DNA of 64,000 bases from Tubulanus polymorphus (lineage: Eukaryota; Animalia; Nemertea). Under the pieces are notes generated by a model. The model did not search any database, was not told where the DNA came from, and was given only the letters and a program-made list of their open reading frames with translations. Both the position numbers and the translations under genes were made by a program. This document shows, one piece after another, positions 1-64,000 of the stretch. The DNA is taken from positions 5,592,871 through 5,656,870 of the forward strand of contig NC_134025.1 of the NCBI RefSeq assembly GCF_964204645.1, given 5' to 3'. Numbering within the stretch: the stretch's first letter is position 1; each line of letters begins with the position of its first letter.

Positions 1-3000
1 ATTTTCAGATCTGATATTTTCCAATACCGTAGTTCGTTTTTTATGTTCGATTTTCTTCTGGTAATGACAGTTTAATAGAACCCCTACGGCAAAAATCAGT
101 GATTTGTTAACATTGGAAAGTATAAGAGAACACTTTTGTTTAACTAATGCAGACTGCGCTGGAGTACACTTTTTGAGGGAAAAGGCTCTCTGTGATGAGT
201 CACGTTTTCAAAGTTCTTATCGATGCAGTGAAACTAAAAGCCGATAGTTTGAAAATTCATTTTTCCAAAAAGCGAATTTCGGAAACTTCAATTATTCACT
301 ACAAAATAAATAAAGCCGCGGGGCTTCTGATAATTTCTATGGAAACTTAGAACGCTTTGATGCGTATGAGCTTTGGCATTCTCGTCGGTTTTTTTCAGCG
401 CGATGACCAAAAGAACATTCGGAAACTTCTATCGAGTTTTCCGTTCTTGTCAAAGTGGATGTTGGTGCGCTTAGTGCTGTGTTATCATGTGTCTTTAATA
501 TCTCTGTTGGCGATGCTTGCTGCATTAGCGACAAATAACGAAATTACTGTTCGTACCACTTTCATCTTCTTTTATTACGTGTCAAATGTCGACGAAATTA
601 GTTTATTACTGCTTTTTCGATATTTACGTCGATATGCAGGTAAAAACACATAAAATCGCCCTCGACTGAGTGCGAGCGATGTTTAACCGTACGACACCGC
701 CATAATTAAACCAAATTCACACCTTGAAACTTGAATTCGTTTCTGAAAACATTTCATAGCTTAATCTAGAATCATTTCCCGAGCTGTTTTATATATGCCA
801 ACGCAAGATGGGTATAGGACACAATGTTCTAATCGATAGAATTGAGGGTTAGATTATCATTTGACATCTACCTATGATTATAGAGAAATATATTCAGTTT
901 GTTTTGTTGTGAACATCAAAATGCACTTCGAACATTAATCAAAGATGACAATGATCTTGCGGATGGTTGAATTTTTGTGTAAAACCCGATGAGAAATTAG
1001 ATGAAAACCTATGACCCGCATTTGAACATAATTTTCGTAGAATTGATCAAAAACCTTTCACACATGAATCAATAGGTTTTAATGAGCTGACGGGTTACTT
1101 TACAGTTCACGCGGTAGTACTCTTTGTTGACTTCAGTTACATCCAATGCTGTTTTCCTTGTGATTTACTTTTTAAAGAAACATGAAAAATCATTATTTGC
1201 ATTTTCTATTCGCGTCGAGATGATGATGAAATATTCAACTTCGAAACGAAAACTTTCAAATCTATCGAACAATTTATGCCGTTTTGATATTCGCCTTCAA
1301 ACATGTCGGGCCTCACGGGAAATCAGACCTTTATACTCCTATTAAACATGTTCGGATCGCGCGCCACTTCTGCTGTTGATGTCGATTTCATTCCAATAAA
1401 ATTGTTGCTGATATTATATGCGAGTCATATGAAAACAACTCGTCGGATGCGTTCGGGATGAATGACGAAGATCAGTTACAACGGATCAACTTCTTCATCT
1501 CATTATCCGACTCGAGCGATTTCATTATTTGATTGAATAGTTTCAACCAGGCAGCCGTGGCTCTCTTTTCGAAGATGTCAATAAAATAGTCATCGCCCTC
1601 TCTGACACGACGCGAAAATTGATCAGTGCTCGGGATTAATTAACGATCTAGGTTTTAGATTACGTGCGCCGTTGATGACGACAATCGCTGCGCATCTCGC
1701 GAATTTCAGAAAATTTCCCTTGTTGTCATATAACAAACATGTGCGCTTAATAATACGCCTATAATGCCGTATCAGTCGCTGAAATATCCGAACTCTCTCC
1801 CGATTTTCTCTCCCAAAATGGATTTGTCCATTTTCTGAGTAGAAATTTTCACATCACTGATTGGATAGTATGAGCAGTCATGTAGAAAATTAAAATGAAG
1901 AGAATAAATTTCCTGAACATCAGTTTGTCATCTCTGTTGCCCGAGATTTTGTGTAGTTGAGGCAGTGACAAATCCAGGGATATGTTAGCAGTCAACTATC
2001 CGATGAAACATGTGTCTATCGAGATCTAATCAATGACGCTATGAAATGTATTAGAAATTAATCTAAGAAATAAAGAAATGACTGCATTATGCAAAGTAAG
2101 GACTTAATCTGCAAGTTGGGATTAATCCCTATAAGGTAGAGAGACAATGGCGTACGGTAAATTTAGAGTATTTTTCAGTAGTAACCTGATAACTTATGCA
2201 GAATTGATAAGCTATATTATGTGGGAGGGTTTAAGATAAACATCGTTCGGTTGTTTTTTTTTTCTTTTAATACCGTGACTGTATCACGCACATTGCAATA
2301 TCTCGAAACTGACTCATAATATCATTCAATAAACAATCGGTTATTGAACTCAACGTAGTTAAGCGATTGATTATGAGTTACAGTTATGACCGATGTAAGG
2401 TCCACTTGTCATTGTAAGATCCTACGCATGTGTGTACGAGAGCTGTGCGGATAGCTTATTGAGCCAGTCAGGTCATTAACTGTCCTGTCAGACTTATATC
2501 AATCATACAATTAATCTAGTAGCAATCCGATAGAGAAGCCGTATGCTGGGATTACATGCTGGATTGTTTTATTTTGTTCGTCTAGATAAACAGTGCATAT
2601 TGGCGATGATAATGACTCGGCCCGGTGTCATTTCACGAGGGGATATATCCCATTTTCATCCGCCAAATTGTCTCCGTGGGAATCCTGCAATTGGAGCTGT
2701 TAGTTAGCCGCAGTGATTAGGTAGTAATTCTTGCAGACATGACCACTGGCCAGTGTTGCTTATTAGATCGGTAATGCCCCAGCTCAGGTGCAGTTATCGT
2801 GTTGGGAATAGTTAAAGAAATATCCTTTCCAACTGTATACCGCAATGAATGAAAAGCGAACTGATTTGCGTCCACTTCCAGCAGAATGAAACCTCTGGAT
2901 AATGTGGCCCGTAAATCAAGTTTCGGCTTATTCCTTAGTAAAAAACCATGAATGGTTTGTCCGACCTTTTCTGAACAAAATTCTTACCTTTGGAGGAACC

Positions 3001-6000
3001 GCTGATGTAGACGACACTACTTTTTACACGGAGGGGTTTCTTGGGGTTTTCAGTATTACCATGGACTCTATAAAACCGAGTCCATCGTATATAACACATC
3101 ATTATCACTTGTCTACTGCAGATGATAATTCAACGTCTTTAATTTCATGTTTACTGCATATCATATTCATCTCGCCTTTGATTTTAGGGTATCAGTCAAA
3201 GTGTGAACATTTCAGACAGACTTATAACATCACATGATTATGTCGCGCGGTATTTTGCGTTAGGTATTTGTATCGGTTGATCATACGTATAAAATAGCTG
3301 ATGACTTTGTTTGCCATATATAATTTGTAGTATTTGTGTTGATAGTTCGTGACATCCAGAGTGCCTACCACTCTGCCGTATATGAATAAATAATAAATGT
3401 CGCTGCTTTTCAAACCCGTCATCGGCTGGTCATTTCTGAGTAATCCGAGGCCGCGGTAATCCCCTCTTGGATACATACGCAAGGAACAACGTTTAATATG
3501 ATTTTGTCTTATGCAACCGATTTCGTACTGCGAGAGATGTTAGATAAAAGCGAATCTGTATTTTATCTGTGTAGTTGTAGTCTAGTCACCGGTACCAACG
3601 AGAGTTTGTTATGTGATGATCCTGTGACTTGAGAGTCTTCCATCGAGATATTTCGTTCGCGATAAAATCGTCTAATCTCATTACAGACCTTCTACGTATA
3701 TACTGTGTTATCGTATATATCTATGTATTGCGCAAAATTTTCGCTGCAGCATTCTCAACATCAATTACAGAATTGAATTTCATAATTTAGCCATATATGT
3801 CACTGTATCGCTCCAGCCATCTGACTGAACCAGTACCATATGAAGAATATGTGTATCCATGTTGACATACACTATTTTTAAAAAAGGACTTCTGATTCGA
3901 ATTTTGAAATGAATATACAAATATGATTGCGTGATAACGATCAATATGAAAACCTTCTAGCATTATATGTATCTGTTTATGCATCTATTTCTCATCCCAT
4001 TTTGGTCAAGAAAGTGGATTTTATCCACCATAGACCGCAATACAGATGATGACAATGTAGTTTAGGTAATTGTATCAATATGCTACTCAAGACAAATAGT
4101 GGCTAAACAGCGCATAATGAATTGCTCCCAAATGAAAACGCCGAAGGATATGTCTTTAATACCTGGATGTTTTCGTAGAAATGGCCATCAAGAAAAAGAA
4201 GTATTTTACCGAAACGAGACCAGGTGCTATAGTAATGTAGAAACAACACATACTTTCTTGTTTAGCCAGCAAAACATGGTTCTTGTTACCTGAAAGTCTG
4301 CCGAAGCCAGGATCTACGCAGCTGGATCACGACCCTGGGAATATTTTTAGGTGTAAAGGGATTCAAAAATGATCTTTGGTAACAGTTGTTTTACTTAGTT
4401 AATGAAACGAGGTTAGATATGATAGATAGATTGTTTCAAAATTGTATACAATACCACGCGTCAAGCCATAGATCAATATATTCAATTTCCAGTTTAGAAA
4501 TGTCACTTTGAATTTTGAATTTGAACTTGATAACAATTTTTTTTCAGTTTCCTTGGAAAATAAAGGACTTGGAAAAGTAGTTACCATATTTTCAGACTCG
4601 CCGTAACTTAACACAAAACATTAGATGTAAAGTTAGCCGAGGAATTTTCGATGTAATAGGTTCTCACAGATATACTCTAGTTTAACCTGCGGAGGAATAA
4701 TTTCTGCCCTTTGCTTTACGTTTTTTCTCTCTAAGTGCCGCGGTTTATCGAGAAACAAATCTGTTTACATTCTGTCGAAAAAAAAAACGGGAAGAAGGAT
4801 TTTTCTCCGAGAAAAACTGCCTTTAATGCACGCAGCGGTCAATGCTTTGTTATGGCAGCCGCATGTGCCCGCATCACTCACATTTATGCAATATGCATAC
4901 AATGCATGTTGCGTAGAGTAATATCTCGGTAAAGAACCAGCGCGAAAAAACAAGAGAGAACTGATGGCAGGAATGTATATGCCTGGATGCGCTCTATTCT
5001 GGCTGTCTATGCTAATTTACTGAACCGTGGCTAAATTCGCGCAGGTAAAAGTCGGTGCTCAGACCTTATTGAATTTTTACGCGAAACTCTCCACTTTCTG
5101 ATTCAGACTGAGAGTTTCGAAGGAAAATGGTGTTTGTCGGTTGTACGTTTTTCTTTTTCCTCTCAACTGATCGTTGCAAAGCGTTTGACTTTTCGAGCCT
5201 TTCCAATCAGTACACACACTGAAAATAAAAAAGATTAATAGCAAATCTTTTGACTCTTTAACAGAAAGTTTTAAATGTCACTAAGAGTATAATCTTATTT
5301 TGAATTGCTAGTATCAAAAAATCATTTTCACTAAAGGTCCTGTGATTGCGTGGTCGACAATTTCTAAATAGATCTTCAAAACCAAGGGTTCTCATGCGAA
5401 TCGCTTGTAAGACGATAGAAACTTTCAAACATCCTTATTTCCGTCAAGCCCGTACTCATTTGATACGCATCTTAACTTTGTGTAGAAGATGAAGTGCACT
5501 TATAAAAGAAATGCGAGAGAGATGCATAAAAGAAATTGACCAGAAAGAAAATATGATATATTCTGGGCAGTGCTACTGTAGGTACCATAATCAAGCAAAT
5601 TGGATTGATAGTGAATATTTACGATCTCATCATTTTTGCCGTGATAAGAAACTCTATATTTGTGGGAAAATCAATTCGAATATTTGATGCTCGCGTACCT
5701 GGTGTGCATCCAAGTTGAAACGCTTTACTTTCGACGATTCGCAGTTCAACCGAAAGACGTTTGAGCTAATGACTAGATATTTGTTTCATAAATGTAAATT
5801 AGTCTCACTTCAAAAGGCATTAGTTAGTTTGAAATTGTGCAACGGCGTGTCATTTTCTTATAGCCGTCGGGCGTTTTGCAATTAGAAAGTTGACTGTGTG
5901 AGCTGGAAATTTCTATTAAAATGTAGATTGCCTCTCTTCCATAAGTAAAGAATCTTGCTAATGATGCCCGATTGCAGGTTAGTTTGCCGATGATCATGAG

Positions 6001-9000
6001 TTTGGTAATAAGTATACAAGAATCTCTCTATGATGATCTTAGAGAGTCAATGGTCGCGTGCGCACCGGTGCAATGAGTTTCTAATTGTCTCAATGTCCCC
6101 GGTAATCATCAGCCCCAACGACGACGTGCCTATTCCGTAGTCTTATCATCAATTGGATCAATTCACCAGTGTCGTCTGATTAACCAGGCTTCGGTTATGC
6201 AGTGTTTTAACTTCAGATCAGATCTTGTTAGCGGGTGTAAAAGGCTCTCTATCCGCGCGGAGCAAAGTTCAGCTTTATTTCTCGCAGCACTCGGCCAATG
6301 ATTAATTGGATTCGATGCCATCAACTTGTAAAATACGCACTTTACATGACTAATTTGGCCACTCGCTCGCAGATTTCGATTGGCCCTTGACAGATAAATT
6401 ATTTATTCCAATCAGCTACTATTACTACTCGAGCTATAAAGATTTTACTGTAACACATTCGACAATTACGATTTTAGGTTGGTAGTACGGATATATTTGC
6501 ATAAATGACCTCCTATATACTTTAAGACAGGATTGCGTTGGTGACGAAATGACGATCGATTCTGAAAAATCCATATTTTTGCATAATAAAGAAGAAAGTT
6601 CGCTGAAATCAGCGTACGGCCAAATATGGGATGAAAGATATCTGTCTAACCAAAAAACAACCAAATTATCAGCTTTAAATGAACTCTATAGAAAAAAAGT
6701 CATTTATGACGCATTTACTCTCGCTGATCTCCATCAGCGTAGGTGGCTGGATGCTAGTACTGCATCCCTTCTCGAGTACCCTTCATATCCAGGGTCCGGT
6801 GAAATTTCCCCGTTTCACTTATCTGCTAGTGACACATTTCATGTCGGGTGATGATCTCTTAATTGTCGCTGAATGGACATTAGCCTGCGATAGTATATTG
6901 CAAGAAGCACTTGGCAAACGGTTGAAATGTCCGTCGATAAATGCATGACGCTGGCTGTAAATGACCAGTCTCCGGCGACGGTTTCAAATTTGAACACAAC
7001 GCAACTAAAACTCATCTTCAAACTCAATGAACACGTTGCCGAGAAATTGGAAATTCTCTTTGCCCTGCAACGAGGTTATAGGCCGTTACTTCCAGGTATA
7101 ACTAGGGGTCATAACAGGCATGCATATATTTACATCACCTGGATATTATGCCTTTGTAATGTTGCTATGTCAGCTGCTATGAGCATAAAGTGTTTCTTTT
7201 TTCGACAAGAATGTAAACAATATTACGCATACAAACGGTCGTCATATTTTCATAAACAAGATTAGAAACATTTTGAATACACATCGACGTCGAGGCCACG
7301 CAAGGTTAAATTCTGACGCGAAAATAGTTTTTCACAGTTTACATATTTACAACTGCGTAATAAGTCAAAATCAATCGTTATTGCGCTTATGGATGAAGAA
7401 ATTAGGAATCTCAAATCTGCATCTACTAGATTCTTGAAACCCACTTTAGGTCCCATTCTCGGTATAGCCATAATCTATTTCCAAGATGTCATGAAATCGT
7501 TCTCTTGCTGTGTCCTGTTGTGAGCTTTCAGATCAAATTTCCTGAAACATAAAATCATATACCGGGTTTCTAATGGTATTTTTGAGAATCCAGAAGTAAA
7601 TCTAATTTTTAGTTGACCTTATTTCGAAATTCACCTGAAGAGAAAGATTTCTTAAGTCAATCGCCTGTTCACCTTTTAACACACAACTTCAATTAGACAA
7701 CATCTGTCTCTTATCCCATGATCCGGGAAGTTCTGATCGTAGCGATTGAAATTTGTGGAGTTAAGTCGAGTCTTGATTCAATCGATGAACAAAAATGATT
7801 TTTCGAGACGTCACTACTCAGAACAAGATGTTCTTTGTATCTTACAGACCTGTAGTAACAGGGAAAACGTAAGACAAAACAAAAAGATTCATTGGATGAT
7901 GCGCCCTCGTTTAGAACCTTTGACCTGAAAACGTGTCACCCTACTTTACGTGAAAACATGTCTCTTCAGGGTGTGCCTGGTGCTGAAACCGATGCACAAA
8001 TATATCGACGAAACGGCGTCAGTCCTACAATTCTGTAATGTAAATTTGGTGTTTCAGGCACCAGCCTGGTGGTCTCACCTGCTCGCGTGGACATAATATT
8101 ACGATCGTTATTTTATCATTAACAAATTGTGTTTAATGTATTTGTCCAGTACTCGATAGTTCAAGCGCCCTTATTAACCGAACGTGTAAAATCATCAACT
8201 GAGGTGTGTCTCAGTCACTGGGGAGACAACGCCATATTTCTTATCACAGCTGGTCGACATTTATTCAACAACAATGTAGCCATCACCTTAATTGATATAG
8301 AACAATGTGAACCTTGTGATTGCACTCAGACTGATTTTCTTTCAGTTTTTCCTTCAAAATCTATTTGAATATCTTCAGTGACTTAAGAAATAATCCAAGT
8401 ATCCTTATGATAAAAGATATCTACCCTCAAGTTGCGACTTAAGCTACACACTTCTATCTTTATGTTCTATATTTTTGTGTCACTATCATCTGTTCTTTCG
8501 ATGACGATTCCGTTATTTGCGATCGTTAAAATGCGTAGCGCATTTATGATATGATAATAACGCGAACAAGGGATGAATTCAACCATCCTAGATCCAGCGT
8601 GTGGAATTATGATCAGCCCCAGATGAAGCTTGTGCATTATGCATCTGTTTGTGTTGAGAACCGATGTCCAAGACGTATACATCATTTTCTTTTCGTCATT
8701 GGGCTTTAGTTCGTCCCACGGGTCGACATTACCTTCCTACAAACTGCCCGCCAGTGTTTCATGCCTGACACATTCTCCTTAATTGGGACATATTCATTCC
8801 AGGCATTTTTGACGATGATCTCTATTCAAGACTTAATGCGCGACTAAATGACACGACTGGGATCGTGGTTTAGTGGATCAAACGCCTGGCTGAGAATCTT
8901 TTACTAAACATGAAATTTATAGCATTTCGGGCATCACGTTCTCGATTCTGAAGTGATTTTATCGACTAGTAAAGACTAAACTCAATTTATGGAGTCCACA

Positions 9001-9435
9001 ATTTCCCATTTAGACCCCGCAGTTTTGGTGATCTTATAATACCACTCGCTTTTCAACATTTGGGAATTCCTTTATATAAATATTGGCCCCACTTGCGAAG
9101 AAATGTGACCGACAGGCGACATGATGGAGGTAGCCGTTGACCAAACAGCTCCTCGACATAAGACAACATGAATATGTCACATGTGTGCACCACTTCTTCA
9201 TAGTCACTGACAAATTATTATTGCACAGTCATTGATCATAACCCGAGTAAGAGTAAAAATGTTAATTGGATCAGTCTCCCCGAAGGATGAGTATTTCATC
9301 ACGACCATCGCTACTACGTGTCAGAAACGCATGTGGCTGAATTTCGAAAATACAACAGCCCCGGACATCGCACACATTACATGGGTTTCTTCACTAACAA
9401 TATATGATCGCAAGTGAAAGTCAGTTATTTACTTT

Positions 9436-9446
9436 GATTGGCCAAT
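9436..9446. promoter_or_regulatory. Palindromic double CCAAT box (GATTGGCCAAT) with a TATA-like ATATATTTAAG about 90 bp downstream
   Basis: Resembles an NF-Y site with TATA spacing, but no convincing downstream coding exon was found. Confidence 0.2.
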
Positions 9447-12400
9447 GTTGCGCGACGCGAAGCAAATAAATCATCGCAACGCTAAGCTCAGTTGTTTCGA
9501 TTGTCCGATCTACTACGAATGTGTGAAAAATCCATATATTTAAGTGGAAGTTTTCATGGAAATAAATTAATATTTCCCCAGAGCGCGTCCCAAGACAGCC
9601 ATTTGCTGCTGTAGTCTTAGACAGTGTTTGATAAAGTGTTGTGACAGGACAATCTCAGCGCTGCAAATCCGCAACCATGTCCAGATTCAGGTCTCCGTCC
9701 CAACTGTGATATCTGACATTAGATAGTATTTGTTGGTTTTAGCGTACCAGATTGGATTTGCGCATCACTTGGAAAAGGCCTACCAGAAATACAGTCAAGT
9801 TGATTATATTATCTATCCAAATAATTTGGGCTCACCTGCAATGCTATATTGATCTCAGTGATTGTGTAAAGGGTAATCATTGAAAATCCTGATAGAATAT
9901 TTAAACTAAACTCGGTCGACAGTTTTTATTTGATGGGCAAGTTTTCTTTGCGCAAGTTGACGATTTAGCAGACACATCGACGCTTACTTCAGGGTATCTA
10001 CACGGATGGCGAACACAAAACCACGGAGTTTGACGGAAGTGCAATTATATGTTTCAGTGATAATCAAACCTAGCGTTTGTTTCCGTCTTCTTCCATTTTT
10101 TAAATAATTTTCACGTCATCTCGTTGTAGTTTTGATCAAGCATCGATCTCTGATTATTGGGCGCCGCATCTTGCTTTTAATTTGCTCAATGCTGAACAAA
10201 CACGGCGTCATTGATTTCTCGTGAGCGCTGAGGCTCCGTCTCTGCGACGACGACAACCGACACTCGCGCTCTGACTCACGACATTCACTTGATAAAGTAA
10301 ATTTCTCGCCCCGTGTTCATATTCGCCGCGGCACAAATGGCATTTGCGTCGTAGTCCGCGATTTGTAACCATTCAACTGAGCTGTGGGAGTTGAGATGCA
10401 ATCTTGTGACTGGTATTAACTCTATGTCATACATCATCATCCACTATCCAAAGCGGATCATTGTTGTGTTCCGCTCGTCGTAATATTTTGTGCTCGCCTC
10501 TATCTGCATCTCTTTCTCTGAAGTCTAATCGTCAAATCAGAATATCGCTCTTAAAGGGACCCCGATTGGTTTAATAAACCATTTGCAGTAAAGTGCCACG
10601 TAATGTGGTTTGCTCTTTTATGGTCCCATATCTGAAATGCGCTTTTTATAGGTGTGTTACCTCATGCTGATTATAATCGTTACGAGTTTCTTCCTTTATT
10701 GGTGAAAGTAGATCTTCTAATTCTATTCTCTTGTACTGTTACCATTCTTTTTTCTTTCGGAATAAGGATATGGCCCTAATATTGCCTAATAGTTTGCAGA
10801 CTCTAAATAGTGGCAATGAAATGGAAGGTTGGTAATTTTGGAATCAAAATCAATATACACTGAAACAGTAATTAGGAGTTAAACGTCTTTGTAGGTGGAA
10901 TTGAGAACCCAGATTTTACTAGAGATCTAGTAACTGTAGCACTTTGAACGTTTAACATGTTGTTTCCAGAAGAGCACCAAAGATTATTTGACCAACACCT
11001 AATACACCTGACTAAACACATGGCTCGATGGATTCATTTCATATTCTCATTAGAGTAGAGATAACCAATTTATGAAATTGATTTACAATTAAACATCAAT
11101 AAAGATTTTAATGAGACTACGCCATCATTACATAACGCTTTGATGTGCAAAACAGCTAACGACACTTAAAAACATGATTAAAATCGTAAAATGCTTTCGG
11201 GGCCCGGAGATGAACTGTTGACAAGACGCTTGATTACGCTTTAAGGAAAACCCGTATTAATATTTGTTTAACCTCGCTTCGTCCGTGTCTTACATGAAAA
11301 ATCTGCATATAAGTCCGATAGCTTCGGACTGTAATCGAACCTTGGAAACATAAAATTGTTCAATTGATCGAAACTGCTGCCTAAAACATATCCATGTCCA
11401 AGTATTGTATTTCTGCAAGCTGGGGGTTCAAAGCAGTGCTACGTGTTTTTATGTGTTCACAAGTTGTTTACAGAAATCATGTAAGTTCATAATGTTGGGT
11501 TCATCGAGGGGCTCAAGACCACAAATGAGGTTTAATTTCGAAATTTTCCTTTTGAGCCCTAGTTATGAGCCCTACTCTACATATCCATACACATAGTGCT
11601 TCCATCCCGCTTTATAACCCATTATCGTATTGCACATCAAGAGAAACGTGATATTCTTGAAAAACGAATTAATTGTGATTTTTTGTTTCGTTATTTTGTC
11701 TTTCAGTGCCAGAATGGGTGTACAGTATGGCAGGGAGCAGTGCTGGACAAATCATGTCAAGCTATGTGTGTAAGTTGAATAATTTGATTCGCTCGTTACC
11801 GGAAATTATTCGGTTTTAAATGAATTCAGTAGGAATTCAGTTCCACAGTCATGAGTTAACTTTGATTTTAATGAGTTCATTTCTAATGAGTTAAAATGTT
11901 CAAAACTTAAGAACTTGGTTTCGGAGAGTTTGTAAAAACTCTTTTACTGTTTTCGTTCATGATGAAAGTTGAATGGAGAGAATTTTTCATTATGTTCATG
12001 CCTTTCGCGCATGTCAGCAACGAATTCACTTTTTGAATTGACGCGCTGCTGAATTCTGTCTAAATCTAATAATTCGGCAAAACTGAAAAATCATAAAATT
12101 GTAAATTGCATTCTGGCTGGTTGCGGCCGACCGGCAAAGTGGCCAATGGTGGCGTTCACTGAGGCTGAGATAATTCGATATTAAATGGCTCCGGTGTCAG
12201 AGCTGCGGGCGAGGAATGATTAACTGAAATCCTCATCGAAGATACATTTCACTGACATTTAGTTGAATTTAAAAACATATCTGATCCCTGAGGGGCTGCT
12301 GAGCTTACTGCGCTAAATCTTCTACGTACTAAGATTCTGAAAGATTGAGTTTCATAATAAATAATGTGAAATTCTTTTTGGAAAACTAGGCAGCTTATTG

Positions 12401-14590
12401 TGTTATCCATATTCTTACTGTGCGGCCTTTTTCGATAGTCAACATTATTGGAGGCTAAAATGTTAATAATTTGTTTCAGGCTCGCGTAGGCGCATACCCA
12501 TACCATGGGATAGTTAAAACTAAAAGATATATATGAATTGAAATATCAGGTTTTCGCGTAATGTTATTTTTTCTGTAACTGACTCCAGCTCGTGTGCACC
12601 TGATGCAACGAAGCTAATATCGAGTTAAGCCAGTCACTTGAAGATGTCAGTGGCGGACGTAGGCTCGAATTATTACCAAGTAGTCATGTGCCGAGTTGTG
12701 AATTTATTTTTACAACCAGATTAGGTTCATTAGAAAACATATCAGTGCAATTAACGTAATGATTTGTATGTAAGCGTGAAACGTTCGAATTCAATGAATT
12801 CTAGACTTCACAATAAATGAGCGTCGCTTGTCAGAATTGTGACAAGTCAAATGTTACGTCGTTATGCATTTAAACACAAGATAGAGACCCGTGTTTATGG
12901 GTGAATTTTTACTGAAATATACATAATACCTTAACAAGAGTAGCGCAGTCCACTTTCTTCCCAAGGTTTACTTAAACTACGGTGTTTAACCCGATTAGCG
13001 GAGTCCATGAACATGAAGATGATACATCTTGTGATAAAAGGTTAATGTCAGGTAGATGCACGTGAGATGGTGAATATTTTCATTAATGATATATGAAAGA
13101 ATAGGCGATTTTTTGGTTGTTATTTTACTCGAGTTTGATCGGTGGCCTGATGAATCAGCTGCCATCAATCATGAGATCGCTGAGATACTGCATGGATAAC
13201 ACGCATGCTGCTTTGACCCATGAGAATTAAAAAGAAATTCTCCGCTATTTTACAGCCATTATTTTCTTTGGGTGGTTTGACAAATCCATTTACCGTCACG
13301 ATCTTATTATCATTTTGCTACCGAAATTCGTGATAAACTGATAAGTTTCCTGCCAAAAAAACGGATTCATCTAATAGAAAAAAACCGTGAAATCTAACTC
13401 TTTATCATAAACCTTGCTTTGAATAACTTTCTGTTGAATTCAAAGGTTTGAATTAAGAGTTGTTTTTTCTATAAAACTTGCTTTTCCTTAAATATCAACT
13501 CTTGGTATTCCGGGACTGACTCGTAGCTCGTATAATAATCTCTCCGTTTACATTCCGTCCCGTTTAACGCTCCAGGGATACGAGTAAAAAACGACAATAC
13601 AATAGGCGGTTTGTGAAGGTATACTGGGCTAGTCAGAAAAGACGCTCGTAATCATGTTATTACAAACGAGTTTTTCATCAATTTCGAGCGATTCTGTTGA
13701 TAAATACAGCGGCAGATATCGTACACAGATGTGTGGTCGATCTTAACCGGTATTTTAACCACGCGTAACATATAGTAAAACATCGCTTATGTAATTCACT
13801 AGAAAATATTGCATAACGCGAGTGCGCACGTTCGGGCCTTCAAGTGTCCTTAGGAAATTCAATAGACTGAGGAAAATTAGTTTTTTTAAGCTAATAAAGA
13901 AATGTGAAGATGGAAGCTAGTTTATAGATGGGTTCTCGTTACAAATTGTTGGTGTCGATTTTCATTTGTTTTTATCAACTCAAATTATTTTCGTGGTCGA
14001 TGTGTGTTACTTATTACACGCAGTCTGATATCGTTCAGCTTATCATCAATTGGCGTCTCGTCTCAAATTTTACCAATCGTTCTTGAATCAATGGCTGGAT
14101 GAAAGTTGGCCAAACTCTCTCCTTCGCGGTCTCGTCGTTTCTGCGTAACGTAAAACCCATAAATAATATCTTTTGAAGGTCTGATTAAGTCGTGACTTGA
14201 AGAAGAAAAATCTCTGCTGGTAGCGGCTCGAGATTAATGCACTAACGGGAGGACAACGGGATTAAAGACCAGGGTTAAACTAAGGAGATTATTCTTTCAT
14301 TAATTTTGCCGCGTACTTTTTTTGAACTGCATTTAACTTCAGGTGCAGTAGATAGAAAAGAACCTGAGAATACCCGAGAAGCATTTTCTAAAAGTTGGAA
14401 CAAATCATTTTGTCCGTTCTTTTCATAGTATCGTAATTCATTTACGGAAATTTCCTATGCGTCCTGAAATATTTGGTACGCAGTAGGGATTTTTTTCCAC
14501 TAATGTCAGGGACATTTTCTAAGCCTATTCATTGTTTTTGCACCTAAATAACATTCGACACGTAAACAGTATTCATTGCGATGGCTAGGA

Positions 14591-14940
<350 letters not shown>

Positions 14941-16199
14941 ATACACGAAAAATAAAAATCCCGCAGTAGATCAAAATTATTTATTAACAGTTATCGGGCA
15001 ATTAATTATCTGAAACAATCTGACCCAATTTCCGCGTATGGTTGTAATTAATTATGGCGTTAGTTACGGTATTAATCACGTATATACGTATGCCCTTTAT
15101 CGTAGTTGCTATGAGATGAAGACCACAACATCAGAATCACGTGTTTTATAGAAAAATAACCCGCTATCTCCGCTGAATATAATTCATTCAAATCACGTGC
15201 TGAAAAATGTGAGATCGTTTCAATAAACCGAAATAAAAATTCTGCAAAAAACTGCACCAAACTTATAATATAGGTATGCTGTTTGAATATATATCAGCTT
15301 TCATAAATTTACACGTGCGTAGAATGAACATTTGTTTAATTACTGATTTCAAGTAAGTTGGAAAGATGCATTATCATCTTTGGTTCAGGGTGGGAACAGG
15401 GTATACGGAGGTTGTATCCTTGATCATCGTTGGCCGACGTGAGAGCTTGGTGCGGCGCACGGCTTCACTCCAGTATCACATCAATCATAAAACTGTAGTA
15501 GCACCGCTAATGAACCACTGTGACCGAGGCTTATACTTATCATTTATGTTTTAATTAATGGTGTATTGTGCTATAGCGGCATGTCTCGGAAGATGACGTA
15601 TGGACTGTGACCGATAATTGATCTCGGGTGTTTGAAATACGGCGTCGTGCGATACGCCGAAAACATGCTTAAAAAGCGGTGATTTTTACGACGCTTTCGA
15701 CGCACGCAGGCTAAAGTACGTCGTAAAGAATCGCTCAGAAAATTATATCAATTGATCCGCGAATACATGTACCGGGCATAATTACACCATGACCCGTAGT
15801 AAACAGTAGTAGTTTTTACGACAGGAGCCGCTTTGAATTTTACAATTCTCCAAAGAATCATCATTACATTCTACACGAAATGAAGTATATAATGGAAATA
15901 AGATCGTTGGATGAGTTATAACTTTTATGTCAAAAGAAGACAATACGTATTCACTGCCCTAATGGCATACGCCCAGATATAACCACATTTTCATTGCTAT
16001 CAAACCAAAACCCAGCAGGTTTTTAATCAATATCTCAAGCAACTATTTTGGAATGATATCAAACCGAACCTAGACTAGGTTTCGGTAAATCTGTAAACCC
16101 GATAGAAGGCCGGTAAAGAGTTTGGCATCCGGAATTGGTATTCCGAAACTGTAATACGTTCAATCGAAACCTGCCTAAAATTGTTAATGTATTGTGTTT

Positions 16200-16330
16200 G
16201 TTCGTGTATGTTAGCGAGCGCGTGCGCGAGGCTCGATCTCGGACCTCCGGCCTCGGAGGCGATCATCTAACCCATTCGCGGCCACCGGATCGGGGCAATC
16301 GTTCCTCCTTCAGAACTAATAGTTAGCCGT
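16200..16330. other. Isolated GC-rich island containing the perfect hairpin CCTCCGgcCTCGGAGG (16244-16259)
   Basis: gcgagcgcgtgcgcgaggctcgatctcggacctccggcctcggaggcgatcatctaaccc... sits in an otherwise AT-rich region. It does not fold as a tRNA. Confidence 0.3.
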
Positions 16331-19300
16331 GACGTTTCTTGACAGAGAAGATCTGTTTTGAACGATGTGTTTTATAACGTAACCGCGGATTCACACAGAA
16401 CTCTAGATGTGACAATGAACACGTTTAAACAGCGGCTGTAATTCGATGAGATGTTTTTTCTACTGATGTCCCTTGAGCGAAGCGTTAAACAAACCGCTGT
16501 GAAATTATTATCCGTTACTGTCGTGTGACAATCCAATAAACTAATAACCTTTTACCGTCTGTTCTCAGACGACAATGCGAGCGTTTTTGATTTCTCAAAT
16601 GCCTCCGTGTTTGTGCTAACATCACGAATCATAAAACAAGCATTGACAAATTTTGAAAAGCATTAGCATCAGCCTTCGTCGCTGAAGAATCGACTCATCT
16701 GTGATTTCTTTTCGCAGCGGCGTCGACGAGCTATCTTAGAATAATCCGCTACTTCGATAACGGTCGCTATTGTGATCGACGATCTCCGTCGCTCGTTCGC
16801 TTTAACGCCGCGAAAAACGTAACATTTCTAATAACATCAATTGCGCATTCGTCTTGTTTCGGAACTCCGACACTTGTCAAAGGACGTCGGATATGTCATA
16901 TCCTCGAGGAAAAGCTTTAATCAAAGGATTTAATAAAACAAAGTGTGTGAACTGATCACCTCCGTTTGCTTTTTTAGCGTCGAATTTGTTTGACAGATAT
17001 CATTTCATGTTTCCTCATGAGGAAATCGCCCATAATGCGCCTCACGGCTCAAACAAATTAAAGCAAACCACAATGATGCGGGTATATACGGAGTACAGCT
17101 GTGGCCTGTATGCACGGCGTTTCATTGTGATGGTTTTATGAAAATTATATGGGAACGATTCAATGACATCATTCTGTGCAACTCGAAATGCAACGGGGAC
17201 ACGCGGATATTTAGATTTTATTAGAATGATTAGAATACCATTTTCAAACAGCTGGCCAGTGCTCATCAACTATCTATTAGATCTAATTTTTGAAGTATGC
17301 AATCTTCGGCCTATAATCTTCGGTTTCCTTTTACGATTCCTATTAGTATGAAGATAATCTTATGAATATTCCAGTGCTTTTGGGAGCATTTTCAACATAA
17401 TCACCGTTTCTTGGACAGATTTTTTCCTGACTAATTCAGTTTGATATTCACCTCAGACATTTTGAGATCTTCATCGCGGCGATTTTGAATGATGACATGG
17501 TAAAAGATCGTCGAACCACATAAATCTACTCGTAGCTAAATCATTAAATGTTAATGTAGATTGCACCTCAGGTGAAAGTGCAAAGATTTTTATGGTCATC
17601 ATTTGCAACGCAGCTTACGTTGTTTCGGGCGCAATTGGGACGTGTAAAAAAGCTACATTATGTATAAAATCTCAATTCCACACGGATCTGACCGATAGAA
17701 ATATGATATCATTATCTAAAGCAATTAATAGTGTGGCCATTAATTCGCGAATCCAGTTACAACGCGGATGTAGAACTGATAAAGCAGCACGGACCATACG
17801 AAGACATCTGGTCTAGTCAACATTGAGATCCGGTCATTTAGCTACAACATTGAACTCTATCATTACACTTTATGTTCTGTGAAATGACTCCAAACCAAGA
17901 TCCCGTCGCGGATTTGTCTCGCTCCTTCTTTACTACGCACAAATCAGGAAATCGTGGTTTGATGGTTGCCAGTGAAAGAATCCCATTTAACTATCTATAT
18001 TTGGAAACACTTTATAAGCCATGAATTGTTTGAAGAATGTACCGTCTATCGAACTTGGTTGTAGTAAACTTGTGAAGAAGATATTAGAAGTGACATGTTA
18101 ATGGGTGAACATACAAACGATCAATTGGAATTAAAATTGTCCATTATGGTTTTACGTCTAACCACCTGGCTATTCCCATCACTAGTTTTGCAATCCTATA
18201 AAGTGTTTCACTTAGCATTACGCAGAACATTATCTTGTGATAGCATTTCCATCTTTTTAGAAATAAAAGCAGGAAAATGACTTAAATAACTGGTCGTATT
18301 TCGAAACCGAGTTGGCCATATCAAATTTGCTGGACAACTTTTCGCGATGTATCTCAATGACAGCTTAATTGCTATCAATAGAAAAATTCTATTGTTTTTT
18401 TCTGACAATAAACCTGTTGGTTTTTGTCATCGAACTAATGTCACATTGTGAGGTACAAATCAAATGCTCTCGCGGGTACGGTTTGTGACAAGTTATTTTT
18501 TGTTGGTGCGCAAGTAATTTTCTACTATCTCGCGAAATTCGATTGGTCCACCTTGGGACTGGTTTTATTTATCAGCGAGATTCGTACCCGATGAAATGAA
18601 GCAAAAACAATTGTACGCGACTAATAACTGAGACTGGTTGACTCACTGACTCGCTCGCCACATATAATACAGCTATCTTGACAGTAGTATTTTCGTCTTT
18701 AATACGGGAGATGTAATTAAACTTTCCATTAATCTGATTGAAATCTCAAACATCCCTCGACATGGGAATAATATGAATTTGCTGTCGGTTTAAATGCCGG
18801 AAAACGGAAATCGGTGGGATATATTTCAAATAGAATTTCAGATTAGCGCTCGGAGATTTGAACATGTTAAATTTATATCGTCATATGAAACGTTCAAGTC
18901 GTCGGCGCGGGTTTGATTCATCTGGAAAAGCTGAAATTATTTTATTCTAATGCCGCATTTTCATAAAATATGTACTAAAATGCGTTATTTTTCCTTGAGA
19001 CGTTTAACCCTTAGGTGATAATAATTTGTAGATGTAAAACTATAGCTGTATGTTAAGGGATTTATATTGACAGTGTGAGGGATCAAGAAGGATCACGATG
19101 TCTATTGGTGGTTCCAGTACCATATTCAACGGCCTCATTCAACATGTATGTAATAGAAACCATAAGTTGCGTACACACAAGTGCCTTAGACAGAGTTCAT
19201 TTCTTTGTGAACTCCCAATTTCAAGGTACAAAGTCGTCTAAGTTATTTGTAAAGCAAACTTCAGTTTTGATTAGCTAGTCTGTGCAAATTTTATCGACCT

Positions 19301-22300
19301 AATATTAGAAATCACTCCGTCATTCGATTGACTCTCACTATCAGCTGGTTAAGATTCTTGATTTCCTGGTTATCATTTCGCCTTCATTATTTTCTCCGAT
19401 CGGAAAATTGCTTTCGTAATAAATAACGCGGTGGTCGGTGAATGGCAGGATGATCTAGTGACATTGAGCGGTCAGTTTTCGTACTCGCTCATAACTCGCC
19501 GGCTGACCAAAATGGCATCAGGACCGCTCAGCTATAATTCTTATGATTGATTATCTGGTGAGATTATGTGTATGGATAGATTTGTATGCGCTACTGTAAT
19601 CACTGGCGATTAAAACAGCATGACCAAGCGCGAGAACGATCCGAGTATCCACGTAACCAACCGATCGCTGCGATTGATGATGATGGTCAATATTGCAAAG
19701 CAACCACCTTGTTTCAAAGAATCTTCTTTTTTAATTGAGGAAGACTTTCAAATTTTTTTTATCATCGAATGATGAATTGAATGCTCTTATATCAAAGTAA
19801 CATATCATTTTGGGTTATGCAATTATTGAACATTATTCAACGAATTACGCTGTTGGTCAGCGATGACGTTTTGCAAGCATCTCGACAATGCATCATATCT
19901 AATAACTCATAGTGTACTTAAGTTTCCTCAATGTTTGGTGAATACATTTTTATGCCGTGTTCAAAGCTTGAGCCGCAAATGGGAAATGAAAGCAAAAAGC
20001 CCTGCTTGCCTTTGGCATTATGCATCCATAATGCCTCTATTTTGGATTATAACGCTGTACGCGTAAATAATGTCTGACATAGCACATTTACGTCATCGTA
20101 AGCTGTTTATTCTTTCACAAAATGTGTATCGTGTTTCTTACGATAAGATCGAAATTAATCGTTTATTGCCTTCTTTTATTTTTCTTTGCAGAATGATACA
20201 GAATTCGCATATAATAAGGTAAGGCATAATACATTGAAAATCGTTGACAAGAACAAAACAAAATAATTTATATTTTACACTTCAACAACAAAATTGTATT
20301 ATATAATAGCATGTAATTCGTATGAATATGCTTTATACTACGTTCATATGAACAGTTGAGTTTTTCAGTCGCCCTATTATTGGCACGTGTAATTCGCATT
20401 GTATCGAAGATGGCTGTTTTTTAACGGTTAAGTTCTAAACAAAGTGCTTTCACGTGTAGTTTTTCTACGCCACTGATTGTGTTTTACCTGAAATATAGTT
20501 CAAGTGCAGTCGATTTACGTATGCTGGTCTAACCTACGGGATGTTTAATCGACGCTTGTGCAACACGCTTTTGTCTGACACTATAAAGAGCGCTAACAAT
20601 CAACTTCTGCAAATATTTTCATTGCAATCTTGTAAAAATATGTGATGTTATGATACACTACACGTGCGGCTTCATAAAATTCATAAAATTCTTTAAACCG
20701 CGATGTATATCGTCCCAGTTCTGCTGGTGATTTCGTGCTACGATTTTTTAAAAATCACTTGGTTTTAATTAGTTGTGGATTGTTTATAGAATTGAGCCAA
20801 GAGCCTTTTCTTTAAAGTGTAACCAGCCACTGAGTTTGAAATGCAGATAAAAATCGAAACTTGATAATTGGCGCTTGAAAAGGTTTTCGTTAAACTTGTG
20901 TGTGGAAGTAGTTTTTTTACTATAAGAAAAGTTGGTGTGGGAAGCTTGAAGCGCGTGCTTATAAAATGCGAAAGCATTTGATGTAAAACTGTGCCGACAG
21001 AGATCATGATAAAACCATTAACTCTAAAATGTGTAAAGCCTTTGAGGACTGATCAGATCTGACAACATTACCGCCAGCCTGGTCACAGACCCTGAATCGT
21101 GTCCCCCTTCAAGTGCTCTTACCTGTGTTTGCCTTCTTGTGTGCACTTATTGGGTTAAAAACCAGCAATTACGGGCGCCCTTGCTTCGCTTCTAGTTATG
21201 ATGTCACCTGCCTCGGGTATAGTTCATGTTGTCTTCGTTTGTAACGACTTCGGGTTCGAAATTAACGAGCTTTAAACTCCCCCAGCAAATAGTATACATG
21301 CCGCGGAAATCTTCGGATGAAAAAACAGCTATTCATTCTCAAACAATTCGAGTGAATATGAATCTTTCTGGTCCGAAAAATTAATTCAAGGGAAAAATAT
21401 TTGCCAATTATAAAGCAGTGACTCATTGCGTACACAAAATCAAATTATGAAATAGGACTTTCAATATAATACGAGCTTGAAAGAGACCCATCTGTGGGAT
21501 TCCTCACTGTGGCTCAGAAATTTTCTACGCTTTCATTATACGTACGAATTATATAGGATGATATATCATTCTATATCCGTGTTTATTTTTGTTGTTTAGA
21601 AATGTACATAGACAAACTTGAAATACATTACATCATTAATTTGTTCAGCGGTATACATCACTTTCTTGTAAGCGAGAAAAAAATGAAAAGATCATCATAA
21701 AAGCGGTTATGTTTGGTGGTTTGTTTTGTTTCTGCTGAAATCTGGCTGAACAGGCAAGGGTTTTATTCAGTGGTCAAAAGACGCGCTAATGAAGTTTCGC
21801 TAAGTATGAGTCAGGAAGTATTCATCAAGGGAGACTGCGGAGTTAAACCATCACAACGACGCTGGTGCTGGGCTCGTGATGATAGATTCGACCGCAATTC
21901 ACGCATTGTAACTTTGCGCGCGCGCGCGTTGCGTTCGTTTTCATTAACCTTTCTTTCAAGGCGCTCTACGAGTGGTACCTATTTGCAAATTCTACGCCAG
22001 TTGTCTTGATAAAATTACGACGCTGATTAGCCATGTCCTGCTTGTTGACAATCTTCCGAACTGCTATCAACCCACTTCATTTCCACTACTACCTACTATC
22101 AGTAATTAGCTGACCTTTCGTTGTATGCCCCCATACACAAAAGGTGAATAATGCAATTTTTAAGCCGTGATTTTTCTACCGCGTCCATGCTATTTCCCTC
22201 CCGTATATCATTTATTTTTATCAATCCAACTTGTACCGTTATCCAGAAAGTGATAATTGCTTACTTCCTTCGGCCAGAAATTACGAATAAGCTAAAAATT

Positions 22301-22379
22301 AACTTCGTAGAAACTTGATAATTACGGTATACGTTTTTCCTGTAAACAAGGAATATTTGAATATAGTATCTTTTGAAAA

Positions 22380-22518
22380 ATGGTCGAACAAACGAAATCC
22401 ATGGCAAAATACTTGATACTCAATTTGATTTTATGCAATGGCTTGATTTATTTTCAGGATCAGTACTGTGTCACTGGATGTAATGCCGCCTTAGATATAT
22501 ATACTGAGGATATTTTGG
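22380..22518 (+). CDS. ROS1: RTK exon 1: start codon and signal peptide ([19 protein letters not shown]...)
   Basis: ATG at 22380 or 22401, hydrophobic leader, donor GGgtgagt at 22519. Confidence 0.7.
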
Positions 22519-25500
22519 GTGAGTCTGAAACTCGATATCATCAAATACTTAAATCCTATCATTATCGTAGTAGTTAGAAATATATGTATTTGATTATACT
22601 CGAAGAGGCACTTCATGGATCTAACGATTTTTGTCGGTTCATCTCAAATAAATACATTTCTAATATGTAGCGTAACTTTTCATTTTCATTTTACAGAGGC
22701 TTTCGGAAAATTGCCACCGCCTGTGTTAGCTGCATCTAGTCTTACAAACACTTCATTAGGATTGCGATGGAGTGGTAAAATGCTGCATAATGTATCGTAT
22801 ATATTACAATGGAAATATACAAATATAAGCCCCAGTGAATGGCAGGTGTACGGGAGAATCAATTCGGGCCGCGTTACAGTCAAATATCTTCGCCCGTATA
22901 CCCGATATCAGGTAATAACATGCAACATATCCATTACGATTATTACTGCTTTAACAGATTTCCGTAAGATCATCTAGAAAATGCATATATATGATTGCTT
23001 TTGTTTCCTGCTGTGGATAATGATAGGCATAAGATGGATCAGGTTTTCGACTTGTTCGCGTTGAAAAGTTGGCATCGGTATCAGTGGAAAATGAGTTTTG
23101 CTAGTTACACCTCCGTGACAGGCGAGAAAATAGGATAACGTGGCTTGGATAACTTCTCCAGCCGCTGACTTACATATTTCAATCTGGAGTTGATTGATTC
23201 ACCAGGCGATCAACTGTTGTGATTGCAGTTGTATTATATCGTAAAATGCCACTGAATTTAGGGGACAGTACTTCGTTGCGATGAACGTTATTTGTTTGAA
23301 AATATTAATATATTGACATGACATGATGATTAAAAAATACGATGACACATGAATCGTACAAGATGGCTGGGAACCCACTCCCTTCATTAGATATTACTAC
23401 AAGCATGCGGCTTGGCATTCTGCTCAAGTGAATTGCAATGACCTGCAATTATTTTATGCAGCTACTGAACAGAAAAGTAATTTGTGACGCTGCCGGATAA
23501 TTACCAGTATCTGCGGGTTGTAAAATGTGTCCTGCGCTATAATTGTGCCAGTCGCGCGCGCATTGTCAGTTAGGAGTCAAACTCTCATCCTTTTTGAAGC
23601 ATTACGTAAAATGCGGGAAACCATCACCGGGGTTGTATTAGGTTTTATATGAGCGCATTAAAGTTAAATTTCCTCGCGTTGGTTTAAATTACATCGTTTA
23701 TAGTTAGAAATCGGGTGATTGGAGAATTTGGTTTCATTGCATTATGTAGGAAAATGTATAGATAAAATTCCTTTTCTTCTTAGTTCCGTATAGTAGCAAA
23801 AATTACCTCAAGACACATGGTAGAAACGCCAGCAACCATTCCAATCCTTACTAAGGCTAGTGGACGTAAGTTTCCAATGCGTTACCTTTCTGTGGACTTT
23901 GGCTATAAAGATAACGTGTCCATTTTCCATTTACAGAATGTATATTTCCATAATCTTTGTGTATTCATCGTGAAGAAAAACATCATGATATTCAGTCAAA
24001 TAAGGGAAGTTTTAGAATTTTATGACGTTGAATCCCTTTCGTTGTAGCACCATCAACTGAGCCCGTGATATTAAGTATAAGCAGTCCATCATCTAGTGTT
24101 ATTCATCTATCATGGAAACCTCCTCGTTTCACTAACGGTCCATTGACAGGATATCGACTTTGTCTACGTCCTCTCAATAACAGTCTCGATGGTGAACTAC
24201 TGAAAGAGGTGTCCGCATCATTGACAGCTTACACCTTTAGTAACCTGCAAAATAATACAGCATACGAGGTTTCATTATTGGCATGGAACTCCGAGGGGCG
24301 CGGACCTGATGCCAAAGCAGAGGTTGTTACCCAAAAAACTGCGGGTGAGCCATTCATTTCCGAATATATAATTATCGTTTTTTGAAAATAATTCTTCGTG
24401 GAAAGTTCGTTATAAGCAAGAAAATAACTTCTAAAGAATTGCATATCAAGTTCGCGAGTCGTCTCTATCTGCCGTAGATGGCAGCAGCTCCAGTACTGCC
24501 TCAATCAGTAATTATAACAGCCCTAAAATAATCTTTAGGTATCGTTGCTGTTCCATACATGATACTGGGTGCCGATAGCATGATACTGAAAAAAGATATT
24601 CGTGACGTTTTAACTTATTCCAAAACAATGTATGACGGGCCAGAAAATGTTCTGATATTTGGTAAGTATGAACGCATCGAGATGTGTGAAATAAAATATG
24701 ACACCATTCAAAAGTATGAAATAAAAAAATTTATTCTTTGCAAACGTTAAAGATATAAAAAAGAAAAGGCATGGGGTTAAGCACGTTTATATGCATAAGC
24801 ATGGGTCAAAAGGCCTTGTTCTTTTCTCTACGTCGTGTCCTTTGATTAAGCAAAAGGGGACATTTGTTTTATTTAAAAATCCCAAAGATCTTTTTAAGTA
24901 ATTTCAATTGGAATTGTCCCCTGTTGTTTCTCAGTTCTTCTAATGCATATATATATATATGATTATATTATATTCAAATTGAATATTTTGTATATGTATC
25001 TAAATGTCTCTGTCTTGTCTGTACTCGAGTCTAAATTGTATGTATCAATTACAACATTGGAATCAACTTTACACCACACGCAGCTTATATCATTTAGCTT
25101 TTCACATTACATCGATAAAAGTCTCTGTCTATCGTTCTTGTTATGTGATATTTAATTTTTCAATATATTCTTCTTCTGCGTACAAAAGGAAAAGTTATCG
25201 CCAACATCTATTGGACGATACAAATGAGAGGTAAAAATAAATAAAAATCCAAAACCCGGATGCGATGTTGTCACTATTACACGTGTGTCTGTGTGTATTT
25301 TTTGTATTGACACTTTTTACACTTGCTCAATCATACGTACACTTTTTACCAATGCACTTTTCTGAAAAACCAAGTACCAAATGCACAGAAAAATGAATTG
25401 CTTCTATAGGTTTAATCTTACAGAATCACAGTACACTCTTTTTGCACTTCATTTTGCTTACACACTTACACTAGCTTTCTGCACATGTGATTGTTTTTGA

Positions 25501-28500
25501 GTCATCACGAAAAATCTACTTGAATACTTTTCCAAATGTGCTGTCTCTCTCTTGATCGGACTTGATGTTTTTTTGTTTTTCTGAAATTCTTATGTTAATT
25601 GATTTAAATTAGAAATTAAATCAAATTGTTTCTGTGTAAAAGAAAATTTTTCAATATATTTGTCTGTTGTAAAATGTCCGTTACCTTTCCCCGTATTTTA
25701 TAATGATTATATTTCATTGAACGTAAGTAAACATTTAATTGTTTATTTATGCACAAATGAATCGTGCTGAAAATATTTATTCCCACGCCGGCCCTGCAGT
25801 TTTGATTTATCCCTTTTCGATCGCTTTCCTTTTTCATGAGATAAAAACATTCTAATATCTGATCATGTAAATGTGGTGGTGACTAACATTCAGAGATTTA
25901 TCAATCATTGTTACAGGTGTTGCCGTCCACACCGGAAAGAACATAATATTTTTCTCCGATAGCGCCGGTAATATTCATCGATTGTTTCTCGATCAGGAAA
26001 ACATGCAGCAAGTTGTTTATCATAGTTACAATGTGCCATCTGCCCTGAGCGTTGATTGGTTAAATGATCGGGTTTATATGGTAGAAGGACATACGGTAAA
26101 TCAAATTGAAATTTACGCTACATTTGCCATTTCTTCAATATCTTCCTCAGTGGACCCCCCCCCCCCCCCATATTCATCAACTACCTCATTGAACCAGGAA
26201 AAACGGAGCTATTTTGTTCATCATACTTTCATTTAAAATATGTGAATTCTATCATCGAATGAACAAGGTCTTCAAAATGCCTCAAAAAATTAGAATTGTT
26301 CAACAAAGTGATAATAAAATGATAGTAATAACATGTGTATTCCGTCGTATTGTATTGTATAGATAAAGCATTGCGACTTGGAATATCAAGAATGTCAGAA
26401 AGTGATTGTGAATTTGTATCCACCAGCTGATGATGTTAAAGCTGATCCATACAACGGGTACGTTTCACGATCAAGTAAAAATAGTAATATCCTCTCCACC
26501 AAACTGATTCATTATATTTCATGTGCTTTTTCAGTTATCTTTACTGGACACAAAATGGTAAACAGAAAGGTATTTATAGGACCGATTTGAAAAGGTTCTC
26601 TCGGACTGTGATCAGAAACCCATCCCTTTACCGGATTGTCGAAATTGATCGTCTATCGACACTATTCATTGACTATCAAAATTATCGGCTATATTTTCCG
26701 AATGGAACAAAAAACACGATCATGTCAACTTCTCTGGATGGTTCAGATTTGATCGACATTCGAACTAATGCTCAACGGAAGGATTTTGTTACTGTGAAAA
26801 GTCTTGTATATTATGACGGCAAATTCGTCTGGACGAACGGAGATTTTCTCGGAAAAGAAGAGTACGACCCTCTGAATAATATGTATCACCATACACAGGT
26901 TTACTTGAGGAGAGAAAAATATTTTTGTGGATTAACTTTGTATCATCCTTCCGCACAGCCAATTCCAGGTAAATCTTACTAGATATTCTAGATAAAAATA
27001 AAATTATAAAATTCTAGATATTCTCCAGTAGTGCATACTGGGGAATTGGTGGAAATTATCATCAATTCCAAAAATGCATGAATATATCAATTGATTTTCA
27101 GTGCCTGCAAATCCCCCGGTTGCCGTACAAGCATTGTTTACTGATAATTCATGTATAGTCAGCTGGCGAAAACCACCACTTCTAAAAGAGAAAGGTGAGT
27201 GAATATATCTTATATTTTCTAATAATTCACTGAAACCCGAATGATGAGGATAAGAGATGAGATATGTCTCAAGTAGAACTGGTTCTTTTCCTAGGAGGTT
27301 GTAAATGAGAGAAAGGTAGTTCACATAGTAGGGTCTTTCTCTCAAATACAGCTTCCCAGGAGGTGAGCTTTTAGCAGCATCATACAGATATGAGACGTCA
27401 GTCACACTATTCCGTTCTAGGTAAAGTATTTCACAAGTTGTGTCTGGTAGTTTGGCTCTATTTTCAAATGAAATGTTTACTGACATTTCATTTTATAACA
27501 GGAAAAGAAGCGTGGCAAAGATGGGTTTATGAGATTGCTCTGCGAGATGAGATGAATATAACGCGAACCGTCAACAGGGTACGACGAATGAGATATAGGA
27601 TTTATCATCTGAAACATAACACGAAATATCACATCAAAGTACGCGGATATACTGAAGGAGGATATGGACCGTGGTCAACAGAGTTTACTGGATTAACGCT
27701 TCCATACCGTAAGTTATTTCGGTTTGAAGATATTATAGTTTCCAACAACTCAAATGCGAGGAAACAAATCCATCGCGTTACACCTGGATATGTTAGTTTT
27801 TCATCATCTACATTTCATTTTAGAACCAGTCCACCCCCGCATACTGGCTGCCAATGAAGACAGTATTATTCAAGCTGATATTGATGGAAGCAACCAAATA
27901 CCTATTGTAAACTTCGAACGAGATGACGTCAAAGCAAAGATAACGGATATACACATGTATAAAGGAATGTATATATGGAGCATGGATAATGGACGAATTT
28001 ACAAATATCACAAAAATGACTCCCAATTAAGTGATGTACCTCATATTCACGACGCAACATCCATCGTGATCGATTGGTTATCTGGAAAGATCTACTGGTC
28101 TAACGTTAAACAGAGCATGGTAAATTACTGCAACTCTTTTAACGCCAGGTTTCTAATTGTAGCCTTTTCTATCATCATTAGCGTTTTCAATTTTAGATAT
28201 TTAGATCCGATTTATCTGGAAATTCAATTGAAACCGTATATCAGGCGTCTGCTCAGGACATGGCAATAGATTCGATGGCTGGGTATCTGTACTGGACAAC
28301 AACTCATACTGTGGAATGTTCAATACTGAATGGGGCTGGTCATTATACATATAAGACGTTACCTTTTCTGTCGGAAAAGTTCATGTATATCCTCGGTTTG
28401 ACACTGGATCTTCAGGATGAACAGCTTTACTGGATTGTGAAAAGTTACGAAGGAGCATTGCTTTACACTGCACCTATGAATAGCGGCAGAGCTGCAAAGA

Positions 28501-31500
28501 CAAACTCTCAAGTGAAGCAAATTGGAACTTTGAAAGCAGTTTCAAGGTATTTTTACAAGTGTCCAGTATCAGTGATTTACGTTCATGGATTTTATGATAC
28601 TGAATTTGACTACCGATATCTCGTATTTTTCAGGATGCCTATGCTGCATTATTATAGTAATCGATTGTTTTGGTTGAATGGAGAAGATGAGGCAGTGATA
28701 AGTGATGAAACAGGCAGCAATCCTGCAGCGATCAAATTCAGAAGTAAAACAGTCAGGACAATGACAGTTATTCATCCTTCTCTTCAGCCATACCCAGGTA
28801 CTGACGGAGCAGTTTTTGTACACATTAATAGATTCTGAAACTAATATTTCAGGAACTAAACAACTTAAACCTGTGATAAGGTAACTATCCAAATATTATG
28901 ATTGCAGAGGGTCATACCTGGAAGACAGTGACAGTGGTCCCTGGGGATATTCCAGCCACAAGTTTAGATGTAAAAGGCAACTGGTCAGATTTCAACATCA
29001 TTTGGCCATTGGAGAGTACTGTAAATCATGGGGATGTTTATTACGAGGTTTCGTTGCAATATGGCGTGGTGCAGAAAGTTATTGTACGTTCTAGTAGCCG
29101 ATATCTTCCGAAAATTCTTTTTAAAAATAGAAATTCGAATATAGTTTTCTTACATTTAGATAACCGACAAACCAGCCTATAATATAAAGAATCTAAAACC
29201 ATTTACAACGATAACGGTATCTCTGAGAGCCTATACACACTGGGGTTCATCAAAAACTACATCATCTAAACTTAAATCCCCAATGTCAGGTACGTCCAAT
29301 ACATTATGTAAATTTCTCTGGTGATTATTCTGATTATTCGCTATCTTAGATACACGAACTTAGGGATTGTCAATGCTTTTTTGCAGAACCAAGTATTCCA
29401 CTGAATCCAAGAGCCTTTGTCAGTTTCAATCAGAAATTCGCAAAATCTGAACCGACTGTTCACATTGAATTTCGATGGAATTGCCCGGCTGAATTGAATG
29501 GCGTTTTGAATGGTTTCCACGTATTTTATCAGAAAAGCGACGGAATTTGGGAACGCCAAATGCTCGGACCACATATAAACCACTTCCAGTTGAACAATGT
29601 GGATAAGAATTCAATTTACTCATTTCAAGTAGATGCCTGTTCACATGTTGGTTGTAGTAATAAAACCAAACCTGTGTCTCTCAATGCATCAGAACCAAGA
29701 CCAATACCACAGATCCTAGTAGCTCAAAACGACACTTTATTGAAGTTGGATGTTGATGAAAAAACAGGAACTCCAATTGTTCGTGCAAAACCTCTTTCTG
29801 TCGCGTATTTAGCAGCCGATCATTTGTATTTTTGGCTGAATGCGGAAAAACAAATCATGAAGTATGATGGCACGTCAAAAGTTGAGGTAACTCATCTCTT
29901 AACTTGGTCTACTTATGAAGACTTGCGATCTTCTTTTTAACACTTATAACCACTATGTTTTGCAGATTTACCACTTGGGAGATGAAGAAGCACACGGTCT
30001 TACTGTAGATTGGATTGGAAGAGCATTGTACTGGCTGGCACGTCAGCCTGATGGCACCACAACAATCATGTTACATTCTATTGATCGAAAGGATAAACAC
30101 GGATTGAAGTTGTTCAACCGAACTAATCCAGTTTCTGATCTTAACATTGATCCTTATCGCAGGTAAGCATCATACTCCATATTGTCGTCATGCAATTAAA
30201 GATTCAGTTTTGTTTACGGCCATTCACACTGACACATTTCTATCATAATTTCAGTACGCTTTACTGGACTGAACAATTTGACAATGACATCAAACTAATC
30301 ACATCATCTCTAAATGGTGAAAACGTTACGGAATTAATCAAACCAATAGTTCGTCAGAAGCGGGATGTAAACATGTGCAGCTGTAGCGCGCTAAAACTTG
30401 GGCCACAATTTACCGTGGATCACTCCAATGCTGAAGAGGTTTCTCTTTACGTAATTGACCGGGATACACATTACATCTATAAGACAGATTTGACTGCTTG
30501 CAACTGTAAGCTTATATTCAAAGGTGGAAGAACAGTTGATGAGCCAGGTTAGTCAACATGCGCTGTAAACTGTCGTTAGTTTTGTAAAATATTGGCAGAA
30601 TCTACATTTACAGGTGACTATCATTTATTTCAGGACTCCCTCCTGATGATATGACAGTTGATTCCAGTCGGCTATACTGGTCAAACCAGAAACTCGGGGT
30701 CGTAAACAGCGTCGACAAGAACACTGGAAAGAATTTCTTTCCAGAACGTCTCGATGAGGTCCTAGAGATTGTAGCTTTTGGTCCTCACCTGCAACCACTT
30801 CCCGGTAAGATTTATCGGCGGAAACCAGTGAACTTATTAATGCCTAATTGTGATGTAACATATTTTCTGAATTGTTTAGTCGAAGAAAATATTTTGGAAA
30901 ATTACTGAAAAGAAACATGAAAATCTGAATCAAACCGAATACATGATTCATTGTGAAATATTTCAAACTTGTTTGTAGATCTAAGTTGTTTGATGCCTGG
31001 TGATCAAACAGAAAAGGCTCAATATGCAGGAAGTACAAATACATCCATCAGTTTACTACTGCAACCACCTGATTATATTCCTAAATGTAACAAAATCTCC
31101 CGATCACCAACAAAATACAGAGTTCATTATCGAAGAGTGGATGAAAATGAAACGTTGTCGAAATGTGCTGTCAGTGTTGGATGCAGTGTTCAGGTATTGA
31201 AGATTCCTCTCCACGGTTTTTTGTTAGTATTGAAGATGATAGTTTACTGAAAAGTTGCAATTCATTTTCAGGAGGATTTTAAAACTAACATCGTTGTCGG
31301 TGGTTTGGAGCCGTATTCAAAATACGTATTTCAAGTGTCAAATGAGAACTTTTACAGTGCTGGATTACCTCCGGTGTTCGGTCCACCCGTTGAATACCAC
31401 ACCAAGGAAGGAAGTGCGTATTACCTACACTCTAGCATCTGCTGTCATTTTTACTTACTTAAGTATTCAAAAACACTTGGTAATGTATCGTTATCTTCTC

Positions 31501-34500
31501 TTTTTTCTATCAAGTTCCTTCTCAGCCGCTGAATGTCCAAGCAAGAGTATGCACACCAGACATGATTGGCATCAGTTGGGACCCGCCTAGCAGATTAAAC
31601 GGTGATGAAAGTGATATTCTTTATTACATTCAATGGCAAATGAAGGGGAAACTTGTGACGATGACCACTAATGAACAATACAGTAGACCCCTGAAACGGC
31701 CAAACGCTTGCCTGCGACATAATTTCAAAATGGGAATGTTACTTCGAAAAATGGCCGACAATACAAGATACAGTTTCTGGGTAGGTAAAACGTAAATTGA
31801 TTTCAATTTGCTCGATCAATTTTCCAGGGAAAACATAAGATTTCATATACTTATATTAATGAACTATGATCGTTCTTCATAGGTTTTGGCTCGAAATCGA
31901 AAAATGGACAAGATACACCATAGCACAAGTAGAGAGGTGACTGTGAAAACTTACGAATATCCAGGCCCATTACATTTGCTACATCGAGGTCGTCGTCAAA
32001 TGACCATGCAGTGGACATCGCCGAGTGATGGCAGTGCTATCCGACATATGATCGTTGCTAGAGAGGTGAGGATTACGTGAATATGCGAAATAATCTTGAT
32101 GATTTTGTTTCTTCATAAGAATATGCGGGTACCGTTTGTTAACCGAATATATATCGAATTGATTATCTTTAGAAAAACCGTCAGAGGTCCAGAGGCCGAC
32201 AAGGATATAAGTTAGATATGACAACGCCAGACACAGTGTACAACATAACTGTGCATGATCTGAAACCGGATACTCTTTACATATTCATAGTTCGGGTAGT
32301 TCTCTTGTCAAAGCGATCGTTCATCTGGCCATTGGATGATCGATACATGTTCAGGACATTACGTAAGTAGTAAGCACATTCATAGGCACCGTCATTTTAT
32401 CTTAACAACTTTCTGAAATTTAACGTTTCTTTGACTCATCAGCTGATGCCCCAGAACGGCCACATCCACCATCTATAAAATCAATTGGTGACAATAAATT
32501 TGAAATTCTTTGGGATGAGCCTGAAGATGGAGGTCGGGTTATTCAGAGATATGTTTTACAATACATGTAAGTTTGTAAAGAAATGCTGTGCATAAGTCAT
32601 TATATTATCAATGTTACATGCATTGCAATGAGAGTTTTCATCAATTTTAGGCATTTGACCGGGGATAATTTGGACTGGGTTACAGTATATAATGGCACAG
32701 AACGCAAATGGCTCGTTGACGGTTTAGCGCCCAATGAAGAGTTTACGTTCCACGTCGCAGCTGTCAATGAAATCGGTTGGAGTGAATACAGCATCAATAG
32801 TTCCGTTTTCTATTTGGATCAGGGTAATTTGTTGTTGAATAGATAAGCGTGTGTGAAAATTGTTTGACAATCTGTGCAAGGGTTATCGTCTACACGTGAA
32901 TTTTGAATATCTATGAAAATCGTTTTATTTTTAGCTGTTAGTGCTGGGATGGACCCCTTGACGGTTATTTTAGCTGGTTCATTTACTGCATTGATGATAC
33001 TAATCATAATTATTGCATCAGTGCTCGTCTCATGTAAGTAGTTCTTCACGAATTCCAGAGATCTTTAACTTCTATATTTCGGAAAGACTATATGATAATA
33101 CGATTGTATCAGAATGAAGAATATCGTTTTATATAAAAATGTTCTAATGACAATTAATTATCATCATTATCATCTCATAACCATTTCATATTCGAGACAT
33201 TTCATTAAAGCTAATAGCTTTATAGAATAGTGATACCTATTCTATATTCGTATCCGTTCTGTACATATATTGTGTCATTTTGTAAGTTGATGTACAAAGT
33301 AATGTATCATAGTTCCTTTACACGTTCTTGTTGCTTGTACATATATTAGTTAGTCCCGTATTCTGATCAAATTTAGAATTGGACATAACTGCATATGCAG
33401 TTAACATGTACTCAACACACTGTTTAGTAGTTTCCTTCGTACTGTTGATTGTTAAAACCCAAATATCAGAACTTTCATCAAATTTGTTGCATTTGACGTA
33501 CATATCAATGAAACTTTTTGCTATTTGGGTTTCATGTTATTTGTTTATCATTTTCACCTGCATTCATATAATCTCATGATCACATAAGTCATTTTGTCCA
33601 TTACTATCTTAATTATAGGTGATTGTATTTCAGTCTTCCGTAAGAGAAATAGAATGAAGAAAATACCCGTTAGTTTCATAGTTACGTCTAACGGCACGGA
33701 CGTTGAATTAGCGAATCTACGCGAATTACCGGCAATATCAGTACAGCAAACCAATACACTGTATGCCATTGGGTAATTTTGAACCTTTTTGCTTTTGTTA
33801 GAAGAATGTATTTTTCATCACGCAGGTCATGTGATTTGGTAAATCGCTTAGATTTCCAATTTTTCAATTCGAAAAGCGATGAAGAATACAACGTCTGCCT
33901 CATTACGTTTTTCTTTCGTTGATTTCGTTGTTGCATAAAGCAAATTATTTTCTCCGTGTTTTACACCATATTTGGCGATCTTAATCCATCCGCTTATTTA
34001 TTCTTTATTTTGTTTATGTCGTGGATAATCTCGAGTGAAAAAAAACTTAGTAGACTAGAGTTATCTATCATTATTTGCTGTGTGTTTCATATTTAATGCA
34101 ATTTGAAAAACGCCTGATAATCATTCGTTCATTATATTTCATTGTTAGTATTGTCCCGTCTGAGGAAGAGATTGCAAAATTGCCTCATTTCCGCCGCGAT
34201 CAACTCACGTTGACGAAATTCCTCGGAAGTGGTGCATTCGGAGAAGTGTTTGAAGGCTGTGCTACGAATATTTTGGGTGATTCTACGGGCGAAACTAAAG
34301 TAGCAGTGAAGGTTAGTTGAATTATCTATTACCATTACGAGATATATCATAAGATGTGCGTATACGACTTCATTACTCCTGTCTCATTTCAGACGTTACG
34401 GAAGGGAGCATCAGCTGTAGAAAAAGACGAATTTCTAAAAGAAGCTCTTTTGATGAGCAATTTTAAACATGAGCACATATTGCGACTATTGGGTGTGTGT

Positions 34501-37500
34501 CTCGAAAATGACCCGCAGTTTATAATATTGGAACTGATGCAAGGTGGTGACCTACTGTCATTCCTGCGAGTGTCTCGTCCAACATTGGTGAGTATTTCAC
34601 GGGATCTGTCTAGAGTATGTTCACAGTTCAGTTCCTCCATTTTCACTATAAGTATTTCTCATATTTTGCAGAATTGTGCTCCTCTTCTGACATTGCCAGA
34701 TCTCATTAGTATATCAGTAGATGTCGCACGGGGCTGTGAATATTTAGAGGAAATGCATTTTGTTCATAGGTGAGATTTAGTTTATTTTCTTGAGTTATAC
34801 AGATTCATAGCTTTATTTAGGAGGATTAAAGCGCAGATCTGGATTTAATGAAAATAAGGAATTACCGTACACGTTACTTATACTTTATTAACTTTCTATT
34901 TTGAATAGGGATTTGGCAGCAAGAAACTGTTTAGTAGCACCAGCAGCTGGTGGATCGCGTCTGTTGGTGAAAATTGGAGATTTTGGCTTAGCTCGTGATA
35001 TTTATAAAAATGATTATTATCGTAAAGAAGGTGAAGGATTACTACCAGTGCGATGGATGTCTCCGGAATCATTGATGGATGGAGTATTTACTACACAATC
35101 AGATGTCTGGTGTGTAGATTGTTTTTTTTTTGAAGGGATGTGTTTTAATGGTGTTAAACTGTATTACGAATATCTATCTTTTCTTTTAAGGGCATTTGGT
35201 GTATTGGTTTGGGAAGTAATGACTCTAGGACAACAGCCCTATCCAGCACGAACGAATATAGAAGTTTTGCATTTTGTTCGAAATGGTGGTCGTTTAGATA
35301 AACCAGAAGGCTGCCCATCAGACCTGTAAGTTTTATATTTACATGTTCATGCACATGTATTCTAACATGACCACAGATTTCTTATATGCCATTATGATAC
35401 TTTAGATATTCGCTGATGCTGCAGTGTTGGTGTTACTGTCCCGATGATCGGCCGTCATTCTGTTATCTCCGCCAACAGTTACAACAGCTCAGTGATAAAG
35501 CAGCAGAATTTTCAGAGGCATTGCTAATTGGTAGGCTTATGACAGGTAAGACGTGCCTGCATGCATTGAGCACGTTGTTTGAGCCTGGTTTTTAAACGTT
35601 AAAAAAAGTTGTTTAAGGTTCGTTGATGTCTATGTGGCCACGCATGTGTATGTTCGAAAACTCCAGTTCCAAATCACCCGATCTCACTCCGGAGGAAAAT
35701 ACCTCCACAATTGAAAATGGACAATCAATAGCGTTTGATTGAGGGCTTTTAAATGTATAAAATGAATGATTTGTTTATAGAGTGTTAATAATATTTCTTA
35801 GATGTTCATTATGAGATTTTTGTAAAGGATTGTTTTGTTTGGATACTATTTCGCATGTGCTTAGATAGAATGATGAATGTTGACTATTGCATGATTTATT
35901 TGAATACTCTGTTATCAATTCCAAAAATACACTGTTCACTGTGGACTCTATGATCCTTTCTGGTGATACGTTTTATGCCATCGGTACTTTGTATCTGCAA
36001 AACCGTCCTTATGCATCCTATATGTTGTATCTTCGGTCTATATCGTCATAAACTGGTGAAGATCCTTCCGATGTTTCCTTCCTTTCGTTTGAACCAGGGA
36101 TTCTCGTTTCCCTTTAAGTTTCCCTACATTTCCGTTGTCAGGATGATATTCAATGTTGTATCTTCGAAGGAATGCTTATCATTATTCAATGCATCATGAC
36201 TTGGTGGCTACTGTCTAGCATCTGTATGTTGTGAACGCTAAGCGATTTCTTTTCGGATAATTTGGCCTTATTTCTTCTTTAGAGATTTAAATATTTCTAA
36301 TATTTATGACATAGTCTCAAAAATATCTCAAGCCAACTGTTTCGATTCGTTTTCATCGAGGAAAGGATTTTCGAATTACTTATGAGAAAGTTTCAATCGT
36401 GGCAAATTTTTCTATGAAAAAAATCAAATTAATAACGGGACTGAATGCATAGAATTTATTTTATCTGTTGCTCAGGTGGATTTGATAATCTTGCATTTGA
36501 TACGCTGGAGGCCCAGTCTAGCCGTAAAAAGAAATATCCCAATAAATTATGCGTCAACCTTTCACCCAGAAGCAAAAAGAAATTAGGTGAGAATGGACTT
36601 TTGAAATTTGCCGCCAAGTGAGAAGAGCTCTAATCAGAAATCATCTTGAATATTACAAATATTCAACGACTTTAGGTTGTTGCTAAAACTGGTGTAAACT
36701 GGACCTATTTTATGTAATCATTGGTGTTTACCAATGGATTACTTCGCTATGACTGATCTTCACCAGTTTATAGAAAATCATAGACTCTGCAAGATACACC
36801 ATGATAGCACAAATGAAATTTGTTTAGTATAGTTTCGCCCTATTATAAATTGGAATTGAAGTACTAACTTTTCGTTGATTTCAGCTGTCCATATTCCTGA
36901 TTCTATGAAGATTCTTACCAGACGTAAGCATAAATTACGAACGTTGTTCGGTTGTTATGATGATAGTGTTGTACCACAAAGTCCCGTGGGAGATGAGGTG
37001 AGCAAATTAAAGACACAAAAGCTGTGTTTTTCTTACCAAGAGATTTTTCCTTACCTAAGAAATATTGCATTTTACAGTATTTGACCGCACGACATGGACG
37101 TATGAAACGAGCGCTCTCATTTGACAGTAATCAGTTCAATATGGCAAAAGCGCAAGAAGAGGCTGAATGCATACGATTAGATGCGTTGGGGTATTTGAGA
37201 CCGAATCAAGGCGAGATGCCAAAATATCTGGAACTAATCGCAGATCCGACGGCAGCGCCTGCGCAAACTGGTTTGGATAACGCGACGGACAGTGATAACG
37301 ATGATAGCGTTAGTACGCGGATGGGCCATGAGATGACGCCGCCATTATCCGCTGATTCTCTAACACGTTCGCGTAAATCAGCTGAACGAGTAGTAGTCGT
37401 CGATCAGGAGATTATTCCACGCGAATTACAAGGCTCCGAAAGCGTCATTTCGCATCCGCTGAGCTCAAGCGACAGTCAAACGACGATTGGTCCATCGCCC

Positions 37501-38199
37501 GTCAATCGACAGGATTCTGTTCGCAAGAAACATCCTCCGACACGATTGAACGGACTTATCGCCAACATCGACCCTACGCAGACGAAGAGTAACAAAGATA
37601 TAAAAAGCGAGAATGATGAAACTTCCGACTCGATGTGTCTGACGCAGCTTGAAGATATCAGCAGCCCAGAAATCATTCACCACAAACGTAAGCGTAGTTA
37701 CACACCCTTACCGACAAGTGATCTGGACTCCTCTATCAGTAGCGATGACGCGGAGGATGAAGAGGAGGATGATGAATACGATCCATTATCTGGTAGTACG
37801 CAAAGCTGCGGCCAAAGTGCGGGCCGCAAAATCACTGGGACCATTAACTATGCACAATTGGCTCTAAATTCCGAGAGTGACAGCGAATGTGATACGCTCG
37901 GGCGTAGACGGTCCCAGAAACGATCGCGGCACAGTCGGTCGAGTCGACACGCGACAAATGGAAATACTCCAAGACTATCGCGGCCGCAAAGACTTGATTA
38001 TAAGAATAATCGCAGACTAAATGAAGTCGATTACGAATGCACCGGGTTACACGTCGGTGGTAATAGTTACACTCGCATGCCGGTCATGGGAACACGTATC
38101 AGTCCGGGCCATACACCGCGACGTAAAGGTGACTACATGAACATAAGACATGGCGAGGAAAGTGAACTGAAACCAGACGTTCCATGCGTACGAATTTGA
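22380..38199 (+). CDS. ROS1: ROS1/sevenless-family receptor tyrosine kinase, complete gene (36 coding exons, about 2617 aa)
   Basis: Spliced translation gives signal peptide, FN3 repeats, YWTD beta-propeller repeats (YLYWT, LYWLA, LYWTE, LYWSN), TM helix [33 protein letters not shown], then kinase motifs [85 protein letters not shown]. The pattern is strongly ROS1/sevenless-like. All 35 junctions are GT-AG with consistent phase, and total CDS 7854 nt is divisible by 3. Confidence 0.9.
22697..22911 (+). CDS. ROS1: RTK exon 2 (FN3 domain 1)
   Basis: Acceptor ttttacag, encodes [22 protein letters not shown]...YLRPYTRYQ, donor CAGgtaata. Anchored to ORF 22615-22977. Confidence 0.8.
23784..23865 (+). 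CDS. ROS1: RTK exon 3 (FN3-1 F/G strands, FRIVAKIT...)
   Basis: Joins to give YTRYQFRIVA, the FN3 Y.F.V.A motif. Donor GGACgtaagt. Confidence 0.75.
24048..24344 (+). CDS. ROS1: RTK exon 4 (FN3 domain 2)
   Basis: [37 protein letters not shown]...[21 protein letters not shown], donor Ggtgagc. Confidence 0.8.
24539..24661 (+). CDS. ROS1: RTK exon 5
   Basis: Acceptor tctttag, donor TTTGgtaagt, phase-consistent with exons 4 and 6. Confidence 0.7.
25917..26095 (+). CDS. ROS1: RTK exon 6 (beta-propeller 1)
   Basis: [25 protein letters not shown]...[13 protein letters not shown], donor ACGgtaaat. Confidence 0.75.
26154..26169. repeat. Poly(C) homopolymer C16 in RTK intron 6
   Basis: ggaCCCCCCCCCCCCCCCCatattc. 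Confidence 0.9.
26363..26457 (+). CDS. ROS1: RTK exon 7
   Basis: [32 protein letters not shown] matches the ROS1 CDLENC...SYNGY region. Confidence 0.75.
26535..26968 (+). CDS. ROS1: RTK exon 8 (YWTD repeats)
   Basis: [18 protein letters not shown]...[10 protein letters not shown], anchored to ORF 26521-26982, donor CAGgtaaat. Confidence 0.8.
27102..27194 (+). CDS. ROS1: RTK exon 9 (FN3 start)
   Basis: [31 protein letters not shown], acceptor ttgattttcag, donor AAAGgtgagt. Confidence 0.7.
27502..27708 (+). CDS. ROS1: RTK exon 10 (FN3)
   Basis: [18 protein letters not shown]...[27 protein letters not shown]. Confidence 0.8.
27824..28119 (+). CDS. ROS1: RTK exon 11 (beta-propeller 2)
   Basis: [22 protein letters not shown]...[17 protein letters not shown]. 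Confidence 0.8.
28197..28546 (+). CDS. ROS1: RTK exon 12 (YWTD repeats)
   Basis: ...[22 protein letters not shown]...[19 protein letters not shown]... Confidence 0.8.
28634..28797 (+). CDS. ROS1: RTK exon 13 (propeller 2 end)
   Basis: [24 protein letters not shown]...[11 protein letters not shown]. Confidence 0.8.
28908..29083 (+). CDS. ROS1: RTK exon 14 (FN3)
   Basis: [38 protein letters not shown]... Confidence 0.75.
29160..29289 (+). CDS. ROS1: RTK exon 15 (FN3 end)
   Basis: [43 protein letters not shown]. Confidence 0.75.
29387..29886 (+). CDS. ROS1: RTK exon 16 (FN3 + propeller 3 start)
   Basis: ...[25 protein letters not shown]...[23 protein letters not shown], anchored to ORF 29494-29940. 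Confidence 0.8.
29966..30162 (+). CDS. ROS1: RTK exon 17 (YWTD)
   Basis: [43 protein letters not shown]... Confidence 0.8.
30255..30547 (+). CDS. ROS1: RTK exon 18 (YWTD)
   Basis: [28 protein letters not shown]...CSCSALKL... Confidence 0.8.
30634..30804 (+). CDS. ROS1: RTK exon 19 (YWTD)
   Basis: [40 protein letters not shown]...GPHLQPLP. Confidence 0.8.
30979..31193 (+). CDS. ROS1: RTK exon 20 (FN3)
   Basis: [31 protein letters not shown]...[14 protein letters not shown]... Confidence 0.75.
31272..31413 (+). CDS. ROS1: RTK exon 21 (FN3)
   Basis: [47 protein letters not shown]. Confidence 0.75.
31515..31780 (+). CDS. ROS1: RTK exon 22 (FN3)
   Basis: [45 protein letters not shown]...RYSFW. 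Confidence 0.75.
31883..32065 (+). CDS. ROS1: RTK exon 23 (FN3)
   Basis: [36 protein letters not shown]...[22 protein letters not shown]. Confidence 0.75.
32173..32362 (+). CDS. ROS1: RTK exon 24 (FN3)
   Basis: ...[43 protein letters not shown]. Confidence 0.7.
32443..32566 (+). CDS. ROS1: RTK exon 25 (FN3 start)
   Basis: [41 protein letters not shown]. Confidence 0.7.
32651..32823 (+). CDS. ROS1: RTK exon 26 (FN3, membrane-proximal)
   Basis: [58 protein letters not shown]. Confidence 0.8.
32935..33033 (+). CDS. ROS1: RTK exon 27 (transmembrane helix)
   Basis: [33 protein letters not shown] is a 23+ residue hydrophobic run. Acceptor tttttag, donor TCATgtaagt. Confidence 0.75.
33619..33772 (+). 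CDS. ROS1: RTK exon 28 (juxtamembrane; alternative acceptor at 33634)
   Basis: ...[46 protein letters not shown]. Both AGs, at 33618 and 33633, are in frame. Confidence 0.65.
34149..34311 (+). CDS. ROS1: RTK exon 29 (kinase N-lobe: P-loop and VAVK lysine)
   Basis: [55 protein letters not shown]. Confidence 0.85.
34393..34587 (+). CDS. ROS1: RTK exon 30 (kinase: alphaC, hinge)
   Basis: [59 protein letters not shown]... Confidence 0.85.
34672..34769 (+). CDS. ROS1: RTK exon 31 (kinase)
   Basis: [32 protein letters not shown]. Confidence 0.85.
34909..35109 (+). CDS. ROS1: RTK exon 32 (catalytic loop HRDLAARN, DFG, activation loop)
   Basis: [67 protein letters not shown]. Confidence 0.9.
35191..35325 (+). 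CDS. ROS1: RTK exon 33 (kinase C-lobe)
   Basis: [46 protein letters not shown]. Confidence 0.85.
35406..35545 (+). CDS. ROS1: RTK exon 34 (kinase end)
   Basis: [28 protein letters not shown]..., donor ACAGgtaaga. Confidence 0.75.
36885..36997 (+). CDS. ROS1: RTK exon 35 (C-terminal tail)
   Basis: Phase-consistent junction with exon 34 (G + CT). Acceptor tttcag, donor GAGgtgagc. Confidence 0.6.
37078..38199 (+). CDS. ROS1: RTK exon 36 (long acidic/Ser-rich C-terminal tail, stop TGA 38197-38199)
   Basis: 374-codon open frame in phase with exon 35. Low complexity with Tyr motifs (YMNI, DEYDPL, YAQL, YECTG). Confidence 0.6.
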   Translation, partial: YLTARHGRMKRALSFDSNQFNMAKAQEEAECIRLDALGYLRPNQGEMPKYLELIADPTAAPAQTGLDNATDSDNDDSVSTRMGHEMTPPLSADSLTRSRKSAERVVVVDQEIIPRELQGSESVISHPLSSSDSQTTIGPSPVNRQDSVRKKHPPTRLNGLIANIDPTQTKSNKDIKSENDETSDSMCLTQLEDISSPEIIHHKRKRSYTPLPTSDLDSSISSDDAEDEEEDDEYDPLSGSTQSCGQSAGRKITGTINYAQLALNSESDSECDTLGRRRSQKRSRHSRSSRHATNGNTPRLSRPQRLDYKNNRRLNEVDYECTGLHVGGNSYTRMPVMGTRISPGHTPRRKGDYMNIRHGEESELKPDVPCVRI

Positions 38200-41100
38200 C
38201 ATTTTTCTCATATATTCCCAGTTGTGATGCTCATTGTTTTTGTTGATTTCAGGCATATTGTTGATTGTTGTCTGAACACATATTTTATACTGGTCTCAGC
38301 CGCTGGTTGTCTGTTTTACGATTCAGACAGACAGTCGGGAGTTAAGATCAGAACGTTGTTATAGTGTGCATGTCAAAATTATTCGATGGTGTATTGAAAC
38401 ACACAACAAGGTTTCAGATTGATCTAATCTGGTGGCTTAGTCGAGATGTGCAGTGTGAAAATAAAGCAACTCGATAACACAATGAAATGGAGTATTCGTT
38501 GCTTTTTACTTTGAAATTCTGACAATTGGATGCTATAAATCCTAAATATCCAATAAAAAAGTTTGAAAAAAAGCTTGTGAATGTCATACAGCAAAACATA
38601 TTTGATAAATCGTTCCATGAGCTTCATATTCTTGGTCATGAGTAAACTGAAAAGCATTCTGTAACATCTTCGTTTTATATTATTGAAACTAATCGTAACA
38701 ATCAATCTTTGCATCAATTTCATGAATACGTATATTGTCCTTGGTTTTCTATGTAATTTTTTGTACTCGGTGAACGCGACAACAAATTTCGGGACGAAGC
38801 TTTCCAAAATTAGCTGAGAGCAGCTCCCACGCACAATAGGACCATTTCATTGTACTGCTGAATTCACGTAAGGCAACTTTTCAAAAAAGACCGAAGTACC
38901 GCTTGCATATTATGATGTATTCAGTGTCACTGTAATTGATTGTTTTTATCGTCAATTTGCCTTAATGATGCATGGCAGCGTATTGAAAAAATGTGTCTGG
39001 ATGGGTTGATCTTCAATTTCAGTTCAAGTTCAGTAACGTATAGTTGATCAATTGTAGGTGATCTCATTCGGTGAACCCTATAGTGTGATACGTGTATATG
39101 GGCATATTGGCTTAGAATTGATAGCTACTCGTTTTTGTTCGGTTCTTTCATTCTTTAAAAGATAATCCAAATTTTAAACTTAGCATAAGAGTACTACTAT
39201 TGTATATTTCTTCTTACGATTGTTAAAATATTGATAAGTTTTTTGTTTCGAATTTAGCGCATGCATACTGCTTTTTAAGTGTTGAATAATAAAGAAAATG
39301 TAATGAGAGAATATGATAAATGAATTTCCTTCCAAATCATATAATATAATATGTCTTTTTATCTGGATGTATACTGATCTAATCTTACGAAAGTCGAGCG
39401 TAAATTGTGTAAAATAGAGAAAATTTGTAAGTATAAATCCCATCCAGAAATTTTCATTCAGAAATTATGTTGTTCGAATGGAGGCATATGTGCATGTCAA
39501 AATTTAGATCGTGATATGTTAGTGAATATGGGTGTATTGCTTTAGAAAGGAGAGGCCAGTAATTAAGACGCTGTACACAATTTATGTTGTCTTTTTGGTG
39601 AAATCGTCAATGTATCATTGTATTTGCATAAAGGATACTTTGGTTGTAGGTGAAATTTGAGGATCACCATGGTGAATTCGATTTCAATGAGAAAAAAATT
39701 AAAGACATTAACATTTATATCATTGTTACTATATGATATGAAACTGCAGAGCATAAAGATAAATTTGAAACAAAAACTTGTTAAAAAATCCATTCAATTG
39801 CGCTAACTTGTTGAGAAGGCCCACGCTGTAGAAATAAATCTGATTACCGTTGATAAATCTACTGATTTGGATAGAATTTCTGCTCTTTCCTTTTGGCGTT
39901 AATAGAAACACTCATTGAATGAAAAGTTATTAGTGATTAAGGCAATCAAACTCCAATCGAAAATGTGATGTGACAAACTGTCTCGAAAGAGGAAACACAT
40001 AGTTTCTTCAGCTTGTAAGAAATTATTGGTCATCGGTGATAATTGTACATAAAGCCTCTTAATTAACAAGCTGTATAAAACCTGTGTCTAGTAATGATAT
40101 TAATGAAGATAATAAATTGTCGTATAGTTTGTATATCGGTGGTGTGAACACGAATGTTTCGTCGCTACGAACAGGGATTTCTAAGCTCCCAATCTCCCAG
40201 TTACAAAGTAATCGATGATGAATATAGTCAAAAGTGTAAATGTACTATATAAATTGTATAATTATTATAAGGTGTATACATTTTCCTATCTATAGTACAT
40301 ATTATATAACATAATATATACACGTATATACATGTGCATCTGCGCGCATCGTATAATATTGTAATATATATTTTATTGTGTATTGGGTCTATCGGGTACT
40401 GTATAATCAAAATATTGAGAAAGTGGCATAGAATGAAAAATGACAAGGTAAACTAAGTGGGAAGTCATTGTTTTTTCTGTTGCTGGTTACGAAGTGAACA
40501 GTTGTATTGTATTGTTTTCTTATTTCGATAATATATCATTTGTTTATGTGATTATCTGCTCAAAAACAGGTAATTATGAAGCTTGTTTGGACGCGAGCGT
40601 CCCTCACCAACGGGCTTGATAATTATCTGTACACAATCAGCATGACCTGATATTGTGGACCAGTATTTGGCATTGATGACTCACCACAATAGATCCATAA
40701 CTAAGAACTCAAAATGTAAAGTACTACAAAAAAAACAGCAACGGCGAATGCTGTGCCTTTAAAGGGTTATGTTACATTTTGGTATTCTATGTTATTTTTG
40801 GTTTTGTATGGATTATATATACGTAGTTCGTTGTGTAATGATTTTTGCTCAATTGCAGCGCCGGGATGTACATTTTTTTGCATAAACGGTAGCTGTAAGA
40901 TTATTACTTATTTTGTTTAGATATTACTCATTATATTGTGTACATGTGTGTATATTTTAAGGGTATATATATATTTGTGGTGGAATTCGTTATGCCCTTT
41001 TAGTGCTGCTGTCAGTTTGAAAACAAATCAGATATAGATTGGAACAAATTGGCTCATGGTTATAAACCTACTCCTGTATTGTTACGATTACTGAAAGAGA

Positions 41101-43408
41101 CAGGTCCTGGTTCAAAAGTCATGTGTGCAACAATTGGCGTTAGTCCTTTTAGACAATCACGTATAAATTGATTTGCCATCAATACCTGGGACGATAGTTC
41201 CAGTAATCAAACAAGGTTTGTTTTCTTTCAACTGAAAAATTGTATTTTTTCCACGGATTCTGAGCTTTTGCTTGTTTATTCAGACAAACCTTTCATCCCT
41301 CATCGTTCCACAGTTGGCTCAACTAACACCCAGTTCAGTGAATTTTTACAGTATCCTGTGTTGCAAATATCTTCACACATCATCAAATGAAATATTGTAT
41401 CGTCACCAGCACTAAAAGGGATTACTATCTTTTTGTAGTCAATTTTTATACATTTTGTTAAAATTTACTTTATGTACCTGAATTAATACTCAATATTCTG
41501 CCAACGATTTGTTTTATGCTCAGTAGTCGGGAAGCTAATTTGAATGCCTTTTACTTCGCTATAGTCAGTATTATCAGCCACATCCAACTTGCGGCTTGAT
41601 TTAACTCTCTGAAATGACTTCAGACCTCTGTCTTCTTGAATTATGAGAAATTTGACAACTCTTGACGTGATTTTTCTCTGTATAAAATCTAAAATACTGT
41701 GTACAAGTATAACGTCTTTCGAATAACTATAATTCTGTAAATTCTGCCTTTCTTCAGCGTAATTGTCTTCGATCATGTTACTCTAAATAGGTAAAATATA
41801 ATAGATTATCGGTGGGCTTTGCATTATATCTGCAAGTAAATAACACTGCGTATCTTTTGCTTAAACAACGCTCATATCTGAAACACCTATTATACTTATT
41901 TGAACCCTGCAATGCCGATTCTTTTTTTTTCTGAAAAAAAGGAAAGAAACTTTTTATGGCCGTAGTCTAAAGCAAATGGTGCTTTTGTATTGCATTTATA
42001 ATGTGTGTAGAATTGGGTTTTCAAAGCCAACTGCTGCATTTTACATCACTGCCAAAACTGGTGTGCTGTACATGTACATAATTTATCAGAATACGTGTGT
42101 GCGTACGTATTGGTGACTATTCTCTTTTCAAGGACGCTTCAGGCCCTACACTGCATCCATTGTGATTTAGATCTTCACCGCGTGTGTACCGACGTCAGGC
42201 ACAAATGTGTAATCAGACGAATGATTAGTATAAAAAGGGGCTTACTCCGGGACTTAACAAAACTGGATGATTTGGCATTCGAAAGGTATTTGATTACCAA
42301 ACTGAATCAGTCAGTTTTATCCGGACGGGCCTCCAGCCACTAACACCACTCCACTGAACCATGGACTCTAAAACGAACATGACTGAACCAAAACAGGAAT
42401 ATTGTCATCAGAGAATGTAAAACCTTACACTTTGCGAAAATAGGACGTAAAACTTCTACGTCTTTATCGACACTCAAATGGAGAGGATGCCTTTAGTCAA
42501 CTCTGAGAAGGGTCACCAATATAGTCAATACTTCGAATCCTCATTTGTTGATTTTTGTATCGTTGTCTTGTGGTTTTTATCCCACCTTATGTTGTACATA
42601 ATATTGATATGAGTTGTATAAAATGGAAATGAAATCATAAATTGAATTCAGTGTCAATTTTCAAGTGGTTGATTAATTTAATGTTACCGAGTCGCACTAT
42701 TACTAAATAAAATTATATAGTGTCATTGTATAGTTTTGTAAAAAGGTGCTTCGTCCACCTTTCATTCAAGCATATGAATAAAGTATATGAAAAAAGGAAT
42801 ACTCGTTGTTTATTCCTCGTGGTTCAGAGCCAAAATATTCAAATATGTGATGGTTGAACAGATCTGAAGAACTTTCTATTGTGATCTATTTATTAAGTTA
42901 TGCAGAGGGGGTGGTATATTTCAGTTCATCTTATTTTGATATTTATCATTCATACAAAATTTTGCCTAATTGAAAATAAATAATTGAATCTCAGTATCCG
43001 TGAAGTCTTCATAAAATGATAAATCCCACGATTGAAATTTGACGAGAATAAATTCTATTCAAAATATACTACTACCCTTCATTAGTTACTCAAATGCTAA
43101 TTAAATACCTCTGCTCCAATCGAAACATGCACGGTAGTTTAATGGATATTTAACTATCTTAATTACAGTAACAGTGCAAGGCTCTGTTTACGTTGATGAA
43201 GATGGTAGTAATTAATCGCTATTGGAGTTGAAGCTTTTTCTGGCACACTTATACTAATTACTATGATAACAAGTCACAGTCGGTGACACGCTACGAGTGA
43301 CGAAACAGTAATTAGTGACGCCCTGCCATTCACGTTGTTAACAGTTCATTAGTTACTTAATTAATTTAGATAAATTGCCAATCAACCGGTCAATCGATGA
43401 TCAGGTGC

Positions 43409-43416
43409 TATATATA
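43409..43416 (+). promoter_or_regulatory. TATA box (TATATATA) upstream of the intronless gene
   Basis: About 30-40 bp upstream of an Inr-like TCAGTT (43446-43451) and about 85 bp upstream of ATG 43498. Confidence 0.45.
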
Positions 43417-43445
43417 TTCTAGATAACAAGTGTGAAATTCATCAT

Positions 43446-43451
43446 TCAGTT
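43446..43451 (+). promoter_or_regulatory. Initiator-like element TCAGTT (putative TSS)
   Basis: Matches the arthropod-type Inr TCAGT. Confidence 0.35.
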
Positions 43452-43497
43452 CACAGAACTCGTATAGACAACATAGAAAATAGCCGAGCGTTTCAAG

Positions 43498-44196
43498 ATG
43501 GCGAGTAATTCTGACAAGCGAACGTTTCGATTTCCTGGATTGAAGACTCTACGAAAGATTAAGTCGTCTTCCAAGATGAATAAAAACAGAAAAGCGGTGA
43601 AATTCGAAAGACAGAAAATCCAACCGCAGCCGTCACCAGTGTCGTGCAGTTCGGATAGCGGCAACGCGTCTATGTTTGAAAGCAGCTCCAATTCTTCGAT
43701 AGAATATTCGGTACGGGACATCGAACATGAACTGCGAAACAAAAAGTTCGACAGAATCCGCGAGAAGTTGAAGAATCTCAAGAGTAAAGACCAAGCTATG
43801 GTGCATAAAATCTTCGAATTACGGCAGAAGAATTCGCCAGTCCGCCATCACCAAAAAGTGGCACTGCCTGTAGTGAGTCCAAAGCATGTGGCAGTGCCTG
43901 TAGTGAGTCCAAAGCGTCTGTATTTGACGGTGCAGCGTCCGCGACCAATTTGTTCTTCGACGCCGATGCATCGACCGATCAGTTGCCAGATGAACGAACA
44001 GCGAAAACCCGTAAACGCAAATGCGGCTGTACTAGGCTCTCCGATCACTGGAATGATATCTAAATTTGGAATTCGAAGACCGGCGAAGCAGCCAGCGGCC
44101 AGTCGTCCGACATCGGTACCAGTTGCCAAACGAGGAGTCTACTACCGACCAGTAACGTATTTCGATGAACATGGACTAAAATGTACAAGGTGTTGA
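43498..44196 (+). CDS. Hypothetical intronless gene, 232-aa basic Ser/Pro-rich protein
   Basis: 699-nt ORF with ATG in good context. TATA box and Inr-like TCAGTT 50-90 bp upstream, ATTAAA signal about 115 bp downstream of the stop. No recognisable domain. Internal 30-bp tandem duplication (VALPVVSPKH/VAVPVVSPKR). Confidence 0.5.
   Translation: MASNSDKRTFRFPGLKTLRKIKSSSKMNKNRKAVKFERQKIQPQPSPVSCSSDSGNASMFESSSNSSIEYSVRDIEHELRNKKFDRIREKLKNLKSKDQAMVHKIFELRQKNSPVRHHQKVALPVVSPKHVAVPVVSPKRLYLTVQRPRPICSSTPMHRPISCQMNEQRKPVNANAAVLGSPITGMISKFGIRRPAKQPAASRPTSVPVAKRGVYYRPVTYFDEHGLKCTRC
43861..43920 (+). repeat. 30-bp tandem duplication (x2) inside the intronless ORF
   Basis: gcactgcctgtagtgagtccaaagcatgtg / gcagtgcctgtagtgagtccaaagcgtctg. 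Confidence 0.85.
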
Positions 44197-44308
44197 AAGA
44201 TATGGGACGTCTCTCATCAGGGATATTAATTATGCGGTGCTATGTACAAAGAACTTTCACAAACTGTGCATTATATTAATGTGACGATATGAAAATTGTA
44301 AATATTTT

Positions 44309-44314
44309 ATTAAA
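44309..44314 (+). terminator. Putative polyadenylation signal ATTAAA for the intronless gene
   Basis: About 115 bp after stop codon 44194-44196, in an AT-rich 3' flank. Confidence 0.3.
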
Positions 44315-44583
44315 AGAAAATATAACAAAATATACACAAGATATGAAAATGAATTAAATTCTTTCGTAATTATTGTATCTCTTCTGGCGTATATATCTAG
44401 GCTTTTGGTGTTGCCGAGGTTTTATATTCTGATTTAATTACCGGCTTGTACTGGTATACAAATATTGTATCGGAGGAGCCCGCGGGATGAACCAAGTTTT
44501 TTTTCTATATTATGTTCTAGAATGAAATGCATGGTCATATCACCTTGACTGGTAACATAGTAACGGTTGTGATGTGAAAATAA

Positions 44584-46143
44584 TTGCATAGCCGCAAAAT
44601 GTCGGCACCAGAAACAAAGTTGTTATCATTGAAGCGTTATCTGACAAATACTGAACGCGAAAATGAAATGGCTCTCAGGGGACGAGACCCCGATGATTCA
44701 TTTTTCGGGGCAAGAGTCATCGAGTGCCAACAAAATGTGGTCGAAGAAAGAAAACTGGCCAAAGAATTAGATGGTTTGGAAAGACAGAGAAAGATCGCGT
44801 TGGCTAGACTTAACAGTTCTCAACACATTCTTAAACTGACCTGTCGTAAGTATAATAAGGACAGAAAAAGCTCGACTACAATTATAAAGAAAAAAAGCAC
44901 TCAGGATCTTGGGGATACAGGAGATGATAGCTTCGTGCAGGTTGGGTTCCATTTTAAAGCCAACGGAGATCCTAGGCCAAGCGAGGGAGTTAGATTGTCA
45001 AGGTCGATATGTCGTCTGAAAAGCCAAATAAACGATATCAATCAAGCAATATCGACCTCATCGATAAAACACGATCACAATGTGGGGTCTTTTCGTAAAC
45101 TATCGAGCGATCCCGATACTGAGTCAGCGGAACAAGGGGAAATGATGAACGACGAGGAGTACCAAAAAGAAATGGACGAAGTTGAAAAAATGGTAACTGA
45201 ACTTATTAAAGCTGCGAAACGGCATCGAAGTACTACATTAGTAAAGAAGAACAACAAAGGTTCAGACGGAAAGCCGATGGTGGGAAAACATCAGTATCTC
45301 AGAGCTCATGAGAACGAATATGTCTGGCACTTAGAATCTGGTTCTGCTAGAAGGAATAACGACAATACAGGAGTTACCGCCGGTAAATTGTCTTTGACTC
45401 CGTCCGACCTTTACCGACCATCGTATACATCAAAAGCGACCCGAGGAAGCAGGGCAGCAGTTCTGGATCCGAAAGCGTCGTCCCTTTACAAAAATATTCA
45501 CCATACTAAAGCGCAATGTTTGGCATGCGAATATAGATTCAAACAATCAACGCATGAAGAAGTAAGCAAGGGGTCCTCGACGGTCAATGTTCAACCAACA
45601 CCTTCGTCTATGATGCGTAATCCAAGCTGTATTCTTAGAGCGTGGACTCCTTCTTCGGGAAGCCTTCACCACATCGACAACGCATCTTCATCGGGTTTAC
45701 TCCATCGTAAGGGGAGCTCTCGACATGCCGGTTTCAGCAATTCATCGGTAGCATCCTCATCGAACGAGTCAATAGACAGCAGATCGTCAACAACCAGTGC
45801 ACACCTGGCAGTCCCGGGTACGGGAGATTTACGGAAACAAATTCTGAAGAAGATGGTAGTTGCTAGAACGTTAACTCCAGATTCTAACGATAGTAGGTCC
45901 AGATCGCCGTCACCATTGGTCAGTCCTAGGGACGAACAACCGAGAGCTTCATCGTGTCCAGGGCAAGTTGATGCCGGTCATGGCGATACATTATCGATAG
46001 GACATACACCAAGCCCACCACTGGTCAGTAACGTATCAATAAAATTAAATGATCAAGATGAAAGTGAACATCTATTACACAGTCGATCCTCTCATAAATG
46101 GAAAAAACGATGTATATCGACGAAGGAATTGAAACACCAAGCG
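44584..46143 (+). CDS. Hypothetical gene exon 1 (disordered Ser-rich, N-terminal coiled-coil-like region)
   Basis: 1.6-kb ORF (536 codons in table). Donor GCGgtaagc at 46144 joins in phase 0 to the 46278 exon. Confidence 0.45.
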
Positions 46144-46277
46144 GTAAGCGATCATCAAGTCATGGACATTTCATTTAGAATATCTCTTATGTAATAATAG
46201 ATCCACAACCATTTTCATTATCAACATGGACCCATGCTAGACCATATACTTGTCAACCAGGAAAAAATTTTTTGTAG

Positions 46278-46577
46278 GAGGTAGCCACTCAAAGCAGTTT
46301 CATGAAAGTCAACGAATTTCTGCATAAGATTGACGACGACCTAAAACATCAGGAGACGGACGATCGATTCACGGCGAACAGATCGGGCTTATCACCAGCT
46401 CAAACTCAGAACGTATTCAGAAATACACAAAATCGTTATCAACAAGATATACAACGACATTCAACTGGACAGCTATCTAAAGAAATGGAAGCTCTGAAAA
46501 ACTGCCGATATCTGCGCATTTATGTCCCGAAGGCTGAACGAAACAAAAAAGTAGGAAGCTTCGACGCTATACTTTGA
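46278..46577 (+). CDS. Hypothetical gene exon 2 (terminal)
   Basis: Acceptor ttttgtag, open frame EVATQSSFMKVNEFLHKIDDDL... to TGA at 46575-46577. Confidence 0.4.
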   Translation, partial: EVATQSSFMKVNEFLHKIDDDLKHQETDDRFTANRSGLSPAQTQNVFRNTQNRYQQDIQRHSTGQLSKEMEALKNCRYLRIYVPKAERNKKVGSFDAIL

Positions 46578-47268
46578 TATCAATTCTGCATAAAATCTAA
46601 TAGAATCTTAAAAGCATTACGACGCTTATGCAAAAAATTATGGAAAAACTATTATTTGACACAAACAAGACAATCTTGTAACTCATCTTCAGTGGGTTAG
46701 AATTCATACGTATCGACCTTGCCAAATTAATGCAAGGAATCAAATCAATCCTCTAAGTTTGATATGCTAAGATTAAGATGGTTTCCGATCGACTTCCTGG
46801 CATTGGGACTTTTCGATAATTAAGCAAAGGTCCAAGAAAAAACTGTCGCAAAGAAATAATTAACTAATAACTAGTATATCTCCAGATTAATCATACTTTT
46901 TATAATTTATTTCGAAATTCTGTACACTGTCATTGAGTACACATTGTCAATCATTTTCAAATATTGAATCATTTTCCATTTCATTTTCCATTCATTTTAA
47001 AGCCATTTGGCACATTTCATTCAACATAAATAATCATATTCCATTCATAGCTATATACAAAGCTATGTATTCATTTCAAATAAATAGTTCATTTCACTAG
47101 AAAAAATATATAATGTTTTATACAAATTTATCACAAATGTTAATGGATGAAATAGACATCAGTAATAAATAAATACATTTTAATTGCAATTTCATTAACA
47201 TTCTATACATTTGAGATAAAGATCAATTAATATAAATTTGTAGTTATTTCATCTCTGTCATTGTTTGA

Positions 47269-57265
<9,997 letters not shown>

Positions 57266-58427
57266 TCCCAGAGATGAATTGAAAGACAACTCGGCAACAA
57301 ACTGAACGTCATTATTGGAAATTCCACCATTCTGAAAACAGACCAAGTTAATAGTTTGCGAAATGGATTTTTTCAAAGCTTAGTTAATATACCGATAGAT
57401 AAGCTTAGAATACCCAGTCTTACTCCTGAATGAAATATTCATTTATGATAGTAACTCAGGCGTACCTGTTCATGTTGTTGCTTGTCTTTTCTTTGGTTAT
57501 CAATATCATTTGAAGTGCTGTTAAAGCAAAAAGCCAGAAAAGATTATTATCTTTACACATTTGATCTTTTTTGGCGTGATGAGTTTCAATAATGGGTCAA
57601 ATCATTACTTTATGTTATTCACTTTTGTGGGATATGTTTGGTTCACAGGTATTCGACCAAGAAATCTTCTCTTTCCTCCTTCCATCGGAATATTCTTAAA
57701 TCATAAGCCAAACTCAAGCATCATCTCTATCCTTACTTGGATGAAAAACGAAAAGGTTAGAACTACAAGAAATACAAATTCTAATCAACCTTTCTCTTTG
57801 CTGGGTACAAGTTTTTCTGACTATTGCCAGGAGGCACTGTTGTATGTCATTAGACTGTTGTAGTCAAAGTGCAGCATCAGTCAGCGAGGCCGGGGCATGA
57901 TGGTTGTGTTCTGATATTGGATTACTAAAAAATCAAGTCAAGCATGTCAAGCGGTACTATTTCATTGGACAGTTGGATAGCAACAATAATGGGCCCTGTG
58001 TCGTGAAAAGCCCTGTGATATATCCGACCATGTCTGAGTGTAGCCACCCATCACCCATACTGTACTGCTGGTATCTATGACCATCATCTATGGATTGGAC
58101 ATTGGCTGTTGGGCGCAGACATGGTTTTATTGGTTGTATTGTGGTCCGCTGTGTGTGGACTGTGCACAGGGGCTCATCACGATAGCTGGGGGTAAAAATC
58201 AAAGATTTGACCCAGTATCCTAGGTACCACCTATAAAAAAAGGTCTTTTTTTTGGCGGTAAGCTTTTTATAATCGGAATCGGATGGGCTTATACCAACGT
58301 GGAAATATCCGATCGTGAAACTAAACCACAGACAGGTTACTTTAACTTACTGACTACTACTTGTCACCCGTGTGTGGATGATTCACGATTGCCTTATTCA
58401 CATTCAGCCTTATATATACAAAACCGC

Positions 58428-58437
58428 ATATAAATCA
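58428..58437. repeat. Putative target-site duplication (ATATAAATCA), left copy
   Basis: Identical 10-mer at 59055-59064 immediately outside the right TIR. Exact TSD length 8-10 bp is ambiguous. Confidence 0.5.
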
Positions 58438-58480
58438 CCCCAGTGAAGTTCATTACTTGTTCCTTATTCCTTATTCCATT
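58438..58480. repeat. Left terminal inverted repeat of the MITE-like element
   Basis: About 43 nt, reverse-complementary to 59005-59053 with a few mismatches. Confidence 0.65.
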
Positions 58481-58499
58481 ACTTATTCGGAATTCATCG

Positions 58500-58995
58500 C
58501 CCAATAAGGAACAAGTAGGCCTAACTTGTTCCTTGTTCCTTATTGGGCGATGAATTCTCAATAAGTAACGAAAATTGAACCGGTAAAGACGAAAATCTGA
58601 ATAAGGAACAAGGAACAAGTTACTTGTTCCTTATTGGGCGATGAATTCTCAATAAGTAACGAAAATTGAACCGGTAAAGACGAAAATCTGAATAAGGAAC
58701 AAGGAACAAGTTACTTGTTCCTTATTGGGAGATGAATTCTCAATAAGTTACGAAAATTGAACCGGTAAAGACGAAAAAAATCTGAATAAGGAACAAGGAA
58801 CAAGTAACATGTTATTGTTACTTGTTCCTTATTGGGAGATGAATTCTCAATAAATAACAAGAAAATCTGAATAAGTAACAAGGAACAAGTAACATATTAC
58901 CTGTTCCTTATTGGGAAATGAATTCTCAATAAGTAACAAGAAAATCTGAATAAGGAACAAGTAACATGTTACTTGATCCTTATTGGGAGATGAAT
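58500..58995. repeat. Internal tandem array of about 6 units (70-91 bp), each carrying the palindrome GGAACAAGT..ACTTGTTCC
   Basis: Repeated unit ttgttccttattgggNgatgaattctcaataagtaacgaaaattgaaccggtaaagacgaaaatctgaataaggaacaaggaacaagt. The shorter variants lack the gaaaattgaaccggtaaagacg block. Confidence 0.7.
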
Positions 58996-59004
58996 TCTCA
59001 ATAA

Positions 59005-59053
59005 AATGGAATTGGAATAAGGAATAAGGAACAAGTAATGAACTTAACTGGGG
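59005..59053. repeat. Right terminal inverted repeat
   Basis: See left TIR. Confidence 0.65.
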
Positions 59054-59054
59054 T

Positions 59055-59064
59055 ATATAAATCA
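59055..59064. repeat. Putative target-site duplication, right copy
   Basis: See left copy. Confidence 0.5.
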
Positions 59065-59713
59065 TACATTTTCTCAAAGAGCTAGGTGATGGAGACTTAT
59101 GTTGTATTAATAAATGACCGATTGATACTTTCAAGGGAAACTAACAAGATAATCAAGATAATTTACAACTGCAAAAGTTCTAATTTCCCGCAAGTGGCAC
59201 CTCGACGGCGGCCATTTTGGTGGCAGCACTGTACGGTCACCACCAACTGCGAACTAGCGCGCTCACGATTTATTTTCTAATGAACGTAATGCAAAACCAC
59301 TTAATAATTATCAAAACTCCAATATTTACAAAACAGGGCAGAGCAATTTCAAATATACTGATGTAAATATTTCTACCATCACGGGTCCATTGTATTTTTA
59401 TTGCATTCAGGTTCACCTCAGCCAGAATTCCACCAGTTGACCCCAATAAAATGCTGAAACCTGGTGTATGCTGCATAAATACGAACCACATATTTTTCAT
59501 CAACGCTATCTAGTACTAAGAAAAAAACAGATTTCTTTACATTACATACATTTTATTTTCATATACTGTATATATAATATACATACATGTACATATCATG
59601 TTACACAGGTAAACAGAGATTGACACATAAACACATTATAAAAGTCAGAAAATTACAAAATTTACAATATTGTCCAAACCTAATGAGAATATTCGCGAGA
59701 ACCTAAATTAATT

Positions 59714-59953
59714 TCATTTTTTGAAAGATGATAAGGTTGTGAATTGTATACGACGCTTCTGTTTCATCAGGTCCTCCTGAGTCAGCGTCGATTGACTAGA
59801 TTCATCTCCGGAAAGTTCAAGAACAAGGTGTAAATCTTTCTCTTCCTCATTATGAACCGTTGCACCTCCAAAATCAGTTGTAGAATGTTCCTGCTTCGGG
59901 GTTTCGCTCTTGACAATTGAAGGAGGTGCTAAATTCGGTTTAGCACTAGGGGA
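59714..59953 (-). CDS. CHAF1B: CHAF1B last exon (stop TGA 59714-59716)
   Basis: 79-codon open frame after acceptor ctttcag. [21 protein letters not shown]...[14 protein letters not shown]. Confidence 0.65.
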   Translation of the reverse strand, partial: SPSAKPNLAPPSIVKSETPKQEHSTTDFGGATVHNEEEKDLHLVLELSGDESSQSTLTQEDLMKQKRRIQFTTLSSFKK

Positions 59954-62749
59954 CTGAAAGATGAAATAACAGTTTCAATTTTCTAGAAGATAAATTTTTT
60001 AGCAATGATAAGTTGTTTTCCAAGAAAATGGATTGAATTTTTACCTTTGACGATAAAGTAATTAACGAGACGCGTCGTTTACCACTTGAAGCATCTGAGA
60101 CAGTACTAGACCTACATGTAGTTGGTTTCCTTGAAAAAATATGAAATCACAATCATACATTTGTTAAACAAATCAATGGTCAATTTCTTAATTCCAAACT
60201 AATGCTCACTGTACTATTTGAACATCTGGACTATCTGATGTTTGAGCACCGGGGATTTTAGTGTTTTCCTTTTGTTGTTCGACAGGTTCGAGCAATTTTA
60301 CGCTTTCAGTTGCTCCTTCCATCTAGAATTCAAAGGAGCTCATGAATAAACATCGAATCAGATATAAATTCTTTTTCACAATTAGTTAAGTACTTAGTTA
60401 AGATTTTTCTGAAAATTTGTTCACCTTTTTCAGATCATTTTCCTTTGTTTTCATCTTCTCTTCAGATTCTGACTGCGGTTTGTACGGTTTTCCTAATTCT
60501 CCCTCTTGAAACGATATGAAAGAACAATAGCCATCTGTCGAAGATATGGCTAATATTCTACCATCCGATGACCTAAAATTTAGATAATACCGACCAAGAA
60601 AACATAAAATCTGCCTTCCGACTAAATGCTAGCAGAATTTTAAACAAATGGAGATGCTCATACCAAGCCAAGTCACTGAGTTGATGGTAGTGAATATTTG
60701 TAACCCGAAGAAATGGAACCGCTTGCTGTGTGTCATACAGTAAAACTGCATCTTCAGTTGCAACGGCAAATATTATTCGGTATGGAAGACTGAAATAACG
60801 AAATCATTATATTAGCTCTTTAATAGATTAAGTTACGATAAATTTGCATGAAAGTTTAAACAGTAAGTATCTACCAAAATAACGATTGATATTTTTCCCA
60901 CTCTTTTCGATTATTGTTTTCCACATCTTCGGCTTTTTCTGGATAAAAAAAAGATATTTTACACTTTAAATTGATAATTGGAAAAGTAATTCTTTTTTCT
61001 AAATTTTACAAAAAAGGATCAATGCATAGAAAATGTTTTAATGAACATGTTAGAGCACATTCTACAAAATGTAGGTCTGTTTATTGACAGTTTGAATTGT
61101 ACACTAACCATCCTTTTGTCTGGGAATCTTCCGTAATTCAAATAGTACAGGCGAACATCTTACAATCAATGAAGCTTTACCATCGACAGGCAGATGTAGA
61201 GCTGGTCTGTTTAAAAACAACAGAAATCGATGCCAAAACCAATTCAAAGGGTGATGTCAAAAGATAATGTCAAAATACCATCATCCAAAAAACCCTAAGA
61301 ACTCACCGAGAAAATGATCCTCTTGTGAATATATATGAAGTGTTCAAAACTGAATCACCACTTTCGATACAACCGGCCGGGGTAATCAATAACTCTCCAT
61401 CAGGCGAAAAACACAACCGACGGAAAAATGATTTCATCGAATCGTCGTGAAACATTCTCGACAATTTCGATTTTCCTTTGTCGGCCGACGTGACGAGTTT
61501 CGTCACTTTTTGAATGCATTGTTTCGTATTGACATTGTATATTCTGCAACACCTGGAATATCATTGAAACCTAACTTAAGTTCATACATTTTATAGTAAA
61601 ACTACTACTTACGACAATCATTTATCATCTATGGATTAAAATTGTCTTACTTTCGGTGATTAATATTTACCTATCACAACTCAAAGTAGCTACGTATTGA
61701 TTCAAAGGATCCCACGCAACTCCCTGTACAAAACTCTTGTGTTCTTTCAGTATACTTATGCTTTTGCCTGAATTGAAGATAATGAATTCATGAAGGACTG
61801 GGTAATAAAATTAGACCGATAACCGACTGTTAGCCAGCGGCGAGTAACTCACCTTTTTTCACATCCCACATTATAGCGCTATTATCTACCGAACCAGAAA
61901 TTAGGAAATTACTGTCTGCCGACCAGCACAAATCATAGATATCCTCAATATGACCCCTGAAACGTTTAAACAAGACATCTCATCCCGAAATCAATTTTGC
62001 TGCAAATCGGAACATATTTCATTGGCAGATTTTAACATCGTAAATTCTCTAAATTTTCTATCCATTGAGTTAAACCAGGGCTAAAGTAATGATACACCAT
62101 CAAGTTATATATGGAACATTATTAACCTGAGGGTTTTGATAACACTCCAATTTTCCAAGTTCTCATCATCTTCGTCTTGAAATATACTCGGAGCGGCTGC
62201 ACTGTTGTCATTCTGTTGCCACAACAGTATCACAGAATCTACAAAGAACGACACAATGTATCAGAAGAGCGTTTTGAAAATATTGAGGGCGGCCTATTCT
62301 CAACTCACAAGATACCAAGTCTTGAAAGTATCTATTTTAATGAGACCCAACAGGTTGTTCACTTATTTTTTCAAAACAAAACAAGAAATTCAACTTACCA
62401 TCTCCACCAGATGCCAATATCTCACCTGAAATAAATTTTAAGAAAAAAACAATTAATACAATGCATCTATTAACTAAGAGTTTCGAGGAAAAATCCAATC
62501 AATCAGGCATATTTTACCATTTGGTGAAAATCTAACAGCATTCACTGCCCGTGTATGTCGTGTTAGAGTTGCCAGAAACTGAGTACAAGCTTGTCCTTCA
62601 TCATCAATTATAACTCGCCAGATACGGATATTCTTGTCGGTACCCGATGTCACCAATCTTGTGATTTCTCCGTTTTTATCGTGCTGAAAATCGATACTGT
62701 AGATCGGGTCTCTGTTATGCCATGAGATTTCTGGTGTTACCAACTTCAT
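59714..62749 (-). CDS. CHAF1B: Chromatin assembly factor 1 subunit B (CAF-1 p60, WD40) gene
   Basis: The N-terminus [36 protein letters not shown] and the internal block [47 protein letters not shown] closely match human CHAF1[23 protein letters not shown] and [18 protein letters not shown] are also conserved. Eleven exons mapped, and one C-terminal segment (about 60112-60424) is unresolved. Confidence 0.85.
60045..60111 (-). CDS. CHAF1B: CHAF1B penultimate exon (tentative; the exon upstream of it is unresolved)
   Basis: Good acceptor and donor (TCAAAGgtaaaa) and open frame [22 protein letters not shown] in phase with the last exon, but the preceding junction phase could not be reconciled. 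Confidence 0.35.
60425..60572 (-). CDS. CHAF1B: CHAF1B exon 10
   Basis: [50 protein letters not shown]. Confidence 0.75.
60664..60789 (-). CDS. CHAF1B: CHAF1B exon 9
   Basis: [42 protein letters not shown]. Confidence 0.75.
60876..60933 (-). CDS. CHAF1B: CHAF1B exon 8 (tentative)
   Basis: Phase-forced choice of acceptor. Poorly conserved segment. Confidence 0.4.
61109..61206 (-). CDS. CHAF1B: CHAF1B exon 7
   Basis: [33 protein letters not shown]. Confidence 0.7.
61307..61543 (-). CDS. CHAF1B: CHAF1B exon 6
   Basis: ...[51 protein letters not shown]. Confidence 0.8.
61671..61767 (-). CDS. CHAF1B: CHAF1B exon 5
   Basis: [32 protein letters not shown]. Confidence 0.75.
61853..61956 (-). CDS. 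CHAF1B: CHAF1B exon 4
   Basis: [35 protein letters not shown]. Confidence 0.75.
62127..62238 (-). CDS. CHAF1B: CHAF1B exon 3
   Basis: [37 protein letters not shown]. Confidence 0.75.
62399..62425 (-). CDS. CHAF1B: CHAF1B exon 2 (27-nt micro-exon)
   Basis: Encodes GEILASGGD, matching human [10 protein letters not shown]. Flanked by a tatttcag acceptor and GATGgtaagt donor. Confidence 0.7.
62518..62749 (-). CDS. CHAF1B: CHAF1B exon 1
   Basis: ATG at 62749, donor AATGgtaaaat. Confidence 0.85.
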
Positions 62750-63229
62750 TTTTCTGCAAAAAATATTATGTTCATTTCAATCTCATATTCATAATCAGCA
62801 CTCGGCCACAAAAAAGTAGGCCAGCAGCAACATTTTTGCTACTTGAGATAGACTTCACAAATAATACAACCCCGATGACGAAACAAAAGTAACTTCGGAA
62901 TTTGGACGTTGATAAGTACGCTAGGCAATAAAAATGTTTTTAGTTTCTGGGCGAAGAGTCTGGATCTGGATGATGAATGAAAAAAATGAAGAAGAAATGG
63001 ACTCGTCGTCGGCCGGCCCGCCGGGCACTTATTCAATAGAAAAACGTGTCCCCAAATTGCTTAAATTATAGACCGTTAAACTAATGTTGGTGTCTTTGGT
63101 ATCTTTATCGTTTTGTGTTTTGATTAATTACTGCTTTTATGAAGTTATCAAGGTAATTATTGGCAAAATCCTTTTGAATATTGAGCCTTAGTTCTTGGAA
63201 GTTAATACTAAATCGAGGAATTGATATCG

Positions 63230-63560
63230 GACTCACCAGCGACGGATATGAACAAGGACGTATGCCCGAAAGTCGCTACTCGCTTTCCTGAGTACAATTT
63301 GAGGATTATTCCCGGCCGCGATATCCTTTGATGATAAGAATCGATAGAATTTCCACTGGAGCCTGGGGCAACGATCCGAATCATAGATGCATAATTGTGT
63401 ATGTTGCTAAACACTATGGGTGATGGTGGATGGGTGCCCGAACAATTCCCAGCGAGAGGAGATTGTGCCCCGGCGCCGCCTGCATCCCGGCGTGAGTGAA
63501 GTCTGTGGGGCTGAAATCCATTACAACCTTGATACTTCTCTAAACCCATGAATATCACTA
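63230..63560. promoter_or_regulatory. GC-rich island between divergent CHAF1B (-) and unknown (+) gene starts; putative bidirectional promoter
   Basis: Local GC well above the window background, CpG-containing (ccggccgcg, ggcgccgcc, cccggcg). It overlaps a GC-driven 127-codon minus-strand ORF judged non-coding. Confidence 0.35.
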
Positions 63561-63766
63561 CAACTTCGAAGCCCTTCATTCCATTTTTCAAGCGAAAAAA
63601 CTACTTTTCAAAAGCATTGAGGTTCAAACAATTCAGAATTGGGACAGCGCATTGAAACTAAGCAGTAGTATATAATATATAAGCAGGCAGTCACGATTTT
63701 CAATATCGCTTGCTTTTCGAAAATGTTAGTAAACTCCCCATAAAAGCAGAATTTGAGAATTGGAAA

Positions 63767-63784
63767 ATGGATATGAACCAAAAG
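63767..63784 (+). CDS. Unknown gene, putative first coding micro-exon (MDMNQK)
   Basis: ATG followed by perfect donor AAGgtaagc. Divergent from CHAF1B across a GC-rich island. Confidence 0.3.
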
Positions 63785-63877
63785 GTAAGCGCACACAACG
63801 CGTAAATGCCTGGAGAATACTCTGTGATGATAGGTTTCTATACTTTAGATATTTTGGGTGATTTGTTTCTTTTTAAG

Positions 63878-64000
63878 TTCATCGATGCAAAAAATGCTGG
63901 CAAAAAAGACAAAGATGAAAGTGGAACTTTAAATCCAGCGTTTAACGAGCACGATTCTTCGTTCTCTAACGACGATGTAGGAGTGGAGTCCGTTAATATG
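63878..64000 (+). CDS. Unknown gene, exon 2 (partial, runs off window)
   Basis: Acceptor ttttaag. Open frame FIDAKNAGKKDKDESGTLNPAFNEHDSSFSNDDVGVESVNM continues to the window end. Confidence 0.3.

Follow-up and report, generated by a model that had tools for sequence, protein, structure and literature searches.

Receptor tyrosine kinases (RTKs) of the ROS1/Sevenless family share the architecture FN1-FN2-A-FN3-B-FN4-FN5-C-FN6-9, with nine FN3 domains and three YWTD propellers (PMC13044245, PMC11743138). In the solved structures, the receptor head is locked by the CATCH domain, which acts as a structural staple in ROS1 and Sev (PMC13044245, PMC11743138). Because ligands have been described, namely NELL2 and NEL/NICOL in vertebrates and BOSS in Drosophila (PMC13044245, PMC13100127, PMC11743138), the term "orphan", which the original prediction applied to the ROS1/sev branch, is outdated. 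Drosophila Sevenless has a poly-arginine furin site in its last FN3 domain (PMC11743138). A literature search for lophotrochozoan ROS1 studies returned nothing specific.

We analyzed a window of 64,000 nucleotides from the nemertean Tubulanus polymorphus (contig NC_134025.1). A multi-exon RTK gene ending in TGA had been predicted on the + strand at 22.4-38.2 kb, and this is borne out by the mapping of XP_074649999.1, a T. polymorphus protein of 2634 aa named "ROS-like" in RefSeq, which matches the + strand with 100% identity and has 37 exons within 22458-38199. The stop codon occupies 38197-38199, as had been proposed. All 36 introns in this interval are GT-AG and the frame is kept throughout, in agreement with the phase-consistent junctions of the original prediction. 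The locus is a genuine, intact, and ordinary nemertean ROS1/Sevenless-type RTK gene that RefSeq annotates already; it had been put forward as a single-copy marker, and one Tubulanus protein is present among the database matches listed. Searching the entire window for Rfam families and tRNAs detected nothing.

Other features of the predicted gene model had to be revised. It had been described as 36 exons, complete in 15.8 kb, but the span itself holds 37, and conserved 5' exons are found up to 10.7 kb further upstream. With the two upstream exons, at least 39 coding exons were traced over at least 26.5 kb (11707-38199), and the 39 form one uninterrupted open frame of 7,962 nt, corresponding to 2,653 codons plus the stop. 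For exon connectivity, we relied on the RefSeq model, on splice signals, and on conservation among orthologues. The reported length of 2617 codons is also in error: from ATG 22380, the 37 exons of the span would give 2649, indicating that the hand assembly dropped roughly one exon's worth. Introns within the span are indeed short (median 104.5 nt; 76-115 nt in 22 of 36), although only 15 of the 36 fall strictly in the 80-110-nt range said to be typical. However, the two 5' introns, which follow the exons at 11707-11769 and 20191-20217, measure 8.4 kb and 2.2 kb, respectively. Given these introns and its total extent, the gene is neither complete in the predicted span nor wholly compact. We conclude that the locus is very probably the Tubulanus ROS1/Sevenless orthologue, with at least the exon number and extent given above, and that both starts proposed for it are 5'-truncation artefacts.

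The conclusion about the starts derives from the 5' exons, all on the + strand. The exon at 11707-11769 (63 nt, phase 0; CQNGCTVWQGAVLDKSCQAMC) carries CATCH CxxxC motifs 3 and 4 and is bounded by the acceptor ttgtctttcag/TGC and the donor TGT/gtaagt. By tblastn it matched Lineus (59% identity, E 1.6e-4) and a hemichordate (E 0.004), and from this exon onward the protein aligns with the mouse ROS1 CATCH domain, beginning at query residue 1. The exon at 20191-20217 (27 nt, phase 0; acceptor tttgcag/AAT, donor AAG/gtaagg), which is part of XP_074649999.1, encodes NDTEFAYNK, a Cys-free CATCH loop whose counterpart in Lineus is NNTAFAYNK. This loop joins the first exon to that at 22458-22518, which encodes the last CATCH helix with CxxxC motif 5. 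Consequently, the claim that every domain is present in 22380-38199 does not stand, since that span includes only about one-third of CATCH, and a signal peptide was not found in the window. The XP_074649999.1 model, which starts at an internal ATG (11764) inside exon 11707-11769, is 5'-truncated. By comparison with Lineus, about 55 codons on one or more exons, for a signal peptide and the first hairpin of CATCH, would still be missing; because both models lack them, the starts at ATG 22380 and Met 11764 would both be artefactual.

The signal peptide and CxxxC motifs 1-2 were sought in positions 1-11706 of the window using tblastn with five orthologue N-termini, an HMM built from 15 orthologue N-termini and run on all stop-free segments, regular expressions for the Cys motifs with donor constraints, and a scan for Met plus hydrophobic residues. 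In addition, 9.9-11.7 kb was read in three frames and subjected to CpG profiling. The tblastn, profile, motif, and signal-peptide searches did not find them and yielded only chance-level matches. Four candidates were rejected: that at 10361-10402 has a stop codon before it and incorrectly spaced Cys residues, that at 7163 has no acceptor, that at 5835-5879 ('LCNGVSFSYSRRAFC') shows no similarity over a wider stretch, and that at 16345 ('EKICFERC') is out of order. The true first exon(s) lie either beyond the window or undetected within it, and the public gene model therefore needs repair. Quality control of this model is the main practical value of our analysis, as users of the originally predicted CDS or of XP_074649999.1 obtain a protein without a signal peptide and part of CATCH.

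We weighed this reading against others. One rival keeps the original prediction, with a gene complete in 22380-38199 and starting at ATG 22380, and takes a hydrophobic stretch as the signal peptide. This ATG reads in frame directly into the exon starting at 22458, the 26 residues that it adds include a hydrophobic run, and no signal peptide was found elsewhere in the window. However, it lies upstream of a consensus acceptor (ttgatttattttcag/GAT, at 22457/22458), and positions 22380-22457 (+ strand), which comprise the proposed start and first 26 codons, are intronic, representing the 3' end of the 2.2-kb intron. It is translation of the T-rich polypyrimidine tract immediately before this acceptor that gives the hydrophobic run. 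Furthermore, the 26 residues have no similarity to orthologues. Lineus, ticks, mosquitoes, hemichordate, and vertebrates instead show …C..GC..W…SC…CN.T… before DQYCVTGC, and the alignment runs on into exons 20191-20217 and 11707-11769, which encode this sequence in Tubulanus. A start at ATG 22380 would also remove four of the five conserved CATCH CxxxC motifs, and we regard it as very unlikely, with a slight chance left for an alternative promoter that uses this ATG. Slightly less probable still is that the RefSeq model is complete, with a start at Met 11764, no signal peptide, and a shortened CATCH. XP_074649999.1 is annotated in this way, and the window yielded no exon farther upstream, but Met 11764 corresponds to a residue inside the orthologues (Lineus 'QDMC', mouse 'LKC'), and the 19 codons before it in that exon form a conserved coding stretch that begins at a canonical acceptor and contains no in-frame ATG. 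All orthologues with full N-termini carry a signal peptide and two more CxxxC motifs. Given how membrane proteins are made, a type I receptor whose ectodomain has 1800 residues requires a signal peptide.

That the gene belongs instead to the ALK/LTK or the insulin receptor family of RTKs, or is a decayed pseudogene, is the least credible reading, to the point of being negligible. ALK/LTK and InsR/IGF1R are the next-nearest kinase subfamilies and share the YxxxYY loop, and InsR has membrane-proximal FN3 domains. Nevertheless, the kinase scored 431 bits with human ROS1 compared to 321 with ALK, 302 with IGF1R, and 287 with InsR, placing ROS1 ahead of ALK by ~110 bits, of IGF1R by ~130, and of these families as a whole by 110-145. 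Thus neither was the best match, and the predicted membership in the ROS1/Sevenless family is upheld; the top database matches are all named ROS or sevenless. Identity to an insect InsR-like kinase was 43%. The ectodomain, whose architecture is unrelated to those of ALK/LTK and InsR/IGF1R, is collinear with ROS1 over ~1800 residues, and a Pfam search returned no MAM, LDLa, glycine-rich, Recep_L, or furin-like domain. Glycine-rich/TNF-like modules characterize ALK/LTK ectodomains, with MAM and LDLa in addition in ALK, whereas the L1-CR-L2 ectodomain of the insulin receptor family consists of Recep_L and furin-like domains. At full length, the protein matched chicken ROS1 (9oyz_B) with 1097 bits in one collinear stretch, residues 2-2199, and the ROS1 ectodomain of 9pwq/9pvp, judged to be mouse from the construct in the paper, with E 4e-178. 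The uninterrupted frame, the GT-AG introns of the span, and the 83% kinase identity to Lineus argue against a pseudogene.

The ROS1/Sevenless orthologue of Tubulanus is predicted to be a type I RTK with the order CATCH, FN3-1, FN3-2, YWTD-A, FN3-3, YWTD-B, FN3-4, FN3-5, YWTD-C, FN3-6 to FN3-9, followed by one transmembrane helix, a putatively catalytically competent kinase, and a C-tail of ~470 residues. Nine FN3 domains and three propellers in the ROS1/Sevenless order are supported, with Pfam recognizing eight fn3 stretches and PK_Tyr_Ser-Thr (1.5e-93). All exons given below are on the + strand. FN3-1 is encoded by 22697-22911, which has an fn3 match, and ends in 23784-23865; FN3-2 is on 24048-24344 (fn3 E 1.4e-14). 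YWTD-A starts in 24539-24661 and continues through 25917-26095 (LRP4 propeller matches), 26363-26457 (LRP4 propeller search), and 26535-26968, up to HPSAQPIP. FN3-3 occupies 27102-27194 and 27502-27708 (fn3 E 3.9e-10), and YWTD-B occupies 27824-28119, 28197-28546, and 28634-28797, through HPSLQPYP. After FN3-4 (28908-29083 and 29160-29289), the exon at 29387-29886 contains FN3-5 together with the start of YWTD-C, which extends through 29966-30162, 30255-30547, where a conserved RQKR...CSC loop is found, and 30634-30804, up to GPHLQPLP. The remaining FN3 domains are encoded by 30979-31193 and 31272-31413 (FN3-6), 31515-31780 (FN3-7), 31883-32065 (FN3-7 and FN3-8), 32173-32362 (FN3-8), and 32443-32566 and 32651-32823 (FN3-9).

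Propellers A and B match the YWTD propellers of LRP4, LRP6, and LDLR. Propeller C was compared with A and B by hhalign, which gave end-to-end homology with 98-98.8% probability (E 2e-13 to 4e-17); a control comparison of propeller C with FN3-6/7 gave 0.1%. An AlphaFold2 model of FN3-5/YWTD-C/FN3-6 (pLDDT 88.4, pTM 0.84) superimposed on the 'leg' of chicken ROS1 with a TM score of 0.83 and 24% identity in Foldseek (0.82-0.84 across the ROS1 'leg'), compared to 0.71-0.72 and 16% identity for Drosophila Sevenless and 0.69-0.75, target-normalised, for single LRP6/LDLR propellers. The original prediction, in which FN3 repeats and three YWTD propellers precede the transmembrane helix and the kinase, thus had the domain order right.

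A single transmembrane helix (exon 32935-33033) lies between FN3-9 and the kinase and is followed by RKRNRMKK, with the stop-transfer and juxtamembrane region on 33634-33772. The next exons encode the juxtamembrane region and kinase N-lobe (34149-34311), the alpha-C helix and hinge (34393-34587), further kinase sequence (34672-34769 and, including WMSPESL, 34909-35109), the C-lobe (35191-35325), and the end of the kinase with LYSLMLQCW (35406-35545). As had been claimed, the catalytic motifs are intact (G-loop, VAVK, HRDLAARN, DFG), as is SPE, and the activation loop is of the ROS1-type YxxxYY. The C-tail begins with 36476-36586, which holds a conserved GFDNLAFD motif, and continues in 36885-36997 and in the last exon, 37078-38199, which is Ser/Arg/Asp-rich and contributes 8 of the 12 tyrosines in the whole tail before the TGA.

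We compared the protein with vertebrate ROS1 (structures 9pwq, 9pvp, 9oyz-9ozi, 10ft/9dz4, 3zbf, and 7z5w) and with Drosophila Sevenless (dROS1). Vertebrate ROS1 agrees with it in domain order, CATCH through kinase, and shows identical HRDLAARN and DFG motifs and 64-67% kinase identity in birds and alligator, but ectodomain identity is just ~26-28%, and the first CATCH Cys motifs of vertebrates are spaced otherwise. The vertebrate C-tail is much shorter than the ~470 residues of Tubulanus ROS. Drosophila Sevenless and other dipteran receptors have an orthologous CATCH, nine FN3 domains, and three YWTD propellers, and culicine mosquito orthologues have WMSPESL and TLGQQPY in common with Tubulanus; however, insects have HRDLACRN in place of HRDLAARN. 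The poly-arginine furin site of Drosophila is absent in Tubulanus, as it is in vertebrate ROS1: R-x-[KR]-R was not found in FN3-9 (residues 1698-1796), and within the ectodomain this motif occurs at 563, 1244, and 1608.

The original prediction had held that the kinase C-lobe (WMSPESL, AFGVL, TLGQQPY, LYSLML) is more sevenless-like and of protostome type, which our comparisons contradict. Outside nemerteans, the closest kinase is hemichordate ROS (73.6% identity), followed by ticks (71%), culicine mosquitoes (69-70%), birds (66-67%), and Anopheles sevenless (65-66%), and a neighbour-joining tree places the nemerteans together with the hemichordate. The ectodomain head scored 420-433 bits with mouse, chicken, and human ROS1 and 182-185 with Drosophila Sevenless. 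Since the hemichordate also has WMSPESL and TLGQQPY, and birds have AFGVL and TLGQQPY, these C-lobe motifs are, as judged from the sequences, ancestral bilaterian states shared with deuterostomes rather than protostome marks. The nemertean protein is thus more ROS1-like than Drosophila Sevenless is, which bears on how ROS1 ligands changed during evolution.

For the ligand, signalling, and expression of Tubulanus ROS, we can reason only by analogy with distant orthologues. From the structures of vertebrate ROS1 and Drosophila Sevenless, an extracellular ligand would engage the N-terminal 'head', the receptors would cluster, the kinases would trans-phosphorylate activation-loop tyrosines, and tail tyrosines would recruit adaptors. 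The slowly evolving ROS of nemerteans has a head far nearer to that of vertebrate ROS1 than to its counterpart in fly Sevenless, and may therefore preserve the ancestral ligand-binding mode, in which a secreted NEL-like ligand would bind YWTD-A and FN3-1/2 rather than BOSS binding FN3-3. We put this forward as a speculation with a rather low chance of being correct; if it were true, BOSS signalling would count as a novelty of insects, and spiralians would be tractable for finding the ancestral ROS1 ligand. A transfer of the mouse ROS1 residues that contact NELL2 to the Tubulanus sequence was dropped, as an alignment at ~28% identity is too uncertain for claims about residues.

Among its relatives, the correct and intact spiralian ROS1/Sevenless orthologue described here, which can be used in RTK phylogenies, is closest to the ROS-like protein of Lineus longissimus (50% ectodomain identity); the ROS-like protein of the hemichordate Glandiceps talaboti shows 33% ectodomain and 74% kinase identity. 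The Lineus and hemichordate models include a signal peptide and five CxxxC motifs, whereas the Tubulanus model and window lack the first two motifs. In Lineus isoform X2, blade 1 of YWTD-A contains a 22-residue insert not present in Tubulanus, and a similar micro-exon was not found in the 1255-nt intron. In YWTD-C, all three have a basic loop of the RQKR type preceding CxC, and the C-tail motif reads GFDNLAFD in both Tubulanus and Lineus and GLDNLAFD in the hemichordate.

The window has about 37% GC, a base composition of AT-rich eukaryotic DNA, and from 22.4 to 38.2 kb its + strand has stop-free stretches in which FN3, YWTD and tyrosine-kinase sequence is plain to see; there, Pfam matched fn3 and PK_Tyr_Ser-Thr (E 2e-95 for the latter). 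When a rough concatenation of these stop-free pieces was used to search the protein collection, the best match was P0001, the 2634-aa RefSeq protein XP_074649999.1, 'proto-oncogene tyrosine-protein kinase ROS-like [Tubulanus polymorphus]'. The orthologue of the nemertean Lineus longissimus was second, followed by ROS/sevenless proteins of a hemichordate (Glandiceps talaboti), ticks, mosquitoes and birds, with much lower ranks for insulin-receptor-like, Eph and LRP4 proteins. The locus is a genuine, ordinary gene whose name is already correct in RefSeq. Its assignment to the ROS1/sevenless family, made in the original prediction, was borne out: the kinase scored highest with human ROS1 (431 bits), above ALK (321), IGF1R (302) and InsR (287). 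Neither ALK/LTK nor InsR gave the best hits, the outcome that would have spoken against this assignment. Over its full length, P0001 aligned with chicken ROS1 (9oyz_B) in one stretch, residues 2-2199, at 1097 bits, and with the 9pwq/9pvp ROS1 ectodomain, taken as mouse from the construct in the paper, at E 4e-178.

An exact spliced alignment placed P0001 residues 12-2634 on the window with 100% identity, in 37 exons between 22458 and 38199 on the + strand, ending in a TGA stop codon at 38197-38199. All 36 introns are GT-AG, with a median length of 104.5 nt; 22 of the 36 measure 76-115 nt (15 strictly 80-110 nt) and four measure 600-1255 nt. Phase-1 introns coincide with most domain borders of P0001. 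The compact 3' body, the phase-consistent GT-AG junctions and the position of the stop agreed with what had been predicted from the sequence alone, whereas the predicted 36 exons became 37 and the predicted CDS of 2617 codons became 2649 when ATG 22380 was joined to the 37 mapped exons. The longest intron of the gene body (24662-25916, 1255 nt) lies at exactly the exon junction at which Lineus isoform X2 carries a 22-residue insert, in blade 1 of the propeller YWTD-A. A micro-exon for this insert was looked for in that intron and not found.

In P0001 residue numbers, the protein consists of part of CATCH, the N-terminal Cys-rich domain with five CxxxC motifs (1-32), FN3-1 (33-130), FN3-2 (131-230), YWTD-A (231-506), FN3-3 (507-607), YWTD-B (608-876), FN3-4 (877-978), FN3-5 (979-1082), YWTD-C (1083-1365), FN3-6 to FN3-9 (1366-1796), a transmembrane helix (about 1805-1829), the kinase (1896-2165) and a C-tail (2166-2634). 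Thus, most of the predicted architecture stood, including the FN3 domains, three propellers, transmembrane helix and kinase, but its completeness did not, as CATCH is present only in part. The catalytic motifs of the kinase are intact by sequence comparison. Because Pfam Ldl_recept_b matched P0001 only below threshold, the YWTD propellers were tested one by one. YWTD-A and YWTD-B matched those of LRP4, LRP6 and LDLR, and YWTD-C was homologous end to end with A and B in profile-profile alignment (98-98.8% probability, compared with 0.1% for an FN3 control). An AlphaFold2 model of FN3-5/YWTD-C/FN3-6 (pLDDT 88.4, pTM 0.84) superimposed on the 'leg' of chicken ROS1 with a TM of 0.83 and an rmsd of 3.7 Å, and on the isolated LRP6 and LDLR propellers with target-normalised TM values of 0.69-0.75.

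A loop of YWTD-C (30255-30547, P0001 residues about 1240-1255) contains a basic motif that fits R-x-K/R-R. The arrangement of a basic cluster followed by CxC is kept in Lineus (RRAKRA…CNC), the hemichordate (RRRRDVSGDCNC) and ticks (RKRSDHYSCSC), and the model has low confidence at this loop (pLDDT <50, model residues 266-270). The motif may be a site of processing, or the loop may have a structural role. Right after the kinase, at 36476-36586, the C-tail contains GFDNLAFD, which is identical in Lineus and reads GLDNLAFD in the hemichordate and GIDNLGY in ticks; it may be a docking motif of invertebrate ROS tails.

The gene had been described as complete at 22380-38199, starting at ATG 22380. 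A consensus acceptor, ttgatttattttcag/GAT, follows this ATG at a distance of 78 nt, and the 'signal-peptide-like' residues that the ATG would add were rejected as the translated polypyrimidine tract ahead of that acceptor. In P0001, DQYCVTGC is instead preceded by MCNDTEFAYNK. The residues NDTEFAYNK are encoded by a 27-nt exon at 20191-20217 (+ strand), and MC are the last residues of a 63-nt exon at 11707-11769 (+ strand; full translation CQNGCTVWQGAVLDKSCQAMC), which is flanked by ttgtctttcag/ and /gtaagt. Both upstream exons were retrieved with the Lineus orthologue by tblastn, and the extended head (the N-terminal part of the ectodomain) aligned with 9pwq/9pvp from query residue 1 (CQNGCTVW… versus CIHGCQFW…). 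Conserved exons therefore lie well upstream of the proposed start.

Wherever the N-terminus of an orthologue is complete, it includes a signal peptide and five CxxxC motifs, of which motifs 3-5 are visible in Tubulanus. The RefSeq initiator Met (11764) corresponds to an internal conserved position within CATCH; its exon begins 19 codons further 5', and these codons are conserved, coding and free of any in-frame ATG. Hence both XP_074649999.1, which has no signal peptide, and the original model are 5'-truncated. Revealing this truncation of a public gene model is the one useful by-product of the analysis. Traced this far, the gene covers at least 26.5 kb and comprises 39 or more coding exons, and its 5' introns measure 8.4 and 2.2 kb. 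Searches of window 1-11706 with tblastn, profiles, motifs and signal-peptide scans found no exon for the signal peptide and CxxxC motifs 1-2; the missing first exon(s) probably lie 5' of window position 1, or escaped detection by being so short and diverged. Over the profiled stretch 1-22,400, most 400-nt windows had a CpG observed/expected ratio of 1 or more, and since CpG depletion is absent there, CpG islands are useless for locating promoters. The 8.4-kb intron contains a microsatellite of ~345 nt (14593-14937), (TA)n interrupted by (CATA/TATG)n, at which GC drops to 12%. Near the window edge, a stop-free stretch of 100 codons (351-650, + strand) has strongly hydrophobic segments and ends in a good donor, CAG/gtaaaa. 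The stretch is a possible exon of a membrane-protein gene, and nothing found connects it with the ROS gene.

The kinase C-lobe had been read as sevenless-like from the motifs WMSPESL, AFGVL, TLGQQPY and LYSLML. All four are literally present, but they do not discriminate sevenless from ROS1: WMSPESL and TLGQQPY also occur in hemichordate ROS, AFGVL and TLGQQPY in bird ROS1, and LYSLML has an exact match in none of the compared orthologues. The worm shares HRDLAARN with deuterostomes and ticks, whereas insects have HRDLACRN. Kinase identity was 83% with Lineus, 73.6% with the hemichordate, 71% with ticks, 69-70% with culicine mosquitoes, 66-67% with birds, 65-66% with Anopheles 'sevenless' and 64% with alligator; ectodomain identity was 33% with the hemichordate, 32% with ticks, and 26-28% with both mosquitoes and sauropsids. 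A neighbour-joining tree, which is phenetic and no test of phylogeny, placed the nemerteans and the hemichordate together. Against solved structures, the head scored 420-433 bits with mouse, chicken and human ROS1 and 182-185 bits with Drosophila Sevenless, and the leg model was closer to ROS1 (TM 0.83) than to Sevenless (TM 0.71). Furthermore, Sevenless has a poly-arginine processing site in its last FN3 (PMC11743138), unlike the worm protein. The sevenless-like reading is thus not supported, with the nearest kinase outside nemerteans being that of the hemichordate and both head and leg fitting ROS1 better. Coming from a protostome, the gene is a protostome orthologue only in a trivial sense; its sequence is that of a slowly evolving, ancestral-looking ROS rather than 'sevenless-type'.

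The label 'orphan' is outdated, as NELL2 (mammals), NEL/NICOL (chicken) and BOSS (fly) have been described as ROS1/Sev ligands, with structures of the complexes (PMC13044245, PMC13100127, PMC11743138). Our analysis established the open reading frame, the domain order, the intact catalytic residues and the predicted fold of one propeller segment. By analogy with the orthologues, a ligand would bind the head of the worm receptor, and the receptor would cluster, with or without release of a CATCH-mediated bent-over state; the YxxxYY loop would then be trans-phosphorylated, and the tyrosine-containing tail (12 tyrosines in the C-tail) would signal.

Scans of the whole window found no Rfam families and no tRNA. 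Downstream of the ROS gene on the + strand, long Ser/Arg/Lys-rich ORFs of 239, 536 and 99 codons (43477-46574) had no Pfam match and probably represent a disordered-protein gene; a 30-nt repeat (1.9 copies) is located at 43858-43915. The - strand contains a POLQ (DNA polymerase theta)-like gene at about 47.2-57.4 kb, with Helicase_C, POLQ_helical (E 7e-34) and DNA_pol_A matches and a single very long exon (722 codons, 50710-52875), and a CAF1B/HIR1-type WD40 beta-propeller gene at about 59.7-62.8 kb (PF24105, E 2e-29 and 6e-26). Between these two genes, at 58528-59005, are adjoining tandem arrays with periods of 91 (3.1 copies) and 79 (2.8 copies).

Follow-up and report, generated by a model that had tools for sequence, protein, structure and literature searches.

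Downstream of the kinase domain of a receptor tyrosine kinase (RTK) gene in Tubulanus polymorphus lies an open stretch of several hundred codons, which raises the question of where the receptor ends and what a region following its kinase would do. We analyzed this in a window of 64,000 nucleotides (contig NC_134025.1, positions 5,592,871 to 5,656,870; all positions below are those of the window), for which an initial annotation had proposed that two exons beyond the kinase add about 410 residues of acidic, Ser-rich sequence forming a lineage-specific signalling scaffold. It now seems probable that three exons, here called A, B, and C, are the last coding exons of a plus-strand ROS1/Sevenless-type RTK gene and encode a disordered docking tail of approximately 448 residues, in which conserved islands alternate with lineage-specific linkers.

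The two exons first proposed are open, have canonical splice sites at exactly the boundaries originally given, and would continue the reading frame of the last kinase exon (end at 35545, phase 1) for another 411 residues. We found exon A between them and the kinase exon, with canonical splice sites and absent from the earlier gene model, so that the tail comprises three exons and about 448 residues rather than two exons and 411 (469 residues if counted from the end of the Pfam kinase domain and 476 from RPxF). Exon A encodes a Gly plus 36 residues, within which lies the ROS-family post-kinase motif G-h-x-N-x-A-F-[DE], and exon B encodes a basic linker of 38 residues and restores the frame of exon C, being the sole open connector in positions 36587-37077 that has both a GT[AG]AG donor and a length of 2 mod 3. 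The 373-codon open stretch of exon C has a probability of about 3.6e-9 for the local composition, and in 100 shuffles of the window the longest open stretch never exceeded 250 codons. Judged from splice sites and reading frame, the kinase exon would be joined to A, B, and C in that order, and exons B and C are most likely part of the RTK gene.

Table 1. Features of the 3' end of the RTK gene and of the encoded tail (positions in the window)
Feature	Position	Strand	Remarks
Last kinase-domain exon (exon 34 of the initial annotation)	35406..35545	+	Contains YSLML, reads to LIGRLMT/G; phase 1 end at donor CAG/GTAAGA
Exon A	36476..36586	+	111 nt, phase 1 to 1; GxxNxAF; sites ...gttgctcag/GT and TAG/GTGAGA
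Exon B (exon 35 of the initial annotation)	36885..36997	+	113 nt, phase 1 to 0; acceptor ...tttcag/CT, donor GAG/GTGAGC
Exon C (exon 36 of the initial annotation), terminal coding exon	37078..38199	+	1122 nt, 373 codons + TGA; acceptor ttttacag/TAT
Basic-Ser block, 10 residues	37099..37128	+	RVKRAASFDS in P0001; candidate basophilic Ser/Thr kinase site, function putative
GYLRP + KYLEL block, 25 residues, two Tyr	37174..37248	+	Most conserved block; identical in P0001
Basic cluster, Tyr + LPTSDxDS block, 16 residues	37684..37731	+	Conserved vs P0001
Acidic run, 15 residues including DEYDPL	37744..37788	+	Short (GAN)n repeat; not conserved
INYAQLAL, h-x-Y-x-x-h (ITIM-like)	37843..37866	+	LNYAQLAL in P0001
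Arg/Ser-rich basic block, then conserved TNGN.P; 23 residues	37903..37971	+	Conserved vs P0001
VDYECTG	38026..38046	+	Unconserved in P0001
pY-x-N motif (GDYMNI), Grb2/Drk SH2 type, 11 residues	38122..38154	+	RKGEYINIPHD in P0001
C-terminal ...(P)xVRI-stop	38185..38199	+	Last three residues same in P0001
Stop codon TGA of exon C	38197-38199	+	
AATAAA, candidate polyadenylation signal, first after the stop	38460..38465	+	261 nt 3' of stop; sequence match only

By sequence, the kinase falls within the ROS1/Sevenless subfamily: Pfam PF07714 matches residues 16-285 of the composite protein (E = 2e-94), and the best matches among those listed are named ROS1, ROS-like, or sevenless, with 57-71% identity (65-68% for vertebrate ROS1 and about 59% for Drosophila Sevenless) and annelid, psyllid, vertebrate, and bivalve sequences about equally close. 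CHAF1B, taken as a marker of the taxon, has its best named matches in Hemiptera, though at 34-41% identity only. Upstream exons encode FN3 domains in two cases (Pfam), and LYWTTT, LYWTEQ, and LYWSNQ are visible in their translations; the two exons tested for a propeller gave no Pfam match to one. The extracellular architecture may be of the ROS type, with repeated FN3 and YWTD-like exons, which would set it apart from that of the sister RTK group ALK/LTK; the best kinase matches are to ROS and not to ALK. Tails of ALK/LTK are likewise long (190-306 residues among the matches) and disordered, rich in Ser and Pro, and dotted with Tyr motifs.

A probable link between the tail and this kinase can be drawn from motifs, from intron phases, and from the logic of splicing. 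BLASTP alignments with turtle, chimaera, shark, and an insect-like fragment (P0035) run unbroken from the kinase into exon A, and strings of the exon A type (GLLNHAFED, GIINLAFES, GIVNQAFEG) occur in these alignments. The 3' gene structure is shared with insect orthologues: the phase-2 intron 5' of the YSLML exon is found at the same place in the psyllid Diaphorina, and the phase-1 intron 3' of the last kinase exon in both Diaphorina and the beetle Henosepilachna; the beetle equivalent of exon A is a 57-nt phase 1-to-1 exon (VHGVSNEAYFQD), followed by an exon encoding KYLEL. In beetle, true bug, psyllid, and spider, KYLEL[LIV] lies C-terminal to a ROS kinase in the same protein.

Querying a collection of 5.8 billion proteins with the tail gave one match among those listed, P0001, encoded on metagenome contig L001, with about 30-32% identity and 24% gaps. 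Exon C is colinear with it from the acceptor, which has phase 0 at the same place, to the VRI-stop, and the arrangement of exon B and a phase-0 exon C is common only to L001 among the genes compared. Synonymous codons differ at 81 of the 115 identical residues (70%), showing that the tail is under selection as a protein. An unrecognised intron in the middle of exon C is ruled out, the frame being open across a poorly conserved linker in both species. L001 ends short of the kinase, and since the matches listed in the tail, kinase, and CHAF1B protein searches were all at most ~1.75 times the query length, the absence of a match combining kinase and tail is uninformative. For exon B we saw no convincing homologue; the 357 nt that precede the L001 exon offer a weak candidate counterpart at the contig start (...GRSYQAKPGLPSGCQ/GTGAAC, phase 0), which is not relied on. 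Exact look-ups of the products of three possible gene calls for exon C matched no record. Metagenome contigs searched for related loci contained no relative, and a profile search with the two-sequence tail alignment against 1.84 billion representatives returned 0 matches, P0001 itself included, and was treated as uninformative. A degenerate 12-residue pattern matched four DNA stretches on metagenome contigs, which we rejected as chance, tail similarity being confined to the motif, as seen directly in L003 (GC 61%).

In terms of charge, the tail is a polyampholyte that contains a single acidic run. It is enriched in S (11.9%), R (9.0%), and D (8.5%), much as first described, but the overall acidity then attributed to it does not hold: with exon A included there are 65 D+E versus 65 K+R (pI 7.3), in blocks alternating between -7 and +9. 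Tyr is unenriched (12/448), Trp is absent, disorder-promoting residues make up 62%, and GRAVY is -0.95. A Pfam scan of the tail matched no family, and conservation against P0001 is limited to short islands. The AlphaFold2 model of the tail has a mean pLDDT of 40.1, 0 residues >70, and a single 9-residue helix, but it was run on an alignment of two sequences, so the low pLDDT is weak evidence of disorder. The tail, which lacks a folded domain, is best predicted as an intrinsically disordered region with short linear motifs. Its acidic run contains a tandem repeat (37744-37772, period 12, 2.4 copies) and is missing or gapped in P0001, where its Tyr is substituted.

The conserved islands are GxxNxAF, RxKRAxSFDS, a stretch of 10 residues, KYLELIADP, LPTSDxDS, [IL]NYAQLAL, RKG[DE]Y[MI]NI, and VRI at the C terminus (GTA CGA ATT here versus GTA AGA ATC in the relative), and between them lie fast-evolving linkers rich in Ser, Arg, and Asp. 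In the most conserved island, GYLRP is of the pYxxP type and KYLEL is a tail motif of arthropod ROS/Sev proteins; local alignment of a 21-residue segment of the KYLEL region with NQEGMPKYLELLCDP gives E = 4e-4. All Tyr motifs quoted in the initial annotation (YMNI, DEYDPL, NYAQL, DYECTG) are present in the translated sequence, but as docking motifs they fare differently: YMNI, 20 residues before the C terminus, fits pYxN and, being YINI in P0001, is a plausible conserved docking motif, whereas DEYDPL and DYECTG are unconserved in this sole tail homologue.

Experimentally studied members of the family provide a frame for these motifs. The SH2 domain of Drk/Grb2 recognises pYxN (pYXNX), and that of Drk binds Y2546 of Sevenless (KQLpYANEGVSR) (PMC11203457). 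In mouse Ros, pY2267 binds the N-SH2 domain of SHP-1, with the consensus hXY(P)XXh (PMC2199605), and human ROS1 is autophosphorylated at Y2274 and recruits SHP2 when activated (PMC10565643, PMC11437283); Y2267/Y2274 is a major autophosphorylation site and a docking site for SHP-1/SHP-2 (PMC2199605, PMC10565643, PMC11437283). The receptor described here has the post-kinase order of vertebrate ROS1, namely GxxNxAF, a first h/x-Y-h-x-L motif, and [IL]NYA.L, with KYLELI as the positional counterpart of NYMVL (human Y2274, GLNYMVL; mouse Y2267) and INYAQL as that of LNYACL (human Y2334, GLNYACL; mouse Y2327; vertebrate strings GLNYACLTH and VLNYASIA). The resemblance to NYMVL that had been seen in YMNI belongs instead to KYLELI, and YMNI parallels YANE, the Drk site of Sevenless (PMC11203457), an orthologous receptor with likewise a single pY-x-N near its C terminus (8 residues from the end versus 20 here). 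Hydrophobic residues occupy -2 and +3 around the Tyr in both I-N-Y-A-Q-L here and L-N-Y-A-Q-L in P0001, whereas KYLEL satisfies +3 only and, with Pro at -2, does not match the strict hXYxxh consensus.

As the initial annotation stated, the tail is much longer than that of vertebrate ROS1, with 476 residues after RPxF versus 139 in human, where the distance from the first to the second Tyr motif is 60 residues versus about 208 here; the extra pYxN site, the basic/RS-rich blocks, and the conserved VRI end are also missing from vertebrate ROS1. A Sevenless-like protein of D. guanche (P0065) has about 112 residues after RPxF and no KYLEL or NYAxL in that sequence, and arthropod ROS/Sev tails (Henosepilachna P0049, Boisea P0010, psyllids P0003/P0007, spider P0048) have 93-274. 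The arthropod tails share [PG][KG]YLEL[LIV] with the present one, as well as YxxP, which reads GYEIP and follows KYLEL in them but reads GYLRP and precedes it here; in Boisea, YTNV lies close to the end of the tail, and no NYAQL block is seen in the five listed. The proposal of a lineage-specific scaffold is half right: linkers and acidic run are specific to the lineage, but the docking motifs seem to be as old as the ROS/Sev family.

On receptor activation, the kinase would phosphorylate the conserved tail Tyr residues, and SH2 proteins would be recruited. The pY-[MI]-N-I motif may bind Grb2/Drk and lead to Sos-Ras-MAPK signalling, which is the role of Y2546 in fly Sevenless; h-x-pY-x-x-h ([IL]NYAQL) and pYLEL may recruit SHP-type phosphatases (Corkscrew/SHP-2/SHP-1), by analogy with Y2267/Y2274 of mammalian ROS1; and pYLxP might engage SH2 domains of the Crk/Nck/Abl type. 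Matches of 4-6 residues are leads to such binding and not proof of it.

Other readings of the locus concern either the transcript or the function of the tail. Room for a promoter in the 1.3-kb gap 3' of 35545, in-frame ATGs at about 36906 and 37105, and the lack of kinase sequence on the P0001 contig would all suit a separate downstream gene made of exons B and C, or of C alone, with its own start, for example at the Met in DSMKIL (B) or GRMKRAL (C). We regard this as most improbable: in L001 no Met lies upstream of the RVKRAASFDS...KYLELIADP block, the first coming after KYLELIADP and the Met of RMKRAL being Val there, so the L001 exon cannot start a protein; in both species the acceptor that opens exon C has phase 0; KYLEL and NYAxL are ROS/Sev tail motifs in kinase-containing proteins; and exon A, whose sequence is plainly that of ROS, contains no stop and has a phase-1 end, so that it needs a downstream partner, and the only path along consensus splice sites leads through B to C. 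The long tail could also be an alternative isoform, with the main transcript ending after 35545 or exon A through intron retention or early polyadenylation, or with exon A as a skipped cassette giving the 411-residue version. This is unlikely, but has several points in its favor: exon A is a multiple of 3 in length, its inclusion or skipping keeping the frame, read-through at either donor meets a stop in 10-16 codons, an AATAAA is present at 36541, and tail exon structure varies among insects. Nevertheless, KYLEL, NYAxL, and YxN, the conserved docking motifs retained by other ROS/Sev proteins, all lie in exon C and would be lost from a short isoform, protein-level selection acts on exon C in two species, and every splice site is strong.

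If the tail is translated with the RTK, it might still be mostly a neutrally drifting disordered spacer, with Tyr motifs that are not docking sites and islands serving trafficking, Ser/Thr phosphoregulation, or C-terminal PDZ-type binding. We consider this highly unlikely, since every conserved Tyr is embedded in a block of 5 or more identical residues and three belong to docking-site types established by experiment in the ROS/Sev family, even though identity to P0001 is only about 30% with 24% gaps, the repeat that forms the acidic run is of the slippage type, and the basic KRKR and RS-rich clusters and conserved VRI end hint at other functions. The conservation of 5/10 exon C Tyr residues, those in GYLRP, KYLEL, RSYTPL, NYAQL, and YMNI, versus 32% overall identity, which also fits a spacer, is not significant alone. 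Quite unlikely, too, is a more ambitious reading in which the ROS/Sev receptor acts as its own multi-site scaffold in a single lineage, that of this genome and of the organism behind L001, combining the SHP-binding YLEL/NYAxL of vertebrate type, the Drk/Grb2 site YxN of fly type, and YxxP with new conserved modules, namely the RxKRAxSFDS basophilic site, NLS-like KRKR/RS-rich clusters, and a VRI C terminus that is possibly PDZ-binding. Were it true, the receptor could have functions absent from the ROS1 and Sevenless proteins studied, for example a polarised localisation, or signalling in the nucleus through an intracellular fragment released by cleavage.

We favor the docking tail, which is an ordinary though extended ROS1/Sevenless example, with old family docking sites spaced by fast-evolving filler, and no new kind of system. 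Its value is foremost one of annotation, the corrected 3' end extending one exon beyond the earlier model. In addition, both tail Tyr residues of mammalian ROS1 and the Drk site of Sevenless co-occur in a single invertebrate receptor, suggesting that the three docking-site types are ancestral and were differently lost or kept in flies and vertebrates. To our knowledge the role of ROS1 Y2334 is poorly defined, and the co-occurring motifs could guide mutational work on ROS1 signalling.

The C-terminal tail encoded downstream of the kinase exons appears to be a real, translated and selectively maintained extension of a ROS1/Sevenless orthologue, and its gene model requires one further exon, exon A. 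The two tail exons named in the initial annotation (exons B and C) lie exactly where they had been placed, and joining them to the last kinase exon at 35545 gives an in-frame read-through of 411 residues that contains every motif quoted. Exon C stays open for 373 codons at a composition where a stop is expected about every 20 codons (P ~3.6e-9); in 100 whole-window shuffles the longest open stretch was 134 codons on average and at most 250. Only one tail homologue was found (E = 9e-20), protein P0001 of metagenome contig L001; it aligns colinearly with exon C all the way from a phase-0 acceptor, some eight codons ahead of the KRAxSFDS block, to a VRI-stop that is identical. Different synonymous codons occur at 81 of the 115 identical residues in this alignment; silent sites are saturated while peptide islands are held, which shows protein-level selection in the exon C frame. 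The C-terminal V-R-I (38185-38196; L001 1471-1479) is identical in both species, with differing codons, and might be a PDZ-type (hydrophobic-x-hydrophobic) ligand.

Exons and domains of the receptor tyrosine kinase (RTK) gene, in window positions
Feature	Position	Strand	Details
ROS1/Sevenless-type RTK gene, large		+	
FN3-containing exons	29-32 kb	+	RTK gene
Kinase exons	34.1-35.5 kb	+	PF07714, E = 2e-94
Last kinase exon	35406-35545	+	...LIGRLMT; phase 1 end at CAG/GTAAGA
Exon A	36476-36586	+	111 nt; gttgctcag/GT...TAG/GTGAGA; phase 1 to 1
Exon B	36885-36997	+	113 nt; tttcag/CT...GAG/GTGAGC; phase 1 to 0
Exon C	37078-38199	+	1122 nt; ttttacag/TAT...; stop TGA 38197-38199

The best matches of the kinase are ROS1, ROS-like or sevenless proteins (57-71% identity), and the window as a whole is AT-rich eukaryotic DNA (GC ~37%). 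A large (TA)n / (TATG/TACA)n-type microsatellite inside an RTK intron (14547-14990) produces artefactual 'YIYIYI' reading frames on both strands.

Exons B and C had been taken as the whole tail, which misses exon A; its length is divisible by three, so the model stayed in frame without it, and it could also serve as a cassette exon. Exon A encodes the ROS-family post-kinase motif GxxNxAF, and BLASTP alignments that start in the kinase run on into it in four species, pairing GGFDNLAFD with GLLNHAFED (turtle), GIINLAFES (Callorhinchus), GIVNQAFEG (whale shark) and GGVANRGY (P0035, an unnamed protein fragment with an insect-like tail). The layout recurs in the annotated orthologue of the ladybird Henosepilachna, where the last kinase exon ends in phase 1 and leads to a 57-nt exon of phase 1 to 1, (C)VHGVSNEAYFQD, with the terminal exon next; in Diaphorina, as in the RTK here, the YSLML exon has a phase-2 intron upstream and a phase-1 intron downstream. 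On this alignment continuity and gene structure, exon A is very probably a genuine RTK exon, and the tail comes to ~448 residues (469 when counted from where the Pfam kinase match stops).

Several independent lines suggest that exons B and C are spliced to the receptor rather than forming a separate downstream gene with its own start. With no stop, exon A runs out in phase 1, and exon C is entered in phase 0; 36885-36997 is the only AG...GT segment between them that is open, has a length of 2 mod 3 and carries a GT[AG]AG donor. Conservation in exon C peaks in a 25-residue block that includes a [PG][KG]YLEL[LIV] motif; beetle (NQEGMPKYLELLCDP), true-bug (GGPKYLELVYED), psyllid (PGYLELL) and spider (NKYLELLGD) ROS/Sev proteins also have this motif after the kinase, and the tail's [IL]NYAQLAL matches vertebrate ROS1 GLNYACL. 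L001 has no Met upstream of this block, and Val stands there in place of the Met in RMKRAL, so the exon cannot begin an independent protein. No other ORF was found on either strand of the tail-exon region, the next + strand coding stretch lying beyond 43 kb, and an AATAAA stands 261 nt 3' of the stop. At L001 1-52 one frame is open (…GRSYQAKPGLPSGCQ) up to a phase-0 GTGAAC donor; lying ~355 nt 5' of the terminal exon, this stretch is possibly a weak exon B counterpart.

The tail has no fold: it matches no Pfam family, contains zero Trp, is 62% disorder-promoting residues and has a GRAVY of -0.95. AlphaFold2 gives a mean pLDDT of 40 with one 9-residue helix, weak evidence given an alignment of two sequences only. 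The description of the tail as D/E/S/R-rich holds for Ser, Arg and Asp, which are enriched, but 'acidic' is inaccurate since the overall charge is neutral (65 D+E vs 65 K+R, pI 7.3) and basic blocks (up to +9 in the exon A/B region, +7 at one 16-residue block) alternate with acidic ones (to -7). A short tandem repeat, (GAN)n at 37744-37772, makes up the acidic run; it is absent from P0001, a pattern typical of what slippage-driven growth of disordered linkers would leave. Two basic clusters, HHKRKRS (37684-37698) and a 16-residue one (37903-37950), are partly conserved in P0001 and are similar to nuclear localisation signals or to RS-rich sequence.

Half of the 10 Tyr in exon C fall in islands conserved with P0001 (GYLRP, KYLEL, RSYTPLP, INYAQL and DYMNI). 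DEYDPL and DYECTG, two of the five docking motifs proposed, are not conserved there. YMNI (YINI in P0001) does fit pY-x-N, which the Grb2/Drk SH2 domain recognises (PMC11203457), and lies near the C-terminus like the Drk site Y2546 of fly Sevenless (KQLpYANEGVSR; PMC11203457); the Boisea tail has YTNV at a similar place. INYAQL and its P0001 form LNYAQL fit the h-x-pY-x-x-h consensus that served to identify pY2267 in mouse Ros as an SHP-1 N-SH2 site (PMC2199605); its human counterpart, Y2274, is autophosphorylated, and ROS1 recruits SHP2 once activated (PMC10565643, PMC11437283). Motifs run along the tail in the order GxxNxAF, first Y motif, NYAxL, by which KYLELI corresponds to NYMVL and INYAQL to NYACL; YMNI, earlier likened to NYMVL, is not its counterpart. 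GYLxP is of the pYxxP type, the one preferred by SH2 domains of the Crk, Nck and Abl classes, and has a parallel in the GYE[IV]P of other arthropod tails. By motif homology, the conserved motifs thus appear to be ancestral ROS/Sev docking-site types and not lineage inventions, contrary to the lineage-specific signalling scaffold first envisaged.

The tail is indeed longer than that of vertebrate ROS1, with 476 residues after the RPxF motif vs 139 in human ROS1. Counts from the same point are 112 in D. guanche Sevenless-like, 93-130 in other insect ROS/Sev proteins, 274 in a spider protein, 292 in a whale-shark ROS-like protein, 340 in a nematode RTK from the same match list and roughly 190-306 in ALK-type matches. 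Ours is the longest among the matches listed, a biased sample in which all are at most ~1.75x query length (longest 783 aa for 448-aa queries, 402 aa for the 230-aa query); full-length orthologues fall outside this size range, and absence there is not reliable. At least one other species, the source of L001, has the long version. A tail profile including P0001 had zero matches in a representative protein library, an unreliable negative as P0001 itself was also absent, and two metagenome scans found no relative. Four metagenome pattern matches were judged chance; the sole one checked directly, L003, is 61% GC and matches in the motif only.

The tail most likely acts as a flexible docking arm. 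Receptor activation would lead to trans-autophosphorylation and create binding sites on the tail, through which Drk/Grb2 might give Ras-MAPK output and SHP-type phosphatases (Corkscrew in insects) might be recruited. The Ser-rich, acidic and basic linkers may allow phosphoregulation on Ser/Thr, the conserved RxKRAxSF being one candidate place.

Three further genes follow. The next + strand gene (~43477-46574) has open stretches of 239, 536 and 99 codons and a Ser/Lys/Glu-rich, low-complexity product. On the - strand, a POLQ (DNA polymerase theta)-like gene (~47270-57380) carries helicase and polymerase motifs (DYSQLELRM) and a central exon of low conservation (50710-52875, 722 codons), and a CHAF1B (chromatin assembly factor 1 subunit B) gene (~59700-62780) has hemipteran best named matches at only 34-41% identity.

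Follow-up and report, generated by a model that had tools for sequence, protein, structure and literature searches.

Gene content of the ROS1–POLQ interval

In the 64,000-nucleotide stretch of DNA analysed here (the window), a ROS1-like receptor tyrosine kinase (RTK) gene on the plus strand and a DNA polymerase theta (POLQ) gene on the minus strand converge, leaving between their stop codons a gap of 9,069 nt (38200–47268) that contains two plus-strand ORF genes, hereafter g1 and g2. The features of the interval and its borders are:

37024–38199, plus strand: ORF containing the last coding exon of the RTK gene (Ser-rich tail), stop codon at 38197–38199; the kinase and fn3 exons lie upstream
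43409–43417, plus strand: TATA-like element of g1, TATATATAT, 31–39 nt upstream of an Inr-like A at 43444/43448; a consensus match only
43446–43451, plus strand: Inr-like TCAGTT of g1
43498–44196, plus strand: g1 coding sequence, an intronless ORF from the ATG at 43498 to the TGA at 44196, 232 aa, pI 10.7
43858–43917, plus strand: in-frame internal tandem duplication of 30 nt in g1, VALPVVSPKH / VAVPVVSPKR
44309–44314, plus strand: candidate poly(A) signal ATTAAA of g1, 113 nt past the stop codon
44599–46143, plus strand: g2 exon 1 coding sequence, 515 aa, ATG at 44599; motifs placed by the family alignment are ECQQN (aa 42–46), GFHFKANGD (116–124), YLRAHENEYVWHLESGSARR and CLACEYRFK (307–315)
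46144–46277, plus strand: g2 intron, 134 nt, phase 0, donor GCG/GTAAGC, acceptor TTTTTTGTAG/G
46278–46577, plus strand: g2 exon 2 coding sequence, 99 aa and stop, with K-V-N-E-F-L and the C-terminal LKNCRYLR (CRYLR at 46503–46517)
47269–47538, minus strand: last coding exon of POLQ (DNA_pol_A C-terminus), stop codon at 47269–47271

Sequence comparison identifies the left flank as a ROS1/sevenless-type receptor tyrosine kinase with an fn3-rich ectodomain: its plus-strand exons match the Pfam families fn3 (2e-14 and 8e-7) and PK_Tyr_Ser-Thr (1e-37 and 4e-24), and among PDB entries human ROS1 scores best (E = 3e-50), with IGF1R (1.5e-39) and ALK behind it. The right flank is, by its domain composition, DNA polymerase theta, since the minus-strand exons at 47269–57376 encode a helicase-like N-terminus (DEAD, 1e-5), a helical domain (POLQ_helical, 7e-34) and a family A polymerase C-terminus (DNA_pol_A, 9e-12). 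Rfam and tRNA scans detected no RNA genes in the 36–49 kb region, and neither g1 nor g2 has a paralogue within the window. The interval has a normal invertebrate gene content, with one real gene of an unnamed family and one small basic ORF.

The longest stop-free run spans 239 codons in g1 and 536 in g2 exon 1, compared with maxima of 222 codons in 500 local dinucleotide shuffles and 226 in 60 whole-window shuffles. When all ORFs of the window are ranked by codon log-likelihood, g2 comes third and g1 fifth (37 bits), the rest of the top 11 being RTK and POLQ exons. In g2, the coding frame has a codon log-likelihood ratio (LLR) of +0.21 per codon and the remaining frames all score below zero, and codon-position periodicity reaches 5.8 bits in frame versus -57 and -85. 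Its product is a basic, Ser-rich protein of 614 aa, and no canonical poly(A) signal was found for it before position 47079. A sequence-only reading of this DNA had claimed that RTK and POLQ face each other 9 kb apart, that two plus-strand genes devoid of recognisable domains lie between them, that the smaller one is intronless and encodes a basic 232-aa protein with TATA/Inr and ATTAAA signals, and that the larger one has two exons; all of this was borne out, with 614 aa for the larger product instead of about 620. No Pfam domain exceeded the threshold in g1 or g2, sub-threshold noise consisting of ADPrib_exo_Tox (17.9 bits, cut-off 23.4), Longin_2 and SR-25.

The larger gene belongs to a conserved, unnamed family

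An exhaustive phmmer search of 1.84 billion representatives was carried out with one query, and all matches fell on its g2 part. It retrieved nine g2 relatives (best E-values 6.6e-41 and 1.9e-30; Owenia, 2.3e-11; Saccostrea, 3.6e-4), which are found in the annelid Owenia, in Saccostrea oysters and in seven eukaryotic contigs, and a metagenome scan added two further loci. The matches were recovered by tblastn of g2 against the homologue loci (3e-45 to 1e-8). The named relatives, Owenia fusiformis CAH1798540.1 and Saccostrea XP_061169298.1 / XP_062613648.1, are both uncharacterized, and literature searches for the homologues' accessions and the SRA run gave no result. Searches with Pfam found nothing common to more than one member of the family, and its profile, like g1, had no match in the PDB. 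A SCHIP-1_C match (0.0065) in a single member was judged to be coiled-coil noise.

Conservation is concentrated in four short motifs, ECxQN, GFxFxxNG(D/E), CxACExRLK and a C-terminal L-x-x-CRYLR, separated by fast-evolving linkers. Nine columns are invariant in 10/10 sequences (E42, C43, Q45, N46, K52, G116, F117, N122 and G123) and four more are conserved in at least 90% of them (C307, A309, C310 and K315, within CxACExRLK, which reads CLACEYRFK in g2). The pattern C[RK][YF]LR of the C-terminal motif occurs only six times in the six-frame translations of the eight homologue loci (L001–L008) and the window, once each in the window (46503), L001, L002, L003, L004 and L006, and always on the strand of the main exon and 3′ of it, with no CRYLR within 10 kb downstream in the oyster loci. 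In the window, in the metagenomic contig L002 and in the Owenia locus L001, the start of exon 2 precedes the ‘FL’ of K-x-x-x-F-L by exactly 14 residues, so that the phase-0 intron interrupts the three genes at the identical residue. The Logan contig L006 has no intron at this place and carries an Illumina adapter at its start, which identifies it as cDNA. As to synteny, neither ROS1 nor POLQ nor any ORF resembling g1 was found within 10 kb of a g2 homologue.

On these comparisons, g2 is a real gene maintained by selection, and the unnamed family to which it belongs, found in annelids and bivalves at the least, has no Pfam entry. The sequence-only reading had regarded it as a possible lineage-specific orphan, an idea contradicted by the homologues in other phyla, the invariant motifs, and the conserved C-terminal exon and intron position. 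The same reading had proposed a search for purifying selection in orthologues, and the outcome was positive: dN/dS between the two Saccostrea orthologues is 0.127, so the oyster genes are under purifying selection. More distant pairs gave pN 0.21 versus pS 0.79, the latter being saturated.

Predicted structure and possible function of the g2 protein

AlphaFold2 (AF2) with the family alignment, in which the P0001 row was used as deposited (with TGA read as Trp and both ends wrong) in place of the spliced L002 protein, predicts for g2 a long α-helix at residues 44–99 with pLDDT 93–96, which begins at the invariant ECxQN, and assigns values below 50 to 385 of the 614 residues. Mean pLDDT across the g1 and g2 models is 49–55, with no globular domain. 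The earlier description of g2 as a disordered Ser-rich protein with a helical N-terminus is in agreement with this model. From composition and predicted disorder alone, g2 is interpreted as a disordered, probably phospho-regulated scaffold or adaptor, in which the long helix would serve for self-association or docking, the short motifs would bind partners and the Ser-rich linkers would be phosphorylated as a means of regulation.

The small basic ORF upstream of g2

Most likely, g1 is a small, taxonomically restricted and fast-evolving gene for a basic protein, which would be transcribed from its own TATA/Inr promoter. The implied 5′ UTR of ~50 nt contains no upstream ATG, and the start codon lies in the context AAGATGG (A at -3, G at +4). 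The protein is rich in Ser (12%), Lys (11%), Arg (9.5%) and Pro (8.6%), and its charge, together with SPxK/R motifs, suggests a nuclear or nucleic-acid-associated role. The AF2 model contains only short helices, predicted with low confidence. No homologue of g1 was found among the 1.84 billion representatives, in Pfam, in the PDB or in metagenome contigs, an exact-sequence look-up gave no match, and hhalign detected no relationship between g1 and the g2 family. Word-index protein searches with g1 and with g2 were both empty, and equally so for the RTK-tail exon used as a control; close relatives of the organism are therefore missing from these databases and the word-index nulls are uninformative.

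The most serious alternative is that only g2 is real and that g1 does not function as a coding gene. The ORF would then have arisen by chance or very recently in a GC-richer patch, for instance within a non-coding or upstream g2 transcript, or would be a decaying pseudogene. The failure of every search to find a homologue and the low AF2 confidence fit this possibility, as does the modest excess of the ORF over the shuffle maximum (13–17 codons). Codon-position periodicity is weak (-4.7 bits in frame 0 versus -9.3 in frame 2) and in the N-terminal half it favours frame 2, and in the GC-richer C-terminal half overlapping frames at 43800–44060 also score well by codon LLR. Against it, a run of 239 codons was reached in 0/560 shuffles, by codon LLR the g1 frame clearly outscores the five others (+0.26 versus -0.28 to +0.02), the TATA, Inr, Kozak and ATTAAA elements follow one another in a coherent order, and the internal duplication, the units of which are 93% identical with both of their two differences non-synonymous, keeps the frame. 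We consider a non-coding g1 unlikely, albeit not to the point of neglecting it.

One transcription unit or two?

Could g1 and g2 be parts of a single transcription unit, expressed as a bicistronic mRNA or as an operon with trans-splicing and driven by the g1 promoter? The two genes lie on the same strand with only ~290 nt between the g1 ATTAAA and the g2 ATG, a pattern scan gave no strong Inr for g2, and a possible acceptor (TTGCATAG) is located 9 nt upstream of the g2 ATG. However, g1 carries its own poly(A) signal, the g2 homologues stand alone elsewhere without an upstream g1-like ORF, and the leader of the cDNA contig L006 is just 80 nt long. Moreover, reading of the sequence upstream of the g2 ATG points to a TATA-like element at 44506 and an Inr-like one at 44535, with a 31-nt spacing. 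A shared unit is accordingly quite improbable.

The idea that g1 is a retrogene, processed from a parent gene with introns that lies elsewhere, had also been raised, and g1 is indeed compact and intronless. We found no positive evidence for it: no parent family or paralogue appeared in the databases searched or in the window, no A-tract follows the ATTAAA, no direct repeats indicative of a target-site duplication flank the gene (43400–44350), and g1, unlike a fresh retrocopy, comes with a TATA/Inr of its own. This origin is highly improbable. That g1 and g2 are both lineage-specific orphans, as initially proposed, fits the empty word-index and Pfam searches with either protein but deserves almost no credence, given the uninformative word-index null (its RTK-tail control was empty too) and the cross-phylum homologues, conserved motifs and conserved intron that refute it for g2.

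We therefore favour, with a probability of about 0.6, the interpretation of the gap as two separate protein-coding genes in plus-strand tandem, which RNA polymerase II would transcribe, g2 being conserved and g1 likely restricted. A bolder version, to which we give somewhat less than even odds, is that g2 and its relatives form an undescribed family at least as old as the annelid–mollusc split, possibly specific to Spiralia and possibly representing a new adaptor module (with its four invariant short motifs, long helix and conserved intron), and that g1 was recently born just upstream, de novo or through very fast evolution.

The reclassification of the larger gene from orphan to member of a conserved, unnamed family is of modest value and has no bearing on any long-standing open question. 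It provides a first description of the g2 family, covering its motifs, the structure of its genes, selection and predicted disorder, from which a Pfam entry could be started and which could help in annotating spiralian genomes, and it leaves the small basic ORF g1 as a candidate taxonomically restricted gene.

Comparison with known relatives and analogous proteins

The nearest relatives of g2 are the eukaryotic contigs P0001/L002 (ENA ERZ17100446) and P0002/L006 (Logan SRR25726911), with 33–37% identity (E = 7e-41 and 2e-30). Both have in common with g2 the motif YLRAHQN(D/E)YFWHL-TGSAR and the C-terminal L(K/R)(N/E)CRYLREY, and in L002 also the intron position.

The Owenia fusiformis protein (UniRef A0A8J1TDV4, ‘unnamed protein product’) is close to g2 in length (608 aa) and has the same N-terminal R-x-LTQSEK, ECQQN, GFRFxSNGD, YLRAH and CVACELRLK motifs, as well as a C-terminus with the FL motif and LKDCRYLR. 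Its gene likewise consists of two exons, with the phase-0 intron at the same residue, although this intron measures 2.4 kb versus 134 nt in g2, identity between the proteins is only ~22–29% with unalignable linkers, and the gene lies next to Fibrinogen_C and MFS_1 genes, unlike g2, which is flanked by ROS1 and POLQ. The oyster proteins, encoded by Saccostrea echinata LOC133178594 (XP_061169298.1) and S. cucullata LOC134275379 and annotated as ‘uncharacterized protein’, are shorter (426 aa) and ~22% identical to g2, and their annotated models stop just past the FL motif; they share with it ECPQN, GFRYHANGD, FLRAHS, CIACQYKLK and K-V-K-R-F-L.

Beyond this family, coiled-coil, serine-rich, intrinsically disordered scaffold proteins offer a functional analogy and not a family relationship. 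Although neither Pfam nor the PDB links g2 in sequence to any named family, it shares with such proteins the combination of a long helix and Ser-rich disordered linkers bearing short conserved motifs.

Setting and gene content of the gap

The window is eukaryotic, with a GC content of 33-43% and short introns. On its left flank, plus-strand exons of a ROS1-like receptor tyrosine kinase (RTK) gene match fn3 (2e-14 and 8e-7) and PK_Tyr_Ser-Thr (1e-37 and 4e-24), human ROS1 being the top solved-structure match of the kinase exon (E 3e-50; IGF1R, 1.5e-39). On the right flank, minus-strand POLQ matches DEAD, POLQ_helical (7e-34) and the DNA_pol_A C-terminus (9e-12). From the end of the last RTK ORF and the POLQ stop it follows that the two genes converge over 9,069 nt between stops, in agreement with the approximately 9 kb of the sequence-only reading, and the two plus-strand ORF genes which that reading placed between them, here g1 and g2, are both present.

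Features of the gap between the RTK and POLQ genes (window coordinates)
End at 38199, plus strand: last ORF of the RTK gene
43409-43417, plus strand: TATA-like TATATATAT of g1, consensus match
43442 and 43446, plus strand: Inr-like TCATTC and TCAGTT of g1, consensus matches
43498-44196, plus strand: g1 CDS, 232 aa, pI 10.7, rich in S, K, R and P
44599 (ATG)-46143, plus strand: g2 exon 1, donor GCG/GTAAGC
Between 46143 and 46278, plus strand: g2 intron, 134 nt, acceptor TTTTTTGTAG/G
46278-46577, plus strand: g2 exon 2, full product of 614 aa, pI about 9.5
47269-47271, minus strand: POLQ stop

Several other features accompany these genes. Upstream of POLQ and on the same strand lies an N-terminal WD40 exon similar to CAF-1 p60/CHAF1B (62474-62749, minus; Beta-prop_CAF1B_HIR1, E 1e-29), of which the ORF 59717-59974 (minus) may be a later exon. 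Three plus-strand ORFs in the region 6486-8035 (6486-6848, 6927-7265 and 7859-8035) have positive coding scores and lack a Pfam match; as 5' exons of the RTK gene, or as part of a separate gene, they would be accounted for. A microsatellite of ~400 nt at about 14580-14975, of the (TA)n / (TATG or TACA)n type, generates artefactual poly-YI ORFs on both strands. In the spacer between the RTK gene and g1, an ATG ORF of 97 aa (41486-41782, minus), on the strand opposite to g1 and g2, has a codon-position periodicity (5.6 / -17.9 / -14.1 bits) like that of real exons of similar size and a codon log-likelihood ratio of 11 bits; it has no match in Pfam or PDB, and the gap may thus contain another small gene or exon besides g1 and g2.

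Coding potential and transcription signals

Both ORFs are real and non-random. Their stop-free runs (536 codons for g2 exon 1 and 239 for g1) exceed the longest found in dinucleotide shuffles (222 in 500 local and 226 in 60 whole-window shuffles). With a codon log-likelihood trained on RTK and POLQ exons versus local non-coding DNA, the two rank third and fifth among all ORFs of the window, the remainder of the top 11 being exclusively RTK or POLQ exons, and their in-frame scores (+0.21 to +0.26 bits/codon) are exon-like (0.07-0.33 for real exons, -0.14 to +0.09 for non-genic ORFs). A composition-independent codon-position test supports the g2 frame strongly (5.8 vs -57 and -85 bits) and favours that of g1 weakly (-4.7 vs -9.3 and -48 bits). 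The starts of g1 and g2 share a reading frame (coordinate mod 3 = 1), with 402 nt between g1 and exon 1, probably by coincidence, since stops intervene and the homologues start at the g2 Met.

The TATA/Inr and ATTAAA signals claimed for g1 are all there, their layout being one of consensus matches and no proof of function: the leader of about 50 nt lacks an upstream ATG, the start context is AAGATGG, and ATTAAA lies 113 nt 3' of the stop. For g2, a pattern scan detected a TATA at 44390 and no Inr; reading of the sequence adds TATATTA (44506) and TCATATC (44535), spaced 31 nt, use of which would leave a 5'UTR of about 60 nt. The first AATAAA or ATTAAA 3' of the g2 stop is at 47079, so the g2 3'UTR may overlap that of POLQ.

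A conserved family containing g2

Neither protein has an above-threshold Pfam match, as anticipated by the absence of recognisable domains, and a word-index search of 5.8 billion clusters returned zero matches for both. The equally disordered Ser-rich RTK tail exon, used as control, was also empty; all that can be read from these nulls is that the collection lacks the source organism and its close relatives. Exhaustive phmmer with g1 and g2 concatenated retrieved nine proteins at E 1e-3 or better, all nine aligned to the g2 part, g1 remaining without a match. They include Owenia fusiformis CAH1798540.1 (annelid) and 'uncharacterized protein' entries from the oysters Saccostrea echinata and S. 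cucullata, the others originating in assemblies of ENA and Logan. Two further loci were obtained by scanning JGI metagenomes with a pattern.

Alignment of the family reveals invariant (E42, C43, Q45, N46, K52, G116, F117, N122, G123) and near-invariant (C307, A309, C310, K315) positions that define the motifs ECxQN, GFxFxxNG(D/E) and CxACExRLK; closer relatives also share YLRAHxNxYxWHLxxGSAR. In the ENA locus ERZ17100446 (L002), a separate downstream exon matches the g2 C-terminus (tblastn 8e-4). C[RK][YF]LR occurs exactly six times in six-frame translations of the window and the eight fetched loci (L001-L008), always on the coding strand and 3' of the main exon (window, Owenia, L002, L003, L004 and L006). 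From the start of exon 2 to the 'FL' of K-x-x-x-F-L the distance is exactly 14 residues in the window, L002 and Owenia, whose exons encode aa 1-469 and 470-608. This shared intron position validates the two-exon model and shows the gene structure to be older than the annelid split. The deposited L002 gene call (71-1897, P0001) takes five in-frame TGA as Trp, which makes both ends of its product wrong, the N-terminus being overextended by 47 aa. The real protein begins with MATSRIV, and splicing joins its main exon to one at about 2626-2865.

The Logan contig SRR25726911 (L006) lacks the conserved intron and carries an Illumina adapter at its start (GACGTGTGCTCTTCCGATCT, positions 1-20); it is thus an RNA-seq-derived cDNA and points indirectly to expression of a family member. 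Purifying selection is apparent between the two Saccostrea orthologues (dN 0.045, dS 0.35, omega 0.127); in more distant pairs synonymous sites are saturated, with pN well below pS. Neither ROS1/POLQ synteny nor a g1-like ORF was detected within 10 kb of the g2 homologues. Family members gave no consistent Pfam match, the family profile found nothing in PDB, and a literature search with the homologues' accessions found no paper. As judged from these homologues, g2 adds a member to a family that is conserved yet unnamed and uncharacterised.

Predicted structures

AlphaFold2 (AF2), with a 13-sequence alignment as input, yielded a mean pLDDT of 48.9 for g2 (385 of 614 residues below 50), a long helix at 44-99 (pLDDT 93-96 over residues 50-80) and shorter helices at 185-213 and 508-540. 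The product is thus predicted to be intrinsically disordered, as proposed, with helical and short-motif islands. Most plausibly, it would act as a phospho-regulated disordered scaffold, docking via the long helix and short motifs. For g1, the single-sequence model contains helices at 72-112 and a small C-terminal hairpin (mean pLDDT 54.5).

Status of g1 and nature of the gap

No relative of g1 was found in any protein, metagenome or PDB collection searched; it is not related to the g2 family, nor does the window contain a paralogue of it. It carries an in-frame 30-nt tandem duplication (43858-43917). We consider g1, a candidate orphan, to be a real, taxonomically restricted gene for a small basic protein with a probability of about 0.65. 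The alternative of an ORF that is very young or has no function, a reading compatible with its lack of relatives and weakly favoured frame, seems less likely. An origin as a retrogene finds no support, as neither a poly(A) tract nor flanking direct repeats are present. The sequence-only reading was therefore half right: the gene arrangement and two-exon model stand, whereas g2 is not a lineage-specific orphan and the retrogene idea lacks support. With g1 and g2, the gap has a gene content that is ordinary for an invertebrate.

Follow-up and report, generated by a model that had tools for sequence, protein, structure and literature searches.

Foldback elements with target-site duplications (TSDs) of 8-10 bp have mostly been placed in the Mutator-like superfamily (PMC4079207; PMC3169594), whose members (MULEs) possess TSDs of 8-11 bp, with 9 bp as the most frequent length (PMC6446971). 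Rehavkus, a MULE-related group present in insects and annelids, combines, as it is outlined in the two sources cited here, a 9-bp TSD and terminal inverted repeats (TIRs) of 26-400 bp with a minisatellite positioned just before the 3' TIR (PMC6446971; bioRxiv 10.1101/2024.12.02.626372). In Meloidogyne, the Mutator/Foldback family Tm1 has TSDs of 9 bp (8-10 bp) and composite, repeat-bearing TIRs that differ in length from each other, and some of its members are MITE-like (PMC3169594). Tetris and DAIBAM, the non-autonomous foldback elements of Drosophila virilis, also carry 8-10-bp TSDs and were put in Mutator on the basis of TSD length only (PMC4079207). For the Phantom-clade MULE Muta1 of Aedes aegypti, TSDs of 8-9 bp and tandem repeats in subterminal position have been described, and when it was mobilized in yeast, 80% of the reinsertions occurred in gene-rich regions (PMC5225508). 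Galileo of Drosophila is assigned, in the accounts of it that we cite, to the P superfamily (PMC3573991, PMC3688188; discussed in PMC4079207), and the tandem repeats within its TIRs have been proposed, as summarized in PMC4079207, to serve as secondary transposase-binding sites; this function of tandem repeats is stated for foldback elements generally in a Tribolium satellite-DNA preprint. The growth of such arrays inside the elements is a route to satellite DNA that has been described for Tetris and Rehavkus. MITEs, finally, are recognized by a length of <800 bp, TIRs, a flanking TSD, a non-coding and AT-rich sequence and a position near genes (PMC5199201); candidate families with <3 copies were dropped from the iMITEdb collection.

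Here, we describe a non-coding element of 618 bp that is located between the genes CHAF1B and POLQ and occupies positions 58437-59054 of the window, by which we mean the whole 64-kb stretch of DNA that was analyzed. Its distance to the stop codon of CHAF1B, downstream of which it lies, is 659 bp (minus strand; the stop codon of the C-terminal exon ends at 59714), and it precedes the first ATG of POLQ by 1171 bp (minus strand; position 57265 in the N-terminal exon MDLGDDFF...), distances that the original prediction had put at 650 bp and about 1.1 kb, respectively. We consider it probable that this DNA segment represents one insertion, with its structure intact, of a Foldback-type cut-and-paste DNA transposon that is non-autonomous and has the size of a MITE, most likely a Mutator-like one. 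A non-autonomous Foldback/MITE-like DNA transposon had already been proposed for this locus, and the near-perfect TIRs, the exact abutting TSD, the length below 800 bp, and the AT-rich, non-coding and gene-adjacent nature of the element all speak in favor of this proposal. The coordinates of the individual features are compiled in Table 1.

Table 1. Features of the 618-bp element and its flanks (positions refer to the window; a dot denotes a feature without strand).
Feature	Position	Strand	Properties
Left TSD, ATATAAATC	58428-58436	.	9 bp; 10 bp with A58437 included; the 10-mer is present at both flanks only in 64 kb
Left TIR, ACCCCAGTGAAGTTCATTACTTGTTCCTTATTCCTTATTCCA	58437-58478	+	42 nt; 98% complementary
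Left arm	58437-58516	-	One whole inverted module (U0) with terminal motif; extended TIR of ~85 nt
Central loop, AGGCCTA	58517-58523	.	Fold-back center
Right-arm array, block 1	58524-58827	+	Three modules of 91-107 bp (U1-U3)
Right-arm array, block 2	58828-59012	+	Modules of 72-79 bp (U4, U5, start of U6); without the TTGAACCGGTAAAGAC insert
Unit-junction palindrome, AATAAGGAACAAGGAACAAGT/TACTTGTTCCTTATT	58600-58635	.	Fold z = -5.6
Other five unit-junction palindromes	58503-58544, 58691-58726, 58785-58833, 58877-58912, 58949-58984		
Right TIR, end ...AACTGGGGT	59013-59054	-	One mismatch to left TIR
Right TSD, ATATAAATC	59055-59063	.	Flanking direct repeat
Empty site, ...AAAACCGCATATAAATCATACATTTTCTC...			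Predicted for the uninserted allele

The two TIR arms are complementary to each other at 41 of their 42 positions, the lone mismatch being CCCCAGTG in the left arm versus CCCCAGTT in the right arm. When the left end is aligned with the reverse-complemented right end and gaps are permitted, the inverted repeat reaches about 85 nt at about 88% identity, interrupted by a few mismatches and by two indels of small size. The inverted ends of about 45 bp that had originally been predicted are therefore borne out and can even be extended. At the outer edges of the arms, the 10-mer ATATAAATCA is found at positions 58428-58437 and 59055-59064 and at no further position across the 64 kb. The TSD pair is also the only instance within the window of a 9-mer common to positions 627 bp apart, and the compositional chance of such a 9-mer match is about 7e-6. 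Because the A with which the left arm opens is complementary to the T that closes the right arm, we prefer a parse with a 9-bp TSD (ATATAAATC) around the symmetric termini A-CCCC...GGGG-T, the most parsimonious one. A TSD of 10 bp is possible, but one T at the right end is then left unpaired, and a TSD of 8 bp would need asymmetric termini since it cannot abut both of the symmetric ones. Hence, the direct duplication noted originally is present as an exact repeat at both flanks, but a length of 9 bp is preferred over the 10 bp given at that time. Positions 7-15 of the element (58443-58451 of the window) form a small palindrome, TGAA-G-TTCA (TGAAGTTCA), which is mirrored in the right TIR and might have arisen by chance.

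Scans of the 64-kb window with patterns for the TIR and for the sub-repeats detected one copy of the element. If an (AT)n/(ATGT)n microsatellite is disregarded, it is the sole inverted-repeat-bounded structure in these 64 kb. The microsatellite, a compound (AT)n-(ATGT)n-(AT)n tract of about 350 bp within positions 14482-14972 (approximately 14.6-14.95 kb), dominates the list of inverted repeats in the window; two copies of AAAAAATCCCTACT precede it, and an inverted copy (AGTAGGGATTTTTTT) is present about 135 bp upstream.

Between its ends, the element is composed of tandem units. TRF reported an array with a period of 91 (3.1 copies; positions 58528-58813; 95% matches) and an adjoining one with a period of 79 (2.8 copies; positions 58791-59005; 84% matches), a result that agrees well with the approximately six tandem units of the original prediction. 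The 27-nt motif CTTATTGGGNGATGAATTCTCAATAAG is present seven times (0 occurrences expected); six of these are direct copies that belong to the right part, and the left arm contains a single inverted copy (58482-58508). An alignment of the seven units revealed that all of them, both termini included, are variants of one module of about 72 nt, which consists of a small hairpin (CTTATTG-N13-CAATAAG) whose loop contains an EcoRI palindrome, a spacer, and then GAATAAGGAAYAAGGAACAAGT. In the terminal modules, GAATAAGGAAYAAGGAACAAGT is followed by AATGAACTTNACTGGGGT, the end of the transposon, whereas the internal modules have the start of the next module at this place. Each internal unit junction thereby forms a palindrome of about 14+14 nt (AATAAGGAACAAGT/ACTTGTTCCTTATT). 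Six such palindromes are present in total; the claim of one palindrome per unit was thus correct in kind, but the palindromes are longer than the 9+9 nt that had been ascribed to them.

The 91-bp units are distinguished from the 72-79-bp units by an insert of about 19 bp (TTGAACCGGTAAAGAC) that is flanked by repeated ACGAAAAT sequences, and the units U1 and U2 are 97% identical. Both the difference caused by the insert and the high identity of U1 and U2 point to growth of the right arm by local amplification in two or more rounds. The two arms are unequal, with one module on the left and six on the right, and only the 7-nt loop (58517-58523) separates them; the tandem array adjoins just one of the two TIRs. 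When folded as single-stranded DNA, the whole element reached -157.5 kcal/mol in comparison with -51.3 +/- 4.1 kcal/mol for shuffled sequences (z = -26). The hairpin around the central loop (58496-58550) reached -20.9 kcal/mol (z = -9.9), and the z values of the single junction hairpins range from -5.4 to -9.9. The potential for hairpin structure to which the original prediction had drawn attention is hence reflected in the computed folds.

On the minus strand, the element is crossed by two ORFs, 74 and 95 amino acids in length, which we regard as incidental. No protein relatives of any of its reading frames were found when an 870-amino acid concatenate of the stop-free segments of all six frames was compared with 5.8 billion proteins (0 of 8000 word-sharing candidates at E <= 1), in keeping with the absence of coding capacity that had been noted from the outset. 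The 95-amino acid ORF (58850-59134; minus strand) yielded a single match among 1.84 billion representatives (P0121; E = 3.8e-11, 10 stretches). We rejected this protein as a relative, because it is an unrelated 55-amino acid tandem-repeat ORF with 32% identity whose E-value is an artifact inflated by the repeats; its top-scoring stretch (query residues 9-41) moreover falls mostly in the flank and not in the element. None of the ten longest ORFs in the window was recognized as a transposase by a Pfam scan, and no Rfam families or tRNAs were detected in its 64 kb. Two other observations concern ORFs elsewhere in the window. One of 536 amino acids (44584-46194; plus strand) has a weak, sub-threshold match to PF03496 (ADP-ribosyltransferase exoenzyme; E = 0.002, 17.9 bits versus a cut-off of 23.4); if the match is real, such a domain would be an uncommon one in a gene of an animal. 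The other, at 43498-44196 (plus strand) and without a Pfam match, contains a 30-bp tandem duplication with 93% identity (43858-43917).

Searches for DNA relatives were conducted with patterns derived from the element. The TIR pattern had 0 matches in metagenome, prokaryotic-genome and viral contigs, and the sub-repeat pattern had 0 matches in viral and prokaryotic-genome contigs, results that are uninformative with respect to the copy number in the host; the palindrome pattern and the right-terminus pattern likewise had 0 matches in viral contigs. Among metagenome contigs, the sub-repeat pattern was found at six loci (L001-L006). We discarded these as copies of the element since each contains just one site of 25-27 nt and nothing else of it, and is therefore a chance or unrelated match. 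Five of the loci (L001-L005; contigs Ga0209700_112305, Ga0209489_103902, Ga0099824_1018358, Ga0099825_1014531 and Ga0123340_1024414) are AT-rich (GC 29-34%) and have their minor secondary matches in common, placed in a comparable relative arrangement; in all probability, one conserved gene of related organisms is present on them that is unrelated to the element. The terminal sequence of the element matched only unrelated primers or cDNAs in the text of the literature. A second copy, an autonomous partner or an empty site was not found in the metagenome, viral, prokaryotic-genome or protein collections, all of which are nearly blind to the host. The lack of sequence relatives in collections with this bias carries little weight in either direction; the element may represent a new family.

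With respect to classification, the single copy displays the entire set of structural features by which MITEs are recognized: 618 bp in length, TIR and TSD, a GC content of 33.5%, a non-coding sequence, and the two genes close by. It likewise displays the features of foldback elements, with composite TIRs containing tandem subrepeats, unequal arms, a 7-nt loop and a strong computed fold. The 9-bp TSD, the composite TIRs with their subterminal repeats, the unequal arms and the near-absent middle domain define a Foldback architecture and, judged by the architecture that it shares with described elements, the element is a member of this known kind. The length of the TSD (an exact duplication of 9 bp, at most 10 bp) lies within the MULE range, and the combination of a 9-bp TSD, a TIR within 26-400 bp and a minisatellite directly before one TIR corresponds to the structure of Rehavkus. 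Classification by TSD length, as suggested in the original prediction, hence leads to Mutator-like elements and not to hAT elements with their 8-bp TSD.

Other types of elements differ from the one studied here in recognizable ways. Neither the 8-bp TSD of hAT nor the 7-8-bp TSD of P elements is present, as the exact duplication that abuts the symmetric termini comprises 9-10 bp. In the flanks (...AATC/A CCCC and GGGG T/ATAT..., with the slash marking the boundary), there is no TTAA, TA or TWA at the TIR as found with piggyBac, Tc1-mariner and PIF-Harbinger, respectively. Tandem-repeat elements derived from Helitrons or Helentrons, such as those of bivalves, have no TIRs and no TSD, possess a 3' hairpin and insert between specific bases; the 42-nt TIR and the 9-bp TSD set the element apart from them. 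Collectively, its TSD length and the minisatellite beside one TIR make the Mutator-like group the most likely affiliation, an assignment by structural analogy.

The affiliation with the Mutator-like group has a competitor, a non-autonomous transposon of another superfamily that acquired its foldback structure independently. Merlin, whose TSDs are 8-9 bp long, would be a candidate, as would hAT or P elements if 1-2 additional bases of the duplication matched by chance. MULE TIRs often start G-rich, whereas the element starts with ACCCC, and its terminus ACCCCAGT departs from the G-rich end typical of MULEs; the TSD, moreover, is known from one insertion. Foldback architecture is polyphyletic as well, with Galileo as a representative of the P superfamily. 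We nevertheless regard another superfamily as unlikely, since the exact duplication is 9-10 bp long and a TSD of 8 bp cannot abut both symmetric termini, since the TSDs of P elements are 7-8 bp in length (PMC5199201), and since a one-sided minisatellite in conjunction with a 9-bp TSD is the Rehavkus/MULE pattern that has been described. We are similarly doubtful that the element is the first member to be encountered of an undescribed foldback family, maybe with a new transposase lineage, from a poorly sampled invertebrate of compact genome, that whole transposons of this family, their termini included, are iterated from one double-hairpin module of about 72 nt, and that the element is now perhaps a part of the POLQ promoter region into which it was inserted.

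For the Foldback-type, Mutator-like insertion that we favor, the following course of events can be envisioned. Near-perfect TIRs and an exact 9-bp repeat that abuts them point to integration at a staggered cut by a DDE cut-and-paste transposase, and since the element contains no ORF for such an enzyme, we infer that it would be mobilized in trans. The transposase, encoded elsewhere and most likely Mutator-like (MULE, Rehavkus or Phantom), would recognize the terminal motif ACCCCAGTGAAGTTCA... together with the subterminal modules. It would then excise the element and insert it into the AT-rich sequence ATATAAATC, where a staggered cut of 9 bp is made, in the intergenic or promoter-proximal DNA between CHAF1B and POLQ, and gap repair following integration would give rise to the 9-bp duplication. 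Expansion of the right-arm array by slippage or unequal exchange may have proceeded in two steps, one involving the 72-79-bp type of unit and the other the 91-bp type with its 19-bp insert. By analogy with Galileo and foldback elements generally, the repeated modules probably serve as additional transposase-binding sites. The intact TSD, the 41/42 match of the TIRs and the 97% identity of units suggest that the insertion is a recent one.

The expansion of the array can also be taken as the starting point of a different scenario, in which an immobile palindromic minisatellite was born in the spacer between CHAF1B and POLQ by hairpin-primed or slippage duplication, with the 9-10-mer at the flanks as a by-product of this local process or a coincidence. 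In favor of this scenario are the presence of a single copy in the 64-kb window and the clear local expansion documented by the 97% identity of U1 and U2, and the flank is AT-rich and low in information content. Yet tandem expansion does not yield inverted unique termini that are bracketed by a direct duplication, and it is precisely such a unique terminal segment (ACCCCAGTGAAGTTCATTA) that is inverted at both extremes of the element and abuts the direct repeat with its very low chance probability. We therefore deem an origin of the structure in situ very unlikely.

The genomic surroundings of the element are compact. Both POLQ (53800-57400) and CHAF1B (59700-62750), each on the minus strand, are split into many short exons, and the ORFs of adjoining exons overlap or are just a few tens of bases apart. 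The best protein matches of the POLQ helicase exon are 58-70% identical, with at most 62% over the full length and up to 70% for partial matches; the limpet Patella caerulea, a mollusc, is among them (63%). CHAF1B is presumably well conserved in comparison with the human protein. The short and tightly spaced exons, the paucity of repeats in the window and the conservation of CHAF1B suggest a slowly evolving invertebrate with a compact genome. Within this DNA, the element is a lone insertion; apart from the microsatellite, there is no further dispersed repeat in the window.

About 130-200 bp beyond the right end of the element, there is a locally GC-rich patch (59180-59265). Within it are an E2F-type site (TTTCCCGC) at 59184-59191 on the plus strand and, on the minus strand, the sequence AAAATGGCCGCCGTCGAGG, which resembles the YY1/'ATGGCGGC' core-promoter motif. 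The POLQ promoter might be located at this patch, and the position of the element would then be just downstream of that promoter. Nine sites with the E2F-type motif occur in the window versus 4.9 expected ones, and since 7 of 100 shuffled sequences reach this number, the motif is not enriched; we have dropped a promoter reading built on the E2F-type motif near the element for this reason. That the palindromes are an exapted regulatory or structural module, with clustered protein-binding sites or a source of hairpin RNA that serve the promoter of POLQ or the 3' region of CHAF1B and a transposon origin of secondary importance, might be argued from the strong hairpin potential, the proximity to both genes and the E2F-type site about 130 bp from the right end, but is extremely unlikely in view of the near-identical TIRs, intact TSD and 97%-identical units, which indicate a recent insertion as opposed to a conserved module, the lack of enrichment of the E2F-type motif and the absence of an Rfam match in the window.

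The element, probably a recent Foldback-type insertion, is well preserved but ordinary in kind. It is a clean example of construction from one iterated module that is coupled to the growth of an array inside one arm. Should it be confirmed as a family, the repeats catalogued for an invertebrate with a compact and repeat-poor genome would be extended by a Foldback/MULE-like MITE. Its intact TIRs and TSD hint at recent activity, so that a live autonomous MULE may possibly be present in the genome of the host. Hypothetically, a cruciform-prone palindromic array of about 600 bp near the 5' region of POLQ could also affect local stability or expression.

Each of the described systems introduced above shares part of its design with the element. 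Galileo, which has a TSD of 7 bp, resembles it in the long, internally repetitive TIRs, and thereby provides a mechanistic model for the modules found here. The 7-8-bp TSD of the P superfamily (PMC5199201), however, is unlike the 9-10 bp of the element. Muta1 is similar in its 8-9-bp TSDs and in the order of its terminal features, a short terminal motif that includes a small palindrome (here TGAAGTTCA) and then tandem repeats in subterminal position, and Muta1 derivatives carry variable numbers of repeats. Most of the Muta1 reinsertions in yeast were in gene-rich regions, and the insertion studied here is located between two closely spaced genes. On the other hand, the subrepeats of Muta1 are 12 bp long, separated by 3-4-bp spacers and arranged symmetrically in both 145-bp TIRs, and its mobility and transposase have been demonstrated experimentally, whereas the element is known from its sequence alone.

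Tetris and DAIBAM are comparable in that they are non-autonomous and possess 8-10-bp TSDs, and the reasoning from TSD length that led to their placement in Mutator is the same that we have applied. Tetris differs in being kb-sized, with repeats in both arms, a middle domain and satellite arrays that it has seeded; the element, with its 618 bp, expanded in one arm. Tm1 matches more of its features, namely the 9-bp (8-10 bp) TSD, TIRs built from tandem repeats, arms that are unequal through the number of these repeats, and non-coding, MITE-like members. Tm1 repeats, however, are about 14 bp in length, and Tm1 has asymmetric terminal 7-mers and a distinct middle domain, whereas the element contains 72-91-bp units with internal palindromes, symmetric termini and essentially no middle domain; the two show no sequence similarity.

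Rehavkus is defined by a PHD-finger DDE transposase, while the element is devoid of an ORF and is likened to Rehavkus by its architecture. With a 9-bp TSD, a TIR within the range of 26-400 bp, a minisatellite by one TIR and a foldback-like architecture in common, Rehavkus nonetheless appears, by analogy of structure, to be the closest described architecture to that of the element between CHAF1B and POLQ.
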